The notes below the pieces were generated by a model. That model ran no database searches, was not told where the DNA came from, and saw only the letters and a list, made by a program, of their open reading frames with translations. The translations under genes were made by a program, and so were the position numbers. A DNA stretch of 64,000 bases from a virus. Numbering within the stretch: position 1 is the first letter of the stretch; each line of letters begins with the position of its first letter. The stretch spans positions 1-64,000 of IMG/VR virus record IMGVR_UViG_3300034062_007046; one strand, written 5' to 3'. Of the stretch, positions 1 to 64,000 are shown piece by piece.

Positions 1-117
1 CAAAGCTGGTCCAAAAAATTAAATAAATGGATTAGACGAGAGTTTACAAAAGAAAATGTTTATGGTAAATTTTTAGAATCGATAAAGATTGAAGAAAATA
101 ATATTATTTCATTATGA
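1..117 (+). CDS. 3' end of an upstream CDS (partial), probably another glycan-cluster gene
   Basis: Frame 1 is open from base 1 (QSWSKKLNKWIRREFTKENVYGKFLESIKIEENNIISL) to TGA at 115-117, overlapping the next ATG (ATGA). Confidence 0.6.
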   Translation, partial: QSWSKKLNKWIRREFTKENVYGKFLESIKIEENNIISL

Positions 118-1289
118 AAAATATAATATATTGTTGCCAATTTACTGATGCGAGCGGTTATGGTAGTGCCGCTCGCAAATACTTATCAATACTTGACAAG
201 TACTTAGATAAGGTAAACTATAACTTAAAAATATACAATTCTTCTTATGAATCTAAGATTTCATGCTCTGAGGACGAGTTAGAAATATTAAAAAAATATG
301 AATTGAAAAATGACGATGTTGATGAATTTATAAAAAATAATAGTTATCATGCTATATTTCATTTATTGCCACATGATGCTTTTATAGATATAAAAGACAA
401 ATTTTTAAATAAAAAAATTTATGAAAATGCTAAGTCTAAAACAAGTATTTTCTATTGGGAAGCCGATAGATTGCCTTTAGCTTGGAGAAAAATTTTTAAA
501 GAAAATATGTACGATAAAGTAATTGCTGGATGCGAATGGAATAAAGAAATTTTCTTAAAAGACATAAGCGTACCAGTAGAAGTTATACCAATTCCATTTA
601 AAGAAAAAAAAATTAACAAAATAAAAAAAGACACCTTTAATATTTTTTCATTATCGCAATGGCAACCAAGAAAAGGATTTGATGTACTAATTAAAGCCTT
701 TTATCAAGAATTTTTTGACAATGATGATGTTAAATTAGTAATAAAAACGTACAAGGGAGAAGCTTTCGGTTCTTCTGACAAAGATATAATCTTAAGAGAA
801 GCTTTAGACCATAAAAACGCTTCAGTTGATTATTTAAATGATCCAAAGTGTAAATTAGATATCATTACCGGAATCTTAACAAAAGAAAAAATAGAAGAAA
901 TTTATTCTTTTTCTGATGTGTTCTGCTTAACATCAAGAGGAGAAGGGTTTAGTATCCCAACAGCAGAGGCTGCTTTATATGGCATCCCATGTGTTGTTCC
1001 AAATATTGGCGGACATACTGATTTTATAGATGCAGAGAATAATTTTTTATTCGATTGTCATCTAAAGCCAATAGAAAATATGCCTAAAGGACATTTATTT
1101 TCTTCTCGCGAAATGAATTTTTTAGAGCCGAGCGCCTCTTCAGTAAGAAAGCAATTAAGAAATGCTTATGAGATTTGGAAAAAAGATTCACAGACGTTAG
1201 AAAATATGGGACAGAAATCTAAAAAATTTACTTTGCAAATATTGAATGAAAATAGCATTTTTGAAAAATTTATTAAATTTGGAGTATAG
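114..1289 (+). CDS. GT-B fold glycosyltransferase (GT4 family)
   Basis: SGYG..AR N-terminal motif, RKGFDVLIKAF and SRGEGFSIPTAEA (E-x7-E) nucleotide-sugar binding motifs. Confidence 0.9.
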   Translation: MKNIIYCCQFTDASGYGSAARKYLSILDKYLDKVNYNLKIYNSSYESKISCSEDELEILKKYELKNDDVDEFIKNNSYHAIFHLLPHDAFIDIKDKFLNKKIYENAKSKTSIFYWEADRLPLAWRKIFKENMYDKVIAGCEWNKEIFLKDISVPVEVIPIPFKEKKINKIKKDTFNIFSLSQWQPRKGFDVLIKAFYQEFFDNDDVKLVIKTYKGEAFGSSDKDIILREALDHKNASVDYLNDPKCKLDIITGILTKEKIEEIYSFSDVFCLTSRGEGFSIPTAEAALYGIPCVVPNIGGHTDFIDAENNFLFDCHLKPIENMPKGHLFSSREMNFLEPSASSVRKQLRNAYEIWKKDSQTLENMGQKSKKFTLQILNENSIFEKFIKFGV

Positions 1290-1292
1290 CAA

Positions 1293-1904
1293 ATGTTACA
1301 TAACCCTTATAAAATTATAAAAATGTTTGAAGAAGAAGTAGCAAATTATACTGGTTCTAAGTATGCTGTATCTACTGACAATTGCACCGATGCTATTCTT
1401 TTATGTTGTGAGTACCTTAAAGTAAAAGAGGTCACTATACCAGCAAAAACATATTTATCAGTCCCACAATCAATCATACATGCTGGCGGTTCTGTTAACT
1501 TTGAGGACATTAAATGGAAGGGTGTATACCAATTAAAACCCTATCCTATATATGATGCAGCTAAAAGATTTACATCTGGCATGTATATAAAAGATTCGTT
1601 TATGTGTTTATCTTTTCATATTAAAAAACATTTAAAAATTGGCAAAGGCGGCATGATTTTAACTGATAGCGAAGATGCCGCTAAATGGTTTAAAAAAGCG
1701 CGCTATGAAGGACGCGGAGAAGTGATGTACCATGAAGATGAAATAGAAATAAATGGTCACAATGCTTACATGACGCCAGAGCAAGCAGCGAGAGGCTTGA
1801 TGCTGATGCAAAATTACCCTCTTCATAACGAAGACCTTCCAGAAGAACCACAATATAGAGACTTAAGAGAGTTCCCATTATTTAAAAATTGTAAAACAAT
1901 ATAG
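1293..1904 (+). CDS. DegT/DnrJ/EryC1/StrS-family PLP-dependent sugar aminotransferase (short form)
   Basis: FEEEVANYTGSKYAV..NCTDAI, DAA and SFHxxKxL.IGKGGMILT motifs; only 203 aa. Confidence 0.85.
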   Translation: MLHNPYKIIKMFEEEVANYTGSKYAVSTDNCTDAILLCCEYLKVKEVTIPAKTYLSVPQSIIHAGGSVNFEDIKWKGVYQLKPYPIYDAAKRFTSGMYIKDSFMCLSFHIKKHLKIGKGGMILTDSEDAAKWFKKARYEGRGEVMYHEDEIEINGHNAYMTPEQAARGLMLMQNYPLHNEDLPEEPQYRDLREFPLFKNCKTI

Positions 1905-1912
1905 GAAAAAAA

Positions 1913-2863
1913 ATGAAATTAGTGGTTATTACTGGCTGTTTGGGTCTTATTGGTTCACATGTTACAAGAAAATGCTTAGAAAAAGGTTGGAAAGTCTATG
2001 GCATTGATAAAATGACATATGCAGCAGAGACCGATTTTTTAAAAGAATTTAAAATAAATGAAAATTTTACTTTTATAAAAGAAGATATCTGCGATCTAAA
2101 AATTTTACCAGATTGCGATTACGTTATTAATTTAGCCGCAGAATCTCATGTTGGTAATAGCATTATCAATAGCGAAGAGTTTGTTAGGACCAACATAGTT
2201 GGTGTGCAAAATCTTTTAAATTTAATAAAAAATAAACCAATAAACGTTTTTGAAAGACCTCTTTTTATACATTTTAGTACAGATGAGGTTTATGGCGATA
2301 TAATTAATGGAAGTCATTTAGAAACTGACGCTTTGTGCCCAAGTAATCCTTATTCTGCTTCGAAAGCCGCCGCTGATATGTTAATTTTAGCATGGTCAAG
2401 AACATTTGGATTGGATTACGTTATAGTAAGACCAACAAATAATTATGGCATTGGGCAATATCCTGAAAAACTTATTCCTTTAACAATAAAAGCACTTAGT
2501 AGAAAGAAAATAATAAAATTGCACAACAAAGGTACTCCAATAAGAAATTGGCTTCATTCTGATGACACAGCAGAGGCTATTATAAAAATTATAGAATCTG
2601 GAACAAAAAATGAAATATTTAATATTTCTGGCGGGTTTGAACAAACAAATAAACAGACTGTAGAAAAAATTTTAATTAACTTCTTCGATCACAGTGTAAG
2701 CCCGAATGATTACATTGATCTGTCATATGTCAGAGAGGGACAAGATGTTAGATACGCAATAAATGATGAAAAAATTAAAAAACTTGGCTGGTGTCCAAAG
2801 AAAAAATTTGATGAAGAAATTAGGGAAATTGTGTTATATTATAAAAATAAATTTAGATGGTAA
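1913..2863 (+). CDS. rmlB: dTDP-glucose 4,6-dehydratase
   Basis: TGxxGxIG, DKMTYA, AAESHV, STDEVYG, YSASK, NNYGxxQYPEKLIP and RxGQDxRY motifs. Confidence 0.92.
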   Translation: MKLVVITGCLGLIGSHVTRKCLEKGWKVYGIDKMTYAAETDFLKEFKINENFTFIKEDICDLKILPDCDYVINLAAESHVGNSIINSEEFVRTNIVGVQNLLNLIKNKPINVFERPLFIHFSTDEVYGDIINGSHLETDALCPSNPYSASKAAADMLILAWSRTFGLDYVIVRPTNNYGIGQYPEKLIPLTIKALSRKKIIKLHNKGTPIRNWLHSDDTAEAIIKIIESGTKNEIFNISGGFEQTNKQTVEKILINFFDHSVSPNDYIDLSYVREGQDVRYAINDEKIKKLGWCPKKKFDEEIREIVLYYKNKFRW

Positions 2864-2882
2864 TTTTTAAAAAGGGGTAAAT

Positions 2883-3560
2883 ATGCAATCAATTGTACAT
2901 AGAGGAGAGTTTATAAAAAATATAGCCGAAAGAAGACAGATAAAAAAATATTTAGAGATTGGTATAGAACATGATCCAAAGGCTCCATACAGGCTTCTAT
3001 CTATTGACAAAAAAATATCAGTGGATATAGATCCATCTACTGGAGCTGATTTTATTATGACTTCTGACAATTTTTTTAATAGCTTAAATGAAGGCAGATT
3101 ACAAAATTTAGAAAAAAATTATAAATGGGATATTATTTTTATCGACGCAGATCATAACGCTCAATCAGTATATCGAGATTTAATTAATTCAATTGAACAT
3201 TTAGATGATGATGGAATTATTTTCATGCACGACGTTTTACCAATAGGTTACGAAAGAACTCTCGAAAAACCTGTTCGTATGAATAATCTTGTAATACCGA
3301 TCATGAATTCAGATGCGTGGAAGGTCTTTCAGTGTATTTTAAAAGAGCGAGCAGATTTACATGCTTGTACTGTTGTGGATTCATTAGCTGGACTTGGTTT
3401 AGTAATGAAATGTAAAGATAAAAATAGAAAACTTCTTGAAAAAAATGCAAATATGTTCCTACAATACTCGGAGATAGAAAGAGATATGAGATACTTCATG
3501 AATACCATAAACCCTGAAGAGGTTTTTAATTGGATAAATAATCCCACATACGGTTTTTAA
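2883..3560 (+). CDS. Class I SAM-dependent methyltransferase (Methyltransf_24-like)
   Basis: YLEIG, DIIFIDADH and GIIFMHD motifs. Confidence 0.8.
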   Translation: MQSIVHRGEFIKNIAERRQIKKYLEIGIEHDPKAPYRLLSIDKKISVDIDPSTGADFIMTSDNFFNSLNEGRLQNLEKNYKWDIIFIDADHNAQSVYRDLINSIEHLDDDGIIFMHDVLPIGYERTLEKPVRMNNLVIPIMNSDAWKVFQCILKERADLHACTVVDSLAGLGLVMKCKDKNRKLLEKNANMFLQYSEIERDMRYFMNTINPEEVFNWINNPTYGF

Positions 3561-3562
3561 AT

Positions 3563-4507
3563 ATGAAAATTAAATTTTTACTAATAGGCACAGCAAGACA
3601 GCCAACTTTAAATGTTGGCTCAAATGGTCTTGGTCGTCATACATATGATTTTTTGAGGAAGTTTCAAGAAAAGCAAGAATTAGATATTACAACGTTACTT
3701 CACAAAGATTCAAAACTTGAATGGAATTCTATTAGGCAATTATACTATAGCGACGAAAATTCTGAGTCTGGGTTAATCAAGGAATTTATTTTAAAAGAAA
3801 AATTTGACGTTGTTATGGACTTCACTCATTACCATATATTAAGCAAATTATATCAGAACCATTTACCAATAATTAATTTTATACACGATGAGGAATGTTC
3901 ATACATGCCGCCAAATTGTATGCTTGGTAATGAATGGCAAAAAAATAAATATAAAAACGGTAGAATATTTAGAACTGGTATAGACTTTACAAGATACAAC
4001 TTATACGAAAAAAAAGAAGATTATTATAGTTTTTGTGGAAAGTTGGAACACCGTAAAGGATATGACATAGCTCAACATTTCTCCAAGTTAGCAGGTATAA
4101 GAACTATTTTTGCCGGACCAGATGTCGATGGAAATGCTAATACATTACAAGAATGGATAGGAGAAATAGCAGATCATAAAAAATTTTGTGATTTTGTCGG
4201 CAAATCAACTGCACTATTCTACCCAAGTAGAGCAGACGCTGGAGGAATGGGTATTTGGGAAGCCTCTGCTTTGGGCACACCAGTAATAACCACAAAAGAT
4301 TCTGGGGCGCAATGTAATGTTATAAATGGAAGCACTGGTTTTGTAGTTTCAAACACACATGAAGCTTTGGAAGCCATCCAACAAGTAAAAACACTATCGC
4401 CTTTAAAAATTAGACAAACTGCTGAATATACGTGGGATTTTAATAAAAATTTTGAAAAAATCTACAGTCAGATAATTTCTTTTGTTTATAATAAAGAAAG
4501 GTGGTAA
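3563..4507 (+). CDS. GT4-like glycosyltransferase
   Basis: GLGRH, RKG and DAGGMGIWEASALGTPVI motifs, then TGFVV. Confidence 0.82.
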   Translation: MKIKFLLIGTARQPTLNVGSNGLGRHTYDFLRKFQEKQELDITTLLHKDSKLEWNSIRQLYYSDENSESGLIKEFILKEKFDVVMDFTHYHILSKLYQNHLPIINFIHDEECSYMPPNCMLGNEWQKNKYKNGRIFRTGIDFTRYNLYEKKEDYYSFCGKLEHRKGYDIAQHFSKLAGIRTIFAGPDVDGNANTLQEWIGEIADHKKFCDFVGKSTALFYPSRADAGGMGIWEASALGTPVITTKDSGAQCNVINGSTGFVVSNTHEALEAIQQVKTLSPLKIRQTAEYTWDFNKNFEKIYSQIISFVYNKERW

Positions 4508-4510
4508 TAT

Positions 4511-5092
4511 ATGAATGAAAATATTAAAAAAATTTTACCGTTTACTATGACTCCAATAGAAAGGTGTATTAATTTAGAAAAATTAATAAAATCAGTTAAT
4601 GCTGAAAATATTCTCGGATCGCTTGTAGAATGCGGCGTTTGGAAATGTGGACTCTTAGGATTAATGAAATTAAGTGATAAAAGCTACGGTGGTTCAAGAG
4701 AAGTTGTAGGCTTTGATTCGTTCAGATACGTACCGCCACCAGATACTAAAGAAGATTTATCTATAAGTCTATTGCAAGCAAAAAATAATCTTAAAATAAT
4801 GGGTGCGGAAGACTGTATACTACATGAGGGCTATTTTCATGAAACTTTTCCAAGAGTTAGGGATAGCATAAAAAACATTTCTATACTTCGGATAGATGCT
4901 GGTTTGTACGAAGTAACTAAATTGTGCTTGGAGGAGTTTTATTCAAAAGTTAGTATTGGTGGTTATGTAATAATTGATGATTATGGGCATTATAAAGAAT
5001 GTAAAAAAGCCGTTGATGAATTTAGAGAAAATAATAATATCCATAGCAAGATTGTCCACACAGACTATACGGAAATATGGTGGAAAAAATAA
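4511..5092 (+). CDS. TylF/MycF/NovP-family sugar O-methyltransferase
   Basis: VECGVW, FDSF, GYFHETF, LRID..LYE and GGYVIIDDY motifs. Confidence 0.85.
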   Translation: MNENIKKILPFTMTPIERCINLEKLIKSVNAENILGSLVECGVWKCGLLGLMKLSDKSYGGSREVVGFDSFRYVPPPDTKEDLSISLLQAKNNLKIMGAEDCILHEGYFHETFPRVRDSIKNISILRIDAGLYEVTKLCLEEFYSKVSIGGYVIIDDYGHYKECKKAVDEFRENNNIHSKIVHTDYTEIWWKK

Positions 5093-5104
5093 AAGAGATA
5101 ATTT

Positions 5105-5869
5105 ATGATAAATTCTAATATTGAAATAAATTTTAAAGAATTTTTAGAAAATGGATTTACGATAGTTAATAATGTGCTAAAAGAAGAATATATTAAAATA
5201 TGTAAAGAAAAATTACAAGATGTATACAAAATACAAATATTTGAATTTAATGAAAAAAAGCTATCTACAATCAAAGAAGAAAATACAATTAGAGCACCGC
5301 TTCTTTATGACAAAGTATTTTTAGATATTATAAATAATGAAACCATTATCAAAATAGTTAAACAAATTCTTGGAGAATATGCAATTTTAAGCTTACAAAA
5401 CTCTATTATTGTTTCTCCAAATCAAAAACATCATCAATCTTTTTATCATCGCGATATAATACATCAAGATTTTGTAACTTCTAAGCCGATTGGAATTAAT
5501 TTATATTTTTGCTTAGATGATTATAGCGAAGAAAATGGCGGTACATGCTTTATACCAAAATCTCATAAAATGGAATTATTACCATCCTCACGCGAAGAGA
5601 TCACACCGTCAGTATCAGCGGGATCTATAATTTTATTCGATTCCATGATATATCATAAAGCTGGTGTTAACAGAACAAACGACTTCAGGTATGGTATAAA
5701 TAATATGTTTACTTTACCATTCATAAAACAGCAAATAAATATACCTCATGCTCTTAGTGGGAAACATGCTGAAGAATATCCATTAAATAGGCTTTTAGGG
5801 TATCATAGTCTGGAACATTATAGCGTTTTACACTTCAGAGAAGAAAGACACAAAAGAGCTTCGAAATGA
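5105..5869 (+). CDS. PhyH-family 2OG-Fe(II) dioxygenase
   Basis: HxD (HRD), LDDY.EENGGT..IPKSH, AGSIILFDS..YH.AG.N and distal Arg. Confidence 0.85.
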   Translation: MINSNIEINFKEFLENGFTIVNNVLKEEYIKICKEKLQDVYKIQIFEFNEKKLSTIKEENTIRAPLLYDKVFLDIINNETIIKIVKQILGEYAILSLQNSIIVSPNQKHHQSFYHRDIIHQDFVTSKPIGINLYFCLDDYSEENGGTCFIPKSHKMELLPSSREEITPSVSAGSIILFDSMIYHKAGVNRTNDFRYGINNMFTLPFIKQQINIPHALSGKHAEEYPLNRLLGYHSLEHYSVLHFREERHKRASK

Positions 5870-6549
5870 ATAAAGTAATAATTACACAATCAAATTATAT
5901 TCCCTGGAAAGGTTATTTTACAACAATGAGAAAAGCTACTCATTTAGTTGTTTATGATAGTATGCAATACACTAAAAGAGACTGGAGAAACAGGAATAAG
6001 CTAATAACTAAAAACGGTCCAACTTGGCTATCTATACCAGTAAAAGTAAAAGGAAAATACTATCAAAAAATAAATGAGACAGAAGTTAGTGATTTAAATT
6101 GGGCTAAAGATCATTGGAACTTTATTGAAACAAACTATAAGAAGGCTCCCTTCTTTAATGAATACGCAGAAATATTTAAAAATATTTACGTAAATCAAAC
6201 TTCAAATATGTTAACAGACATTAATGTTTATTTTTTAAAAACTATAATAAATCTATTAAATATAGATATAAAAATTATTGATTCGCGAGATTTTAATTTA
6301 ATTGGCGACAAAACAGAAAAATTAGTAAATATCTGCAAGGAGCTTGAAGCCGATGAATATTTTACTGGACCTGCCGCTAAAGAGTATATGGTAGAAGAAT
6401 TATTTATAAAAAATAATATAAAAGTAACATACTATAATCTTGAAGGTTTTAAGGAATACAAACAGCTATGGAATGGCTTTGACCATCATGTTAGTATTTT
6501 AGACATGTTTTTCAATTTGGGACCAGGAACTATCAACTACTTTAATTAA
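5866..6549 (+). CDS. wbqC: WbqC-family protein (putative glycyl/acyl transferase)
   Basis: QSNYIPWKGYF, QYTKRDWRNRNK, WLSIPV, YFTGPAAKEY and SILDMFFN motifs. Confidence 0.9.
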   Translation: MNKVIITQSNYIPWKGYFTTMRKATHLVVYDSMQYTKRDWRNRNKLITKNGPTWLSIPVKVKGKYYQKINETEVSDLNWAKDHWNFIETNYKKAPFFNEYAEIFKNIYVNQTSNMLTDINVYFLKTIINLLNIDIKIIDSRDFNLIGDKTEKLVNICKELEADEYFTGPAAKEYMVEELFIKNNIKVTYYNLEGFKEYKQLWNGFDHHVSILDMFFNLGPGTINYFN

Positions 6550-6567
6550 TTTTTTTGGAGTGTTCAT

Positions 6568-7236
6568 ATGAAAAAAACAAAAAAACTCGTCGTATTCGGT
6601 GAAGGATTATACACAGAAATAGTCTATCAGTATTTTGAAGACGACTCACAGTACGCAGTCGTTGCCTTTACAAAAGATGATTCGTTCATAAGTTCAGATA
6701 AATATCTTGGATTGCCGATGATTAAATTTTCTGAAGTTGAGCGTTTCTATCCACCAGCAGAATACGATATGTTTATTGCCGTAAGCTACACTGATATGAA
6801 TAAGCTAAGAGAAAAAAAATATCACGAAGCGAAAGAAAAAGGCTATAAATTAGTTTCATATATTAGTTCTAAGTGTTCTTTTATGACAAAATATCCAATT
6901 GGAGACAATACTTTTATTTTTGAAGATAATACAGTACAACCATTTGTAAAAATTGGTAATAATGTTATATTGTGGAGCGGTAACCATATAGGGCATCATA
7001 GCACAATTGAAGACCATAATTTTATTAGTTCACATGTTGTAGTTTCCGGGCAATGTAATATCGAATCAAATTGTTTTATTGGAGTTAATTCAACAATAGC
7101 GCATAAAACCACGGTATCAAAAGAAACACTGATTGGAGCAGGAGCCTGTATTACAAAAAATACCGAACCAAGATCGGTGTACACGCCAGCTAAAAGCATA
7201 AAGCTGGATAAGACCAGCGATATGTTTAAATTATAG
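6568..7236 (+). CDS. Hexapeptide-repeat (left-handed beta-helix) sugar acyltransferase, NeuD/PglD-like
   Basis: N-terminal Rossmann-like segment, then IGDNTFI/IGNNVIL/IEDHNFI hexapeptides with NHIGHHS. Confidence 0.88.
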   Translation: MKKTKKLVVFGEGLYTEIVYQYFEDDSQYAVVAFTKDDSFISSDKYLGLPMIKFSEVERFYPPAEYDMFIAVSYTDMNKLREKKYHEAKEKGYKLVSYISSKCSFMTKYPIGDNTFIFEDNTVQPFVKIGNNVILWSGNHIGHHSTIEDHNFISSHVVVSGQCNIESNCFIGVNSTIAHKTTVSKETLIGAGACITKNTEPRSVYTPAKSIKLDKTSDMFKL

Positions 7237-7246
7237 AGGCTCTTAA

Positions 7247-8122
7247 ATGAACTGGAAAAAAATTGGTCAAATATATCAAGTAGATAATTCAAATTTTTTT
7301 TTAAAATCACACGCCTCCAACCCATTACCAATTTTCTTAGGAGATGACACATATAGAATTTATTATAGCGGAAGGACAATTGACAACAGATCTTCTGTTT
7401 CTTATGTAGACTATGATATTGTTAAGAAAAAAATAATTCATGATTATAAAACTCCATTTGTTAAGCACGGAGAAGACAATTCTTTTTATTCTCACGGTAT
7501 TAGTATTGGGAATATGTGCGAATTTAGAGGAGAAAAATATGTTGGTTTTATGGGATGGCAAGTAAAAAAAGGGGAGCATTGGCGTGGAGATATAGGAAAA
7601 TTTAATTTAAATACTGGCGAAATAACCAAATTATTAGGGATATCGGAAGAGGACCAAATCAGCCTATCATATCCTTTTATTCTTTTCGAAGATGGCGTGT
7701 ATAAAATGTGGTACGGTTCTACAAACAGTTGGACTTCAACAAATGGAGAAATGGTACATGTAATAAAACATGCTACATCTTATGATTTTACTAATTGGAA
7801 ATTGCATGGATTAGCTATACCCTATGAAATTGGAAAATTCCAAGCTTTCTCCAGACCGACAATTATAAAAATAGATAAAAAATATTATATGTGGTTTTCT
7901 TATAGATCAGGTGACGGTACTCCGTACCGAATTGGAAACAGAATTAGTGACAATGGAATAGACTGGGAATATAAAGCTGATGATATCAGTGTCGGTGAGA
8001 TTGGATGGGATTCTGATATGATCTGCTACCCCTATGTATTTTCTCATAAAAATATTTTTTATATGTTATATAATGGAAATAGTTACGGAAAATACGGTTT
8101 TGGTTTAGCAATTTTAGAATAA
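7247..8122 (+). CDS. Five-bladed beta-propeller glycoside hydrolase-like protein
   Basis: Repeated blades (SNPLP..RIYYSG, SYPFI..YKMWYG, SRPTI..YYMWFS, CYPYV..YMLYNG) and S.DGI.W Asp-box-like motifs. Confidence 0.7.
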   Translation: MNWKKIGQIYQVDNSNFFLKSHASNPLPIFLGDDTYRIYYSGRTIDNRSSVSYVDYDIVKKKIIHDYKTPFVKHGEDNSFYSHGISIGNMCEFRGEKYVGFMGWQVKKGEHWRGDIGKFNLNTGEITKLLGISEEDQISLSYPFILFEDGVYKMWYGSTNSWTSTNGEMVHVIKHATSYDFTNWKLHGLAIPYEIGKFQAFSRPTIIKIDKKYYMWFSYRSGDGTPYRIGNRISDNGIDWEYKADDISVGEIGWDSDMICYPYVFSHKNIFYMLYNGNSYGKYGFGLAILE

Positions 8123-8142
8123 TTTTAAAAAAAATAAAAATA

Positions 8143-8151
8143 TGTTAAAAT
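8143..8151 (+). promoter_or_regulatory. Possible extended -10 sigma70-type promoter (TGnTAAAAT)
   Basis: Lies in the 48-nt spacer before the AGGAG RBS of 8171; -35 is weak and the context is AT-rich. Confidence 0.25.
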
Positions 8152-8170
8152 ATAAAAAAGGAGAAACAAA

Positions 8171-8353
8171 ATGAAATTATCAGATCAAGCACTATCATGC
8201 GTAATGGTTGCACTACAAAAGTCACTAATGGAACAAAGCGATATTGTTCCAACATTGAAGGGTCTTGAATTTATTGCAGATCCAAATGAAGAGTTAGTTG
8301 TTACAAATCCGCCAAAACAAATTTTATTTAGTGACGAACAAGAAGAGGCGTAA
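8171..8353 (+). CDS. Small hypothetical protein
   Basis: Strong AGGAG RBS; fits operon packing. Confidence 0.75.
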   Translation: MKLSDQALSCVMVALQKSLMEQSDIVPTLKGLEFIADPNEELVVTNPPKQILFSDEQEEA

Positions 8354-8356
8354 AAA

Positions 8357-8617
8357 ATGCCAATGTATGAATATCGCTGCAAGTTTTGTGAAAAAAACTT
8401 CAAAACTATGCACAGCATTACCGAACAATTGCATGATTGCGAGCATTGTAGTGGTAAAGACACTTTAGAAAAAATACCTTCCTTGTTAACGTCATACAGT
8501 CGTCAAAAATCAGAACGAGAAGTAGCTGGTGAACGAGTAGAAAAAGCTATTGAAGATAACAGAAAGTTACTATTAGACCATCAAGCAGAATTAAAAAATA
8601 GAGTTTACAAACCATGA
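8357..8617 (+). CDS. FmdB-family zinc-ribbon protein
   Basis: MPMYEYRCxxC...CxxC signature. Confidence 0.85.
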   Translation: MPMYEYRCKFCEKNFKTMHSITEQLHDCEHCSGKDTLEKIPSLLTSYSRQKSEREVAGERVEKAIEDNRKLLLDHQAELKNRVYKP

Positions 8618-8922
8618 CAGTTTTATTTGCAACACTTTTTATCTTATCTTTAATAACCAACATTCTATTAGTTTGGTACATCCAAAAACTTGTTAATAAC
8701 TTAAAGAGTGGGGTTAAAAACATTGATGAGTTGCAAGAATTATTGGAAGAATATTCATCTTCCTTACAAGAAATGTCAAATTTAGATGAATATTATGGCG
8801 ACACCACCATCAATGGAGCCGTGAAAAATACAAAAATGGTTATTGAAGCTTGTAAATTTTATAAAAATTCCGTTTTGGAAATAGAAGAAGAGGTGGCAGT
8901 TGACAAAGAGCAAAACGGATAA
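8614..8922 (+). CDS. Membrane-anchored coiled-coil hypothetical protein
   Basis: N-terminal hydrophobic helix followed by heptad-rich segment; ATGA overlap. Confidence 0.7.
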   Translation: MTVLFATLFILSLITNILLVWYIQKLVNNLKSGVKNIDELQELLEEYSSSLQEMSNLDEYYGDTTINGAVKNTKMVIEACKFYKNSVLEIEEEVAVDKEQNG

Positions 8923-9577
8923 TCAATATTTTACAAAACAGCATGAAGATGCAATTTTAGAATACGCTTCAATTTTAGACCATAGAAGAAAAAGCGAGCT
9001 ATACAAGAATTTTATACAACCAGCTTTTGACGAAATGGTTAATAAAATAGTTTTTACATATAAATTTAATACTCTTCCAAACATAGAAGATTTAAAAGAT
9101 GAATGTAAAACGTGGCTAACCACAATCTTAGATAAGTTTGATACTTCTAAAGGCTCCAAGGCTTTTTCTTATTTTTCCGTTATAACTAAAAATTGGTTTA
9201 TCCACAAAGTTAAAAAAAATAACAATAAAAAAGAAATATATCTTGAAGATATGTTACTTTCTGGTAGCGAAGAAGAATTAGAATATAATGAAAATTATAT
9301 AAAAACAAGAGAACAAGAAGAGTTCTGGTCGGCTTTTAATGGTGAAATGAGCAACTGGTCTGATAAAAAAATGAAGGGTAATGAGGAAAAAGTTTACAAG
9401 GCGATACAAATACTTTTTAAAGATAGCGATAGCATAGAAATTTTTAATAAAAAAGCTATTTATTTATATATTCGCGAGATGACTGGTTTAAACACCAAAC
9501 AAGTTGTTAGTAACCTAAAAAAGTTCAAAGTCAAATATCAGACATTCAAAAAAAGCTGGGACGACGGAGACATATGA
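8900..9577 (+). CDS. Phage sigma factor, T4 gp55-like (late transcription)
   Basis: Region-2-like DLKDEC..L...LDKFD.SKGSKAFSYFS.I.KN and C-terminal helical FNKKAIYLYIREMTG; TTG start with GAGG RBS. Confidence 0.65.
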   Translation: MTKSKTDNQYFTKQHEDAILEYASILDHRRKSELYKNFIQPAFDEMVNKIVFTYKFNTLPNIEDLKDECKTWLTTILDKFDTSKGSKAFSYFSVITKNWFIHKVKKNNNKKEIYLEDMLLSGSEEELEYNENYIKTREQEEFWSAFNGEMSNWSDKKMKGNEEKVYKAIQILFKDSDSIEIFNKKAIYLYIREMTGLNTKQVVSNLKKFKVKYQTFKKSWDDGDI

Positions 9578-9879
9578 CAGTTAAAAAGTCTAAAGCACTT
9601 GATGAATACTTAGAAGAAGCGACCCAGAACATATCTAACGATAGGGCTGTCGCTTCTAAGCTTTTATTAGATCTTGTCAATGAAATGTCCCAAACAACTG
9701 ATAAATATAAGCATAAAGATTTTGGCGAAGTAGCAAGTAAATATTTAGAAACTTTGCAAAGATCAAATGAGCAATTAGTAAAAATAGCTTCAATAATACA
9801 AAAAAAAGAAGGAGCGCAAGAATCTCTATCTGGAAAGGAGAAAGACGAGATTTTTGACATGATAAAGGAGGAAAAGTAA
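9574..9879 (+). CDS. Helical hypothetical protein, possible small terminase-like
   Basis: GEVASKYLETLQRSNEQLVKI loosely resembles the helical core of T4-like gp16; weak. Confidence 0.35.
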   Translation: MTVKKSKALDEYLEEATQNISNDRAVASKLLLDLVNEMSQTTDKYKHKDFGEVASKYLETLQRSNEQLVKIASIIQKKEGAQESLSGKEKDEIFDMIKEEK

Positions 9880-9882
9880 AAA

Positions 9883-11106
9883 ATGTCTGATCGTTTAAAA
9901 CCTTCTCCTCTAAAAACATTTGAAGGCGGGCTAAATCCAATATCGGACCAAAAAATTGGTCCGATGATAGATACAAAAACTTCAACACCGCAAGGGATGT
10001 TGAAATGGATAGCCGAAAATAAAATATATAATACTGACCTTTTAGAGGGCGTATCCGAGTTTAAAGGTCAGGTATACCGAATAGTTGATCCAAAGTTATC
10101 AAATATAAAAGATAATGCTTATGGTACTAATTTTCTAAAAAAATTAAATGTAGAGCATTTAGTATGTAAGGTGCGAATACCAGAAATTCATACGCATTTA
10201 CCAGTTCCTTCTACTTTTGATGAATCTAAGCAAGATAAATCCATCATTGATTTATACCAAGACTTTATTTATGAGCCTAAATACGGTATGGTCTCACCAA
10301 TATCGGTAGGTGACATCGTAACTTGTACTTTTGGTAATTTAAAGACATTTTCAGACGGTAAAATTGTTGCAAAAGTCTCTTCCGCGTCAGATGGACAAGG
10401 AGCAGTAAAACCAGTAGGTGCCTCTGGTGCTAAACAAGATGTCAAAAAAGAATTTGAAAAAACTCAAAAATATAAAGATTTAATTGGTCAAGTCCCTGTA
10501 AACATTAACAAAGTATTTGATACGGATCTAATTTCTTTAGATGATTTTAAAGCTTTCTTCAAAAAAACTAAAAGAGCTGAGAACTACTATGAATCATTTA
10601 AAGCTTTATTTAAAAAATATGGAGTCGACACACCAGCAAAAGTTGCTTCTTTATTAGGACAAATATCAGTTGAAACTGGTAATTTAAAGTTCGTTAAAGA
10701 GCTTGCTTCCGTGTATAACAAGAAAGATCCGAAGGATCCGAATGAAGAGGTTGGTTCTTTATATGAAGGTAGAAAAACCCTTGGGAATACTCAAGTAGGC
10801 GATGGTCCAAAGTTTATAGGAAGAGGTTTAGTGCAATTAACTGGTCGAGCAAATTATGAATCTGCTGGAAAAAGTCTTGGAATAGATTTAACAAGTGATC
10901 CCGAGCTGGTATCTTCATCCCCATTATTGGCTGCTGAAACTGCATTTTTATTTTTTAAACAAAAAGGACTATTTGATGTAGCTGCACGAAATGATTTTAA
11001 TGAAGTGACAAAAAGAGTGAATGGAAAAAAAATGTTAGAAAAAGAAAAACGCTTAGAATATACTGTAAATAATTTAAAGATATTAGAAAAATATGTAAAA
11101 TCTTAG
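9883..11106 (+). CDS. Baseplate hub gp5-like protein: N-terminal OB-like domain plus GH19 (chitinase/lysozyme) domain
   Basis: CKVRIPEIH and P.VGDIV.C.F in the N-half; ETG..E, YEGRKTLGN..GDG.KF.GRG.VQLTGRANY and TKRVNG GH19 motifs in the C-half. Confidence 0.8.
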   Translation: MSDRLKPSPLKTFEGGLNPISDQKIGPMIDTKTSTPQGMLKWIAENKIYNTDLLEGVSEFKGQVYRIVDPKLSNIKDNAYGTNFLKKLNVEHLVCKVRIPEIHTHLPVPSTFDESKQDKSIIDLYQDFIYEPKYGMVSPISVGDIVTCTFGNLKTFSDGKIVAKVSSASDGQGAVKPVGASGAKQDVKKEFEKTQKYKDLIGQVPVNINKVFDTDLISLDDFKAFFKKTKRAENYYESFKALFKKYGVDTPAKVASLLGQISVETGNLKFVKELASVYNKKDPKDPNEEVGSLYEGRKTLGNTQVGDGPKFIGRGLVQLTGRANYESAGKSLGIDLTSDPELVSSSPLLAAETAFLFFKQKGLFDVAARNDFNEVTKRVNGKKMLEKEKRLEYTVNNLKILEKYVKS

Positions 11107-11113
11107 GATAACT

Positions 11114-12001
11114 ATGCTGGATATATTTAAAACCATATGGGAAAATGAAAATTCCGTAAACGCTGAACAAGGATTCCAAAATGGAGTGCTCTATGAGCCT
11201 GCCAATAATCCTATGTTTTTGCAATCAGGTGCAGAAAAAGTAATAAAAGGACAAAATAATACTTATATAGTATTAGGTAGAGATAGACCAGGCGGATTAG
11301 ACAGTGGATATGGATCAAAAGGTCACGAAAAAGCGGGTGCGATAGATATAGTAGTTGGTCGCTTATCTTCTGTAGATGCTACAACTTTAAATGGCTATGT
11401 TGACCCAAGTTTTGGCGCGGATGGGGCAAGAATATATTTAAGTCAAAAAACAGATGTCGATACAAATTTTGGCATAGCTGAAGGCAGAACTGGTAGCTCA
11501 ATAGCTTTATCTGCGGTAGCTTTAAAGGCGGATGATATTAGAGTAATAGCAAGAAATTCTTTAAAATTAGTTACTAATACAGACGCCTTCCTTTCTACTG
11601 GTGATAGAGCAGTCCTGTCCAGCGGCGTACAGCTAATAAATAATGCGGATGATAGCGAACTTCAACCGATACCAAAAGGAGATAATTTAGTAAAAGCAAT
11701 CAACGAGTTGTTAGAGCAAGTATTAGCCTTGAATGGCATAGTAGACCAATTCATGAAAGCACAAAAGATAATGAATGATGAGCTAACTAATCACACCCAC
11801 TATTCTCCTTTCTATGGGCTTATTAGCTCGCCATCCCCAGAGGCGTTACCAGCGGGGATTACAACTTCTTTAAAAATGCTTGCTAAGGTTGAGCAGCAGC
11901 TTAGTTTTCACGTTGTTAATCTTATGTCGTATAGAACAAAATATTTATTTGCCAGTTCAACAGACACATATATAAACAGCTCTTATCACTATTTAAATTA
12001 A
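11114..12001 (+). CDS. Baseplate spike / gp5 C-terminal-like protein
   Basis: Beta-rich N-half (G.NNTYIVLGRDR, ADDIRVIARN), P.PKGDNL and an HTH metal-binding-type motif (NHTH); position between hub and gp25. Confidence 0.55.
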   Translation: MLDIFKTIWENENSVNAEQGFQNGVLYEPANNPMFLQSGAEKVIKGQNNTYIVLGRDRPGGLDSGYGSKGHEKAGAIDIVVGRLSSVDATTLNGYVDPSFGADGARIYLSQKTDVDTNFGIAEGRTGSSIALSAVALKADDIRVIARNSLKLVTNTDAFLSTGDRAVLSSGVQLINNADDSELQPIPKGDNLVKAINELLEQVLALNGIVDQFMKAQKIMNDELTNHTHYSPFYGLISSPSPEALPAGITTSLKMLAKVEQQLSFHVVNLMSYRTKYLFASSTDTYINSSYHYLN

Positions 12002-12002
12002 C

Positions 12003-15000
12003 ATGAACCCTTTTGAAAAAATAAAAATTCCAAAACCACCTTCTATACCTTTTCACTTAATAAAAGAGCCTTCTTTCTTCGTTGAAGGAGAGGAGTATCC
12101 TTTATCTAACGTTGTGGTGACGAATAAAAAGCTAAGTATCAATACACCAGTAATAGTCTTAGAAGAGAGTGTAGGCTTTGAGGCGCGTTGGGCTAAAATA
12201 ATTATACAAAATAGTAGTGGAGCTTTTGAATTAAAAGGCTTTGTATTAAAAAAGGCGTTAGTCGCGGTAGCGGATGCAAAACCGTTTATACCTGCAAACA
12301 TTGAACCGTCAAATTTACCAAATTCGCAAGCGCCAGAAATTGATTGGAGACTGCAACCCTCTAATCGTTTTTTTTCTGACGACAAAAGAGGGCTTTATTG
12401 CGTAACCTACGACACTGGTGTAGAGAAGCTTGATAATAATTTAGAAGATGTAATGTTACAAGCTTTATATTCTTCCATAGAATTAATTCTAAAAGATACT
12501 GGAAAAAATTTTTCTCAAGAGTATGCAAAAAGCTTACAAGACAATTATTATCTTTTCGGACAAGCCGAAGCTGTTGATTTTTCATTTAGATTTTGTTCTA
12601 CTTTAAGAGTTTTAGTAACTGTTCCTAAAAAATATGTTGAATCCACGGTAGTACAAAAAAATACCGTTGAATCGATTCAAGATCCAGCAAAAGAATCTGC
12701 TACCGTTAAGAATGACGAAAATACTGTTGCACAATCACAACAAAAACAACCCAACCAGCCAGCAAAAAAAAGATATATAGATATAAAGTTTAATAATTAC
12801 GAAGAATATGACACTTTTTTTAAGCAAATATCACATATTGGAAAATTTAGTATACCAGCTGGTGTATTAAACCAAAAGGATGTAATTTTTAAATCAAGAG
12901 ACTGGATTATTGAGCCAAATGGCGTAAACATAAATTTTGCCAATGACGCGGCAGAAATAGTCGAAATGAGGGACTTGATTGACGTATTGATAATCCAGAA
13001 CACACCAGAAAATAAAAAAAATGAAATTTTTCCAGACCTTCCTTCAGTTAAAAAAGACTCAATATATGGTCTTAGTATAACTGCTGTTGAAAATAATTGG
13101 GAATTGCCAATTGAAATACCAAATTGGTCTGGTAAGCTTTTACTAAAAATAAACGCAGATGATTTAAAAATCTCGTACATCAGATTTGATACAAATAAAA
13201 ACGAACAAATTCCTTTAAACATTGGAGTTTTAAAATTTCTTGAAACTGATACAATAAAGTCTAAAAAAAATGTTAATTATGTTTTGCAAAGACTGTTGAG
13301 TAAAGCAAAATACGAATACGCTTCTATTTTAAAAAATCAAAGTAGTGAGCTTGCCAATGATGTGATTATAAAAAGATATGGTCCAGACTGCTTAGAGCTG
13401 ATTAATTTTAAACAAATTCTTCAAAGCGACATTGAAGCCATTAATGATGAATTTATAGAAGGAATCGATGATAAAGAAGAAAGCATCTCGGATGTATTAT
13501 TAATTGAAGATTTAGACTATGAAAGAAATATGTCTAATTTTATAAAAAAATATTACTATGCTTCTGCCGCAAAAGACGGAAAAGTGACTTCTGTGGAAGT
13601 TAGACCATTAGATGTCACCCAGTGTGTTAAAAATTCTTATGCTTTATTAAATAACTCTATAGCAAGAGGAGAAAATATATTAGAAACTGGCGATAAATTT
13701 TTAAATAAATTTGTAAGATTAAAAAAGAGAGATAGAGAAAAACAAATAGAAAGAGAAGGAAACGACCTACTAAAAGCAGTCTTTAATCCAAAAGGAATCA
13801 GAAGCAAAGCAATAAGAAGAATATTAGACATAGATAAGCCAAGCAAGAATTTAACTTCTTATGAAAAATTTAATTTTTATGTTCTGCCTGCAATTAAAGA
13901 AATAAACTTAAATGCATTATTGATAGAAACATTGAAATGTAGCAGCGCCAACCTGAGCCCAGATCAGTTTAGAGATTTATTAAATAAATATAATAAAGCA
14001 AAGAAAGCTATAGAAGCTGCCGCATTTGCTACAGTATGCAATCCATACCTTGTTGCTGGCATGAAAAAATTTAATTCTTTCCAGTTACCAACGTTTCCTA
14101 CAATAAATAATAATAAAAATTTAGCAGATGAGTTAACAAACTTAGCAATAAATATAATACAGCAGATATTAATAATAAGTATAAGGTTGACTTTAACTGG
14201 TTCAATAAATCAATGTGCTTCGGATAAAAATAAAGCTACCAACCCAGGGTCTGCCAATTCTCCTACAAATTTAGCAGATGCATTTGGTGATACGCCGAAC
14301 GACGATCCAGCTGTAAATGATACTATTGATGATATTTTTGGTATTGATCCAAATAATATTGGCGGATCAGATATTGAAAAATTACAAGCATTAGATGAAG
14401 CCCGAGCTCAAGCAAAAGAAAAATTAAAAAACTTGTTAGAAAATCTTATGTGTGTTCTAACAACTAAAGAAATATGCGACTTGCTTAGAGGCAAGACAGT
14501 AGAAGCCGATACTTATGAAATAATTAAATCAGTTATTAGAAATAAAAGCAAAGATCTTGCAGACGATTTCTCTACTAATGAAGACATTTCTGCACTTTTT
14601 ATAAAATTAGGCAATTCAATAAGTTTACAGATATGCGACGACATATTAGCTAATCCAAATAATTTACTACCAGCTAATCCGCTTTGCGATGATGGCTCTT
14701 TAGAAAATGCAAGAAGAAAGCTGTTAGAAGACAAAAATTTGCCTCCCGATGTGATTGACGCAATCATAGACGACATCAAAGGTAAAGAGGCTAAAAACGT
14801 AGAAGATATTCTTAAGTTTTTAGATTCTGACAATCCGTTTGACGCTACTAATATTCCAAGTGTTCTTTGCCAAAAGGGACCAAATGGAGAAACTATACCC
14901 CCAGTAATAGATGTTGGCGTGCCTCTGGATAGTTTCAAAAGTATGTTGGATATGCTTTTGAAAAATACATATTTAACGTTTAATCAGGAAGCTCTGGAGT

Positions 15001-17765
15001 GGAGTAAATCGACTTATTCCTATACGTCTTCTGCCCCATCTACATTAGAATTTGATGAACAAACTGGTAAAATTAAAGCAAAAAGCATTCAAGCAAACTC
15101 CTCTGGCGAGGAAAGTCAAAATTCAGAAAAGCGGCTGCTTCCAGCTTACCTATTTAATGAAATAATCCAATCGGAAAATTTGGTAGAATATTCAAATAAT
15201 GAATTAAAGTACTCATCTTACATTGACGGAAATAAACAACAAAAGCTTGATGCTAACGTTATAGATGACAATCTAAGAGCTGGGGTAGAAAGAGCAAATG
15301 ACGAATTAAAAAAATTCTTAGGAGAATTTATCTTTGTTCTTAGATCGTTCATAGCTTTTAAGGCAATAGACATAGTGAACGAATCAGTGCAAGATGGTCT
15401 TAAAAAAGCCTTCACTAATTGGGATAGATATCAAAAAATATTTACATTCTTAGGCTTAATGGACAATTTTTTAAGATTAACACCACAAGAATTAGACGTT
15501 AAAAACTCTGAGTCTATAAATAAATTAATAACCGAACTTGGCGGCGGTGTTAATGAAGGACGCGCTTTATATTTAGAAAATAGCGGTGCTTCCCTGTATA
15601 TAAAAATATGTGAGATCTTAGAGTCAAACAGAGGAGACTTCAGCTCATTAATAAATGAAATTAGCACGCAAACTGGACGTGGCGGTGTAGCTGTACAACA
15701 ACAGAATACTGACTTAGTGAATTTTTTAGGCAATAACCAAACATTAGATTTTTATTTTTCTCAATCTTTAAACCAAGTTTTAACAACTTACCGATCAATT
15801 AATAAAGTATACGATACTGTTTTTAGAACTTCTTTTAATTATCCAAGATATGAAGTTAATTTTATTGAGAATGTTAGAACAGAGGCTGTACCAAACAACG
15901 AAGAGGTGCATAGTATCTTTAAATTAGATATTAAAAGAAACTCGCCTTCATCTTCTTATTTAAATATCCAAGATTATGAAGACGCAGATAAAGAACTAAG
16001 TAACTATATTATAAGCACACTTAAATTTGATAATTCGCTTAATCCATCCAAGCAAGATGTTTTTAATAAATTTTTACAATATAATAATCCAACTCTCAAA
16101 AATGAAGTTTCATATGGAGATTTATCAAAAAGATATTTTAATAAATGCAGAGAGAATGTCAAACTTAGCCCTTTTTTGAGTTCAACGGTAGCGCAACAAG
16201 CTCAAGAGCAAACTGGTTCGGACGGCACAAAAAATAAATCACCAGAAGTTAGAAAAGCATATTCAGATTATATGAAGCTTGTTGTCGAACAAACAGACAT
16301 ACAAAAAGCATGTAATATTTTTCCACATTATTTAGATATTGATTCCATAAAAGAAAAAGCATTAGAGGCTAAAAAGCAGTCTTTTTGTGTAGACCAAATA
16401 ATAAATGAAAAAATCATAAATAACGAACCGATAAACTCAAAAGAGCTTGAAACATTAGAAACCAATGAAACTCAAAATATTCTTCTAAGATCTTTATACG
16501 TAACCACCATAAGAGTTTATGCCCACGACTTACTTTTAAGAGGGATCGGACCTTTCGGTTATTACGACCCCCAGATCCTTAGAGCTGACAATTTATTTAT
16601 TGATTATATGGCTTCTCAAATAGAGTCAGAAATGAGATCGCTCGATACAACTTTTTTCAACATGATGATGAACTTCTTAAGTTCAGAATATAAAAGAGCA
16701 AATCCAGAAGAAGATATCGACATATCATTTATGAGCGTAAAAAGACAAATTTTTAAAAGAATTATTAGACAAGAATTGAGAAAATCAATTCTTCCAAAAA
16801 TGTCAAAAAGAATAATGGAAGACACTAACCAAGCTATGGAAAAAGATCTTCCTACAGACCCAACCAGATTTAATTTAAAGTTCATAGGTACTGCAAAAGA
16901 ACTAAATGAACAATTTGGAAATTTTTTAATAGAAAAACAAGGGAGTGTGTATCTTAAAATTGACTCTACCACGTTAAGCCAGCCAAGAATTGATATCTTT
17001 AATAACAGAATTCCTGTAATACAAGCAACTCCACAAATTAGAGCATCGGAGTTTAAAGTTTATGAAGGTAGCTTAGAGTCGTTTAATGATTCTAAAGTTG
17101 AATTTAGATTATTATTTGAATACCTATTCCCATTAAAAAAATACATAACAACGCTGTTTATCACAAATTCATTATGTACCACTACAAGAAGGCAAGTTCT
17201 TGACATTTTTAGAGGCACAAAAAAAGGATTATTGCGAGTCACAAAACTTGTGCAAACCAACGGACAGCCCATAGTGCCTGATTTAAACAATCCACAAGAC
17301 GTTGCAAACAGTAATACTGATGACGATCTTTTGTGGTTTATTTTAAAATCATTGCTTTTGACCCCTATAAAAATAGCAAAAGGCTTTATAGAGTCAACTG
17401 ACGCGAACGTGGCAGCGATTTCTACTGTATACAAGGTTGCAAAACAATTTGAGCCAGATATCCCGTCCTATACAGTTCCAGCAGTTGGCGTTCCTTTAGC
17501 AATTGCTGGTTTATTTTCTCCTCCTTTGTTTCCTTTCGCTCTCAATCCTATGAATGGAGCATATTATGGTCTTGGATTATGGTACGAAGATAACAATTCT
17601 GATGAAAAAAATAAGTCTGATGCTCGCAAGAGAAAGTATTTAAATGATTTAATCGATAGTGCAGCCGAAGCAAAAACAATTTCTTGTGGAGATGAGAATA
17701 GAGAGAAGATAAGACAGGATCAGGATGATTTCTATAGATCGCCAAAACCAGCGCAGGAGGAATAA
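12003..17765 (+). CDS. Very large virion/baseplate-associated protein (1920 aa)
   Basis: Long ORF within the baseplate block; N-terminal SH3-like segment; hydrophobic segment near the C-terminus. Confidence 0.6.
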   Translation: MNPFEKIKIPKPPSIPFHLIKEPSFFVEGEEYPLSNVVVTNKKLSINTPVIVLEESVGFEARWAKIIIQNSSGAFELKGFVLKKALVAVADAKPFIPANIEPSNLPNSQAPEIDWRLQPSNRFFSDDKRGLYCVTYDTGVEKLDNNLEDVMLQALYSSIELILKDTGKNFSQEYAKSLQDNYYLFGQAEAVDFSFRFCSTLRVLVTVPKKYVESTVVQKNTVESIQDPAKESATVKNDENTVAQSQQKQPNQPAKKRYIDIKFNNYEEYDTFFKQISHIGKFSIPAGVLNQKDVIFKSRDWIIEPNGVNINFANDAAEIVEMRDLIDVLIIQNTPENKKNEIFPDLPSVKKDSIYGLSITAVENNWELPIEIPNWSGKLLLKINADDLKISYIRFDTNKNEQIPLNIGVLKFLETDTIKSKKNVNYVLQRLLSKAKYEYASILKNQSSELANDVIIKRYGPDCLELINFKQILQSDIEAINDEFIEGIDDKEESISDVLLIEDLDYERNMSNFIKKYYYASAAKDGKVTSVEVRPLDVTQCVKNSYALLNNSIARGENILETGDKFLNKFVRLKKRDREKQIEREGNDLLKAVFNPKGIRSKAIRRILDIDKPSKNLTSYEKFNFYVLPAIKEINLNALLIETLKCSSANLSPDQFRDLLNKYNKAKKAIEAAAFATVCNPYLVAGMKKFNSFQLPTFPTINNNKNLADELTNLAINIIQQILIISIRLTLTGSINQCASDKNKATNPGSANSPTNLADAFGDTPNDDPAVNDTIDDIFGIDPNNIGGSDIEKLQALDEARAQAKEKLKNLLENLMCVLTTKEICDLLRGKTVEADTYEIIKSVIRNKSKDLADDFSTNEDISALFIKLGNSISLQICDDILANPNNLLPANPLCDDGSLENARRKLLEDKNLPPDVIDAIIDDIKGKEAKNVEDILKFLDSDNPFDATNIPSVLCQKGPNGETIPPVIDVGVPLDSFKSMLDMLLKNTYLTFNQEALEWSKSTYSYTSSAPSTLEFDEQTGKIKAKSIQANSSGEESQNSEKRLLPAYLFNEIIQSENLVEYSNNELKYSSYIDGNKQQKLDANVIDDNLRAGVERANDELKKFLGEFIFVLRSFIAFKAIDIVNESVQDGLKKAFTNWDRYQKIFTFLGLMDNFLRLTPQELDVKNSESINKLITELGGGVNEGRALYLENSGASLYIKICEILESNRGDFSSLINEISTQTGRGGVAVQQQNTDLVNFLGNNQTLDFYFSQSLNQVLTTYRSINKVYDTVFRTSFNYPRYEVNFIENVRTEAVPNNEEVHSIFKLDIKRNSPSSSYLNIQDYEDADKELSNYIISTLKFDNSLNPSKQDVFNKFLQYNNPTLKNEVSYGDLSKRYFNKCRENVKLSPFLSSTVAQQAQEQTGSDGTKNKSPEVRKAYSDYMKLVVEQTDIQKACNIFPHYLDIDSIKEKALEAKKQSFCVDQIINEKIINNEPINSKELETLETNETQNILLRSLYVTTIRVYAHDLLLRGIGPFGYYDPQILRADNLFIDYMASQIESEMRSLDTTFFNMMMNFLSSEYKRANPEEDIDISFMSVKRQIFKRIIRQELRKSILPKMSKRIMEDTNQAMEKDLPTDPTRFNLKFIGTAKELNEQFGNFLIEKQGSVYLKIDSTTLSQPRIDIFNNRIPVIQATPQIRASEFKVYEGSLESFNDSKVEFRLLFEYLFPLKKYITTLFITNSLCTTTRRQVLDIFRGTKKGLLRVTKLVQTNGQPIVPDLNNPQDVANSNTDDDLLWFILKSLLLTPIKIAKGFIESTDANVAAISTVYKVAKQFEPDIPSYTVPAVGVPLAIAGLFSPPLFPFALNPMNGAYYGLGLWYEDNNSDEKNKSDARKRKYLNDLIDSAAEAKTISCGDENREKIRQDQDDFYRSPKPAQEE

Positions 17766-17767
17766 AA

Positions 17768-18148
17768 ATGGAAGGTTTTTCGCCAGTATTACCACTAAAA
17801 GTAGATTCAATAGATGGTCCATATGCCATGAATAAAACGGCGTTAGATTCATTGAAACAGGACTTAAAGATGTTATTTTTGACAAATCCTGGCGAACGAA
17901 TGATGGATCCAAATTATGGTATAGGGCTTAGAAGATTTTTATTTTCACAAAATACTCCATCTTTAGCTAACGATATTATTAATAGAACGCAAGATCAAGT
18001 TAGAAAATATATGAATTTTGTTATTATAGAAGATATTAGCGTAATCACTCCTCAAGAAAATGAGAACATGTTTTTAGTAAACGTCGTTTTTAACGTGCCA
18101 TATTTAAACATAAAAGATCAATTAAATCTCTCTCTTGAATCTAATTAA
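17768..18148 (+). CDS. Baseplate wedge subunit, gp25/GPW-like
   Basis: LKMLFLTNPGERMMDPNYGIGLRRFLF signature. Confidence 0.9.
   Translation: MEGFSPVLPLKVDSIDGPYAMNKTALDSLKQDLKMLFLTNPGERMMDPNYGIGLRRFLFSQNTPSLANDIINRTQDQVRKYMNFVIIEDISVITPQENENMFLVNVVFNVPYLNIKDQLNLSLESN
18141..18147 (+). promoter_or_regulatory. Candidate late promoter core CTAATTA
   Basis: Motif core about 22 nt upstream of the gp6-like start; overlaps the previous stop. Confidence 0.35.
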
Positions 18149-18169
18149 AGTTTAGTAGAGGAAATTTAG

Positions 18170-19972
18170 ATGGCTAAAAAAATTGTACCAATAAAGTACA
18201 CAAGCAGAGATTTTGATTCAATAAAAAGAGATTTAGTAGAACACGCTAAAAGGTATTATCCAAACTCTTATAAAGATTTTAATGAAGGCAGTTTTGGTTC
18301 ATTAATGCTTGATACTGTCTCGTATGTGGGAGATGTACTATCATTTTATCTCGACTATCAAGCTAATGAATCTTTTCTTGAAACAGCCTCGGAATTCAAC
18401 AATGTCCTTAAAATAGCTAAACAACTTGGCTATAAATACACCAATGGGTCTACTTCTACTGGGGTTGTCGCCTTTTATATAGCGGTTCCTTCAAATTCAT
18501 CTGGTTTGGCTCCAAATTTAGAATATGCTCCCATCTTAAAAAAGGGAAGCACTTTTTCTACAAAAAATGGTGTAAAATTTATATTGAATGAAGATGTCAG
18601 ATTTGATAACACTTCAAATGAAATAAGACCATTGACGATAGGAGTGGACGGTAAGCCTTTAACATATGGTATAAAAGCGTATGGAACCGTAGTTTCTGGC
18701 ATCATCCGTTCTGAGCGTATAACTGTCGGAGAATATAAAAAGTTTTTAAAAATTAGATTGTCTGAGTCTAATATAACAGAAATTATATCTGTCTTCGATG
18801 AAGAAGGAAATCAATATTATGAAGTAGATTTCTTATCGCAAAATGTTATTTATAGATCTGTTACAAATAAAGACCCTAACTCTGCTACATTAGCAAAAGA
18901 AATTTTAAAACCATTTATAGTGCCAAGAAGATTTACTTTTGAAAGTGAAATCGGCGCTTCATATATTCAATTCGGAGCAAGCTCCGACGTGACAGTACCA
19001 GATAATTTGAGTATGATTACAGACCCTGCAAACGCAATTTTGCAGTTACATGGCAAAGAATATATTTCAAGCGATACTTTTGATCCGACAAGATTAACAA
19101 ACAGCGATAAACTTGGTATTAGCCCTTCAAATACAGTTTTGACGGTGACTTATCGCTATGCACAGACAAATGCTGGTGCTAACTTTGCAATCGATTCTCT
19201 AAACGAAGTTATAACTCCACAGTTTGCTTTTAACGATGAACAAAATTTATTACAAACAACGATTGCCTCTGTGATTTCTTCTCTTGAAGTAACTAACGAA
19301 ACACCAATTGTTGGAGAAGCTAATACTTTTGATTCTAAAGAGCTGAAGATAAGAATTCAAAATTCGTTTTCAACACAAAATAGAGCGGTTACAGCAGAAG
19401 ATTATAAATCCTTATGCTATACAATGCCAAAGAAATTTGGCTCTATTAAAAGAATTAATACAGTTAGAGACGATGATTCCTTAAAAAGAAATTTAAATAT
19501 TTATGTTTTATGCGAAGATTCTAATAGTTTTTTAACCGAAGCAAATCAAATAGTAAAAACAAATTTAAAAACCTGGCTTTCAAGAAATAAAATGTTAAAT
19601 GACTCTATAGATATTCTTGACGGAAAAGTGGTAAATTACGGAATAGAATTTGTTGCGGTAGGATCAAATAATAGACCTAAATATGACATCCTGACTGATG
19701 CAATTTCACAGTTAAAAATTGATTTTTCTACTTTACCTGATTTTGGAGAAACTTTTTTTATAACAAATGTCTTAAGCAGCCTTAAAAAAGTTGATGGCTT
19801 ATTAGATGTGATTAGCGTAAAAATAGTTCCAAAAAATGGTGGTGTATATTCTGATAGCATATTTAGCTTTGAAGACAATACTTCGGCAGACAAAAGGTAT
19901 ATAAACATTCCATTAAATGTTGTAATGGAATTAAGATTCCCCAACTCAGATATTAAAGGTACAATAATCTAA
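18170..19972 (+). CDS. Baseplate wedge subunit, T4 gp6-like
   Basis: YTSRDFDSIK..L, DF.E.S.G..LD..SYVGD.LSFY.D and QNRAVT.EDY motifs. Confidence 0.88.
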   Translation: MAKKIVPIKYTSRDFDSIKRDLVEHAKRYYPNSYKDFNEGSFGSLMLDTVSYVGDVLSFYLDYQANESFLETASEFNNVLKIAKQLGYKYTNGSTSTGVVAFYIAVPSNSSGLAPNLEYAPILKKGSTFSTKNGVKFILNEDVRFDNTSNEIRPLTIGVDGKPLTYGIKAYGTVVSGIIRSERITVGEYKKFLKIRLSESNITEIISVFDEEGNQYYEVDFLSQNVIYRSVTNKDPNSATLAKEILKPFIVPRRFTFESEIGASYIQFGASSDVTVPDNLSMITDPANAILQLHGKEYISSDTFDPTRLTNSDKLGISPSNTVLTVTYRYAQTNAGANFAIDSLNEVITPQFAFNDEQNLLQTTIASVISSLEVTNETPIVGEANTFDSKELKIRIQNSFSTQNRAVTAEDYKSLCYTMPKKFGSIKRINTVRDDDSLKRNLNIYVLCEDSNSFLTEANQIVKTNLKTWLSRNKMLNDSIDILDGKVVNYGIEFVAVGSNNRPKYDILTDAISQLKIDFSTLPDFGETFFITNVLSSLKKVDGLLDVISVKIVPKNGGVYSDSIFSFEDNTSADKRYINIPLNVVMELRFPNSDIKGTII

Positions 19973-21399
19973 TGCCATTCAAAAAATACGTAGCGAGTAA
20001 AGATACTACAATAACAAATGCTTATAGATTAGATCTTATTAATAGAGCCACAGATGCTAATATGGGTGCTTCTGACTCTCTTGAGATGTTTTCGATATAT
20101 GGTCAAGCAAACTCCTCCTCAGTCGAAAAAAGCAGAATTTTAGTACAGTTCCCGACAACGGACATAATCGCAGACAGAAATTTATCGAGAATACCATCTT
20201 CTGGTAGTGTTAAGTTTTTTCTTAGAATGTTTAACGTAGAGCATCCTTTTAGCGTGCCAAGAGATTATACAGCAAGTGTCGCCGCTCTGTCTCAATCTTG
20301 GGATGAAGGATATGGTTTGGATATGGAATCCTATACAGATAAAGGCTGGAGCGCACAAATGGTCGGCGCTGGTGCAACATGGATTTATTCTGTTAGTGGT
20401 ACTTTATGGTCAACGCAAGGCGGTTCTTTTTTAACTTCGTCCGATTATAATTTTAATGTTCCATTTTCATCTGGTTTGGAAGATATAGAATTAGATGTCA
20501 CAAAGGTAGTAGAAGATTGGATGGCAGGAACCATTAGTGACAACGGTTTTATTATTAAACTGTCTGGGGCGTTTGAACAAGGTGATCAGTTCCGCAGCTT
20601 TTATACAAAAAAATTCTCAGCCAGAGGGTCTCAATTTTTCTATAAAAGACCGATAATTGAAGCTCGTTGGGAGGCGGTAGTTAAGGATGATAGGAATCAG
20701 TTTTTTGCTTCAAGTAGCTTACTGAATGCAGAAGACAACACCATGAATCTATATTTTTATAATAAAGTTGGCGGTGTATCCAAAAACATAGTTGGTAATA
20801 TTTTACCAGGAGTTAAATTTTATTCGAATTCTTCTCTTACGAACGAAGTTTCTTCTGCGTATTTAAGCGTTACAAACCCTTCTGTTGGCGTCTATAAAGC
20901 GAGCGTTGCTATAAATACGACTGCAAGCGTTCTTTACGATAAATGGTACAATACAAGCTCTTCTGGTACTATCTTTTCAAGCTCTTTTGATGTTCTGCAA
21001 AGAGAAAATTATGACTACGAGTATGCGCCAGAGTACATTATAAACATTAACAATCTTAAAGTTACTTATAACGAAAACGAATCTGCGAGATTTAAAATTT
21101 TTGTCAGAGAAAAAGATTGGCAACCAACAATATACACAGTTGCATACAATACTGTAGAAAATTCAGTAATTACAGATCTTTATTACAAAATTTTTAGACT
21201 TAATGATAATTATACAGTAGTAGATTACTCTACTGGTTCGTTAGCTTATACCAAAACTTCTTATGATTCAAATGGCAATTATTTTGATTTGGATATGAAA
21301 AATATTGAAAAAGGATATGTTTATGGTATAAAATTAGCGAGATGGAATGGATTAGAATTAAAAGAATTCCAAAACGTTTTCAAATTTAAGGTTGAATAA
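19972..21399 (+). CDS. Virion structural protein (beta-sandwich, DNRLRE-like)
   Basis: KDTTI, SRILVQF, WDEG.G, DVT.VV..W...DNGFIIK and P.IEARW pattern; baseplate context. Confidence 0.55.
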   Translation: MPFKKYVASKDTTITNAYRLDLINRATDANMGASDSLEMFSIYGQANSSSVEKSRILVQFPTTDIIADRNLSRIPSSGSVKFFLRMFNVEHPFSVPRDYTASVAALSQSWDEGYGLDMESYTDKGWSAQMVGAGATWIYSVSGTLWSTQGGSFLTSSDYNFNVPFSSGLEDIELDVTKVVEDWMAGTISDNGFIIKLSGAFEQGDQFRSFYTKKFSARGSQFFYKRPIIEARWEAVVKDDRNQFFASSSLLNAEDNTMNLYFYNKVGGVSKNIVGNILPGVKFYSNSSLTNEVSSAYLSVTNPSVGVYKASVAINTTASVLYDKWYNTSSSGTIFSSSFDVLQRENYDYEYAPEYIININNLKVTYNENESARFKIFVREKDWQPTIYTVAYNTVENSVITDLYYKIFRLNDNYTVVDYSTGSLAYTKTSYDSNGNYFDLDMKNIEKGYVYGIKLARWNGLELKEFQNVFKFKVE

Positions 21400-21401
21400 A
21401 T

Positions 21402-24400
21402 ATGTCAATAAAAGATTTATTTGGTAAAAAATCAGAAGGTATAGTAGCGTCACAACAAGTACAATCTCTATATGACGATGCAGAATCGGAAGGCTTTTTA
21501 ACTGAAAAAAGAAAAGAGAACGAAAGGTTTTTACCCTCTGTAGATTTTTTAACTGCTTCAAATTTTGCCAGATACGGCTCCGCTGAAAAGTACTATTCGG
21601 ACGCTATTAAAAATATTTATCAAACCTATCCTTATGATGGATCTAAAAAAGAAAAAACAGAATGGAGAAATTCTGTCTCTCAACTGGATTTATATGTTTT
21701 AGATAACATCTATCCAAAAACTACTGGTTATGTTATTTTTAATTCATCTTCACAACAATATGTAACAGTAAAAGGCGGTCCAAATACTGCTTCTTCTGGT
21801 AAGTTTGTTGACGCGAACATATACGATTTAAGTAAAAATAGAGAATCAAATTTAGCGTTAAATCCATTAAATTTAGGTAATACTGTAGAGTTTTGGTATA
21901 AGGAGTCTGGATCTAACGCGTCAACATATGCGTTATTTGATCTCTGGAACGGTGCTTCTTCTGGCTCTGTTAGTTATACAAGATTTTTAATTGAAAAAGT
22001 TTCATCTGGGTTTAGACTAACTTATTGCTCTGGAACCTCTGGTGTGCAAAATGCTTCTATTGCATACACGCATGACATAAATAACTGGCACCACTATGCG
22101 TTCTCGGTTAACTCAGCTTCAACTGGATTAAATCTTTGTTTGTATGTTGATGGTGATTTAGTAAATAATTCTATTACAGGTTCTGCTTTTTACGAAATAG
22201 CAAATAATGCTAATTCTATAGCTAATTTAGGCGCTTATAGAACTGGTTCTGCCGTTTATGTTAATGGAGCATTTGACGAATTTAGATTTTGGAAAGAAGC
22301 AAGAAGTTCAAAAAAAATTAGTAGATATTGGTTTACAAATGTCGATGGTGGCGCAAACACAGACGATTCAAACACTGAACTCGGCATTTATTTTAAATTT
22401 AACGAAGGGATATTATCATATAATTCCGTAAACCAATACGATACTCAATGCTTGGATTACTCGGGTCGTATCTCAAACGGCTCAATAATAAATTACACGG
22501 TCGCGGTCAGGAGTACTGGTTCCGCTTTAGAAAGCTATTCGTCTGATTTTGTTGAACAAAAAGACCCAGTAGTGTATTCGATACATCCAGACGTTCAAGC
22601 AGTTTTGACTGAATACTCTCAGCTTGGTTTCGAGCACGATAAAATCAATAATAGTAGCATATATAAGTCTATACCTTCTTGGATAACTGAACAGCAGGAA
22701 GATATTCAGGGCGAAGATTTATCTAATCTAACTCAAATTATTTCAAGTTATTTTGATACTCTGCATTTACAAATAGAAAACTTAACTAAACTTAAGGACA
22801 TAAAGTATTTTTCAGATGGCGAAAAACCACTACCATTTATAAATAAAATACTTTCTTCTTATAACTTTAATAATTTAGAGATTTTCAATAATACTACATT
22901 TTTAGAAGACTTATTATCAAGAAATGAAACTGATGAATTTGAAGAAAGTTTGTTTGATATAAAAAATACAATTTATCAAAATATCTATAACAATTTAATT
23001 TATATTTATAAGTCAAAAGGCACAGAAAAATCTCTAAGAAATCTTATAAGATGCTTTGGCGTAGACGATGAATTAGTAAAAATAAATCTATACGCGGATA
23101 ACGCACAATATAATTTAACGAATAAATATCAATATGTTTCAACTCCTAAAAAGTTTGTCGATTTTAATGACGAAGATCGGTTTGAAGCCGTTGTTTATCA
23201 AAAAGCTTTTAGCGGCGACTCCAACACAAGAGGGTATATAAAAGGAGAAAGCTCGGGAAAACTAAGTTATATTCCTGTGACGCTTCAAGCAGAAATAATA
23301 TTTCCAAAAAAAGTTGATTACGACAATCCAAATTATATAATCCCAGAATTTACAACAGTTTCTTTGTTTGGCGTTCATACTGCAAACAATAATCAAAATA
23401 TTTTAACTTGGGGAAATGATGAATTTAACTTTCAAGTATATGCAGAAAAAAGAAACTTTGAGAGCAAAGATGTATATTTTAGATTATCGGGCTCGTTGTC
23501 AGGAAGCAGCTTCCAGCTAACATCAAGCTGGTACAACGAAACCTATGACAACAATAAGTGGAACCTTGCAGTAAGAATTAAGCCACAAAAAATAGAAAAT
23601 GTTGATTTGGTGTCTGGCTCCTCAACTGGCGATTATGTCGTTGAGTTTGTTGGTTTTAACACAACCTTAGACAATATTGATGATAGTTTTATCCTTTCTG
23701 CTTCGATACCAGAAGCTAATGCTAAATCTGCTTTATCTAAAAATAAAAGAGTTTATGCAGGCGCTCATTATCAAGATTTTGATCCAATGCAATTAATGGC
23801 AAAAACTGACGTAAAAATCTCGTCTGTTCGGTTTTGGCATGATTACTTGAACGATGAAGAAATTAAAAATCATTCATATGATTCTTCTAATTTTGGTCGA
23901 GAATACCCATATTGGAATGCTTTCTTGACTCAAACAGATGCTAACAGTTTGATGCTAACGAAAGCAGATTTATTAACATTAAATTGGGATTTTGCGGTTG
24001 TCACAGGATCGGATTCAAGTGGAGAATTTTTAGTCGAGGATGCCTCTTCTGGATCTGTCGCTGCTGCTACAAAATATGGTGTAGGTTGGCTTGGAGATAT
24101 CCTTTTTTATAGGCATACTGGTTTAGGAACCCAATTTTATCCAAGCGACTCACAGGTTGTTAATAAGGAATTTATCTATTCAGCGAAGCTGCAAACCCCA
24201 GAAACCTTGGCTGGTTCAGATTTGATACAAATTAGAAACACTGATGATATTGAATCAACAAGAAACACCAAGCCAGTAACATACTTCTATTCAGTAGAAA
24301 AAAGTATGTCACAAGTTATTAACAACGAAATTATTAATTGGTTTTCTACAATAAATGCGTTTAATAATTTAATAGGCGACCCATCGGAGCGTTATAGAAG

Positions 24401-27400
24401 AGAATATAAAAACTTATCTTATTTAAGAAAGTTGTTCTTTGAAAAGGTTCAAAATGAACCAAGCTTCGAAAGATTCATAGAATTCTATAAGTGGATCGAT
24501 TCTTCTATCTCTATGATGATAGCACAGCTTGTACCAGCTTCTGCAAACATATCAGAAAACGTTCGAAACGTTGTTGAAAGCCATTTATTAGAGAGAAATA
24601 AATACGAAAATAAACTTCCAACAATAGAAGCAAAGGGTGAAATAACAGCTACTACGAGTAACTTTAGAACTTATGGTAACCCAAATGATCAACGCGCGCC
24701 TAACAATCCAACTGGCAGCACTTGGTTAAAGCTTAGAGCAGAAAGAACACACCCATTAGTTACATCTGGCGATGCAAATACAGACGCAAATAGAGAAACT
24801 ATTAGAGAAGTTTTAATCGGAAAAAATTTAAATAAAGTTCCTAAACAATATGATACGCAAACGCAACAGTTTTATGAAGGCAAAAGAGATTTAGTCAGAG
24901 GTTACGCCTCCATAAATACAATTAGCAGTAGCTTGTTAGAAAACCCAGAAGACTCAATAAGACCAGTGACTGTTGAAAATAGTAGATTCACATCAGATTT
25001 TCAATTTGCAAGCGCGAGCGTAACTGGTTCTGGGCAAATATTAAAAAAAGATAACAAAATCGGTAATTTTAGGAATACATATGAATATTTCCAAACGTCT
25101 GGTCGTTCAGATGTTAATTTAAAACTACCAGAAGTAGCGGAACAGCTATTGAGTTCTTCTACAGAGAGCGCAGTTGACGGAATTTTTGAAAGAACACTGC
25201 CAACAAGACCAGTAGTTAAGACTGTAATAGTTGAAAAATTCTCTGCTCCCGGTGGTCCTGAAGTTATGAGTAGGGGATATTTGGATGCCGCCTCTGAAGA
25301 ATTTTCTGTATATAACGGACTAAACAACAGAAATTCTTTGGTCAGAAAAAATTTGAATAAATGGTCAGCAGAATCCGCAAGCATTGATGTAGAGAGTCCG
25401 TCATATCACAAAGTAAACAAAAATACTGGCTATACAGTAAATGATAACGGTACTTCTAATCCTCAATATGATAACAGCTTTATCCAACATCAAATTCCAA
25501 GAAGCGATGCACAATATTCTTGGATTACTGCCTCTTTGATTAGCAAGCCAAGCGCAAGCGGATACTTCAGCGAATACGATAATTTAAATGTTTATAATAG
25601 CAGTTCTGCTCAGTTCCTCTCTGCTTCCGTTTCTGGTTCAAGCACGCTTGATTTTATTGGATTAAATACAAATATTCAAGTTGTAGCTGATGAAGCAACC
25701 AATACTCTTTCTGCTTCAAATGTAAGCGATTTAAACAAATACTTATTGAATATCAACGGTCCTTACGGAAATGCTTCATGGAAGCAAATTCGTCAATCAT
25801 TTAATAAGATTGTTAGCCTTTCAAGAAAAAACAATAGAATTTTGGTGCAAGACCGCCCGCAACAAAAAACAAAAAATGAAAAAGGCTTCCTAAGATTTTT
25901 TACACCAAGACAAAGCGACACATTTACAAGCTATATAGAGCCACCAGTTTCATATAACCTACCAATGACCCACGTTGTATCAGTCACTGGCTCTAAGTTG
26001 CCAATTGAAATTGTCAGCACATACGACAATAACAAAGAAAAACTTGCTAATGAAGCCTTAATAAAAGTTTTGGGCGTAAAAGAAAGAACAGAACCACAAA
26101 CTCACGATGTTTTAAAGAATCTTGAAAATGGCTTATATGAGCCAAGACCTTCAATAAAAGAAGTTGTCTATCAGCAAAATATATTTCCAAGAAAAGATAA
26201 AGTCGGTACAAAAGAGACAAGAACAAGACCAGAATATGCAGAAGTCGCTGGTACAGGTTCAAATGGATATGATCGCAATATAGCAAAGATTAGAAGCTTC
26301 TGGAGAAATAACGTAAATAATAGAATTAGAACTATTGGTAGTGGAATTACTGGGTCTATCAATTCATTAAATTATCCAAGGCTACAATCAAATACTTCAT
26401 CACTATCGTTTCAAGGAGCTTTTATCAACACGATTTTTACTTACGAGCCTACTGGTACAATAACTTATACAGCTTCTTTAACGAACGAAATAGACACGGT
26501 CTGGAGTATTGACAATGAATATACCAATTTTTCATCGTCTGTACTGAGCAGCTCTTCGCAGGTCTCAGCCAATTACACATATTCAAGTTCTTATTTTGGC
26601 GAATTGTCAACATATAAGCTTCACGAAAAAATATTATTAAACTTACAGCCAAGTGGTACATATACAACTGAGAGTGTCGTGAACTCGGTCGGTGCCGCTT
26701 CTACTAAATATAAATTTACGTATCAAAGCGGAAGCTACCGGGTTATACCAAGACCACAATTCGCATTTTTTGATAATCCATATGCGTCAAGAAATGATTT
26801 TTCATCATTAACGAATCGCAGTGCTTCATTATATTATTTTGATGTTTTGCCTTACAAAACCAATGTTTTATCTAATAATTCTCCTTGGTATGATTCTTAT
26901 GAAGATTTTTTTGAAGATATAAAACCTTATTCAAAAAAGTATTCTTTAGCACCAGAATATAAAATCAATAATTTAATTGATTTTTATTTTAAGGAAAATA
27001 ATGGAAATTTTGATGTGCCGCTTACAGCAAGCTATTTATCGTTGGACGGCGCTTCAGCGGACTACGACGCAGTACAAACTGGTTATAATTCGTCCGATGA
27101 ATTAAATAATTTTATTTTTGAGCAAGATAACGGAGAAAAAAGCATTAAAATAAAAATTAATGCCGTCAAAAAGCTATTGCCATATAAAGGTTTTTATCCT
27201 CAAGAAAGAGCCGTTCAAGTTGTAGATTATTTTAGGGATTCTTTCTTTGGGCTGACTGACCAGCAAATTTTAACTGGTTCATTTTCAACATCTCCATCAA
27301 CAACAAGTGGATCGACTCCTGTTGATCAGCAAATAGCAACAGTTTTACAGCCATATTTTGCCCCTGGAGTATTGTTTAATACCATTAAGGCAGGCGTAGC

Positions 27401-29378
27401 GGTTCACTTTCCTACTATAATAACAAGTTCTGATTACGACGCCACCTCAGTTCCAAGTTATTTGACTGCTTCTAATAATACTAATTTAGTTAGTAACGCA
27501 ACAATAATAGAAGCGGGAAGAGCTGTCGATGTTGGTCCTTTTAGTTATTTGTTGCCAAACACAAATTATAATTTTCCTTTTGAATCTTTGTTAGATATAG
27601 ACAACTCTATTCCATCCGAATTTAGAAACGAAGACTATAGTTTAATATTATTGAATCAAAGATCTATGGGAATGGATTATTTAAGCGGAACAATTAGAGA
27701 TAGAATACGCTTTCCTTCTGTCTCTATTAAAGACGATTTTTCTGATATAAATAAAAATTGGAGCGAAAAAAATCCTTTGTATAGGTTGGCGATAAATAAT
27801 TTCCTTTCAGAAATCGTAGATTTTTTCTTGTTAGACGGAAAATTGAATAATTTTACCTCAAAGCCACTAAAAAATGTTTCTGTTATAAGCGGAACAACCT
27901 ACTATATGGATGTATATTTCGATAAAAACCCTGAGCACAAACACTTTATAGTAAAAAACTTTCAAGGAGAACTACCCAAAGAGAATTCACCTAATTCTTT
28001 GCATTTTGCGCTCGTTGATGAGAATGCTGTTTATTCTCCTTTTTTTAATTTATTAGGAGAAGAGCCAATAAGACTTTCTATGCCTATTGGTTATACTACT
28101 TTTGCTCCTCCATACTCTTTAGGAAAAAATAAAGCAACCCTATCGTATACAGCAAAACAAACAGGTTTAGTATCCTTAAAAGACATTTTGGAAGAATTGC
28201 AGGTACAATACAGATTTAGTTGGTTCGCTGAAGATATACAAGCTAATCTTCCGTATTTTATGCCGTTATCAGCCAGTATAAATTTCAAGCAGTTAAAAGA
28301 AAATAAATTAGTAACTTATGATGAATTTGGAAATACCGTTGAAGTCTCTGATAACCCGGACGTTGATTCGTTTATTTGGTCTATTCAAACTAAATTTGAA
28401 ACACCTGTGTTAAACTTTAATAATGATCTTAATAGGTCGCAATTAATAAATATAACAAGTAGTTCTAACAATTTGACATCCATACAGAAAAATATTATTG
28501 GTTTGTGGAGCGGCTATGGGGAAGTACCAAAAAGCGGCGCGGCAATAAAATTTGGCATAGAGGAGACCTATCAAGAAGTTTATGATTCTTTAACCGGCTC
28601 ATTAATAAAATTGTGCGGGTTTAGACCAGCAGTAAAAGATATAGGCAGAATAGCGAGCAGTAAAGAAATAAGTGAAGCTGTTGTTATTATACCTTACGTT
28701 GAATTAGGTGGAGAAAATCTTAATTCAACGAATAATATTGCATTAAATATTTTAGGAATACCTGGGGAAAATGACATTAACGGACTATCTGTTGGAAACG
28801 GTCCATTCTACTTCTCAGTTAACAAAAATACTATAAATGAATTATTAGATGCTCAATTTGATGCATCATCTGTTGAGCAATTACAAAAATTAACTGCCAA
28901 AACAAAAAATATTAATAATTCAATTATTAAAACGATTAATAGTATGACAAAATACAATATACCGCCTCATTTAGACTGGGTGCAAAATAAAAACATCGAA
29001 CCTTTTGTTATGTATATTGCAGAATTTAAAGAAACTTTAGATCAGCAAGATTTAGCAGATATCTGGCAGGGGTTGATGCCGAAAATAGCCAGAAATTGTA
29101 AACTTGATGAAAACTTCATAGAACATCCTTTGAAGGAAGACGAATTTTTTCATGGCAAGTCGATCCCAGCGGGAGTTAAATTTAAGATTTTCAAAGTTAA
29201 GAAAAAAGCAAAGAAAAGCTACTATGATTTAACCGATGATTCAAGTGATGACACAAGGTTTAGATTCGATTTCGCAAATCAGAAAACAACGCCTGATTAT
29301 TCATTTAATTATCCTTATGATTTCTTTTCTTTAGTTGAGCTAATTAATATCGAGACTTCAACTAAAAATAAAAAATAG
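21402..29378 (+). CDS. Giant baseplate/fibre protein (2658 aa) with LamG/concanavalin-like domains
   Basis: TVEFW, WHHYAFS..LYVDG and FDEFRFW LamG motifs; IYKSKGT..L..LIRCFG wedge-type motif. Confidence 0.72.
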   Translation: MSIKDLFGKKSEGIVASQQVQSLYDDAESEGFLTEKRKENERFLPSVDFLTASNFARYGSAEKYYSDAIKNIYQTYPYDGSKKEKTEWRNSVSQLDLYVLDNIYPKTTGYVIFNSSSQQYVTVKGGPNTASSGKFVDANIYDLSKNRESNLALNPLNLGNTVEFWYKESGSNASTYALFDLWNGASSGSVSYTRFLIEKVSSGFRLTYCSGTSGVQNASIAYTHDINNWHHYAFSVNSASTGLNLCLYVDGDLVNNSITGSAFYEIANNANSIANLGAYRTGSAVYVNGAFDEFRFWKEARSSKKISRYWFTNVDGGANTDDSNTELGIYFKFNEGILSYNSVNQYDTQCLDYSGRISNGSIINYTVAVRSTGSALESYSSDFVEQKDPVVYSIHPDVQAVLTEYSQLGFEHDKINNSSIYKSIPSWITEQQEDIQGEDLSNLTQIISSYFDTLHLQIENLTKLKDIKYFSDGEKPLPFINKILSSYNFNNLEIFNNTTFLEDLLSRNETDEFEESLFDIKNTIYQNIYNNLIYIYKSKGTEKSLRNLIRCFGVDDELVKINLYADNAQYNLTNKYQYVSTPKKFVDFNDEDRFEAVVYQKAFSGDSNTRGYIKGESSGKLSYIPVTLQAEIIFPKKVDYDNPNYIIPEFTTVSLFGVHTANNNQNILTWGNDEFNFQVYAEKRNFESKDVYFRLSGSLSGSSFQLTSSWYNETYDNNKWNLAVRIKPQKIENVDLVSGSSTGDYVVEFVGFNTTLDNIDDSFILSASIPEANAKSALSKNKRVYAGAHYQDFDPMQLMAKTDVKISSVRFWHDYLNDEEIKNHSYDSSNFGREYPYWNAFLTQTDANSLMLTKADLLTLNWDFAVVTGSDSSGEFLVEDASSGSVAAATKYGVGWLGDILFYRHTGLGTQFYPSDSQVVNKEFIYSAKLQTPETLAGSDLIQIRNTDDIESTRNTKPVTYFYSVEKSMSQVINNEIINWFSTINAFNNLIGDPSERYRREYKNLSYLRKLFFEKVQNEPSFERFIEFYKWIDSSISMMIAQLVPASANISENVRNVVESHLLERNKYENKLPTIEAKGEITATTSNFRTYGNPNDQRAPNNPTGSTWLKLRAERTHPLVTSGDANTDANRETIREVLIGKNLNKVPKQYDTQTQQFYEGKRDLVRGYASINTISSSLLENPEDSIRPVTVENSRFTSDFQFASASVTGSGQILKKDNKIGNFRNTYEYFQTSGRSDVNLKLPEVAEQLLSSSTESAVDGIFERTLPTRPVVKTVIVEKFSAPGGPEVMSRGYLDAASEEFSVYNGLNNRNSLVRKNLNKWSAESASIDVESPSYHKVNKNTGYTVNDNGTSNPQYDNSFIQHQIPRSDAQYSWITASLISKPSASGYFSEYDNLNVYNSSSAQFLSASVSGSSTLDFIGLNTNIQVVADEATNTLSASNVSDLNKYLLNINGPYGNASWKQIRQSFNKIVSLSRKNNRILVQDRPQQKTKNEKGFLRFFTPRQSDTFTSYIEPPVSYNLPMTHVVSVTGSKLPIEIVSTYDNNKEKLANEALIKVLGVKERTEPQTHDVLKNLENGLYEPRPSIKEVVYQQNIFPRKDKVGTKETRTRPEYAEVAGTGSNGYDRNIAKIRSFWRNNVNNRIRTIGSGITGSINSLNYPRLQSNTSSLSFQGAFINTIFTYEPTGTITYTASLTNEIDTVWSIDNEYTNFSSSVLSSSSQVSANYTYSSSYFGELSTYKLHEKILLNLQPSGTYTTESVVNSVGAASTKYKFTYQSGSYRVIPRPQFAFFDNPYASRNDFSSLTNRSASLYYFDVLPYKTNVLSNNSPWYDSYEDFFEDIKPYSKKYSLAPEYKINNLIDFYFKENNGNFDVPLTASYLSLDGASADYDAVQTGYNSSDELNNFIFEQDNGEKSIKIKINAVKKLLPYKGFYPQERAVQVVDYFRDSFFGLTDQQILTGSFSTSPSTTSGSTPVDQQIATVLQPYFAPGVLFNTIKAGVAVHFPTIITSSDYDATSVPSYLTASNNTNLVSNATIIEAGRAVDVGPFSYLLPNTNYNFPFESLLDIDNSIPSEFRNEDYSLILLNQRSMGMDYLSGTIRDRIRFPSVSIKDDFSDINKNWSEKNPLYRLAINNFLSEIVDFFLLDGKLNNFTSKPLKNVSVISGTTYYMDVYFDKNPEHKHFIVKNFQGELPKENSPNSLHFALVDENAVYSPFFNLLGEEPIRLSMPIGYTTFAPPYSLGKNKATLSYTAKQTGLVSLKDILEELQVQYRFSWFAEDIQANLPYFMPLSASINFKQLKENKLVTYDEFGNTVEVSDNPDVDSFIWSIQTKFETPVLNFNNDLNRSQLINITSSSNNLTSIQKNIIGLWSGYGEVPKSGAAIKFGIEETYQEVYDSLTGSLIKLCGFRPAVKDIGRIASSKEISEAVVIIPYVELGGENLNSTNNIALNILGIPGENDINGLSVGNGPFYFSVNKNTINELLDAQFDASSVEQLQKLTAKTKNINNSIIKTINSMTKYNIPPHLDWVQNKNIEPFVMYIAEFKETLDQQDLADIWQGLMPKIARNCKLDENFIEHPLKEDEFFHGKSIPAGVKFKIFKVKKKAKKSYYDLTDDSSDDTRFRFDFANQKTTPDYSFNYPYDFFSLVELINIETSTKNKK

Positions 29379-29390
29379 TGGGAACAATTA

Positions 29391-30371
29391 ATGTCATTTT
29401 TTGATTCAAAGCAAGAAGTTTTAAATATTGAATTAACTCAATATGGGAAATACCTTCTATCAAAGGGTAAATTTAGTCCATCTTACTATGCTTTTTTTGA
29501 TGATGACGTTGTATATGACAGTTTATATATGAACGTTACCGAGTCGCAGAACTATTCCCAAGATAGAATCCTTAATGAAACTCCAATTTCAAAGCCAACT
29601 TACAACTTTTCTTCTGTTGAACAAGACGTTAATGAACAACAAAAATTAATAATTACGGAGAATTTAGAAGGTTTAAAAAAATTAGAAGACGGAATAAAAT
29701 CCTTAAGTAACACTTCGCAAGCAAGTGTTTTGCCTTTAGGAACCAGCGCCTTTAATTCGGAGTACTATCCAGCGTGGAGCATTAAAGTTGTTAGCGGAAG
29801 CATTGAAAGAACAGAGGAGTATTTAGATAATTCTTTAGTTGCTGATCTAAAAGGTGTTCTAATGCCGTATCTGAGAGTGCCACAAATATCGTGCGCCACT
29901 TCAAGTTATGGTATAAATGCCGTTACTTCTCTTATAAATAATAAAGATGACGTTTTAGTAGAAATATTTATAGACGAAGATAATTCAATTTTTCTAACTG
30001 GCGATAAAAAGAACTTGACAAATATTTTTGATATTTTAGAAGAAAATGTTGAAGATAAAAAAGAAAATTTTGATATAGAAGTTTTTATAGAAGAAGAAAG
30101 AACAAAGGCAGACGGTACATCTGAAAAATATTTAAATAAATTATATTTTTTTAAGAAGCCAACAAATATAAAAAATAACATTTTATTAGACGAATATATT
30201 TATAAAGAAGCAGAGAACGCCGTACCAGACGAAACAAATGTAGAATATTATTTTGATCTGCTTATAGATAATGAAATAGATCTCCCACCAGAAGCAAAAT
30301 TGGGTATTGGAGCAGATATTTATTCTTCAACTATTACTGAGGCGGATAAGCCATTTGGTGAGGATTGCTAA
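29391..30371 (+). CDS. Virion structural protein, N-terminus paralogous to 35425..36405
   Basis: LT.YG..LLSKG.F...YYAFFDDDV.Y matches LTDTGR.RLAKG..F...FALGDDEINY. Confidence 0.6.
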   Translation: MSFFDSKQEVLNIELTQYGKYLLSKGKFSPSYYAFFDDDVVYDSLYMNVTESQNYSQDRILNETPISKPTYNFSSVEQDVNEQQKLIITENLEGLKKLEDGIKSLSNTSQASVLPLGTSAFNSEYYPAWSIKVVSGSIERTEEYLDNSLVADLKGVLMPYLRVPQISCATSSYGINAVTSLINNKDDVLVEIFIDEDNSIFLTGDKKNLTNIFDILEENVEDKKENFDIEVFIEEERTKADGTSEKYLNKLYFFKKPTNIKNNILLDEYIYKEAENAVPDETNVEYYFDLLIDNEIDLPPEAKLGIGADIYSSTITEADKPFGEDC

Positions 30372-33300
30372 TGTTTTTTAAATTGTCTAATGAACAAATA
30401 TCCGCCGTTAGAAAAGAAACGTTCCCAGAACCAGAAACGTTTTCAATAAAAAATTGTATTTTTAAAACCTCTGGAACCGATACAGTTGCCGATTTAGAAA
30501 TTTTATTAAATGATTCATTAGAAAAACCAAAAATTTTTAAAAAACAAGCAGAGAAGAATTATATAAAATTAAAAGTATTTCAAATTCTCTCTGGCGATAT
30601 GAAAGGCGAGCTTCTACAGTCAACTGATATCGTACAAATAGAAGAAATTATTAAAAAATATGGTGTAGAATATAAAGAACTGTTTGCTTGTGCTGATTTT
30701 ATAGGAAGCAAAACAGACGAAAACGATCATATCGTGGAAGGAAGCAACATAACTTTAAAGTATAATACCAATATGGTATTTTCAAAAAAAGATATTGGAT
30801 TTCTTTCATTCGGCATGGTATTTTATTATAATTTTAGAGAATATTCGATTCAAGAAAATATCTCTGAGAAGCATATAATCAAAGAAACTCTTTCAAGCAA
30901 TCTAAAAATTGTTGATGTCTTTAACTCTGAAGGTAAAAATGTAAATATTGACATAGTTCAGGATTTGAGGGTGGTTAACAAAGTGTTTAGTAACAAAGAC
31001 TCACTAAACAGTCTCAGCGACAAAGTTAACATAGAGCAAAAAGTTTTAAAACTTCAGTCGCAACCCAAAAAAACGCCTAATAATACACAATTTTTCTCTT
31101 CACTTTATAATTCAAGAGACGCTCTGGGAAATTTAAATATACTATTTTTTATGGATTATAAAAAAATAATTGAAAATTATTCTAATTTTACTAATATAAT
31201 TCAAAACAGTGAATTTTCATCGGAAGTTTTGAAAAACTGTAAAATAAGCTCTTTAAAAATCGTAAGAAGGCAGATGGAATTTTCAAAAGAGAGCAAAAAA
31301 AGATTTATACCTAAAAGATTGCCTCAAGAAACAGTTGTGTCTACGTCGCAAGATAAAAATAATGGTTTAGTAGCACTCGCGCCTGTTGAAAATAACCTTG
31401 CTTCTATTTCCGAGAATAGCATCCTATCAGAGTTTAGAGCTATAGAAGTAGTAGATAAAACCGTATATAAATCTAAGAGATCTTTTTACCAATATGGTAT
31501 TGAACTTAATGTAAATGATGGTTTTTATGCTTATCTTAAAGATATAAAAGAGCAATTAAATTTTAACGTAAAAGCATTTAAAGACTATTATCAAGAAACA
31601 ACAAAAATTATTAAAACCAACAATCAGACATCGCAACGCGGCTTCCAAAAGCAGATGTCAATTGGATACTATGATCCAATTTTAAACTCGTTCTCAAGAA
31701 CATTTGCAGAAGAAGTCTTCCCGGAACTATACGAAGAAAAAATATTAAAATCCGTTTCTTTTCTCGTTTCTTCATTAAAACTTTTTGGTTCCTTAAATTC
31801 ACAAGAAGATGAATTATTAAAATCCCTTATAGCCTTAGCGAGTCCAATTAGCACAAATAGCGACACGATATTATATTTTATAAGAATCTATGAAAAATTT
31901 ATAAGTCAAGTAGAAAATATATTAAAAAACCTATCTAATACGTCGTTTTCCTTACAATACTGGTTCGATAAAGAAGTTATAGATGCAAGTGAAAATCCAG
32001 CCGTTGGATATGGTTTTTTTAATAAAAATACTGCTGGCGTGTCGAAGATTAGTAACTTGACCTTAGAGACAAAAATAGCTACAGATACAAGAGAATATGT
32101 TAAAAACAATTCTATACCAACAGAAAAAGAAAATTACAAATATTCAAGCGTTTGTCCAACTTTTATAAGTACAATAAACAAAAAAATGTCTTTGTCGTCA
32201 ATTAAAGACATAACAAACGAAGATTTTAGAGAGATGGAATTAGAAATAAAAAGATATAATTCCATCGGAGCCTCGGAGCCCCAACCATTCCTTGATGATG
32301 ATTTGCAAGTTGTAAATGAAAAAAAGCTTGTTACGAACTTAAAAACAGAAAAATTAATGAATAAATTCTCATTTTTTACAAAAAATCGAGCATTAAATCT
32401 AAGCGATCTTTCTAAGATTAAACGAAAAGCAAACGAAAATTCTGAAAAAGTTAACACGGACATAGACCCAGAACTATTGTTTTTAGGAATGTTAAAAAAT
32501 TCAACAAAAAAACCAGTTTTTAAACCAATAACCCCTTATCTTATTTTTAATACAGGTGGCATCCTAAAGCCAATTCTTTCTCTGAGAGATAGGAAATACA
32601 GAGAAGATATTCCAATTCAAATTTACAGTTTATTAAACAAAACTGATACTTTTTTTACTGAATTTGGTATTAAATATTTAACAGATTTAGAGAATAATTC
32701 TAAATTTTTGTTACTTTATAACACAATCCATCAAATAGAAATTTTAGATATTTCAAAAAATGTAAAAGACGAAAAATGGAAATTATTAACAAAAGATATT
32801 TATAATTCCATACCTCAAAATTCAAAAGTATTGTGCAAGCTTAAGTTATTCCAAGATGTTGATTCAAGTATCACTTCATTCGAGGAAATCAGCCTGCCTA
32901 TTTATGACAAATACTTTATTTTAGAAAAAAATGTTTCGCAACAGGACATAGATAAAAGTTTAGAGTTTGTTAAAAAAACTTTTGATTTTTCTGTTTTAAG
33001 AACAGCAAGCACTATAGCCTTTAATCTATCTCCAAATATATTTAAAGCGCAACCAATTAGAAGAGTGACGCAGATTATAAATCGTGCTGCAATACCAAGA
33101 TTGGGTAATCAAACACGAACTATCGCCCCAGCCCAAACGACTGGCGCTTTAGCTAATATTAATCAGCAAAGAGCTAATATACCAAGCACCACATCTCCGC
33201 TCGCTACGGTTATGCAGCCGCAATCAAATGCAACCAAGCCATTACAACAAGTCAACGCGACTGCGTCAAACGATATTGCTACTACAGTGCTACAAGAGCC

Positions 33301-33394
33301 AACTTCAACAAAAGAAAATGAAAAAACCGCAGTTACAAAAAATAACTTTTTAAATAAAATACTAAAATCAGCTATTATTAATAAAGATAAATAA
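30371..33394 (+). CDS. Large hypothetical structural-region protein
   Basis: About 1007-aa ORF; the ATG at 30371 overlaps the previous TAA (track uses TTG at 30365); low-complexity T/Q/A tail. Confidence 0.65.
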   Translation: MFFKLSNEQISAVRKETFPEPETFSIKNCIFKTSGTDTVADLEILLNDSLEKPKIFKKQAEKNYIKLKVFQILSGDMKGELLQSTDIVQIEEIIKKYGVEYKELFACADFIGSKTDENDHIVEGSNITLKYNTNMVFSKKDIGFLSFGMVFYYNFREYSIQENISEKHIIKETLSSNLKIVDVFNSEGKNVNIDIVQDLRVVNKVFSNKDSLNSLSDKVNIEQKVLKLQSQPKKTPNNTQFFSSLYNSRDALGNLNILFFMDYKKIIENYSNFTNIIQNSEFSSEVLKNCKISSLKIVRRQMEFSKESKKRFIPKRLPQETVVSTSQDKNNGLVALAPVENNLASISENSILSEFRAIEVVDKTVYKSKRSFYQYGIELNVNDGFYAYLKDIKEQLNFNVKAFKDYYQETTKIIKTNNQTSQRGFQKQMSIGYYDPILNSFSRTFAEEVFPELYEEKILKSVSFLVSSLKLFGSLNSQEDELLKSLIALASPISTNSDTILYFIRIYEKFISQVENILKNLSNTSFSLQYWFDKEVIDASENPAVGYGFFNKNTAGVSKISNLTLETKIATDTREYVKNNSIPTEKENYKYSSVCPTFISTINKKMSLSSIKDITNEDFREMELEIKRYNSIGASEPQPFLDDDLQVVNEKKLVTNLKTEKLMNKFSFFTKNRALNLSDLSKIKRKANENSEKVNTDIDPELLFLGMLKNSTKKPVFKPITPYLIFNTGGILKPILSLRDRKYREDIPIQIYSLLNKTDTFFTEFGIKYLTDLENNSKFLLLYNTIHQIEILDISKNVKDEKWKLLTKDIYNSIPQNSKVLCKLKLFQDVDSSITSFEEISLPIYDKYFILEKNVSQQDIDKSLEFVKKTFDFSVLRTASTIAFNLSPNIFKAQPIRRVTQIINRAAIPRLGNQTRTIAPAQTTGALANINQQRANIPSTTSPLATVMQPQSNATKPLQQVNATASNDIATTVLQEPTSTKENEKTAVTKNNFLNKILKSAIINKDK

Positions 33395-33413
33395 TAGCAG
33401 GTAAATCCATAAT

Positions 33414-35375
33414 ATGGCAATAGCAAAAATAAAAAAAATCAATAATATCGCGGGCGACGAGGCGTTAAGTAAAATAAAAAGTTTGCCTACCGAGACTTAT
33501 AAAATAGAAGAAAATAAAGAATTATTTTCTGGTATGGTAACATCTTTAACAGATGAACTGCAACCAGCTTCCCTAACTCAGATATTTTCATATTTAAATT
33601 TTTCTTCTAATTGTCACTATGAAGCAAAAAAAGAATTAAAACCCCAACAAAAGTTATCCGATTTTTTTAAGGTACAAATTAATCTTGAATATAATTTTTT
33701 AATCAGAGAGTTTGAAAAACATATCACTGACAATAGAGTTCCAGAGCTTAATCTCCCAAACTTCTATGATACTATTAATTTAGAACTTTCAAAAGAAACA
33801 ACATTTAATAGCGTAGATTTTTTTGAACAAGACCTTTTAAAAAAATACCCCACAGATTTAACCATCCAAAATAAAGACAGTTATACAAAAATATTTTATA
33901 ATTCTAATTTAGATGAAAGTTTAGCACAAACAGTTAGTGCAACAAAATTTTCTGAATACTTAAAAAAATATAATGCGTTTAAAGAGCAGTTTCCGTATTA
34001 TACAGAAATTTTTATAGATAATTCTGAAATACCAAAACCAACTATCAGTATACCGAACAGAAATGATCGTGGAGGCAATTTTTCATTAAAAACTTTTAAT
34101 GATATATTTGAAAAATATTCATTGCATGAAGATGCATTTAGTTATTTTGATAAAAATAAAAGTTCTATAAAGCTTAATCAAGCCGAACAAAAAGATTCAG
34201 AAGTTACAGAAGAAATTATAGACATAAACTTAACTGATCTGATTACTTTTTTTAATAATATTATTGTTATTAATCCATCTATTATTAGTGAGATTAATGC
34301 TATAAGCTCTCTATACCAAATAACTTACAGCAAAATAGTTAGCAATACTGCTTGTTATTCGGAAGTTGTTGGATATAAAATATATAAATATGATACAGAA
34401 GGCAATCTGCCATTACAAGAATTTTATATACCTAATAGCAGGGAAAAAACAACTGAATTTATCGATACCCAGATAAAATATGGTAAGAAATATAGATATA
34501 AAGTATCTCTTTTGACTATAGTAATCGGAACTGATTATAAGTATATCAACAATAGCCAAGATAAAAAAACAATAAATTTTGAATTACAACCAAAAATATT
34601 TTTAGTTGAAATTGATAGCATGAGCTACCAAAATTTCTTGTTGGATTCGCCACCAATAGAGCCAGAGGTAGATATTATTCCGTTTGTTGGAATACAAAAC
34701 AAAATTAAATTTAATCTAAATACGGCTGTTGGTAGAAAACTTGAAGAACCCATTACATTCACTGATCAAGAGAAGGAGAATGTAAGAAAACTCAAAGATT
34801 CGCAGGATCGAATCGATAATTTAATAAAGTTTGAATCAGAAGAGCCAAGTGATTTTTTTGAAATATATCGCTTAGAAAAAGAACCAAAAACTTTTAATGA
34901 TTTTATAGGTTCAAAAAAAATAGTTGCAGAAAACAATGAAAGCTCTGCTGGCTCCTACGTTGATGCGCTTGTCCCTAACAAAAAATTTTATTACACGTTT
35001 AGAAGCGTTGATTACCACGGAAATGTTTCTAATCCAAGCGTTGTTTATGTCGTAGAAATAATTAATGACAACGGAACTATATTTCCACTTATAACAACTC
35101 TTGAAATAAAACCAGACCCGTTGAAAATGGAGAGTAAAAAATTCAGAAGGTTTTTATCTATATCTCCAAATTTGTCAAATACATTAATAAGCTTAGAAAA
35201 AAATAATAATTTCGAAGGTTTGACGAGTAAAGAAAGTATTCTTAAAGACGCTAAAATCGGGTTAAACCAGCAAGGCGTGTGGGACAAGAAGTTTAAAATA
35301 AGAATAAATTCTATATCAAGCGGAAGAAAGATAGATATAAATGTTACATTTAAAATAGACAAGAAAAGTCAATAA
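33414..35375 (+). CDS. Structural-region protein with Fn3-like beta-sandwich segments
   Basis: FIDTQIKYGKKYRYKV and YVDALVPNKKFYYTFRSVD.HG..SNPS patterns. Confidence 0.55.
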   Translation: MAIAKIKKINNIAGDEALSKIKSLPTETYKIEENKELFSGMVTSLTDELQPASLTQIFSYLNFSSNCHYEAKKELKPQQKLSDFFKVQINLEYNFLIREFEKHITDNRVPELNLPNFYDTINLELSKETTFNSVDFFEQDLLKKYPTDLTIQNKDSYTKIFYNSNLDESLAQTVSATKFSEYLKKYNAFKEQFPYYTEIFIDNSEIPKPTISIPNRNDRGGNFSLKTFNDIFEKYSLHEDAFSYFDKNKSSIKLNQAEQKDSEVTEEIIDINLTDLITFFNNIIVINPSIISEINAISSLYQITYSKIVSNTACYSEVVGYKIYKYDTEGNLPLQEFYIPNSREKTTEFIDTQIKYGKKYRYKVSLLTIVIGTDYKYINNSQDKKTINFELQPKIFLVEIDSMSYQNFLLDSPPIEPEVDIIPFVGIQNKIKFNLNTAVGRKLEEPITFTDQEKENVRKLKDSQDRIDNLIKFESEEPSDFFEIYRLEKEPKTFNDFIGSKKIVAENNESSAGSYVDALVPNKKFYYTFRSVDYHGNVSNPSVVYVVEIINDNGTIFPLITTLEIKPDPLKMESKKFRRFLSISPNLSNTLISLEKNNNFEGLTSKESILKDAKIGLNQQGVWDKKFKIRINSISSGRKIDINVTFKIDKKSQ

Positions 35376-35386
35376 TGTACTTAACT

Positions 35387-35394
35387 ACTAATTA
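35387..35394 (+). promoter_or_regulatory. Candidate late promoter ACTAATTA
   Basis: Intergenic, about 30 nt upstream of the ATG and before the GGGAG RBS; recurring motif. Confidence 0.55.
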
Positions 35395-35424
35395 TAACAA
35401 CTATTACAATTTTGGGAGATAAAA

Positions 35425-36405
35425 ATGGCATTTTTAGATAACAGTGGTGATATTATCCTTGACGCTGTTTTAACAGATACAGGAAGAATGCGTTTAGCAA
35501 AAGGCGACGGCTCTTTTAGAGTTACAAAATTTGCTCTTGGAGATGATGAAATTAATTACTCTCTCTATGATAAAAACAACTCAAGCGGTAGCGCTTATTT
35601 TGATTTAAATATTCTTCAAACGCCTGTTTTTGAAGCTTTTACAAATAATATTGCTTCATTGAATAGTAGACTAATTTCTATTTCAAGAAATAATCTACTG
35701 TATCTACCAGTTTTAAAAATTAACGATGTAGAAAGCGGCGTATCAAATTATGCTATCCCACAAATAGTACAAAACGGTTATATTTTAGCAGTCGATAATT
35801 CAACAGAAACCTTGCTACAAAAAAATGCTTTAACTTATAACGGTACCAGTGTTAGCCAAAAGGGTGTTTTAACTGGCTTCTCGCCAAGAAATGGTGTTAC
35901 TGTTAGAATAGATCAAGGCATCGATAACACAAGCATACCAGCAAGCTTAGTGTTAGATCCAGACCTAAAAGAAACTCAGTATTTAGTTGAAATTGATAAT
36001 CGTTTTGGGCAAATAGTAGATCCAACTGGCGAAACTGTCGCAACTCCATCATTTATCGACGATGATGACGTAGCAACTTATTATTTCTCACAAGGTGTAG
36101 ACGATGTGTTTGTGCAAGATAATAAAAGCACAGAAACAATCACCAACGCAACACAAAATGCAAGCAGAGAAGTTATAGCTGGTTCGCGCGGTACAATTCT
36201 TAAGTTTAAAATTAAATCAGCATTAGAGGTCGCTACAAGCGATTATCTATTTAATCAGATCGGTAGCGATATCACAGCCCTACTTGGTGGCGTAACACCA
36301 ACAGTAGCAAATGCTAAAAGTATTATCACAACAGTTAGAGTGACTGGTTTAACAACTGGCTATGCTATCGATGTTCCTTTGGTTCTTATCAAATATATTT
36401 CATAA
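35425..36405 (+). CDS. Virion structural protein (tail-collar/baseplate fibre anchor, N-half-like)
   Basis: DAVLTDTGR.RLA.G...TKFALGDDEI motif. Confidence 0.65.
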   Translation: MAFLDNSGDIILDAVLTDTGRMRLAKGDGSFRVTKFALGDDEINYSLYDKNNSSGSAYFDLNILQTPVFEAFTNNIASLNSRLISISRNNLLYLPVLKINDVESGVSNYAIPQIVQNGYILAVDNSTETLLQKNALTYNGTSVSQKGVLTGFSPRNGVTVRIDQGIDNTSIPASLVLDPDLKETQYLVEIDNRFGQIVDPTGETVATPSFIDDDDVATYYFSQGVDDVFVQDNKSTETITNATQNASREVIAGSRGTILKFKIKSALEVATSDYLFNQIGSDITALLGGVTPTVANAKSIITTVRVTGLTTGYAIDVPLVLIKYIS

Positions 36406-36420
36406 TTTAGGGGTAATTAA

Positions 36421-37548
36421 ATGGCTACTACTTATAAAAGTTTCTTAGACGATGACATTGTTTCAACAAAAACACTTCTACACGAAAACATTCCCGTAAC
36501 AGGTACAATAATCTCCAGCTCTACTTATGGAACTGGTAATATAAAACCGTATGCTCATGGCATGTTCCAGAGTGTTTATGATTACCCTTATTTAAGCTCA
36601 TCAGCTAATCATTTGTTTGACATGTCAGTAGGGCTGGCTGCTAATACCCCTGGTAGCAGCAGTGCGGACTCTTTTGTAACCAAAAAAGTTAATCTTTACA
36701 ATCAGATGGCGCAAATTTTGGTAGGCTTCGATGCTACGGGCTCTATTTTAAAATTTGATCGCGATGGCGATACAGCAACGGCAGATGCAGTTGAAAAATT
36801 TAATTCAGCGTTTTTCTTAAACTTTAGCCGTCTTTTAGTTAAAGATGAAATTAAAAAAGGCAGCTTCCAGCTTACTTTGGGCATTAACTCTTCCAGCGCT
36901 TCCCCTTTTAACGCTACATGTTTAATATCTGATGCATCCGCCTCTTCTGGTGGTGGTTATAAAGTTAATTCGCCAACTGGTGAATATGGTGTTCTCTATG
37001 CTTCAAATTTTTCAAGTGCGTCCGCAGGAAATTCAAATGATGAAGTTGGTTTAATATTCTACCAAGCTGGTGTTGCTGTTATTTCAACGGCAGTATTCGC
37101 ACAATCAAGTTCAAATAGTGTGTTAACATCAATGTCTGGAAATCAACAAGGGCAATTAGCTTCTGGCTACGTTCTACAAATGGCTGGAACTGGTAGCACT
37201 TATGCAAATGTTGAAGCTCTATATGGTACAGGGTCCATTTCAGACGCCGCAGCTGCCCTGAGAAATAGAATCAGAAATGTGACTTTCAATAACACAACAG
37301 AGTTGAATTCAACAATTCATTTTTGTAGAGTAAATCATAATGATTTTAACTATAGTTCTAATCCAACTTACCTAAGTTCAAGCCAGATTAGAGTCAAAAA
37401 TAAAACAACCGATGCCCCAGTTAGTTACATAACTACGGTAGGTTTGTATTCGCCTGACAACGAATTATTAGCAGTAGCTAAATTATCGGAACCAATCAAA
37501 AAAGACCCAACGCAAGAATTAATTCTAAGAGTAAGATTGGATTACTAA
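36421..37548 (+). CDS. Virion structural protein (tail-collar/baseplate fibre anchor, C-half-like)
   Basis: FNYSSNPTY and YITTVGLY..DNELLAVAKLSEP..K....L.RVRLDY; paralog of 37789..38769. Confidence 0.65.
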   Translation: MATTYKSFLDDDIVSTKTLLHENIPVTGTIISSSTYGTGNIKPYAHGMFQSVYDYPYLSSSANHLFDMSVGLAANTPGSSSADSFVTKKVNLYNQMAQILVGFDATGSILKFDRDGDTATADAVEKFNSAFFLNFSRLLVKDEIKKGSFQLTLGINSSSASPFNATCLISDASASSGGGYKVNSPTGEYGVLYASNFSSASAGNSNDEVGLIFYQAGVAVISTAVFAQSSSNSVLTSMSGNQQGQLASGYVLQMAGTGSTYANVEALYGTGSISDAAAALRNRIRNVTFNNTTELNSTIHFCRVNHNDFNYSSNPTYLSSSQIRVKNKTTDAPVSYITTVGLYSPDNELLAVAKLSEPIKKDPTQELILRVRLDY

Positions 37549-37549
37549 T

Positions 37550-37780
37550 ATGTCATTTAAAAAATTTGAAAAAAGTGATGTTTTTAAAAATGTTGTAAAA
37601 ACAACTCCTTATTTTGAATTTAAAATTTATGGTGGAAAAGTATATTTAAATAATTCTCTTAGAGGATATACGGATTTAAACACTTTAAAGGAAGCGCCCG
37701 CTATTTCAGCTGGTTGTGATATTCCAAACTCTTTTGATTTCTCTTGTGAAGATAACTCATACAATGTTTCACTTGTTTAA
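37550..37780 (+). CDS. Small structural-region protein
   Basis: Tightly packed ORF; Cys-containing C-terminus (CDIPNSFDFSCEDNSY). Confidence 0.65.
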   Translation: MSFKKFEKSDVFKNVVKTTPYFEFKIYGGKVYLNNSLRGYTDLNTLKEAPAISAGCDIPNSFDFSCEDNSYNVSLV

Positions 37781-37788
37781 CATGAAAA

Positions 37789-38769
37789 ATGGCAGATAAT
37801 ACAAAATATTATGCATATTTACCAAAAGGAAGTAGTGAGTCCTCTTTTAAGACCGTCACTACTTCTTCGTATAATTCTGCTTTAGACGGGGATTTGCAAG
37901 TATCGTACTATCCCTATTCATCTTCTATAGATGTTAAATACCTGTATCAGACAAACGAATATACGCCGTATAAAAAACACATTTATGCATTAAAAAATGT
38001 ATTAGATAGAAATATAATTTACAGTAAACATTTTGCTTATAGTTCATCTTTAGGTAATAAAGAAACCCAACAGTTAACTCTCGTAAGCATACCGTCTATT
38101 TTCTATGGGTCATCCATAGAAAAAGGTAGTTTAGAATTAAAATTTTTTGTTACCGGGACTCTTATTGGTAAATTAGAGGATTCTAAATTAAACGGAGAGC
38201 TTATAGAAACAACTGGGTCGAACGCTGGTTCTGTAGCTGGTGTTGTGCTATATAAAGAAGGCTTTATATTACTTACTGGCTCTTGGAATTTAAATAATTC
38301 CCACACAGAAGTATATGAATATGTACCAAGCATTGGTTCACCCACTAATCCAAAATGGATTTACTGGGGTGCTGGGTTCAACAACACTTCCTCAAATCCA
38401 GCGAGTTCAAGCTTTGACATAAACTTCAGAGGAACTAATTATGTTCCTACTGTCACTTTATTAGCCCATGCCGAAAAAGGCGAACTAAACCATTCCAATA
38501 ATCCTACATACATAAAATATAATGAGATTAATGCAAAAAATAAAATAACTTCATCTACCTCTTATTATGAGCCTAATAACATAGAAATAAAAAATGTCGT
38601 AAAATATCCTTATGAAAATTATAGTGGCTCGCTTGAAAAGGAGACATATATAACAAAAATAGGTATCTATGATGATAAGAAAAATTTAATAGCAGTTGCT
38701 AAATTAGCAAAACCAATAAGAAAAACACAAAATAGAGATTTTACTTTTAAACTTAAGTTGGACATATAA
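37789..38769 (+). CDS. Virion structural protein, paralog of 36421..37548
   Basis: NHSNNPTY and YITKIGIYD..NLIAVAKLAKP.RK....FTFKLKLDI. Confidence 0.65.
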   Translation: MADNTKYYAYLPKGSSESSFKTVTTSSYNSALDGDLQVSYYPYSSSIDVKYLYQTNEYTPYKKHIYALKNVLDRNIIYSKHFAYSSSLGNKETQQLTLVSIPSIFYGSSIEKGSLELKFFVTGTLIGKLEDSKLNGELIETTGSNAGSVAGVVLYKEGFILLTGSWNLNNSHTEVYEYVPSIGSPTNPKWIYWGAGFNNTSSNPASSSFDINFRGTNYVPTVTLLAHAEKGELNHSNNPTYIKYNEINAKNKITSSTSYYEPNNIEIKNVVKYPYENYSGSLEKETYITKIGIYDDKKNLIAVAKLAKPIRKTQNRDFTFKLKLDI

Positions 38770-39842
38770 TGAGCGATACATCTGAAAAAGTAAAAGTATT
38801 AAACCAAAGCACAATTGAAACAATTGATGCAGCTTTTTTAGACTACGTAGAGGGTCTTAATCTATTTTGCACAACTATAAATGGATGGGAAAAAATACCA
38901 GTTATTTGGTCTTCTGCGGAAAGAGCTTTTCAAATAAAAAATAACAGAGAGATCAGAGACAAAAATGGTTCTCTCATTCCACCAATAATTTCTATAGAAA
39001 GAACATCTACTGTCAAAGATCCAAATAAAAAAGGCTCTTTTCAAGCTAATTTGTCGCCAAAAAACGATAGATATGTTTACGCAAAAGAACTAAACCAAGA
39101 TAAGACATCTAATTTTGCCAATGCGGATACTTTAAAAACAAGAGGACAAATAAATTTTGCCACCTCTAAGAAAAATAAAAAAAAGGTATATAGGTATATA
39201 TCCGTTCCTATACCAGTATACATTACTGTTGAATATAAAATTAATATAATAACAAACTATCAAAGTCAAATGAATGAAGTGATTCAGCCGTTTATGTCAA
39301 GAAACGCTCAGAATTATTTTGTTATAAATAAAGACGCGTATAGATATGAATGTTTTATGGATCAAAACTTTCAACAAGATAGTATTGCGAGCCTTGGCGA
39401 AGAAGAAAGAAAGTATAAATCAGTAATTACAGTAAAAGTTCTTGGTTATTTGATCGGAGAAGGAAATAACCAAGAAAAACCGCAAATTATTGAACAAGAA
39501 AATGCTGTTGAATTAAAAATACCAAAAGAAAATTTATCTATAATTCAAGAAGAGCCAAGAAGGCAAAGAGAGGCTCCAAGTTTATTTAGAAGCAACGGAG
39601 TTACACAAACTGCTGCCACTATACCAGTTAAAAAAATATATTTAATAGGAAATGGTATTGATTCAATCTATAAAGTTACTCATGGAATGGGTACAAGAGA
39701 TATTTTTGTGATTGTCAGAGAAAGTGCTTCTCCTTATTCGATTGTAGAAGTTGGTATAGATTATAGTGACTTAAATCATATTGATATCGATATGGGCGAT
39801 ATTATTAGTAGTGATAGCTACACGGTAACAATTATAGGTTAA
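38769..39842 (+). CDS. Tail sheath stabiliser/terminator (T4 gp15-like) with appended C-terminal beta domain
   Basis: IPVIW.S.ER, P.ISIERT, P.YITVEY.I.I.T.Y..QMNE..QPF; extra THGMGTRDIFVIV domain. Confidence 0.65.
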   Translation: MSDTSEKVKVLNQSTIETIDAAFLDYVEGLNLFCTTINGWEKIPVIWSSAERAFQIKNNREIRDKNGSLIPPIISIERTSTVKDPNKKGSFQANLSPKNDRYVYAKELNQDKTSNFANADTLKTRGQINFATSKKNKKKVYRYISVPIPVYITVEYKINIITNYQSQMNEVIQPFMSRNAQNYFVINKDAYRYECFMDQNFQQDSIASLGEEERKYKSVITVKVLGYLIGEGNNQEKPQIIEQENAVELKIPKENLSIIQEEPRRQREAPSLFRSNGVTQTAATIPVKKIYLIGNGIDSIYKVTHGMGTRDIFVIVRESASPYSIVEVGIDYSDLNHIDIDMGDIISSDSYTVTIIG

Positions 39843-39856
39843 AAAAATTGTTTAAA

Positions 39857-39864
39857 ACTATTTA
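39857..39864 (+). promoter_or_regulatory. Candidate late promoter ACTATTTA
   Basis: Intergenic, about 24 nt upstream of the ATG at 39889. Confidence 0.55.
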
Positions 39865-39888
39865 AAAATATAAATTTAGGAAAATATC

Positions 39889-40578
39889 ATGGCAGATCAA
39901 AGCTTAATAATAAAAGATGGAAATGGGTCTTTAAGCGCGCTATCAGTTTTCAGCGGCGCTCTTGGATTAGTGCCAGAACATGCAATCAGTGGAACTGTGA
40001 ATGTTACTGCTTCCCTAACAAACCCCGTTTATACAACTGGAACAGTTGCAGTTTCAAATTACCAGTCTACTTCTTTGTGGGTTACATCGTCATTTGCAAG
40101 CCCAGTATATGTTTCGTCTTCTACTGGAAAAGAGCTTTATGTTACAAATACCTCGACTACACCAATACACGTCACCTCATCAGAAATCAATCCAGTAATT
40201 ACAAAAAATACTATAGCAACTATTCCTGTTAGAAATACATTTTCGTCATTTGCAGGTACAATAAACTGGGCGGGGACTGGTTCATCTAATATTAGCGGTA
40301 CATTTATCTTAGCACAAACTTCCTCTACGAGAAAGGGACTGATGTTCGCTAATAATACAAATAAAGATCTGTATGTAGCACTTGGCGATACAGACTTTGC
40401 TTCAACAAACGGGTTCTTGTTAACAAGTACCGCAGTTGCTCCTTCGTATTATTCATTTATAGTCTATCCGTCTGGTACATACTTTGCAGAACCAACATTT
40501 GTAAATCTTAAGCACAGCGGTTTTTTTGTAAGCTCATCAAATATCGATGTTCAGATTTCATCAGTAACCACAGAGTAA
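39889..40578 (+). CDS. Ser/Thr-rich virion surface protein
   Basis: Repeated V-T-[AS]-S..PVY units and a beta-rich C-domain (RKGL.F.NNT..DLYV.LG). Confidence 0.6.
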   Translation: MADQSLIIKDGNGSLSALSVFSGALGLVPEHAISGTVNVTASLTNPVYTTGTVAVSNYQSTSLWVTSSFASPVYVSSSTGKELYVTNTSTTPIHVTSSEINPVITKNTIATIPVRNTFSSFAGTINWAGTGSSNISGTFILAQTSSTRKGLMFANNTNKDLYVALGDTDFASTNGFLLTSTAVAPSYYSFIVYPSGTYFAEPTFVNLKHSGFFVSSSNIDVQISSVTTE

Positions 40579-40582
40579 AAAA

Positions 40583-41065
40583 ATGTCTATTTCATATCCA
40601 GTTTCATCAGGCGGCGGCGGTACCACAATAGTAAGCGAGAGAGCTCAGTACGCTATTCCTGCAACAATAAATACCACTTTTCCTATCGTTATAAGTGGAT
40701 CAACTTCTTCGGGGCAAATAGCTACACTGTTTATTCCCCCAACCTACCTTTACCAAATGTCTGGCAGCTATTCGCTGGTTGTAGTAGGAGAAATTACTGG
40801 TGCAGCTGGCGTAACTGGAAGTTTGCAAGTGGAAGGTCCAGAAACTTTTACAGCTAAATTGACAGCGTATGATCCGGTTGGTGCTGGTAATTCTGCTATG
40901 GGCGTTAGGCTTTCTGGAAGTACACAAGGGTACGACTTTATCAACTATCCTCTTGATCTTGGACCGGGTAATGATTTTGGTGCTTCGTTGCCAATTAGCT
41001 TTTCTGGCTCGGTTTCCAACTATACAGCGAGCATTTATAGTGTTCACTTAAGCCCAACCCTATAG
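40583..41065 (+). CDS. Ser/Gly-rich virion surface protein
   Basis: Beta-rich; four SGS motifs plus TGS, TAS and TSS. Confidence 0.55.
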   Translation: MSISYPVSSGGGGTTIVSERAQYAIPATINTTFPIVISGSTSSGQIATLFIPPTYLYQMSGSYSLVVVGEITGAAGVTGSLQVEGPETFTAKLTAYDPVGAGNSAMGVRLSGSTQGYDFINYPLDLGPGNDFGASLPISFSGSVSNYTASIYSVHLSPTL

Positions 41066-41099
41066 TATAACAAAAAAAGTTCTTTTTTTAAATTTAAAT

Positions 41100-41107
41100 A
41101 CTAATTA
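41100..41107 (+). promoter_or_regulatory. Candidate late promoter ACTAATTA
   Basis: Intergenic, just upstream of the structured leader of the coiled-coil fibre gene. Confidence 0.55.
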
Positions 41108-41113
41108 ATCTAC

Positions 41114-41169
41114 AACGCTCTAAGGCAAAGAAATTTGTTTTAGGGCGTTTTCATTGGTCATGTGACCGG
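41114..41169 (+). promoter_or_regulatory. Structured 5' leader (two hairpins), or terminator/attenuator
   Basis: 16-bp stem 41114-41129/41134-41149 with GAAA loop and three G-U pairs; second hairpin 41154-41169 overlapping the GGGAG RBS. Confidence 0.6.
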
Positions 41170-41182
41170 GAGAACTAAATTA

Positions 41183-43153
41183 ATGGCTAATCCATTAAAA
41201 ATTTTAACTCACTTATCTGCAAGCGAAGCAGCAGATTTCGCAAAAGCAGTAAAATTCAACGAAGTTGTTACACTTGCTAACAAAAAAATCGTTGGTCTTG
41301 CTGAAGGTACGGCAGCAGGCGATGCAGTTCGCTATGAGCAATTAACCGCAGAAGCATCACTCCGCGTTTCTGGCGATTCTTCACTAACATCACGTCTATC
41401 AGTCGAAGAATCAAACCGCGAAGCAGCAGTTAGCAGCGAAACATCATCACGCATTTCAGGTGATAACTCATTAGGCGCTCGCGTTTCAGCCGAAGAGTCA
41501 ACCCGCGCTTCCGCTGATACATCGTTAACATCACGTATCTCAGCAGAAGAATTGGCACGTGCTTCAGCTGTCACTTCAGCTGCAACTTCAATTGATGCTC
41601 GCGTATCAACAGAAGAATCAGCAAGAGCATCAGCAGATACTTCATTAACAACAAGATTATCAGCTGAAGAATCTGTAAGAGCTTCAGCTGATACAGCAGA
41701 AGCATCAGTACGCGCTTCAGCCGATGCTTCACTAACTGCTCGTCTTTCAGCAGAAGAAAGTGCATCACTATCAGTTGATGTAAGCCTTTCAGGTCGCATC
41801 ACTGATGAAGCATCAATTCGTGCTTCAGCTGATGGTTCATTGGCTCTTGCGTTTGCTTCAGCTGATACTTCACTATCAACTCGTCTTGCAAGTGAAGAAT
41901 CATCCCGCGCTTCAGCAGATACTTCTCTAACATCACGCATTTCAGCAGAAGAATCAGCCCGCGCTTCAGCAATCGTTGCAGCAAATTCTTCACTTGATTC
42001 ACGTATTTCAGCAGAAGAATCAACACGCGCTTCAGCAGATGGTTCATTAGCTGTTGCGTTTGCATCAGCCGATACATCATTAACAACTCGTTTATCAACT
42101 GAAGAATCAGTACGCGGTTCAGCTGTTGTAAGTATTGACGCGGCAATTTCAGTCGAAGGATCAACACGTGCATTAGCAGACTCTTCATTAACAACTCGTC
42201 TATCAACTGAAGAAGTTGCCCGCGCAAGCGCAGATACTTCATTAACAAGCCGTGTATCAACTGAAGAATCAGTACGTGCTTCAGCAGACGCAAGCCTTGT
42301 TGCTGCTCTTTCAGCGGAAGCTTCATCACGCGCAGCGGAAGATCTAAAATTCCTCTATCTTGATGGCACACGCGCAATGCAAGGCGGTCTTAACATGGGT
42401 GGTTACGATATCACCTCTGCTAAGAGCGGTTCATTCAGCGGTGACGTTACCGTTCAAGGTAGCCTCAACGTTAAAGGCGCTCTAACTTACCTTGAAACCA
42501 CAAATACCCAAGTTAAGGACAACCAAATTGAACTTAACTACGCAGCAACACCAGTAAGCAATGCAAATGCTGGTATCGTAATCAAGGGTAGCGAAGCTGG
42601 TAAAGACGTAAGCATGATCGTTGATGCAGACGGCGGTAATTTAGTTGTCAACACAATGGTTTCTGCTTCAGCACTCAAGGCATCAGGCAACGGTGAACTT
42701 GGTGGTGCATTAGTAGTTAAGGGTCAAGCAGCTGTAAGCGCCTCATTAATGATCTCTGGCGCTTCATTTGGTGACGCCGGCGCAGATGCAGCACTTGGCT
42801 ATGCTAACAACATGTACAATGTTGATAGCGCTATCCGCTTCTTGGCTGGTAGAAGCACCGGTATGGCAGACGGCTACACCAGCCTACGCCACGTTGCTGA
42901 TTTTGCACTTGTCGGTGGTACAAAGACATATGCATTACCAGAAACTGCTGCATTTGCATCAGGACAACTCAACAAAATTATGGTTGATGTTCTTGTTGCT
43001 GGCACAACTGGTGGCTGGGTCAACGATCTAATCGCTGTTAAACTCGAAACCGTTGGTAGCTATCTACAAGTCGTAATCGATGCGCCAGCCCACGGTAACG
43101 GTAATGTACGTCTAATCGCCGTTAACGAAGGTATGGGTATCGAAGGGGAATAG
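41183..43153 (+). CDS. Ser/Ala/Thr-rich coiled-coil fibre protein
   Basis: ATG at 41183 after GGGAG RBS (track start GTG 41162); about 18 degenerate repeats; strong codon bias; shared C-terminal domain. Confidence 0.8.
   Translation: MANPLKILTHLSASEAADFAKAVKFNEVVTLANKKIVGLAEGTAAGDAVRYEQLTAEASLRVSGDSSLTSRLSVEESNREAAVSSETSSRISGDNSLGARVSAEESTRASADTSLTSRISAEELARASAVTSAATSIDARVSTEESARASADTSLTTRLSAEESVRASADTAEASVRASADASLTARLSAEESASLSVDVSLSGRITDEASIRASADGSLALAFASADTSLSTRLASEESSRASADTSLTSRISAEESARASAIVAANSSLDSRISAEESTRASADGSLAVAFASADTSLTTRLSTEESVRGSAVVSIDAAISVEGSTRALADSSLTTRLSTEEVARASADTSLTSRVSTEESVRASADASLVAALSAEASSRAAEDLKFLYLDGTRAMQGGLNMGGYDITSAKSGSFSGDVTVQGSLNVKGALTYLETTNTQVKDNQIELNYAATPVSNANAGIVIKGSEAGKDVSMIVDADGGNLVVNTMVSASALKASGNGELGGALVVKGQAAVSASLMISGASFGDAGADAALGYANNMYNVDSAIRFLAGRSTGMADGYTSLRHVADFALVGGTKTYALPETAAFASGQLNKIMVDVLVAGTTGGWVNDLIAVKLETVGSYLQVVIDAPAHGNGNVRLIAVNEGMGIEGE
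41345..42343 (+). repeat. Degenerate coding repeat, about 18 units with consensus SAEES.RASADTSLT.R[LIV] (18 aa; 11-, 22- and 29-aa variants)
   Basis: Visible in protein and DNA (recurring tcagcagaagaatca / gcttcagc.gatac). Confidence 0.9.
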
Positions 43154-43182
43154 TAAAAATTAAAATCAGTTTAGTCTGATTT

Positions 43183-43214
43183 GGGGAGCGGAGAGAAATC
43201 TCCGCTCCTTTTTT
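43183..43214 (+). terminator. Rho-independent terminator
   Basis: GGAGCGGAGA-GAAA-TCTCCGCTCC perfect stem followed by TTTTTT. Confidence 0.92.
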
Positions 43215-43233
43215 ATTTATAAGCTATTTTTAG

Positions 43234-43241
43234 ACTACTTA
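43234..43241 (+). promoter_or_regulatory. Candidate late promoter ACTACTTA
   Basis: Just after the terminator and about 23 nt before the ATG at 43265 (GGAG RBS). Confidence 0.5.
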
Positions 43242-43264
43242 TGTATAGAATATTGGAGTCTAAA

Positions 43265-44395
43265 ATGAATAAAATAAATTTAGGTATTACCGTACTTATA
43301 GATAAGCCAACCGAGTCTTTTTTTACAAATGGCATCAGACAAAACGCAATAATAATGCGTGATCTTTATAAAAAAATAGATTTTGTTGGTGATGTTTATT
43401 ATGTAAACTTTGGAAAACAGAAAGATTACTCGCAGTCTCCTTGGAAAGAATACGAGGAAAACATCATACAATTTGAGGAAATGTTTGATAAAATAAATGT
43501 TTTGGTGGTTTCATGTGTTACCATCAATAAAGATATAGCTGAATTAGCGAAGAAAAAAGGTATAAAGATCGTACACCATATTATGGGTAATGAATATTAC
43601 TCATTTGTTGAAAGCGTATTATTTAAAAAGGAAGAAACGACTGTTTTTTCAAAAGAGCGTCATTATGATGCAGTTTGGATTTCCCCACATCTATACGAAA
43701 CAAATAAAGATATTTTTGAAGTATCCTATGAATGCCCAGCATATGCTGGAGCTTACGTTTGGTCACCGCAGTTTCTTGAACAGCACGTAAATGCTCTTTA
43801 TGAAACTAAAAAAATAGCATCTAAAATTTATAATCCAGCAGGCATAGAACAAAAAAGACTTGGAGTATTTGAGCCAAACTTAAGTTTTATGAAAAATTCT
43901 ATTTTTCCTATATTAATAGGAGAAAAACTGCAATTAAAACACCCAGAACTATTAGATAGTTTAAATTTGTTTGGCTCATCTTCAATAAAAGATAAAAAAC
44001 AATTAATAAATTTTGTAAAAACATTAGAAATTCAAAAAAATAAAAAGATTTTCTTTGAAGATAGGTACCCAATAGCTTGGGCGCTTTTCCAGCACACAGA
44101 CATTTTGTTATCCCATACACATCATTGCGATCTGAATTATGTATATTTTGATGCTGCTTGGTTAGGATTTCCAGTGGTACACAATTCTAAATTTATCAAA
44201 AAACTTGGTTGGTATTATGATGAGTTTGACGCAGATGATGCTGTGAAGCAAATAAAAAAATCAATAAATTATTTCGATAACGCAAACAATAGAGAGAAAT
44301 ATTTAAAAAATTCAAAAGAATTTATTTCTGCCTATTTGCCAACGCAAGATAAAAATGTTGAAGCTTATAAGTTATTATTAGAAAAAATGTTTTAG
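43265..44395 (+). CDS. DUF2827-like protein, putative GT-B glycosyltransferase
   Basis: GIT......S.FTNGIRQN, GNEY, WISPH, YVWSP.F, FEPN.S..K....P and LNY.Y.DAAW.G.P.VHNS; start at 43265 chosen from the RBS. Confidence 0.75.
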   Translation: MNKINLGITVLIDKPTESFFTNGIRQNAIIMRDLYKKIDFVGDVYYVNFGKQKDYSQSPWKEYEENIIQFEEMFDKINVLVVSCVTINKDIAELAKKKGIKIVHHIMGNEYYSFVESVLFKKEETTVFSKERHYDAVWISPHLYETNKDIFEVSYECPAYAGAYVWSPQFLEQHVNALYETKKIASKIYNPAGIEQKRLGVFEPNLSFMKNSIFPILIGEKLQLKHPELLDSLNLFGSSSIKDKKQLINFVKTLEIQKNKKIFFEDRYPIAWALFQHTDILLSHTHHCDLNYVYFDAAWLGFPVVHNSKFIKKLGWYYDEFDADDAVKQIKKSINYFDNANNREKYLKNSKEFISAYLPTQDKNVEAYKLLLEKMF

Positions 44396-44403
44396 GAATT
44401 TAA

Positions 44404-45543
44404 ATGAAAAAAATAAATATTGGTATCACACTTTCAATAGATCCAACTGAATCGCTTTTCACAAACGGTATCAGACAAAATGTTATTATTTTAAGAGAGC
44501 TTTACGAAAGATGCGAAGGCGTTGAGAAAGCATATATTATAAATACTTCTGGAAAAAATATACCAGATGATCCAAATACTCCGCTATATCCTTTTCGTAA
44601 CCTTATAATCGATCTAAAAGATGTAAAAAAATATTGTAATTTTGTTGTTGTAGCTCATGGCTCACTATTGCCAGCAGAATATAAAGAATTACATAATTCT
44701 GGGATAAGGATAGCAAAATTAATTCTTGGTAATTTATTCTCAATGTTTAATGAGCAAATTTTATTCAAAAGCAACGATGAATATTATGGGGTTTTTAATA
44801 GAAATGAAGGGTTTATAAGTAAAACTTGGCTGTCGGCGCATTACTTTAGAGATAGGTATTTTTTTGAAACACTTTATGGATGCGAGGCAAAAATTGCTCC
44901 TTATGTTTGGGATCCGCGCTTTATAGAAAAGAGTAATGAAAATTATAAATCTCTTTATGGAAAAACTTGTGAATACAGCCCAAGTGGAAAACAAGAAAAA
45001 CGTATATTAAATTTTGAGCCAAACCTTAACATGGTTAAGACTTCAACACAATCTGTTGTGGTATTAGAGAGATTTTATCGACAAAATCCACAATATGTTG
45101 GTGATTGTTATTTTTTTAATACCAATATCATAAAACAAAAAAAAGACTTTATAGATTTTGTAAAAAATCTCGATATTTATAAATCTGGTAGGGCTTCTTT
45201 TGAGGGCGGTATTGCAATAGTAAACGCTTTGGGAAAATATGGTGACATTGTAATAGCAAGCCAAAATCAAAACGAGCTAAACTATCTTTATCTTGACGCG
45301 GCTTGGATGGGCTATCCAATTCTTCATAATTCGCCAATGATGAAAGAAATTGGATACTGTTACGAAGGTAACGATGCTCAACAGGCTTCAGAAATCTTGT
45401 TAGATATATGCCAAAATTTTGATAAAAATCATGAACAATACAAACATGAATCAAGACAAAAAGCAAGCAAATATATGATAACAAACGAAGAGCACATAAA
45501 AGAATACACAAAGCTTATACACGAAGTTATGGATAGCAAATGA
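44404..45543 (+). CDS. DUF2827-like protein, paralog of the upstream gene
   Basis: GIT...S.FTNGIRQN, PYVWDP.F, FEPNLN.VK and NELNYLYLDAAWMGYP.LHNS. Confidence 0.75.
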   Translation: MKKINIGITLSIDPTESLFTNGIRQNVIILRELYERCEGVEKAYIINTSGKNIPDDPNTPLYPFRNLIIDLKDVKKYCNFVVVAHGSLLPAEYKELHNSGIRIAKLILGNLFSMFNEQILFKSNDEYYGVFNRNEGFISKTWLSAHYFRDRYFFETLYGCEAKIAPYVWDPRFIEKSNENYKSLYGKTCEYSPSGKQEKRILNFEPNLNMVKTSTQSVVVLERFYRQNPQYVGDCYFFNTNIIKQKKDFIDFVKNLDIYKSGRASFEGGIAIVNALGKYGDIVIASQNQNELNYLYLDAAWMGYPILHNSPMMKEIGYCYEGNDAQQASEILLDICQNFDKNHEQYKHESRQKASKYMITNEEHIKEYTKLIHEVMDSK

Positions 45544-45737
45544 AACGCAAAGTTACCTATTTAGTAAAATATATGGATGAAATAATAAAAGAAGTGCTGA
45601 TGCATACAAGGGATATAAAAACGCAAGGAGAATTATTAAAAAATAGGCAAATACTTGATGAAGCAATAAAAAAATTAGAAAAAAAATACGATAATATCAT
45701 AAAAGACATACAAAACGATATAGATGGCGAAGAATAA
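45540..45737 (+). CDS. Small helical hypothetical protein
   Basis: ATGA overlap; coiled-coil-like composition. Confidence 0.55.
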   Translation: MKRKVTYLVKYMDEIIKEVLMHTRDIKTQGELLKNRQILDEAIKKLEKKYDNIIKDIQNDIDGEE

Positions 45738-45991
45738 TGAAAAATAAATTTAATTTTTTACAATTTACAAATTGGCTTTTTATTTGTAGAGAAAACATAG
45801 AATCAATAAAACAAGATGTATTGCAAGAAAAAATAACAAAACAAGATGCAATAGAAAAATTGCTTGCAGAAAAGAAAAAAATCTCTATTTTGAGAGATGT
45901 TTTAGATAGAAAAGTACGACTATTTGGTATTCAAGCTGGCTTTTTACGATCATTAAAAGATCTTAAAAAAAGATATGGAATAGAAGAGTAA
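45737..45991 (+). CDS. Small helical hypothetical protein
   Basis: TAATG overlap with the previous ORF. Confidence 0.55.
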   Translation: MKNKFNFLQFTNWLFICRENIESIKQDVLQEKITKQDAIEKLLAEKKKISILRDVLDRKVRLFGIQAGFLRSLKDLKKRYGIEE

Positions 45992-45992
45992 G

Positions 45993-46000
45993 ACTAATTA
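45993..46000 (+). promoter_or_regulatory. Candidate late promoter ACTAATTA
   Basis: Intergenic, about 22 nt upstream of the ATG at 46023 (GAGG RBS). Confidence 0.55.
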
Positions 46001-46022
46001 TTCTATATTTGAGGAATAATGA

Positions 46023-48155
46023 ATGTCAGGCAACGGTAATGGCAACGGTAATGGCAACGGTAGAAAACCAGTAAAAGTTCTTACCGACCTTGAAACGCGA
46101 AAGCAAATTTTAAAAACTGATTCCGGCAATAATGTACTTTTTAAAGTTTCTGGTACGCTTGGTAATGGCGCAGTTAGCTCTTCTCTACCAATAACAGGCA
46201 CTCAAGCCTATTTTTCAAATGATGTGACCATTGATGGTGTTCTTAAAGCCAGCGAAATTCAAGTTACAACTTTAGTAAATTCATTAAATTATGAAACTTC
46301 CATTTCTGCGTCTATTAACGCCCTTTTAGATGTTTCCGCTTCATCCGCAGAAGTTGATCAATTTCTTAAATGGAATGGAAGCCAATGGGTTCCCGGCGAT
46401 GTCAGCAATGGATCAATCGGTGCTGCCGAAGATGGAGATTATACCGATGGTTTGTTCACAGATTTCACCGAAGCAACGCCAATTGGTACAGCCGTAGATA
46501 GAATAAATGAAGTTCTAAAAGGTTTAGCCCCCAAAGTAGCACCAGATTTATCAAATTTAGAAAAAACATCTGGTGCTACTGGTACAAATATGCGCCTCGC
46601 GTTTGGTGCTTCTTATTCAGTAGCTGGTTATGAGTCGGTTACGGCATCATTAGGTGCAACATTAACAAATAAAGATTTTACAGAAGCATTTACAGCTGCA
46701 AATGGGGCAGGAGGCTTCCCAGTAAGATTAGGTGCTTATGCCTCACCAGTGGCATTAACCATGTCGCTGAATAACAATGTTTCTGCGGACGCTGGAGCTT
46801 TTACAAACTATCCAGCAAAAGCGTTTAATGTTCCAACTAACGGCGCAGGAGCATATATTTTAGAAGTAAACGGCACTCAAATTACTCCATCTGGTTCTAC
46901 ATCAGACACTAATTCTGCTGTTAGCCAAACATTCTTGCTATCCGCAGCGAATACAGCATCATTTATTGGTTCTGGTCAAGGTTTTGATCTATTTCGGCAC
47001 AGAACCGCTACAGTTGGTATACCAACAAGTTTATGGCGCAATGGTCATAACTACGCAAAAGTTACACATGTTTCTTCGCTTGGAACGCATGTAACAAACT
47101 TTATTGACTGGGTTTATGATCCATCCGCCGCAGCTGGAACAAATAATTATGGCTTTACCTCCCCGACTTCAGCATCTTTCGTCGTAAGCGGAGCAAAGTA
47201 TCTTTCTGGTGTCAAGTACTATACAAGCGTAGCATACAACTTTACTACAAATGTAAGTAACTTCTATAGAAATATTTATCCGGTAGCTGGTGGGTTATCT
47301 TTTAGCGGTTTGACCGCAGGATTGAGCGCTGGAAGCGTTTCTATCCCAACGCCAACAACAAATCTTGATGATATTGCAGTAAGTGTAGGTCATACATTTA
47401 ATGGATCATATAGATTACTCGGAGCATCTCTCGCTTCAACGCTAAATTCAGCAAATGGTCTCGGCAAAACAGGTGCAACAACTTTAACAACAAATACAAT
47501 TCTTTACGATAATGTGAACACTGCTAATACAACAGCAGCTGAATACTTCTGTTTAGAAAATTATCGTGCTGAATCTGGCAGTTATGCAATCCAAGCGGAC
47601 GCATCTAATGCAATAGGAGCCTTCCCAAGCGGATCATCATTAGCTGCTGGCGAATTAGCGGTTTACAACGGCGCAATGCGTTACCCAACAAAAATTTTAA
47701 ATAATGGCGATATAGACGGCTCTGGTGTTGTACATATGATTGCAGGACAACCAGATTATTCTGCTGAAAGTGGCAATAAAACCTATCACCGCGTATTCCG
47801 TAATGGTAGCAGCGCAATTGCAGTATTTACCTTAACAATAAATGGCGGTAGCGGAATCAACGTAACAACCCACGAAGGAACGTTGAATACCAATAATATA
47901 AAAGCTTGGATTAAAATTCCCGGCAAAACAGGATGGCGTGATATAGCAACAGGAACGCCTGCGCCCGGTTATTCCGCCACTGCGGATAATTTAGGAGCTT
48001 TGCAAGGTTCTAAAGTTACAACTTCAACCTCTTCAACCCATACAATTAACTTATTAACTGAAGGTTTAGCTGTTAATGAATATTTTGTATTAAGAATAGA
48101 AGCTTCTGATACTTGGACTAATAATATAAGCTCTATAACCATAACAGGACTCTAA
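46023..48155 (+). CDS. Fibre/virion surface protein (710 aa)
   Basis: N-terminal KPVKVLTDL motif, L.DV...QFLKWNGSQWVP fibre motif, Gly/Ser/Thr-rich beta domains. Confidence 0.7.
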   Translation: MSGNGNGNGNGNGRKPVKVLTDLETRKQILKTDSGNNVLFKVSGTLGNGAVSSSLPITGTQAYFSNDVTIDGVLKASEIQVTTLVNSLNYETSISASINALLDVSASSAEVDQFLKWNGSQWVPGDVSNGSIGAAEDGDYTDGLFTDFTEATPIGTAVDRINEVLKGLAPKVAPDLSNLEKTSGATGTNMRLAFGASYSVAGYESVTASLGATLTNKDFTEAFTAANGAGGFPVRLGAYASPVALTMSLNNNVSADAGAFTNYPAKAFNVPTNGAGAYILEVNGTQITPSGSTSDTNSAVSQTFLLSAANTASFIGSGQGFDLFRHRTATVGIPTSLWRNGHNYAKVTHVSSLGTHVTNFIDWVYDPSAAAGTNNYGFTSPTSASFVVSGAKYLSGVKYYTSVAYNFTTNVSNFYRNIYPVAGGLSFSGLTAGLSAGSVSIPTPTTNLDDIAVSVGHTFNGSYRLLGASLASTLNSANGLGKTGATTLTTNTILYDNVNTANTTAAEYFCLENYRAESGSYAIQADASNAIGAFPSGSSLAAGELAVYNGAMRYPTKILNNGDIDGSGVVHMIAGQPDYSAESGNKTYHRVFRNGSSAIAVFTLTINGGSGINVTTHEGTLNTNNIKAWIKIPGKTGWRDIATGTPAPGYSATADNLGALQGSKVTTSTSSTHTINLLTEGLAVNEYFVLRIEASDTWTNNISSITITGL
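46029..46061 (+). repeat. 12-bp tandem repeat GGCAACGGTAAT x2.75 encoding (GN)5G
   Basis: Direct reading of the sequence. Confidence 0.9.
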
Positions 48156-48158
48156 TAA

Positions 48159-49277
48159 ATGGCTTTAACAGAGAAAAACCAGTTATTAATAGCATTTAAA
48201 AAACTTTATGGTAAGAGCCATACAAGCGCTAAATTTGGTATTTTTAACGAAAGTATAGGATCTTCCGTACAGCTTGGTTCAAGCACTATTTTTGGGAATA
48301 ACATACCGTCAGTCCCAAGTTCCTCATTTTATAGCATAACAGAAGGCACGGTAGAAAAAATACAATTTACTTTAGAGCCAATTGCGCTTTCTACTTATGC
48401 AAGCACATTAGGTTCCATCGCTGGTACTACAATAGACGATGAAGGCAATACGGCAGTAAACGGAGTTCATGCTTATAAATTAGTTCTACCAAGTGATTAT
48501 GTAAGTAATTCGTCTAATGCTAAAAAGGGAACTGGAGCATTTTTAAATTCTGCTGTTCTTTCTGACTCAAATGGTGCTCTGCAATTAGTTCCTCCATCTT
48601 TTGGGGATCTTTATAGCGCACAAATAAGCAGTTCTTCTGGGATTATTGGCGGTCTTGACGACGAGGATTATTATTTAGATTATTATTCTGGTATTTTATT
48701 TATACAGGATATTGGTAGAACACCAACAGCGGTCACTGCGTATGCATACGTAGGTGATTTTGTTAGCGATTTGCTAACAGATATAACCTCTGATTATATT
48801 ACAGAAGTAGTTGCTGGAACAAATTTAACTGGCGGTGGCTCAAGCGGTTCGGTAACAGTAAGTTTAGCTGATAATATTTCATTAACTTCCGTAACGGCTT
48901 CGTTATATGGTACTGCATCCCACGCAATAACAGCTTCATACGCTGAAAGCACCACTTTTGATCCTACACAAATTATTCATGCTTACAAGCGCTTAAGATA
49001 TCAAGAGATTGGGTATTTTGATGCATCTGGTAGTGCATTAATACAGTTGCCGACTGGTGCCTACGGGGGTTCGGCATTTCCAACAGCTTCTTTAGATTAT
49101 GTAAATGTAAGCGTTTTTGTAAAAGATGGCACTTTGTGGACAAATGATATCTTGGCAGTTAGTGTTTATGAGTCATCAAGCTATATTTATGTTTCTCTTG
49201 AAGCGCCAGAATTGACTGATACCGATCAATACAAATTATTAGCCATAAATGAAGATCCAACATATTATACTATTTAA
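48159..49277 (+). CDS. Fibre-associated protein with the shared C-terminal domain
   Basis: ITEVVAGTNLTGGG.SG.VTV fibre repeat; C-terminal Y..LRY...ND...L.AP...Y.L.A.NE domain. Confidence 0.65.
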   Translation: MALTEKNQLLIAFKKLYGKSHTSAKFGIFNESIGSSVQLGSSTIFGNNIPSVPSSSFYSITEGTVEKIQFTLEPIALSTYASTLGSIAGTTIDDEGNTAVNGVHAYKLVLPSDYVSNSSNAKKGTGAFLNSAVLSDSNGALQLVPPSFGDLYSAQISSSSGIIGGLDDEDYYLDYYSGILFIQDIGRTPTAVTAYAYVGDFVSDLLTDITSDYITEVVAGTNLTGGGSSGSVTVSLADNISLTSVTASLYGTASHAITASYAESTTFDPTQIIHAYKRLRYQEIGYFDASGSALIQLPTGAYGGSAFPTASLDYVNVSVFVKDGTLWTNDILAVSVYESSSYIYVSLEAPELTDTDQYKLLAINEDPTYYTI

Positions 49278-49334
49278 TTCTGCATGTGAAATGGTATAAT
49301 ATTTTAACTTACTTTGCAAAATAGGTAGCTCAAA

Positions 49335-49342
49335 ACTATTTA
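49335..49342 (+). promoter_or_regulatory. Candidate late promoter ACTATTTA
   Basis: Intergenic, upstream of the GGAG RBS of 49380; a second copy lies at 49269-49276. Confidence 0.5.
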
Positions 49343-49379
49343 TTTACATATCTACTTTTGCTTGGAGTTTTAGATATTT

Positions 49380-50336
49380 ATGGAAATTAAACCAGTTAGA
49401 GTATTATCGGATTTAGAAGCCACACAGGACGTTGTAGTTAGCGGTTCGCTAATCATAACAACCACCGCTTCTTTCGATACTATACCTGTTGTAACTGGTG
49501 CGAACGGCAGTTATGATGTAGATTATGCTTTACACCAAGTAAACGATTCAGTTTACCAAACAAATGCAAATATAGCAAATGCGATTGCCGGATTTGCGGA
49601 TGAGTACAATAAAAATAGGTACACATTCACTGGTTCGCTTGATGCAAGCGGCTTAAAAGAGATTAATCTAACAACATCTATTATATCTGGTTCTGTTAAC
49701 TTTGCAAGCGGTAATTTATTTGATATAGCAATTGATTTCCTGCTGGATACAAACGGTGATGGAAAATATAGAAACGATTTAACATCATATCAGATATTTG
49801 CCTCTGGTAGTGATTTGCTTATCGCGATTGACGCCCCAGCATCACCTAACTGCAATTACAGATTGTCTGTTCAGAATCAAAGATCGCTGTCGCCTGTATC
49901 TGGCAGCAATGGCGTTCTTATAATTGCAGGTCCGCAGGGACCGCAAGGCACGGCTGGAGTAGCTGGCGCTAACGGTACAAATGGAGCTAACGGTAAAACA
50001 TTTATAACCGTCGCCAGTAATCTTTCAACAAATAATATAATCGATACCATAGCTTCTAATTTTCCTTTAAGCCCATCGCAAGCACCAACTGGTTTTTATT
50101 TAGACGTAACTGGCTTTACGCAAAACACTTCCTATCCTATGGTTGTAAAGCTTTATGATTTAGCGTCGAATACAGTTATTGATTCGGATTCTATTAGCTC
50201 CACAAGTCCTAATACAATAAGATTAAATGGGTCAATACCAAATGTATCTAACAAACAATACGAATTAAGATACTATTCTTCTGGTTCCTCAAGCAACTAT
50301 GTATATTTGCAAACTGCAATAATAGAAATTTTATAA
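49380..50336 (+). CDS. Fibre protein with shared N-peptide, shared domain and short collagen-like segment
   Basis: KPVRVLSDL; eight G-X-Y triplets (GPQGPQGTAGVAGANGTNGANGKT); N-terminal ~165 aa paralogous to 51853. Confidence 0.7.
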   Translation: MEIKPVRVLSDLEATQDVVVSGSLIITTTASFDTIPVVTGANGSYDVDYALHQVNDSVYQTNANIANAIAGFADEYNKNRYTFTGSLDASGLKEINLTTSIISGSVNFASGNLFDIAIDFLLDTNGDGKYRNDLTSYQIFASGSDLLIAIDAPASPNCNYRLSVQNQRSLSPVSGSNGVLIIAGPQGPQGTAGVAGANGTNGANGKTFITVASNLSTNNIIDTIASNFPLSPSQAPTGFYLDVTGFTQNTSYPMVVKLYDLASNTVIDSDSISSTSPNTIRLNGSIPNVSNKQYELRYYSSGSSSNYVYLQTAIIEIL

Positions 50337-50351
50337 TTTTGGAGAAATAAA

Positions 50352-51455
50352 ATGAGTTTAGAATTAAATTGGTCATGCTCTGGTAGCGTTTCTGGCGAGA
50401 TGGTGAACGTCGTGAACCCACGCGCCTCTACCTCTGCTGACGCAGTTAATGGTCCAGCATGGAATTTGTGGTGGATGAAGGAACGTATGAAAGAAGTCGG
50501 TTGGACTGTTGTTAGTTCATCAGATTCACAAAGCACAGGCTCCAGTGATTTGTGGGGTAGCACATTTGATGCTACATTAAGAAGTAGCAAAAATAGCAAA
50601 GTCTTTTATCATGCTACTGGCGCTCCCCATTCATGGATAGTTCTTCAAGCCCCATCTGGTTCTGCTTCGGATTATTATTTTATTATTGATTATACGTCAG
50701 CTGATGTTATTTCTAATAAAGCGCAATTTACGGTCACCAAAGGTCCAATTGGTGGCGGTACAACGTCTACACGACCAACTGGTTCTGCGGATTTCGGCAT
50801 TAACTCAAACGCAAATGCTGGTGCGCCAACACTGATTATTTTTGATAATTATACAAGCACAACAGCCCAACACAGAGTTAATTTTCAATATACAAGCGAT
50901 GGGGCTTTTATGTTTTCTGAAGTACAAGTTGGTAAAGGAAAATTTACAAACTTTTTATCATTCCTGCCATTACAAAATACTCATGCGGCGGATCAATTTA
51001 AGTGGGTGTTAGTAGGATTAGACATTTATGCTGGTGCTGATGGCGGAAGTGCTTTTTACAATTTTGGTATTACTGGTCAGCCACTTTACACAGAAGGGTC
51101 TAACGCTATTTCAGGACGATCACATGATGGCGCAACCGCGCTTAATTTAGCTGGTGCCATTCCAGCCGTAATCCCAGAAGGCGGCTCAATAGGCACTGGT
51201 ATTTTATTTAATAGCGTTTTAACAGCACCAAACGCCTCTGATGCTACATATAGTGATTTTCCAATAACGGTTGTCAACGTCGCAAATGGTCCAGTTGAAT
51301 TAAAAGGCAGACTACCAGACATTACTTGGACAAGCGTTTCCATTCCAAACGGAGCAGTAACGCCTGTTAAATCCGTTGCTGCTGACACTTACGAAAGAAC
51401 AAAGTATTTAATGATGTGGTTGCCTTGGACATCAGTAGACGCTCCAATTCTATAG
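50352..51455 (+). CDS. Virion surface/fibre-tip protein
   Basis: GWTVVSSSD, HSWIVL and ELKGRLPDI.W segments; Gly/Ser/Thr-rich; GGAG RBS. Confidence 0.55.
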   Translation: MSLELNWSCSGSVSGEMVNVVNPRASTSADAVNGPAWNLWWMKERMKEVGWTVVSSSDSQSTGSSDLWGSTFDATLRSSKNSKVFYHATGAPHSWIVLQAPSGSASDYYFIIDYTSADVISNKAQFTVTKGPIGGGTTSTRPTGSADFGINSNANAGAPTLIIFDNYTSTTAQHRVNFQYTSDGAFMFSEVQVGKGKFTNFLSFLPLQNTHAADQFKWVLVGLDIYAGADGGSAFYNFGITGQPLYTEGSNAISGRSHDGATALNLAGAIPAVIPEGGSIGTGILFNSVLTAPNASDATYSDFPITVVNVANGPVELKGRLPDITWTSVSIPNGAVTPVKSVAADTYERTKYLMMWLPWTSVDAPIL

Positions 51456-51463
51456 GATAAAGT

Positions 51464-51841
51464 ATGTCAGCTACAGAAATTACAACATTTAATGATTTAA
51501 GCATTTCTACCAATAATAGAAATTTTATTATTGAATCGCTAAATGATAACTCTGTAGCAACAATAAATTTTTCTAATAAAACATATTCTTTGGAAGAAGA
51601 TAAATTTTTATTAGATAGTAAAGAGTTTGCGAATCATAACTATAGATTAGAAAGCAAATTTTTTGCTACTATGCAATTTAGTGCCCCAGCTGCGAATAAT
51701 CTACGATATAATATGCGTGCAAGAAAAGTTTCTGATAATACTTTTATTTATTGGAGAACAACAGCAGTAGATTCAAGCGGCGCAGAGAGTGGGTTTAATG
51801 TTAATGAAATTTATGATATCTGTGTGTTAGGCTATAACTAA
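51464..51841 (+). CDS. Hypothetical fibre-module protein
   Basis: AGGA RBS; tight packing between fibre genes. Confidence 0.6.
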   Translation: MSATEITTFNDLSISTNNRNFIIESLNDNSVATINFSNKTYSLEEDKFLLDSKEFANHNYRLESKFFATMQFSAPAANNLRYNMRARKVSDNTFIYWRTTAVDSSGAESGFNVNEIYDICVLGYN

Positions 51842-51852
51842 AAGGGAATAAA

Positions 51853-54210
51853 ATGGCAAGAAAAATAAAAATACTAACCGATGTTGACGGAAAGCAAGAT
51901 TTAGCAGTTAGCGGAGCATTAACTGTAAAGGCTGATTCTACTTTCGTTATTCCTTCTATTTCAACATCGTCTGATGGTTTTTATTCCTTAAACAATGCTA
52001 TACACAAGATAGATCAATCCTTACAAGAAGTTAACGCAAGAGTTGTTAGCTCTGTAGGAAACGTCCTTGGGCAATATAACGCAAGCCGTTACGTCTTTAG
52101 CGGCTACTTTAGTGAATCTGGTTCAGCTACTATAAATTTAACAAGAGGTTCACCATCAGGTTCTGTGTATTTTACAGAAAGCGAGATTGGTAATTTATCA
52201 GTAAATATCTTAACCGATTTTGATGGCGATGGTATTTTTACTAATAATCTTGTCCCATTTCAATTACGCCCAGCAAGCGGAGATTTATTTTTAGATATTA
52301 GTGCGCCAAGCGCTCCATATGTAATGTATAAGGCGACTGTTACAAACGATTCAGCGATTGTAGACATCCCAGCTCAAAATGATGTTTATTTAGTTCAAAA
52401 CTCTGGGTCTTCCACCGTTGACGCGCAGACAGTTCTTTTAGATTCGACAAAGCTTTATAATAAAAATATTAGAAATTTTTATGTTTCCCCAACTGGCTCC
52501 GATGATAACGATGGACTTACTTTAACAAGCTCATTTGCCACAATTCAAAAAGCAGTAGACTCTATCCCTACCTATAATAACGCAGCAGCAACAAGAGTGC
52601 AGTATCATACTATTGTAAATATTGCAAGCGGGACGTACAACGAAAAAATAAATATTTTAAATAAAGGATATTCTGGTAATGACAGCAACCTTTTAGTTTT
52701 ATTTAAAGGAGCGACACAAGCAGTTTACGAGAATCTATCGCCTATTTCGCAAACTTCAACAGATGCTGATTCTGGGGATACAAACGGTTTCAGATCTCTT
52801 TTGCTAAATTTTTCAAGCCCACCAGCTAATAATTCACTTAAAGGTTTCTATATCAACAGAAGAACAAATCCTTTTACTTCTGATATATTAATAACTGGTA
52901 ATTCGGGCAGCACAATACATACAAATAATACAACCTACTCGTCTTATTTTGGTTATAGCGACTATTATATTATCAGGAACGTCAGCACAGTAAACGGCTA
53001 CTTTAGATCTGCTGGTAATCAAGGTGTTATAAGTTTTAAGAATATTAATTTAAATGTACCATTAAATGATGGCGGTGGCACTGACACTTACTTCTTTTCT
53101 TCTGTTTATCATCCAGTAGGCGTTGTTGATGAAAACAATTCGGGTCAAATAGCTGGCACTGGTCTACAGGCAAGGTACGGCTCATATTCTAACGATGAGA
53201 TCCGTATATCTTCCTGTAACATAATTAATCTTGTTCAACCAACTGGTAGTTCTGCTGCGAGATTAGTTTTAGGTCCAAAAACATATTTAGCGTATGTTTA
53301 TTTTTCAAGCTTGTATCCGAGTGCTTCTATTTATTCTTCATATAGTCAAGTAGATTCATTTAATGCAGTAGCATGCTATTTTGAAAATATTGGTTTAAAT
53401 TTTACAAGCGTACCTCTTATAGATCTACGTAGCTCTTTTACAAACAATTGTTCCTTGACTTTTACATCTTGCGACAGCGTAACGCTACCAAGAAAAATGA
53501 TAAGCAATAAAGCATCAGGCGATAGAGTTTCACTATATAGTTCAGTGGTTGGGTCGAATCCAAACGATTCAGTTTACTATAAAAGCATTGGTTTCGATGG
53601 CTACAATCAGTCATTTTTAAATTTAGTTTCACCAATGACAGCACATGGACCATTTTTTAGATTTATAAATGCGACAAATAATACCTTCATAGAATTTGGA
53701 GCGGTTAGTTCGACTTCTTCTCTATCTGGCACAAGCAATTCCGATTATCTAATGTTGTTAAATGGTAAATGTAACCTAAATATTAACTCTGTATTAGATT
53801 TAAGAAATGTTTATAGCGCAATTACAACGCCTTTTATTGCTTCTTTTAAAAGCGACATTAGAATATCTTACTATAATCCTTTATTCGCTGCTTCTGGTAG
53901 CGCAAATTACAGATCAAATGGTGATTTTCGAGCAGATGACAAAAATTATTTTTATTCTGAATTGCCTATTATTACTGCTGAAACAACAAAAGTAGATAAT
54001 CGTTTAAATATAGCAAATACTAAAATGGATTATCAATATCCAATTGAAACAAACAAAAATATTACTTTAACTGGGTCTGCACAATTGATAAGCTCTTTGG
54101 TAAAATTAACTCCATATACAACGTTACCCGCTGGTTCGTTAGGGTTAATGGCTGTAAGCGGCACAACGTTGTATTTCCATAATGGTACAAGCTGGACAGC
54201 TATAACATAA
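51853..54210 (+). CDS. Receptor-binding fibre/spike with beta-helix (pectin lyase-like) region
   Basis: KIKILTDV N-peptide, shared domain, then FYVSPTGSDDNDG..FATIQKAVD..VNIASGTYNE beta-helix cap; ends LYFHNGTSW. Confidence 0.72.
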   Translation: MARKIKILTDVDGKQDLAVSGALTVKADSTFVIPSISTSSDGFYSLNNAIHKIDQSLQEVNARVVSSVGNVLGQYNASRYVFSGYFSESGSATINLTRGSPSGSVYFTESEIGNLSVNILTDFDGDGIFTNNLVPFQLRPASGDLFLDISAPSAPYVMYKATVTNDSAIVDIPAQNDVYLVQNSGSSTVDAQTVLLDSTKLYNKNIRNFYVSPTGSDDNDGLTLTSSFATIQKAVDSIPTYNNAAATRVQYHTIVNIASGTYNEKINILNKGYSGNDSNLLVLFKGATQAVYENLSPISQTSTDADSGDTNGFRSLLLNFSSPPANNSLKGFYINRRTNPFTSDILITGNSGSTIHTNNTTYSSYFGYSDYYIIRNVSTVNGYFRSAGNQGVISFKNINLNVPLNDGGGTDTYFFSSVYHPVGVVDENNSGQIAGTGLQARYGSYSNDEIRISSCNIINLVQPTGSSAARLVLGPKTYLAYVYFSSLYPSASIYSSYSQVDSFNAVACYFENIGLNFTSVPLIDLRSSFTNNCSLTFTSCDSVTLPRKMISNKASGDRVSLYSSVVGSNPNDSVYYKSIGFDGYNQSFLNLVSPMTAHGPFFRFINATNNTFIEFGAVSSTSSLSGTSNSDYLMLLNGKCNLNINSVLDLRNVYSAITTPFIASFKSDIRISYYNPLFAASGSANYRSNGDFRADDKNYFYSELPIITAETTKVDNRLNIANTKMDYQYPIETNKNITLTGSAQLISSLVKLTPYTTLPAGSLGLMAVSGTTLYFHNGTSWTAIT

Positions 54211-54219
54211 AGGCTTTTT

Positions 54220-54744
54220 ATGATATTAGGATTAGATATAAGTACATCAATAACTGGGTTCACTGTTCTTACAGAAGATGGTCATATTTTACATAATGAA
54301 ATGATTGATCTAAGAAAATTAGATTCAATGTTCAAAAAAGCCCAGACTGTAAAGGAACGCTTAATAGAGATAAAAAATTTATATAACATTAAAGACGTTT
54401 ATATTGAGCAATCCCTTAACGCATTTCGACCAGGTTTAAGTAGCGCACAAGTCATCTTGACGCTCGGTAAATTTAATGGTATAGTTAGTTGGATATGTTG
54501 CGAAATTTTTAAAAAAGAGCCTGAATACATCGGAGCGTCTTCTGCCCGTAAAAAACTTGATATTAAAGTTGAAAAAGGCGAAAATGCAAAAGAAGTGGTA
54601 CTGAAGAAAATTTTAGAGCTTGAACCCAAATTTAAAGTAGAGTATACTGCTCATGGTAATCCAAAGCCCGGTACATATGACCGTGCAGATAGTTATGTGA
54701 TTGCAAAGGCTGGCTATATTCTATGTCAGAAACAAAAAAGTTAA
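54220..54744 (+). CDS. RuvC-like Holliday junction resolvase
   Basis: ILGLDIS...TG, VYIEQ and D..DS..IA RNase H-fold acidic motifs. Confidence 0.8.
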   Translation: MILGLDISTSITGFTVLTEDGHILHNEMIDLRKLDSMFKKAQTVKERLIEIKNLYNIKDVYIEQSLNAFRPGLSSAQVILTLGKFNGIVSWICCEIFKKEPEYIGASSARKKLDIKVEKGENAKEVVLKKILELEPKFKVEYTAHGNPKPGTYDRADSYVIAKAGYILCQKQKS

Positions 54745-55667
54745 ATATCTTAAAAGAAATATTAGGCGATTACAATCGCGTTGGGAATGAGCATCTTTTC
54801 TTTTGTCCAAAGTGTAAACACCATAAGAAAAAACTTAGCATCAATCTATCAAAAGATAAGTTTAAATGTTGGGTATGTGATTGGAATGGCTCTACTATCC
54901 GCAGAATTGTCATTCGCTATGGCAGTTTTAGCCATAATCGCAATTGGAATGAACTTCACGGAATTGTTGAAATATCAGATTACGATAAAATTTTCGATGC
55001 ACCAGATACAACAGAAGAAAAAACAATACTTCCAGAACTTCCACCAGAGTTTCAAACGCTTTGTAATCGGGATCAATCGCTAACTTCGCTACCAGTGCGT
55101 AGATATTTGCGTGAACGTGGTATTTCGCAGCAAGATATCATGTTTTGGAAGATGGGATATGCAGTTTCTGGAGAATATGAAAATCGCGTCATCATTCCAT
55201 CCTTCAATAATGAAGGCAAAATCAATTATTACGTCGGCAGACGTTATGACGGCGGCGGCTGGTCGAAGTATAAAAACCCCGATGTAAGCAAAGATCTGGT
55301 ATTTAATGAACTTTATGTTGATTGGAGCAGCGATGTTACAATCGTAGAAGGTGTTTTTGACGCAATTAAAGCGCGTAATGCTATTCCAATCCTTGGATCT
55401 ACGATGCGTGAAAGCTCAAAGCTGTTCAGAGATATCATAAAGCACGACCCAGCGATCTATATTGCATTAGACCCAGACGCCGAAAAGAAAGCAGAACGTT
55501 TGATTCTTGATTTACTGCAATACGATGCAGAAATTTACAAAGTTCCAATACCATATGGTATGGATGTTGGAGATATGTCACACGAACAATTCTTGGAATG
55601 CAAACGGAACGCTAAACTAATTAATGGAAAAGATTATTTTCTCTTAAATAAGTTGGTAAACCTATGA
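54723..55667 (+). CDS. DNA primase (DnaG/gp61-like)
   Basis: CPxC...CWxC zinc finger, YLRERG, RVIIP, KYKNP, and VEGVFDA plus LDPDA TOPRIM motifs. Confidence 0.88.
   Translation: MSETKKLNILKEILGDYNRVGNEHLFFCPKCKHHKKKLSINLSKDKFKCWVCDWNGSTIRRIVIRYGSFSHNRNWNELHGIVEISDYDKIFDAPDTTEEKTILPELPPEFQTLCNRDQSLTSLPVRRYLRERGISQQDIMFWKMGYAVSGEYENRVIIPSFNNEGKINYYVGRRYDGGGWSKYKNPDVSKDLVFNELYVDWSSDVTIVEGVFDAIKARNAIPILGSTMRESSKLFRDIIKHDPAIYIALDPDAEKKAERLILDLLQYDAEIYKVPIPYGMDVGDMSHEQFLECKRNAKLINGKDYFLLNKLVNL
55616..55623 (+). promoter_or_regulatory. Candidate late promoter ACTAATTA inside the primase 3' end
   Basis: About 40 nt upstream of the 55664 start. Confidence 0.35.
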
Positions 55668-56110
55668 AAATCAAAACAAGTTTTATAAAACAGTTAATAA
55701 AAGAAGAAGTAAGAAAAGTTCTTTATGGTGATCCTATTAAACAAAAAGTTATTCACTTATTCGTAAAAGCAAGAGATGGCATGGATGATCCTGCTAATAA
55801 ACAAGATTTTATACAGGATTTAATTCAATCTCTTGAAATGATTGGAGTTACGCCAAATAAGGCTATTGATCTGTTATCTCCAGAAGAGATAGATCAAAAT
55901 TTTTATATTCGTTGCAATGAGATTCACAATGAAATTGTAAAAATAACTGGTGGTAAGAAAAGAAATATAAATGCATTTGCCCACTTTCCAAGGATAGATC
56001 ACGATCCAAATATTGATCAAGATCCAGATTTTATGCGTAAGCCAAAAAATGCTGCCGCTTATGATCAGCTGGACACAAGAAAGCACACAAAGAATTTAAT
56101 ACAGCCGTAG
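55664..56110 (+). CDS. Hypothetical protein with IKQLIKEE N-terminal motif (possible internal head protein)
   Basis: MKIKTSFIKQLIKEEV N-terminus. Confidence 0.5.
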   Translation: MKIKTSFIKQLIKEEVRKVLYGDPIKQKVIHLFVKARDGMDDPANKQDFIQDLIQSLEMIGVTPNKAIDLLSPEEIDQNFYIRCNEIHNEIVKITGGKKRNINAFAHFPRIDHDPNIDQDPDFMRKPKNAAAYDQLDTRKHTKNLIQP

Positions 56111-56136
56111 ACAAGAATATATACTTGTTGTATACT
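56108..56136 (+). promoter_or_regulatory. Sigma70-type promoter (-35 TAGACA, 17 bp, -10 TATACT) with internal palindrome
   Basis: Exact 17-bp spacing; near-perfect palindrome ACAAGAATATATACTTGT at 56111-56128. Confidence 0.6.
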
Positions 56137-56137
56137 G

Positions 56138-56168
56138 GTCCCGTTAGTGTCCCTAACGGGACTTTTTT
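56138..56168 (+). terminator. Rho-independent terminator
   Basis: GTCCCGTTAG-TGTCC-CTAACGGGAC perfect 10-bp stem plus TTTTTT. Confidence 0.9.
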
Positions 56169-56179
56169 ATGAGGCATAA

Positions 56180-59100
56180 ATGAAAATTGCTCACATAGCA
56201 GATACGCACATCAAAAATCTTAAATATCACGATGAATATCGTGAAGTTTTCAGTAAAATGTACGACATTCTACGCTCCGAAGGAGTAGATTATATCGTTC
56301 ATTGTGGCGATATTGCCCACACAAAGACGCAAATTTCACCAGAATTTGTTGAAATGGCTGGTGATTTCTTCAAAAATCTTGCCTCTATTGCCCCAACCTA
56401 TATTATTCTCGGTAACCATGATGGCAACCTACGAAACGATAGCCGTCAAGATGCAATTACACCCATTGTAAAAGCTCTAAATTTACAAAATCTTTACCTT
56501 TTAAAAGATGCTGGCGAGATTTCTGTAAATGATCGGCTTTCTTTTAACGTTATGAGCGTATTTGACGAGAAAAATTGGGTCAAACCAAGCGATCCAAACA
56601 AGATTAACGTTGCTCTTTTCCACGGATCTGTTGCTGGTGTTCAAACAGACATTGGTTATGTCATGGAACACGGAGATTATTCTGTAGATATCTTTGCTGG
56701 ACACGATTTTGCGATGCTTGGCGACATTCACAAAACCAATCAAGTGTTGGATTTGGAAGGAAGAGTAAGATATCCTGGTTCTACCGTGCAGCAAAACTTC
56801 GGCGAAACAGACGATAAGGGTTTTTTGATCTGGAATATTGAAACCAAGGACAAGTTTAGCTGCAAGCACTACGCAATTTCAAATCCACGCCCCTTTTTTA
56901 CTATTACTCTTGATGACAGTGGACAAATTCCAGATGTTTCTGTGAAAAATGGCGCACGTATCCGTATTGTTGCTGATAAAAGCGTGTCGTTAGATAAGAT
57001 CAAGAAGGCTACAGAAGTCGTTAAGAGCAAATACAGCCCCGAAAGCGTTACATTCGTTAACAAAGCTACAGCAAGCGCCAGCGACCATGAATTAGTATCA
57101 AATGTTGTGACGCATAGCGAGAACTTACGTGATCTTTCTGTCCAAGAGAAGCTGATTCGTAATTATCTAAAGGATTTCAAAGCCGAAGATGTTGTTTTGG
57201 ACAAAGTTGTTGCTCTAAACAAGAAGTTTTCTTCATATCTTGAAGAGAACGAAGAAGTTTTGCGTAATGTTAATTGGAAGCTAAAGACTCTTGAATGGGA
57301 TAATCTGTTCAATTATGGCGAAGGCAACAAGATTAACTTTGAAAATCTGGAGGGGATTGTCGGTATCTTTGGAAAAAACTATAGCGGCAAAAGCTCAGTG
57401 ATTGATTCACTGCTATACACGGTTTATAATACAACATCAAAGAACAATCGTAAGAATATTAACGTTATTAATCAAAATCGTGATAAAGGCGCTGGTAAAG
57501 TAGAGGTTGAAATTGACGACGAGCTTTATACGATCAAAAGAACATCAGAAAAATATACAAAAAAGCTTAAAGGCGTAGCAACCACAGAGGCAAAGACTGA
57601 CGTAGAGTTTACCACAAGCGGTGAATCACTAAATGGTCTTGCTCGTAACGACACGGACAAGAATATTCGTCGTTTTTTTGGAACAATTGATGACTTTTTC
57701 TTGACTTCTATGGCAAGTCAATTTGGTTATTTATCATTTATTGGTGAAGGTTCTACAAAACGTAAAGAAATCCTGGCAAAGTTTCTTGATCTTGAGAATT
57801 TTGAGAAGAAATACAAGCTTGCAAAAGAAGAATCATCAGAAGTTAAGAGCCTCTTGAAGAAACTTGAAGGCAATGATTATGATAGAGATATTGCAACAGC
57901 TGAATTAGAGGTTGTTGCAGCAGATAATCTTCTAAAGCAAAAGTCCGATGAAGCCGAAAGCATCAAACTTTCTATTGATAGCTTGAATGAAAAGCTTTGT
58001 ACGCTAAATAAATCGTTAAATAGCATCCCCACTGAAATTATTGACTATAATGCAGAGTCTTTAAGGGCTGTCCAAATCGAAATGGATATTGGACACCACC
58101 TTGAAGCAAATCAGCAGATGCAAATAGAAAACGATAGTGCTAAAAACGCTATTAAAAAAGCAGATGAGCTGCTTTCAGCGATTAATTCAACTGATATTAC
58201 CAGGGATCAAGAAGAATTGGAGAGATTGAACGCAAAGATTCTTCCATTAGAGAAAGAAATTTCATCTATTTCAGCTCAATTAAGTGGCGCAAAGCATAAA
58301 TTAGAACTTTTAGATAGTGTTCCATGCGGAGATTCATTCCCAAGCTGCAAATTCATTAAGGATGCGTTCGGATCTAAGAAGTTATATCCAGAACTAAAGA
58401 AAAAATCAGATGATAAAAGTGAAGAACTAACAGAATTAAGCAAGAAATATGATGAACTTGACGAACAAGTCGCTGACTTGTTTAACAAAAAGACTAAAAT
58501 TACCCAAAAAAGATTAGAGATTGAGAAAAAATTAACCTCAAACGAGCTAAAAATTGAAAAAAATAATGTTGCTATTGAAAAAAAGACAAAAGAGCTTGAA
58601 GATCTTAAAAGAAAACTCGAAAACTATGCTAATAACAGAGAAGCTATTGAAAACTGCCAATTATTATTCAACAATCGTGAAATTTGTCGCTTTCAACTTG
58701 GTTCTTCAACAAAAGATCTCAAGCGATGTGAAGCAGAAATCATCGAAGCTCATAGAAAAAATGGTTCAGCAACAGAAAGAGTGGAGATCTTAAAGAAGCA
58801 AAAGGCTGATCTTGAAAATTTGCGTAAGGAATACGCCGCATACGATCTTTTTCAAGCTTGTATGCATCCAAGCGGCATTTCTTATGAGATTATCAAGCAA
58901 AAGCTACCAGAGATCAATGCAGAAATTGCTAAAATTCTAACAAATATTGTAGAATTTGGCGTTTATCTTGAGAATGATGATGATAAATTGGATATTTTTA
59001 TCAAACATCCTAAATACGATGCACGCCCATTAGAAATGGGCAGCGGTGCAGAAAAAACAATCGCATCAACAGCAATAAGATTAGCACTTTTGAATGTAAC

Positions 59101-59311
59101 AACGCTTCCAAAAGGTGATATCTTCATCTTAGATGAACCTGGGACTGCGTTAGACGAAGAAAATATGGATGGCTTTGTACGTATCTTAGAACTAATTAAG
59201 ACATATTTCAAAACTGTCATACTTATTTCACATTTAGACAGTTTAAAAGACTGTGTTGATATGCAAATTTCAATTGAAAAGATAAATGGATACGCGCATA
59301 TTGACCAATGA
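56180..59311 (+). CDS. Fused SbcD/Mre11 (gp47-like) nuclease and SbcC/Rad50 (gp46-like) ATPase
   Basis: DTH, GD, GNHD, FHG and GDIH metallophosphoesterase motifs; Walker A GKNYSGKSS, coiled coil, Walker B ILDEP and ISH H-loop. Confidence 0.92.
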   Translation: MKIAHIADTHIKNLKYHDEYREVFSKMYDILRSEGVDYIVHCGDIAHTKTQISPEFVEMAGDFFKNLASIAPTYIILGNHDGNLRNDSRQDAITPIVKALNLQNLYLLKDAGEISVNDRLSFNVMSVFDEKNWVKPSDPNKINVALFHGSVAGVQTDIGYVMEHGDYSVDIFAGHDFAMLGDIHKTNQVLDLEGRVRYPGSTVQQNFGETDDKGFLIWNIETKDKFSCKHYAISNPRPFFTITLDDSGQIPDVSVKNGARIRIVADKSVSLDKIKKATEVVKSKYSPESVTFVNKATASASDHELVSNVVTHSENLRDLSVQEKLIRNYLKDFKAEDVVLDKVVALNKKFSSYLEENEEVLRNVNWKLKTLEWDNLFNYGEGNKINFENLEGIVGIFGKNYSGKSSVIDSLLYTVYNTTSKNNRKNINVINQNRDKGAGKVEVEIDDELYTIKRTSEKYTKKLKGVATTEAKTDVEFTTSGESLNGLARNDTDKNIRRFFGTIDDFFLTSMASQFGYLSFIGEGSTKRKEILAKFLDLENFEKKYKLAKEESSEVKSLLKKLEGNDYDRDIATAELEVVAADNLLKQKSDEAESIKLSIDSLNEKLCTLNKSLNSIPTEIIDYNAESLRAVQIEMDIGHHLEANQQMQIENDSAKNAIKKADELLSAINSTDITRDQEELERLNAKILPLEKEISSISAQLSGAKHKLELLDSVPCGDSFPSCKFIKDAFGSKKLYPELKKKSDDKSEELTELSKKYDELDEQVADLFNKKTKITQKRLEIEKKLTSNELKIEKNNVAIEKKTKELEDLKRKLENYANNREAIENCQLLFNNREICRFQLGSSTKDLKRCEAEIIEAHRKNGSATERVEILKKQKADLENLRKEYAAYDLFQACMHPSGISYEIIKQKLPEINAEIAKILTNIVEFGVYLENDDDKLDIFIKHPKYDARPLEMGSGAEKTIASTAIRLALLNVTTLPKGDIFILDEPGTALDEENMDGFVRILELIKTYFKTVILISHLDSLKDCVDMQISIEKINGYAHIDQ

Positions 59312-59321
59312 GGAAAATTAC

Positions 59322-59567
59322 ATGGGGATAATAGAAGATATGAAAAAAGAAGTAAAAAAAGAATTAAAAGAACAAGAGAATGATCGTGGATTATTAGATA
59401 TAATCACAGCAAAGGCTATTTCAAGAAAACTTTTAGTATGGATTACGGCTTCTGTATTTTTAGGTCTTGGAAAAATCACTCCCGATGAGTGGACGGCTAT
59501 ATCTTTAGGATACGTAGGAGTCGAAGGGTTTGCTGACTTAGCTTCTAAGTGGAAATTTGGTAAATAG
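59322..59567 (+). CDS. Holin-like small membrane protein
   Basis: SRKLLVW followed by two hydrophobic segments; ATG at 59322 after GAGGA RBS. Confidence 0.5.
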   Translation: MGIIEDMKKEVKKELKEQENDRGLLDIITAKAISRKLLVWITASVFLGLGKITPDEWTAISLGYVGVEGFADLASKWKFGK

Positions 59568-59576
59568 GAAAAAATA

Positions 59577-59963
59577 ATGGAAAAATTAAAAGCTTTATTT
59601 TTAAAAATTAAAAAATGGATATGGCTTGCGATAGCTGGAATTGTTATTGCATTTGTAGCTTGGAAAAAACATTTACAATCCGAAACTAATTCGCAGCTTG
59701 CTAATAAAGAGGAAGAAATAAAAAACAAGGCTGATGAAAAATTAGTAGTAGAAACAACTAAATTAGAAGAAGAAAAAAAGAAAGAGTTAAATAGGATAGA
59801 AGAAGAAAAAAAGAAAAAAGAGTCTGAGTTAGCAGCGCAGGAGCTAAAAGAAAAAATAAGATTAACAAAATTAGCTAAAGAAAATAGAGAAGAATTTAAA
59901 AAAGAAGTAGCTAAAAAAACAGGAGTTGCTGAGAAAAAGAAAGGAAGACCTAAGAAGAGATGA
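59577..59963 (+). CDS. N-terminally anchored coiled-coil protein (i-spanin-like)
   Basis: Single N-terminal TM helix followed by an E/K-rich coiled coil. Confidence 0.45.
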   Translation: MEKLKALFLKIKKWIWLAIAGIVIAFVAWKKHLQSETNSQLANKEEEIKNKADEKLVVETTKLEEEKKKELNRIEEEKKKKESELAAQELKEKIRLTKLAKENREEFKKEVAKKTGVAEKKKGRPKKR

Positions 59964-60415
59964 TAAACCTTAAAAACGTACTCATAACACTGGTGTTGCC
60001 AATTATTTTGGCGACACAACCAGCTATTGCCTTAGCAGAAACACCAGAACTGGATTCCGAGGGATTTATAGAATTAGAGCAGGGACAAGTTTCACCTGTA
60101 GGTGGGCTACTTTTTGATGATAAGGCTATGGCTAAACTCTTAGCAAACCAAGAATCAAAAATTGCTAAAATAGCTTTAGAAAAAGATACAGAGATTTCTA
60201 AAATAAAATTAGTATTAGAAACAGATATAAAGAAAAAAGAGAAAGAAATAGAAATAAAAGAAGAACTACAAAAAAGTTTATTAAATGCAAAGCAAGAAAG
60301 AATAGATCTCTTAGAAAAACAAAACAAGTGGTCTAATCTATATTTTATAGGCGGTTTTATAGTTGGCGTTACAATATCTATAACAATATTTTATGCAGCG
60401 GTACAGATAAAGTAG
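59960..60415 (+). CDS. Exported coiled-coil protein with C-terminal TM helix (spanin-like?)
   Basis: Signal peptide ending AIA-LA, coiled coil, C-terminal GGFIVGVTISITIFYAA; no lipobox Cys. Confidence 0.45.
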   Translation: MINLKNVLITLVLPIILATQPAIALAETPELDSEGFIELEQGQVSPVGGLLFDDKAMAKLLANQESKIAKIALEKDTEISKIKLVLETDIKKKEKEIEIKEELQKSLLNAKQERIDLLEKQNKWSNLYFIGGFIVGVTISITIFYAAVQIK

Positions 60416-60422
60416 AGGAAAT

Positions 60423-60770
60423 ATGAAGGACTTAAACTATATTCAAGCATTAGAAAAAGCAGTGAAAGAAAAGTATGGTGATCTCGCCACCCAGAACCCA
60501 AAACAATTCTGGGATGAAGAAAAGGAAAAACAATACATTCAGCAACAAAAAGAAGCAGTTTTTAAAAAATATAAAAACGAAGAGACAAGAGAAAAAGTTG
60601 AAGTCGACGGAGTTTTATTACCAAAGAAACTAATTAATAAAAATATAGAAAAACAATGTAGTATTTGTAAAAAATACTCTTTCGATAAACGTGACGATTT
60701 ATATTTAAATAAATTTAAAGCTTGTTATAGATGTTATTTATGTGAGTTAGAGGATAAAAAAAATGGCTAA
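60423..60770 (+). CDS. Zinc-finger hypothetical protein
   Basis: CxxC...CxxC at the C-terminus; GAGG RBS. Confidence 0.65.
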   Translation: MKDLNYIQALEKAVKEKYGDLATQNPKQFWDEEKEKQYIQQQKEAVFKKYKNEETREKVEVDGVLLPKKLINKNIEKQCSICKKYSFDKRDDLYLNKFKACYRCYLCELEDKKNG

Positions 60771-61266
60771 TATTTTAGAAGTTATTGTAGGAATTCAAGA
60801 TGCCTTAAAAGCCAAACACCATGGTGGCACTGAATTTGGTCTTAAACGAGAAACGCAAGATTTAATTCAAGGATGCTCAATCTACGATCCAAGAGTTATG
60901 GATGGGTTCGGTGTGCAATTTCAAGGTGATCGTTTGATTATTAAATATCATAGCGAAGAGCCCCTAACAAGAATTCATAATAAAAATTTTGAAACTGACA
61001 CAAGAGATATTGTAAAACAAATCACAAAACATCTCAAAGAAGAATATCGTAAATCAACAAAATCAAGCTTATCATTGACGGAAGAAGGCGATATCCAAAT
61101 TTTGGTTCAAACAGCAAATCGTAGAACTGCCTATGTAAATGCTATTCAAGTTTATAAAATCGGAAATGTAGATATTGATGGTTCTGGAGAGAAGGTATAC
61201 GATTCAGAACAAGAACGCATGGCAGATATTTCAAAACGCTGGTTAATGAATACAAGATCAAAATAA
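60763..61266 (+). CDS. Hypothetical protein upstream of terminase
   Basis: GAGGA RBS; overlaps the previous ORF. Confidence 0.7.
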   Translation: MANILEVIVGIQDALKAKHHGGTEFGLKRETQDLIQGCSIYDPRVMDGFGVQFQGDRLIIKYHSEEPLTRIHNKNFETDTRDIVKQITKHLKEEYRKSTKSSLSLTEEGDIQILVQTANRRTAYVNAIQVYKIGNVDIDGSGEKVYDSEQERMADISKRWLMNTRSK

Positions 61267-61284
61267 GGTAATCAGGGTGATGGC

Positions 61285-62862
61285 ATGTCTTACAAATTAT
61301 CTAAAGAAGAACTTAAAAGTGAAATTCTTAAATGCGGAAGAGATCCAGCATATTTTTTAGATAATTATGCAAAAATTGTTCATCAAGAAAGAGGCGTAAT
61401 ACCGTTTAAAACGTTTGCTTTTCAAAAGCAGCTCTTGAATGACTTTCATGATCATAGATATAATATAATTTTAAAAAGTCGCCAGATGGGTATTTCGACT
61501 ATCGTATCTGGCTACTGCTCTTGGATGATGCTTTTTCACAAAGAGAAGAACGTCCTCGTCATGGCAACAAAACAAAAAACTGCCATTGAAATAGTCGATA
61601 AAGTTAAAGATATAATCGAGTCAGTCCCAGACTTTCTAAAATTAGCCACTGTCACAGTAAATAATAAAACTACATTTGAACTAAGCAATGGTTCAAAAAT
61701 TCAAGGTACGCCAACCAGCAAAGATGCTGGTCGTGGTCAAGCCTTAAGCCTTTTAATTGTTGACGAAGCTGCATTCGTTGACGATATGGATGACCTCTGG
61801 ACAGGTCTATTACCAACTATTTCAACTGGTGGGCGCTGTATCGCTCTATCAACTCCTAATGGTGTCGGTAATTGGTTTCATAAAACGTATGTAGACTCGG
61901 AAGCTGGTGGAAACAATTTTAAACCTACAAAACTCTCTTGGACGCTACATCCAGAGTATGATCAAGCTTGGTTTGATAATATGACCAAGAACATGAGCAA
62001 AAGACAAATTGCTCAAGAGTTTGAATGTAATTTTAATCAATCTGGTGAAACTGTCATTAATGCGGATGATATTAACCGCATGAAAAAAAATTCAAGGGAA
62101 CCTTCTTATAAAACTTATATTGATCGAAATTTACATATCTGGAAACCTTTTGAATCTGGTGGCAGTTATCTTTTAAGCGCCGACGTTGCTCGCGGAGATG
62201 GAAAAGACTATTCAGTTTTCCATATCATTGATGTAAAAAATATGGAACAAGTAGCGGAATATCAAGGAAAATTAGATCCTGATAATTTTGCTAAACTTAT
62301 TTATGATACTGGGTTAGAATATGGTGGTTGCATGGTTGTTGTAGAAAACAACAACATCGGATACTCTGTGATCACAAAGCTTGTAGATATGCGCTATCCA
62401 AATGTTTATTACAGCACAAAATCATCTCACGAATTTATGGATACCACTTCTGCACAGTATAGCAGTAATAGTGTTCCTGGGTTTACTACAACCATGAAAA
62501 CACGTCCACTAATTGTAGCTAAACTTGATGAATTTATCCGTAACAAAAACGTAAATATTAACTCGCAAAGAACTCTGAATGAATTAGACACGTTCATATG
62601 GAATAACGGTCGTCCAGAAGCACAAAAGGGTTATAACGATGATTTAATTATGTCTCTCGCTATAGCTTGTTGGGTGAGAGACACTGCTATAATAAACAAC
62701 GAAAGAAATTTGGAGTATTCAAAAGCGTTTCTTGGGGCTTTAACAAACTCAAGAAATTATCTTAATACCACCATACCTGGTATGCAGGGGTATGAATATG
62801 AACAAAAAATTAAACAACAGCAAAATACTTATAAACAATTTGCTTGGTTGATAAAAGGTTAA
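61285..62862 (+). CDS. terL: Terminase large subunit (T4 gp17-like)
   Basis: KSRQMGIST Walker A, LIVDEAAF Walker B, STPNG, ADVARG.GKDYS, VENN and DDLIMSLA. Confidence 0.95.
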   Translation: MSYKLSKEELKSEILKCGRDPAYFLDNYAKIVHQERGVIPFKTFAFQKQLLNDFHDHRYNIILKSRQMGISTIVSGYCSWMMLFHKEKNVLVMATKQKTAIEIVDKVKDIIESVPDFLKLATVTVNNKTTFELSNGSKIQGTPTSKDAGRGQALSLLIVDEAAFVDDMDDLWTGLLPTISTGGRCIALSTPNGVGNWFHKTYVDSEAGGNNFKPTKLSWTLHPEYDQAWFDNMTKNMSKRQIAQEFECNFNQSGETVINADDINRMKKNSREPSYKTYIDRNLHIWKPFESGGSYLLSADVARGDGKDYSVFHIIDVKNMEQVAEYQGKLDPDNFAKLIYDTGLEYGGCMVVVENNNIGYSVITKLVDMRYPNVYYSTKSSHEFMDTTSAQYSSNSVPGFTTTMKTRPLIVAKLDEFIRNKNVNINSQRTLNELDTFIWNNGRPEAQKGYNDDLIMSLAIACWVRDTAIINNERNLEYSKAFLGALTNSRNYLNTTIPGMQGYEYEQKIKQQQNTYKQFAWLIKG

Positions 62863-62865
62863 AAA

Positions 62866-64000
62866 ATGGCTAATAGTAATTCATATACTAAAAAAAGTAT
62901 TTCAAGCAACAATCCAAAAAATCAAGAGTCGCCACTCTATAATGCATTAACAAGGCTCTTTTCTGGACCAGTAATAAACTATCGTCAACAGTCGCAAATT
63001 CGCTTTAAACGTAGAGATTTAGATCGTTTTAAATTCACTTCAACAAGTGGACAAAGCTTTAAGAAGAAAAGCTACAATCCATTTGAAGCCATACAAAGTA
63101 ACATCATGGCTAATCAAAGCCGTGCAGAACGTTATAGCGATTTTGATCAAATGGAATTCATGCCAGAAATCGCATCAGCAATGGATATTTATGCAGATGA
63201 GATGACTACTTTTAATCAATTTAGACCAATTTTATCAATCGATTGCAAGAACGAAGAAATAAAACAAATATTACATAGTCTTTACTACAAAACTCTTAAT
63301 ATTGAACAAAATTTGTATGGCTGGTCTCGTACAATGGTCAAGTTTGGTGATTTTTTCTTATATCTTGACATAGATGAAAGGATTGGAATCAAAAGTGTGC
63401 TTGGGTTACCTTCACCAGAGGTTGAAAGACTTGAAGGAGAAGACGAAACTAACCCAAATTATGTACAATTTCAATGGAACAGCGCACAGATGACATTTGA
63501 AAATTGGCAAGTAGCCCATTTTCGCATTCTTGGACAAGATAAGTATTCTCCATACGGTACATCCATCTTAGAGCCTGCTCGTCGCATTTGGCGTCAACTA
63601 CAATTATTAGAAGATGCTATGATGGCTTATCGAATCGTCCGCGCTCCAGACCGTCGTGTATTTAAAATTGATGTTGGAAATGTTCCACCACAAGACGTTG
63701 AGCAATATATGCAAAAAATTATAGCTCAAATGAAACGCAATCAAATTGTAGATCCAAATACTGGTCGTGTAGATCTTCGATATAATCCAATGAGTATTGA
63801 TGAAGACTATTTTATTCCTATTCGTGGAACAAGTAGCGGAACCAGCATAGATACACTTCCTGGTGGACAATATAATGGCGCTATTGACGACGTTAAGTAT
63901 TTAAGAGATAAATTGTTTTCTGCTCTTAAAATTCCTCAAGCATATCTCGCAAGAGGTGAAGGCGCAGCAGAAGATAAAACAATGTTGGCGCAAAAAGACA
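62866..64000 (+). CDS. Portal protein (T4 gp20-like), 3'-truncated by the window edge
   Basis: Own translation from ATG 62866: PEIASAMDIYADE, LEDAMMAYRIVRAPDRRVFKIDVGN, EDYFIP, IDTLPGG and DDVKYLRDKLFSALKIP; absent from the ORF track. Confidence 0.93.
   Translation, partial: MANSNSYTKKSISSNNPKNQESPLYNALTRLFSGPVINYRQQSQIRFKRRDLDRFKFTSTSGQSFKKKSYNPFEAIQSNIMANQSRAERYSDFDQMEFMPEIASAMDIYADEMTTFNQFRPILSIDCKNEEIKQILHSLYYKTLNIEQNLYGWSRTMVKFGDFFLYLDIDERIGIKSVLGLPSPEVERLEGEDETNPNYVQFQWNSAQMTFENWQVAHFRILGQDKYSPYGTSILEPARRIWRQLQLLEDAMMAYRIVRAPDRRVFKIDVGNVPPQDVEQYMQKIIAQMKRNQIVDPNTGRVDLRYNPMSIDEDYFIPIRGTSSGTSIDTLPGGQYNGAIDDVKYLRDKLFSALKIPQAYLARGEGAAEDKTMLAQKD

Follow-up and report, generated by a model that had tools for sequence, protein, structure and literature searches.

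Tail-fibre genes of an uncultured myovirus form one modular family sharing an N-terminal peptide and a helix-plus-sandwich module

Introduction

Adenovirus fibre, T4 fibritin (with its foldon) and reovirus sigma1 have a common layout, in which a short, conserved N-terminal tail docks to the virion and is followed by a variable shaft and a C-terminal trimerising domain. An N-terminal peptide can also bind the beta-sandwich of another protein, as between CofJ/TcpF and CofB/TcpB and in chaperone-usher donor-strand complementation.

Among tailed phages, the accounts of the branched complexes of CBA120 (TSP1-4), G7C-like phages and Alcyoneusvirus (RaK2/phiK64-1) describe fibre and spike paralogues encoded in one cluster, with conserved N-terminal parts that serve assembly and, in some spikes, small beta-sandwich or jelly-roll domains that act as docking platforms (PMC8825819, PMC10253068). 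T4 gp9 is described as trimeric: its N-terminal part forms a coiled coil, and its C-terminal beta domain receives the N-terminal end of the long tail fibre, which is attached coaxially (PMC3004832).

Here we analyze a fibre cluster in a stretch of 64,000 nucleotides of viral DNA (the window), and find that all fibres of this phage belong to one lineage-specific modular family.

Results

The fibre cluster belongs to an uncultured myovirus that has a T4-type terminase and a genome of roughly 160-200 kb. Upstream of it lie genes for baseplate wedge proteins, gp25-like (17768-18148) and gp6-like (18170-19972), and downstream a T4-type TerL gene, by which the closest isolates are Flavobacterium phage immuto (44% identity) and Microcystis phage Mel-JY01 (43%). 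As in tail-fibre clusters generally, fibrous trimer motifs (in D, collagen-like triplets and matches to tail-fibre PHROGs; in A, a YadA-stalk-like segment and coiled-coil repeats of 18 aa) are combined with a place in the tail module beside baseplate genes. The features of the cluster are as follows.

41183..43153, + strand: fibre A, 656 aa, a coiled-coil protein; orthologue in the related locus L021 68% identical
41189..41215, + strand: peptide of A, NPLKILTHL (HMM 15.6 bits)
42803..43132, + strand: module in A, residues 541-650, C-terminal (profile E 2e-32)
45737..45991, + strand: 84-aa basic helical ORF directly 5' of the B-type fibre gene, conserved in related loci
46023..48155, + strand: fibre B, 710 aa, peptide-bearing and module-less
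46065..46091, + strand: peptide of B, KPVKVLTDL (HMM 17.1 bits)
48159..49277, + strand: fibre segment C, 372 aa, module-bearing and peptide-less
48876..49271, + strand: module in C, residues 240-371, C-terminal (profile E 6e-38)
49380..50336, + strand: fibre D, 318 aa, with peptide, N-proximal module and tip
49389..49415, + strand: peptide of D, KPVRVLSDL (HMM 12.0 bits)
49488..49886, + strand: module in D, residues 37-169, N-proximal (sandwich modelled at pLDDT 93-98)
50352..51841, + strand: two genes, 367 aa and 125 aa, between D and G, kept in L021
51853..54210, + strand: fibre or spike G, 785 aa, with peptide, module and then a 600-aa body
51859..51885, + strand: peptide of G, RKIKILTDV (HMM 11.2 bits)
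51955..52353, + strand: module in G, residues 35-167, N-proximal (profile E 2e-29)

Fibre A opens with the peptide MANPLKILTHL, and the ATG at 41183 is taken as its true start because relatives begin MANPLKIL. A YadA-stalk-like segment follows, then ~350 aa of 18-residue (54-nt) units that make a coiled coil rich in Ser, Ala and Glu; a beta-rich segment then leads to the helix and sandwich module at the C terminus. In B, a low-complexity (GN)5 start precedes the B-type peptide, a conserved N-module (residues 14-131) and a 580-aa body in which the module is absent. The N terminus of C (MALTEKNQLL) has no peptide; GTAS.A repeats lead to its C-terminal module. D consists of the peptide, a beta-segment, a helix (47-78), a sandwich (80-166), eight G-X-Y triplets (183-206) and a beta-rich tip. 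The 600-aa body of G gave no family match, and the 367-aa and 125-aa genes contain neither peptide nor module. When the window was compared with L021, the N termini were the best-conserved parts of A, C and G; conserved N termini are typical of fibres that attach by that end.

The order of flanking and upstream structural genes was common to the related loci examined, and the number of fibre genes per phage differed, from 2 (L013, L020 and L024) to 5-6 (the window and L017). The structural proteins encoded upstream (29391-41065) matched no family, and no virion component emerged as the one to which the peptide would dock. ORFs of 84-108 aa beginning MK..F.F.Q..NW occur in L005, L008, L013, L017, L018, L020, L021, L024 and L026; the 84-aa product in the window is a candidate fibre-assembly factor or regulator.

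The earlier note had claimed that the same peptide opens A, B, D and G, and this is what we observe. In a scan of the 82,845-base record, covering ORFs of 50 aa or more in all six frames, the pattern [VIL][KR][VIL]L[TS][DH][LVI] gave four matches, each within 17 residues of the start of one of these proteins and none elsewhere, against 0.075 expected (mean of shuffles; shuffle maximum 1), a post hoc test, since the pattern was taken from the same four peptides. An HMM built from the four nonapeptides alone scored at least 4 bits in 46 of 135 module-bearing proteins from elsewhere, in every case at residue 25 or earlier, and matched none of their shuffled or reversed copies. The conservation is at the protein level: of the nine third codon positions, only 3-6 agree. 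For the ancestral unit a nine-residue peptide, [KRN]-P-[LVI]-K-[VI]-L-T-D-L, is proposed.

The module, a coiled-coil helix followed by a beta-sandwich (about 100-130 aa together), is present in A, C, D and G. That these four proteins carry the same domain, as previously suggested, is confirmed by BLASTP within the window (A496-649 versus D10-167, E 3e-8; A versus C, 1e-5; C versus G, 8e-6; C versus D, 2e-4; D4-260 versus G3-236, 2e-30) and by a search of the record with D, which returned exactly the four module places (E 1.2e-30, 1.7e-9 and 2.9e-4). The domain boundaries given before differ from ours by no more than a codon. A and C end in the module, D and G have it internally, and the preceding Y.[VL][DN].A[IL] helix, which belongs to the family consensus, is found in A, D and G, but not C, again as described. 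Between paralogues the knob falls to 25-35% identity while the peptide stays nearly invariant.

A profile of the module detected 135 representative protein clusters at E <= 1e-3 and 100 at E <= 1e-10, all from uncultured sources; no isolate in which the family was looked for carries it. In 111 of the 135 (clusters with extra copies counted) the module ends no more than 15 residues from the C terminus, and it is N-proximal only in 18. Some family proteins have two or three tandem modules and a divergent peptide, KPAKAIADL. At E <= 0.1, no Pfam family was found for A, C, D and G or for the module of 57 members; the module has no PHROG family, and its profile had no match among PDB sequences at E <= 10. 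Similarity to the Pfam gp9/gp10 families was absent from A, C, D, G and the 57 members, although HMMER may miss remote kinship. Peptidase_S74, which in fibres and endosialidases acts as a C-terminal intramolecular chaperone, had no match in A, C or the 57 members. The domains that follow the module in D-type relatives are Laminin_G_3 (5 of 57), FG-GAP_2, collagen and sialidase-N, which places likely host binding in these proteins downstream of the module. Adhesin-like tips, which the earlier note had proposed as interchangeable caps, sit on D-type proteins behind their own module and not as separate caps.

The fate of peptide and module in other phages was followed with profiles of both elements, a check that the earlier note had called for, and the two proved almost never to be apart. 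Among 565 ORFs of the record and 23 related loci (24 records, some near-duplicates), 55 had the peptide at 8 bits or more, always at or before residue 30, and 53 of these also had the module; the only exceptions to their union in one polypeptide were B and its orthologue. When IMG/VR was scanned for MANPLK[IV]L alone, 15 loci were confirmed and all 13 complete ORFs ended in the module. Complete proteins of peptide and module alone, 171-178 aa long, also exist. The domain tree groups by the type of peptide carried in cis (37 changes, against 71.9 after shuffling; none of 200 shuffles reached so low a figure). In essence one clade accounts for the N-proximal position (6 changes in the tree), and the minimal proteins P0008 and P0009 nest within it. 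These tests support a link between peptide and module, functional or historical, though not docking itself; the pairing is equally well explained by descent from a minimal protein made of an anchor peptide and a knob.

The one pair that departs from this rule, B and C, does split peptide and module between adjacent genes, as had been noticed. Together the two equal a fibre that in relatives is a single chain of 243 aa, here expanded and split. Protein P0141 (244 aa) corresponds to B14-131 (75%) and to C252-372 (95%), as do five further proteins of 242-252 aa. Between the window and L021, the best-conserved parts are the C terminus of B (90-92%) and the N terminus of C (97%), which is what a joint would predict. 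Variation among B/C-like relatives is greater in the knob (56-95%) than in the N-module (75-84%), and no part of C is less conserved than the knob (57-60%). Since B and C together rebuild one colinear fibre, their adjacency is no sign that the peptide of B enters the knob of C.

An AlphaFold2 monomer model of D 1-177, built from an alignment containing both peptide and module, had a pLDDT of 87.7, with residues 1-46 extended, a helix at 47-78 and a six-strand sandwich at 80-166 (pLDDT 93-98). No strand was modelled in residues 1-38, nor any pairing of these with the sandwich. The module is thus predicted to be a complete, confident fold without the peptide and not an open groove awaiting a strand, though a strand may still be added at an edge of the sandwich. 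The best fold match was T4 gp9 residues 169-288 (1qex_A; Z 6.8, rmsd 3.6 A, 89 aligned residues, 10% identity), tied with the C-terminal domain of the Pam1 tailspike (7eea; Z 6.7). As all matches of the module lie below the mark of Z 8, at the level of common arrangements, and the gp9 match is tied, homology to gp9 is not established. CBA120 TSP4 XD2 (187-250) gave Z 4.2 (rmsd 2.3 A, 59 aligned) and was outside the top 50 of a wide search; the type IVb minor pilins CofB and TcpB were weak matches at Z 4.5-4.7. Other neighbours included the R2 pyocin fibre foot, tailspike C-terminal domains, fibre tips, lectins and carbohydrate-binding modules. Atlas leads were a T4_gp9_10_N cluster (0.80) and a cluster with BppL_N in 40% of its members (0.85), against a mark of 0.9. 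The modelled fold class is that of a generic sandwich, for which the best matches are tied and not decisive. Conserved polar residues of the module consensus are R34, D70, N83-D84, R112 and N117-E118; those of the peptide are K, K and D.

Discussion

The best reading of these data, to which we give a probability of about 0.45, is that the peptide is a shared virion anchor and the module a trimeric knob. The ancestral unit would have been a small trimeric protein of ~170 aa, in which the peptide and a short beta-segment were followed by a coiled-coil helix and a sandwich knob of six strands. Variable parts would have been inserted between peptide and knob in A-type (coiled-coil shaft) and B-type fibres, and appended after the knob in the D/G-type clade (collagen, lectin-like or spike bodies). 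In this phage one such fibre has grown by about 830 aa and is split, the peptide staying in B and the knob in C. We infer that the peptide docks each trimer to a common virion site, which may be a protein at the baseplate periphery or an adaptor; the helix and sandwich knob would set the trimer register, stabilise the fibre end and perhaps also touch the host. Against this reading, 2-6 fibre types on one anchor would need an equal number of equivalent sites or would compete for them, in phages with a constant order of the upstream structural genes, and the reading leaves this unexplained. A knob that only trimerises likewise leaves unexplained the proteins of peptide and knob alone and those with two or three tandem knobs. 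Both ends are kept across 25-35% identity and very different inserts, and among B/C-like relatives the knob is more variable than the N-module (56-95% versus 75-84%). Near-obligate retention of both ends fits cooperation of the two ends at least as well.

The plug-and-socket proposal of the earlier note, sharpened here, is less probable but still a serious rival: the N-terminal peptides of one trimer would dock onto the knob trimer of another fibre. C-terminal knobs would join fibres end to end, N-proximal knobs would form T-junctions from which a tip branches off, and, because a fibre filling one socket would offer its own in turn, fibres would daisy-chain. The near-inseparability of peptide and module (53 of 55; 13 of 13) agrees with this, but is equally explained by a minimal ancestor, and the domain tree follows the peptide type in cis. 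Chaining would accommodate 2 to 5-6 fibre genes under a constant flanking gene order; minimal proteins of peptide and module exist, and those with two or three tandem modules and KPAKAIADL resemble hubs. In the window, moreover, C has the socket alone and B the plug alone, but these two rebuild one colinear fibre. The C-terminal domain of T4 gp9, an attachment site of the long tail fibre, is among the two tied best fold matches, and weaker ones include TSP4 XD2 and CofB/TcpB, solved with N-terminal peptides of their partners; all, however, are below Z 8, and the model of D 1-177 has no pairing between residues 1-38 and the sandwich. The conserved polar residues of the module and the K, K and D of the peptide would allow complementary contacts, yet the peptide is nearly invariant where the knob falls to 25-35% identity between paralogues, and the adhesin-like tips (lectin-like, collagen, FG-GAP) sit on D-type proteins themselves. 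Were chaining true, one baseplate site would suffice, receptor-binding fibres (2 to 6) could be gained or lost without change to the baseplate, and the docking principle would parallel the gp10-like XD platforms of Ackermannviridae with sequence kinship undetectable.

It is improbable that the sandwich is chiefly a host-binding (glycan-binding) tip, comparable to BppL-type proteins of lactococcal phages or to pyocin fibre feet, with the peptide as virion anchor and the paralogues as several specificities. The distal C-terminal position in most members would suit such a head, as would minimal proteins of 161-178 aa, which match small receptor-binding proteins in size and layout, and the knob is the more variable, mosaic end (56-95% versus 75-84%; 57-60% in C). 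The R2 pyocin fibre foot, tailspike C-terminal domains, lectins and carbohydrate-binding modules are among its fold neighbours, and the lead to the BppL_N cluster (0.85, below the 0.9 mark) points the same way; no Pfam profile of BppL-type receptor-binding proteins matched A, C, D, G or the 57 members. Against this reading, the D/G clade has better host-binding candidates in the lectin-like, collagen or spike bodies after the module, the B and C pair keeps the knob despite an 830-aa insertion upstream, and a strong motif set common to all paralogues would be unusual for a specificity determinant.

Bundling through homotypic trimer-trimer contacts of the modules, with the peptide anchoring only some fibres, is very improbable: the module is present in every fibre and there is a precedent in domain-mediated tailspike assembly, as described for TSP2 XD2 binding TSP4 in CBA120 (PMC8825819), but every fibre would then have no reason to keep the peptide as well.

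The locus resembles the branched systems of Ackermannviridae, G7C and RaK2, as these are described, in its clustered paralogues, conserved N termini, small sandwich domains and variable enzymatic or lectin bodies downstream. In the published accounts of those systems, the platforms are T4 gp10-like XD domains in one or two organiser proteins, whereas here nearly every fibre has the peptide and one module, mostly far C-terminal. Compared with the XD domains of CBA120, the structural match is weak (TSP4 XD2, Z 4.2). T4 gp9 shares first place among the structural matches (residues 169-288); it is a dedicated protein of the baseplate, whereas the module sits within fibres. The likeness to CofB/TcpB is at the level of a common sandwich, and, unlike the incomplete sandwich of a chaperone-usher acceptor, that of the module is modelled as complete without the peptide. 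With adenovirus fibre, fibritin and sigma1 these proteins have in common, as proposed here, a conserved N-terminal anchor, a variable part and a C-terminal trimerising knob. Those viruses have a single such fibre, whereas here both ends recur in 2-6 paralogues, the knob lies beside the anchor in one clade and some proteins have tandem knobs.

Shared parts of the fibre genes

Five fibre genes lie at the end of the phage's structural module, at the positions that the earlier note gave. A, B, D and G open with a nonapeptide; C is a fibre segment lacking the peptide; and A, C, D and G each carry a module, or knob, made of a coiled-coil helix and a beta-sandwich.

A, 41183-43153: fibre gene with peptide NPLKILTHL and module
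B, 46023-48155: fibre gene with peptide KPVKVLTDL
C, 48159-49277: fibre segment with module
D, 49380-50336: fibre gene with peptide KPVRVLSDL and module
G, 51853-54210: fibre gene with peptide RKIKILTDV and module

The earlier note held that the same peptide opens four proteins, and a pattern count confirmed this. Among all six-frame ORFs of the whole record, the pattern occurred four times against 0.075 expected from shuffles, a test that is post hoc, the pattern being derived from the same four peptides; each occurrence lay at the start of A, B, D or G. Synonymous sites vary among the peptides, so conservation acts on the protein, and a DNA-level element was rejected on this ground. A prohead-protease or capsid-targeting signal, suggested by a resemblance of LTDLE to L-x-E, was also rejected, because the Glu is absent in most relatives and the carriers are plainly fibres. 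A perfect 12-nt tandem repeat (46029-46062, 2.8 copies) encodes (Gly-Asn)5 before the peptide of B; the same extension is found in the relative P0139, and other relatives begin MSERKPVKVL. The position of the peptide is thus not bound to a free N terminus.

A domain of about 90 residues had also been described in four proteins, at coordinates that proved right to within one codon. Its presence stood but its size did not: the unit spans about 155 residues in the A-D alignment, which takes in a beta-segment (VSGSL..T.ASF) and the Y.VD.A helix as well. The copies match one another in pairwise comparison (A496-649 with D10-167, E 3e-8; A with C, 1e-5; C with G, 8e-6; C with D, 2e-4), and the similarity of D and G extends through the first 240-260 residues of each (E 2e-30); judged by these alignments, the shared domain is real paralogy. 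With D as query, the record returned exactly the four module places, and no fifth copy came up in a relaxed HMM search across the whole record (next best match, E 0.06). The record has 82,845 bases, the window being its first 64 kb, and is 41% complete by CheckV, so further copies may exist. In the shaft of fibre A (41855-42288), 54-nt repeats encode the 18-residue unit ASADTSLT.R.S.EES.R, a period that suggests a non-heptad coiled coil.

Baseplate wedge proteins like gp25 (17768-18148) and gp6 (18170-19972) are encoded in the window, as are an endolysin, a primase, a large terminase of the T4 type and a protein in which SbcD and SbcC are fused. In TerL, the source stands closest among isolates to Flavobacterium phage immuto (44% identity; Immutovirus, 160 kb) and Microcystis phage Mel-JY01 (43%; 190 kb). 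From the wedge genes, the terminase type and the TerL neighbours, the source is evidently a large, contractile-tailed phage. Giant structural proteins of 1920 and 2658 residues (12003-17765 and 21402-29378), the former without a match in a Pfam scan, flank the wedge genes and are candidate peripheral baseplate scaffolds with fibre docking sites. In the fused protein (56180-59311, 1043 residues), an SbcD-like phosphoesterase (residues 1-221) is linked to an ATPase of SbcC/SMC type; the same fusion, of 1042-1045 residues, also lies 3' of the fibre cluster in five related loci (L008, L013, L017, L020 and L021).

The module family and its pairing with the peptide

A profile of the four copies, searched against 1.84 billion representative proteins, retrieved 135 proteins at E <= 1e-3, 100 of them at <= 1e-10. 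By HMM placement, the module is solely C-terminal (<=15 residues from the end) in 103 of the 135, C-terminal with extra copies in 8, near the N terminus only in 18 and internal only in 4, the remaining 2 falling below the length cut. Some family proteins hold two or three tandem copies. Other proteins of 171-178 residues are complete and consist of peptide plus module and nothing else. D-type relatives carry Laminin_G_3 after the module in 5 of 57 scanned, and FG-GAP_2, collagen and sialidase-N domains are also found there.

The module falls in no Pfam or PHROG family, and no PDB sequence matched its profile at E <= 10 or G at E <= 1. Neither megablast of the region nor tblastn of G, C and the family protein P0012 against 50,697 phage records found a module-bearing isolate; the profile had no match in the two nearest TerL isolates, a search run with no positive control, whose emptiness is uninformative. 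No relatives were found in a one-genome-per-species set of 185,579 bacterial and archaeal species, nor in a viral contig collection with D as query. A literature search, supplements aside, found no peptide-knob family; it turned up known branched complexes.

Among the 135 proteins, chosen by the module alone and including 9 fragments without an initial Met, 79 have a loose peptide pattern in their first 32 residues, and about 11 more are near misses as judged by eye. An HMM built from the window's four nonapeptides alone matched 46 of the 135, always at residue <=25, and had zero matches in shuffled or reversed copies of these proteins. Three N-terminal types recur: A-type (MANPLK[IV]LT.L.AS), B-type (MA.KPVKVLTDL.TKKQI.K.D) and D/G-type (MSNK[IL][KR]VLTN).

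An alignment of short B-type proteins served to retrieve 23 related viral loci, in which we called ORFs from ATG (>=70 residues), giving 565 with those of the window's record. That the two elements occur together elsewhere was borne out. The peptide was found at >=8 bits in 55 of the 565 ORFs, every one at residue <=30, and 53 of the 55 also hold the module, a count in which near-duplicate loci are included (L005/L009, L018/L019) and in which independence is confined to the neighbouring genes, since the module had served to choose each locus's central gene. Only B and its L021 orthologue have the peptide without the module. When IMG/VR was scanned for MANPLK[IV]L, independently of the module, 33 stretches gave 15 confirmed loci, 10 of them on contigs already in the locus set; the module closes every one of the 13 complete ORFs, the remaining two being truncated by their contig ends. 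Conversely, 13 module ORFs of the locus set lack the peptide; at least one (L011, 85-1569) is cut at the locus edge, and its full version (L031) has the peptide. In a 5.8-billion-protein set, the queries B 12-75 and A 1-60 brought up only 2, 8 and 5 matches, too few to say much about how many peptide proteins lack the module.

The loci have a common gene order: conserved structural genes, an A-type fibre, optional D-type fibres, a conserved 84-aa ORF, one or more B-type fibres, and then RuvC-like, primase and SbcCD genes, with two up to five or six fibre genes per locus. The 84-aa ORF (45737-45991; MKNKFNFLQFTNW...) is basic and helical, lies directly 5' of the B-type gene in all nine listed loci, has no family assignment and could be a fibre chaperone or late regulator. 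Between it and fibre A, two tandem DUF2827 genes (43241-45543; Pfam E 4e-81 and 6e-76) are shared with L021 (3993-6269) and absent from the other eight compared loci; this absence marks them as an apparent accessory insertion in the fibre cluster, and their products may, as a guess, be fibre-modifying enzymes. Two genes between D and G (50352-51841; 367 and 125 residues), conserved in L021 (11380-12900), have no family, peptide or module; their products could serve D or G as assembly factors or tip adhesins. B-like proteins with 2-3 tandem modules and a divergent peptide (MAVKPAKAIADLL) occur in L016 (467-1906), L017 (10001-11113) and L025 (8589-10028), where they always adjoin a regular B-type gene.

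B and C form a split fibre

B's first residues have their nearest relatives in proteins of 242-252 residues. P0141 (244 residues) is 75% identical to B14-131 and then directly 95% identical to C252-372, and P0138, P0139, P0140, P0026 and P0142 match in the same way (75-84% and 56-76%). The earlier claim that peptide and domain are divided between adjacent genes is hence correct, since B14-131 plus C252-372 corresponds to P0141. B and C are one fibre split in two, of which the window and L021 have an expanded version, with about 580 residues added after B's conserved N-terminal part (N-module), about 250 before C's knob, and a stop and restart between. This is a simpler meaning than entry of B's peptide into C's knob. 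The best-conserved stretches between window and L021 are the C terminus of B (90-92%) and the N terminus of C (97%), consistent with a non-covalent joint. Complex prediction of three C235-372 with three B1-75 chains, run without controls, scored 0.27, 0.90 and 0.20 (median below the 0.32 mark), values that count neither for nor against binding. C residues 1-204 (48159-48770) match weakly, by tblastn, two huge phages that are uncultured (LR756508, 484 kb, E 7e-6; LR756502, 642 kb, E 1e-3), which suggests that this joint or segment module is more widely shared than the knob.

Structure and descent of the module

AF2 modelled D 1-177 at pLDDT 87.7 with a 57-row alignment, against only 37.5 from the single sequence. 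Residues 1-46 are extended (~75), 47-78 form a helix and 80-166 a six-strand sandwich (93-98). DSSP assigns no strand to residues 1-38, so in this model the sandwich does not pair with the peptide. The peptide is unlikely to fold onto the knob of its own chain, given the 32-residue helix between them in D and a shaft of about 500 residues in A.

Foldseek of the model against PDB returned nothing at E <= 1e-3, and BFVD gave uncharacterised phage proteins only (best E 6.4e-5). Fold matches, all below Z 8 and possibly reflecting only a common arrangement, were led in a wide VIA search by the cyanophage Pam1 tailspike C-terminal domain (Z 6.7, rmsd 2.4 A, 69 aligned), followed at Z 4.4-6.5 by C-terminal domains of other tailspikes or depolymerases, by the jelly roll of Tk-SP, by collagen-binding domains and by the foot of the R2 pyocin fibre; gp9, gp10 and the CBA120 XD or D1 domains were not among its best 50. 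When the Foldseek list was rescored, T4 gp9 residues 169-288 came first (Z 6.8, rmsd 3.6 A, 89 aligned), with CofB and TcpB at Z 4.5-4.7 and CBA120 TSP4 XD2 at Z 4.2.

A FastTree of 130 module copies groups them by the type of peptide carried alongside each (37 changes, compared with 71.9 for shuffled data, none of 200 shuffles being as low), a tree with local support values and a short alignment in which the broad pattern alone counts. N-proximal position needs only six changes and is essentially one clade, inside which the minimal proteins P0008 and P0009 nest. Together with the domains found after the module, this grouping indicates that peptide and module are inherited together and that the exchangeable parts lie between or after them.

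Discussion

The observation of a shared peptide and module is confirmed and generalised. We favour, at a probability of roughly 0.45, a reading in which all fibres of the lineage would descend from a minimal trimer of anchor peptide and coiled-coil/sandwich knob. The peptide would dock the trimer onto a virion site, the knob would fix and cap it, possibly with a role at the host surface, and specificity would come from inserted or appended parts. This fits the N-terminal conservation, the tree and the fold neighbours and needs nothing new. It leaves unexplained the sharing of one anchor type by two to six kinds of fibre on baseplates whose gene neighbours keep the same order, and likewise the proteins made only of peptide and knob and the tandem knobs.

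All three are accounted for by the earlier proposal that the peptide of one fibre docks into the knob of another, which we consider possible though rather unlikely. The gp9 match gives it a weak lead, the T4 long tail fibre being described in a review of the T4 tail (PMC3004832) as joined coaxially to gp9's C-terminal domain, but the predicted contact is absent from the D monomer model. That the knob is a receptor-binding head is improbable: its greater variability fits, but the D/G clade does not. Knob-to-knob bundling of fibres is more improbable still.

At least 135 protein clusters from uncultured large myoviruses of aquatic type contain the module, a domain family without annotation. With the 9-residue N-terminal tag, it marks the fibres of these myoviruses reliably, a simple rule to find and delimit receptor-binding genes in metagenomic phages. 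The family is also a clear example of fibre diversification: both ends stay conserved, with variable parts inserted, appended or, as in B and C, split off.

CBA120 has established branched receptor-binding complexes, assembled by way of conserved N-terminal regions and XD platforms resembling gp10, and such complexes are proposed for RaK2 (PMC8825819 and PMC10253068). If docking is not real, the present system is an ordinary, though unannotated, modular fibre family. Were the peptide to dock into the knob, it would work like those complexes and be a second, independent solution for branched or chained multi-receptor fibres, and peptide and knob would be a compact part pair for engineering modular phage fibres. 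Membership among the XD platforms is not shown, sequence kinship being absent and the structural score against XD2 being just Z 4.2; compared with CBA120 and RaK2, the presence of both parts on every fibre would then be a new rule.
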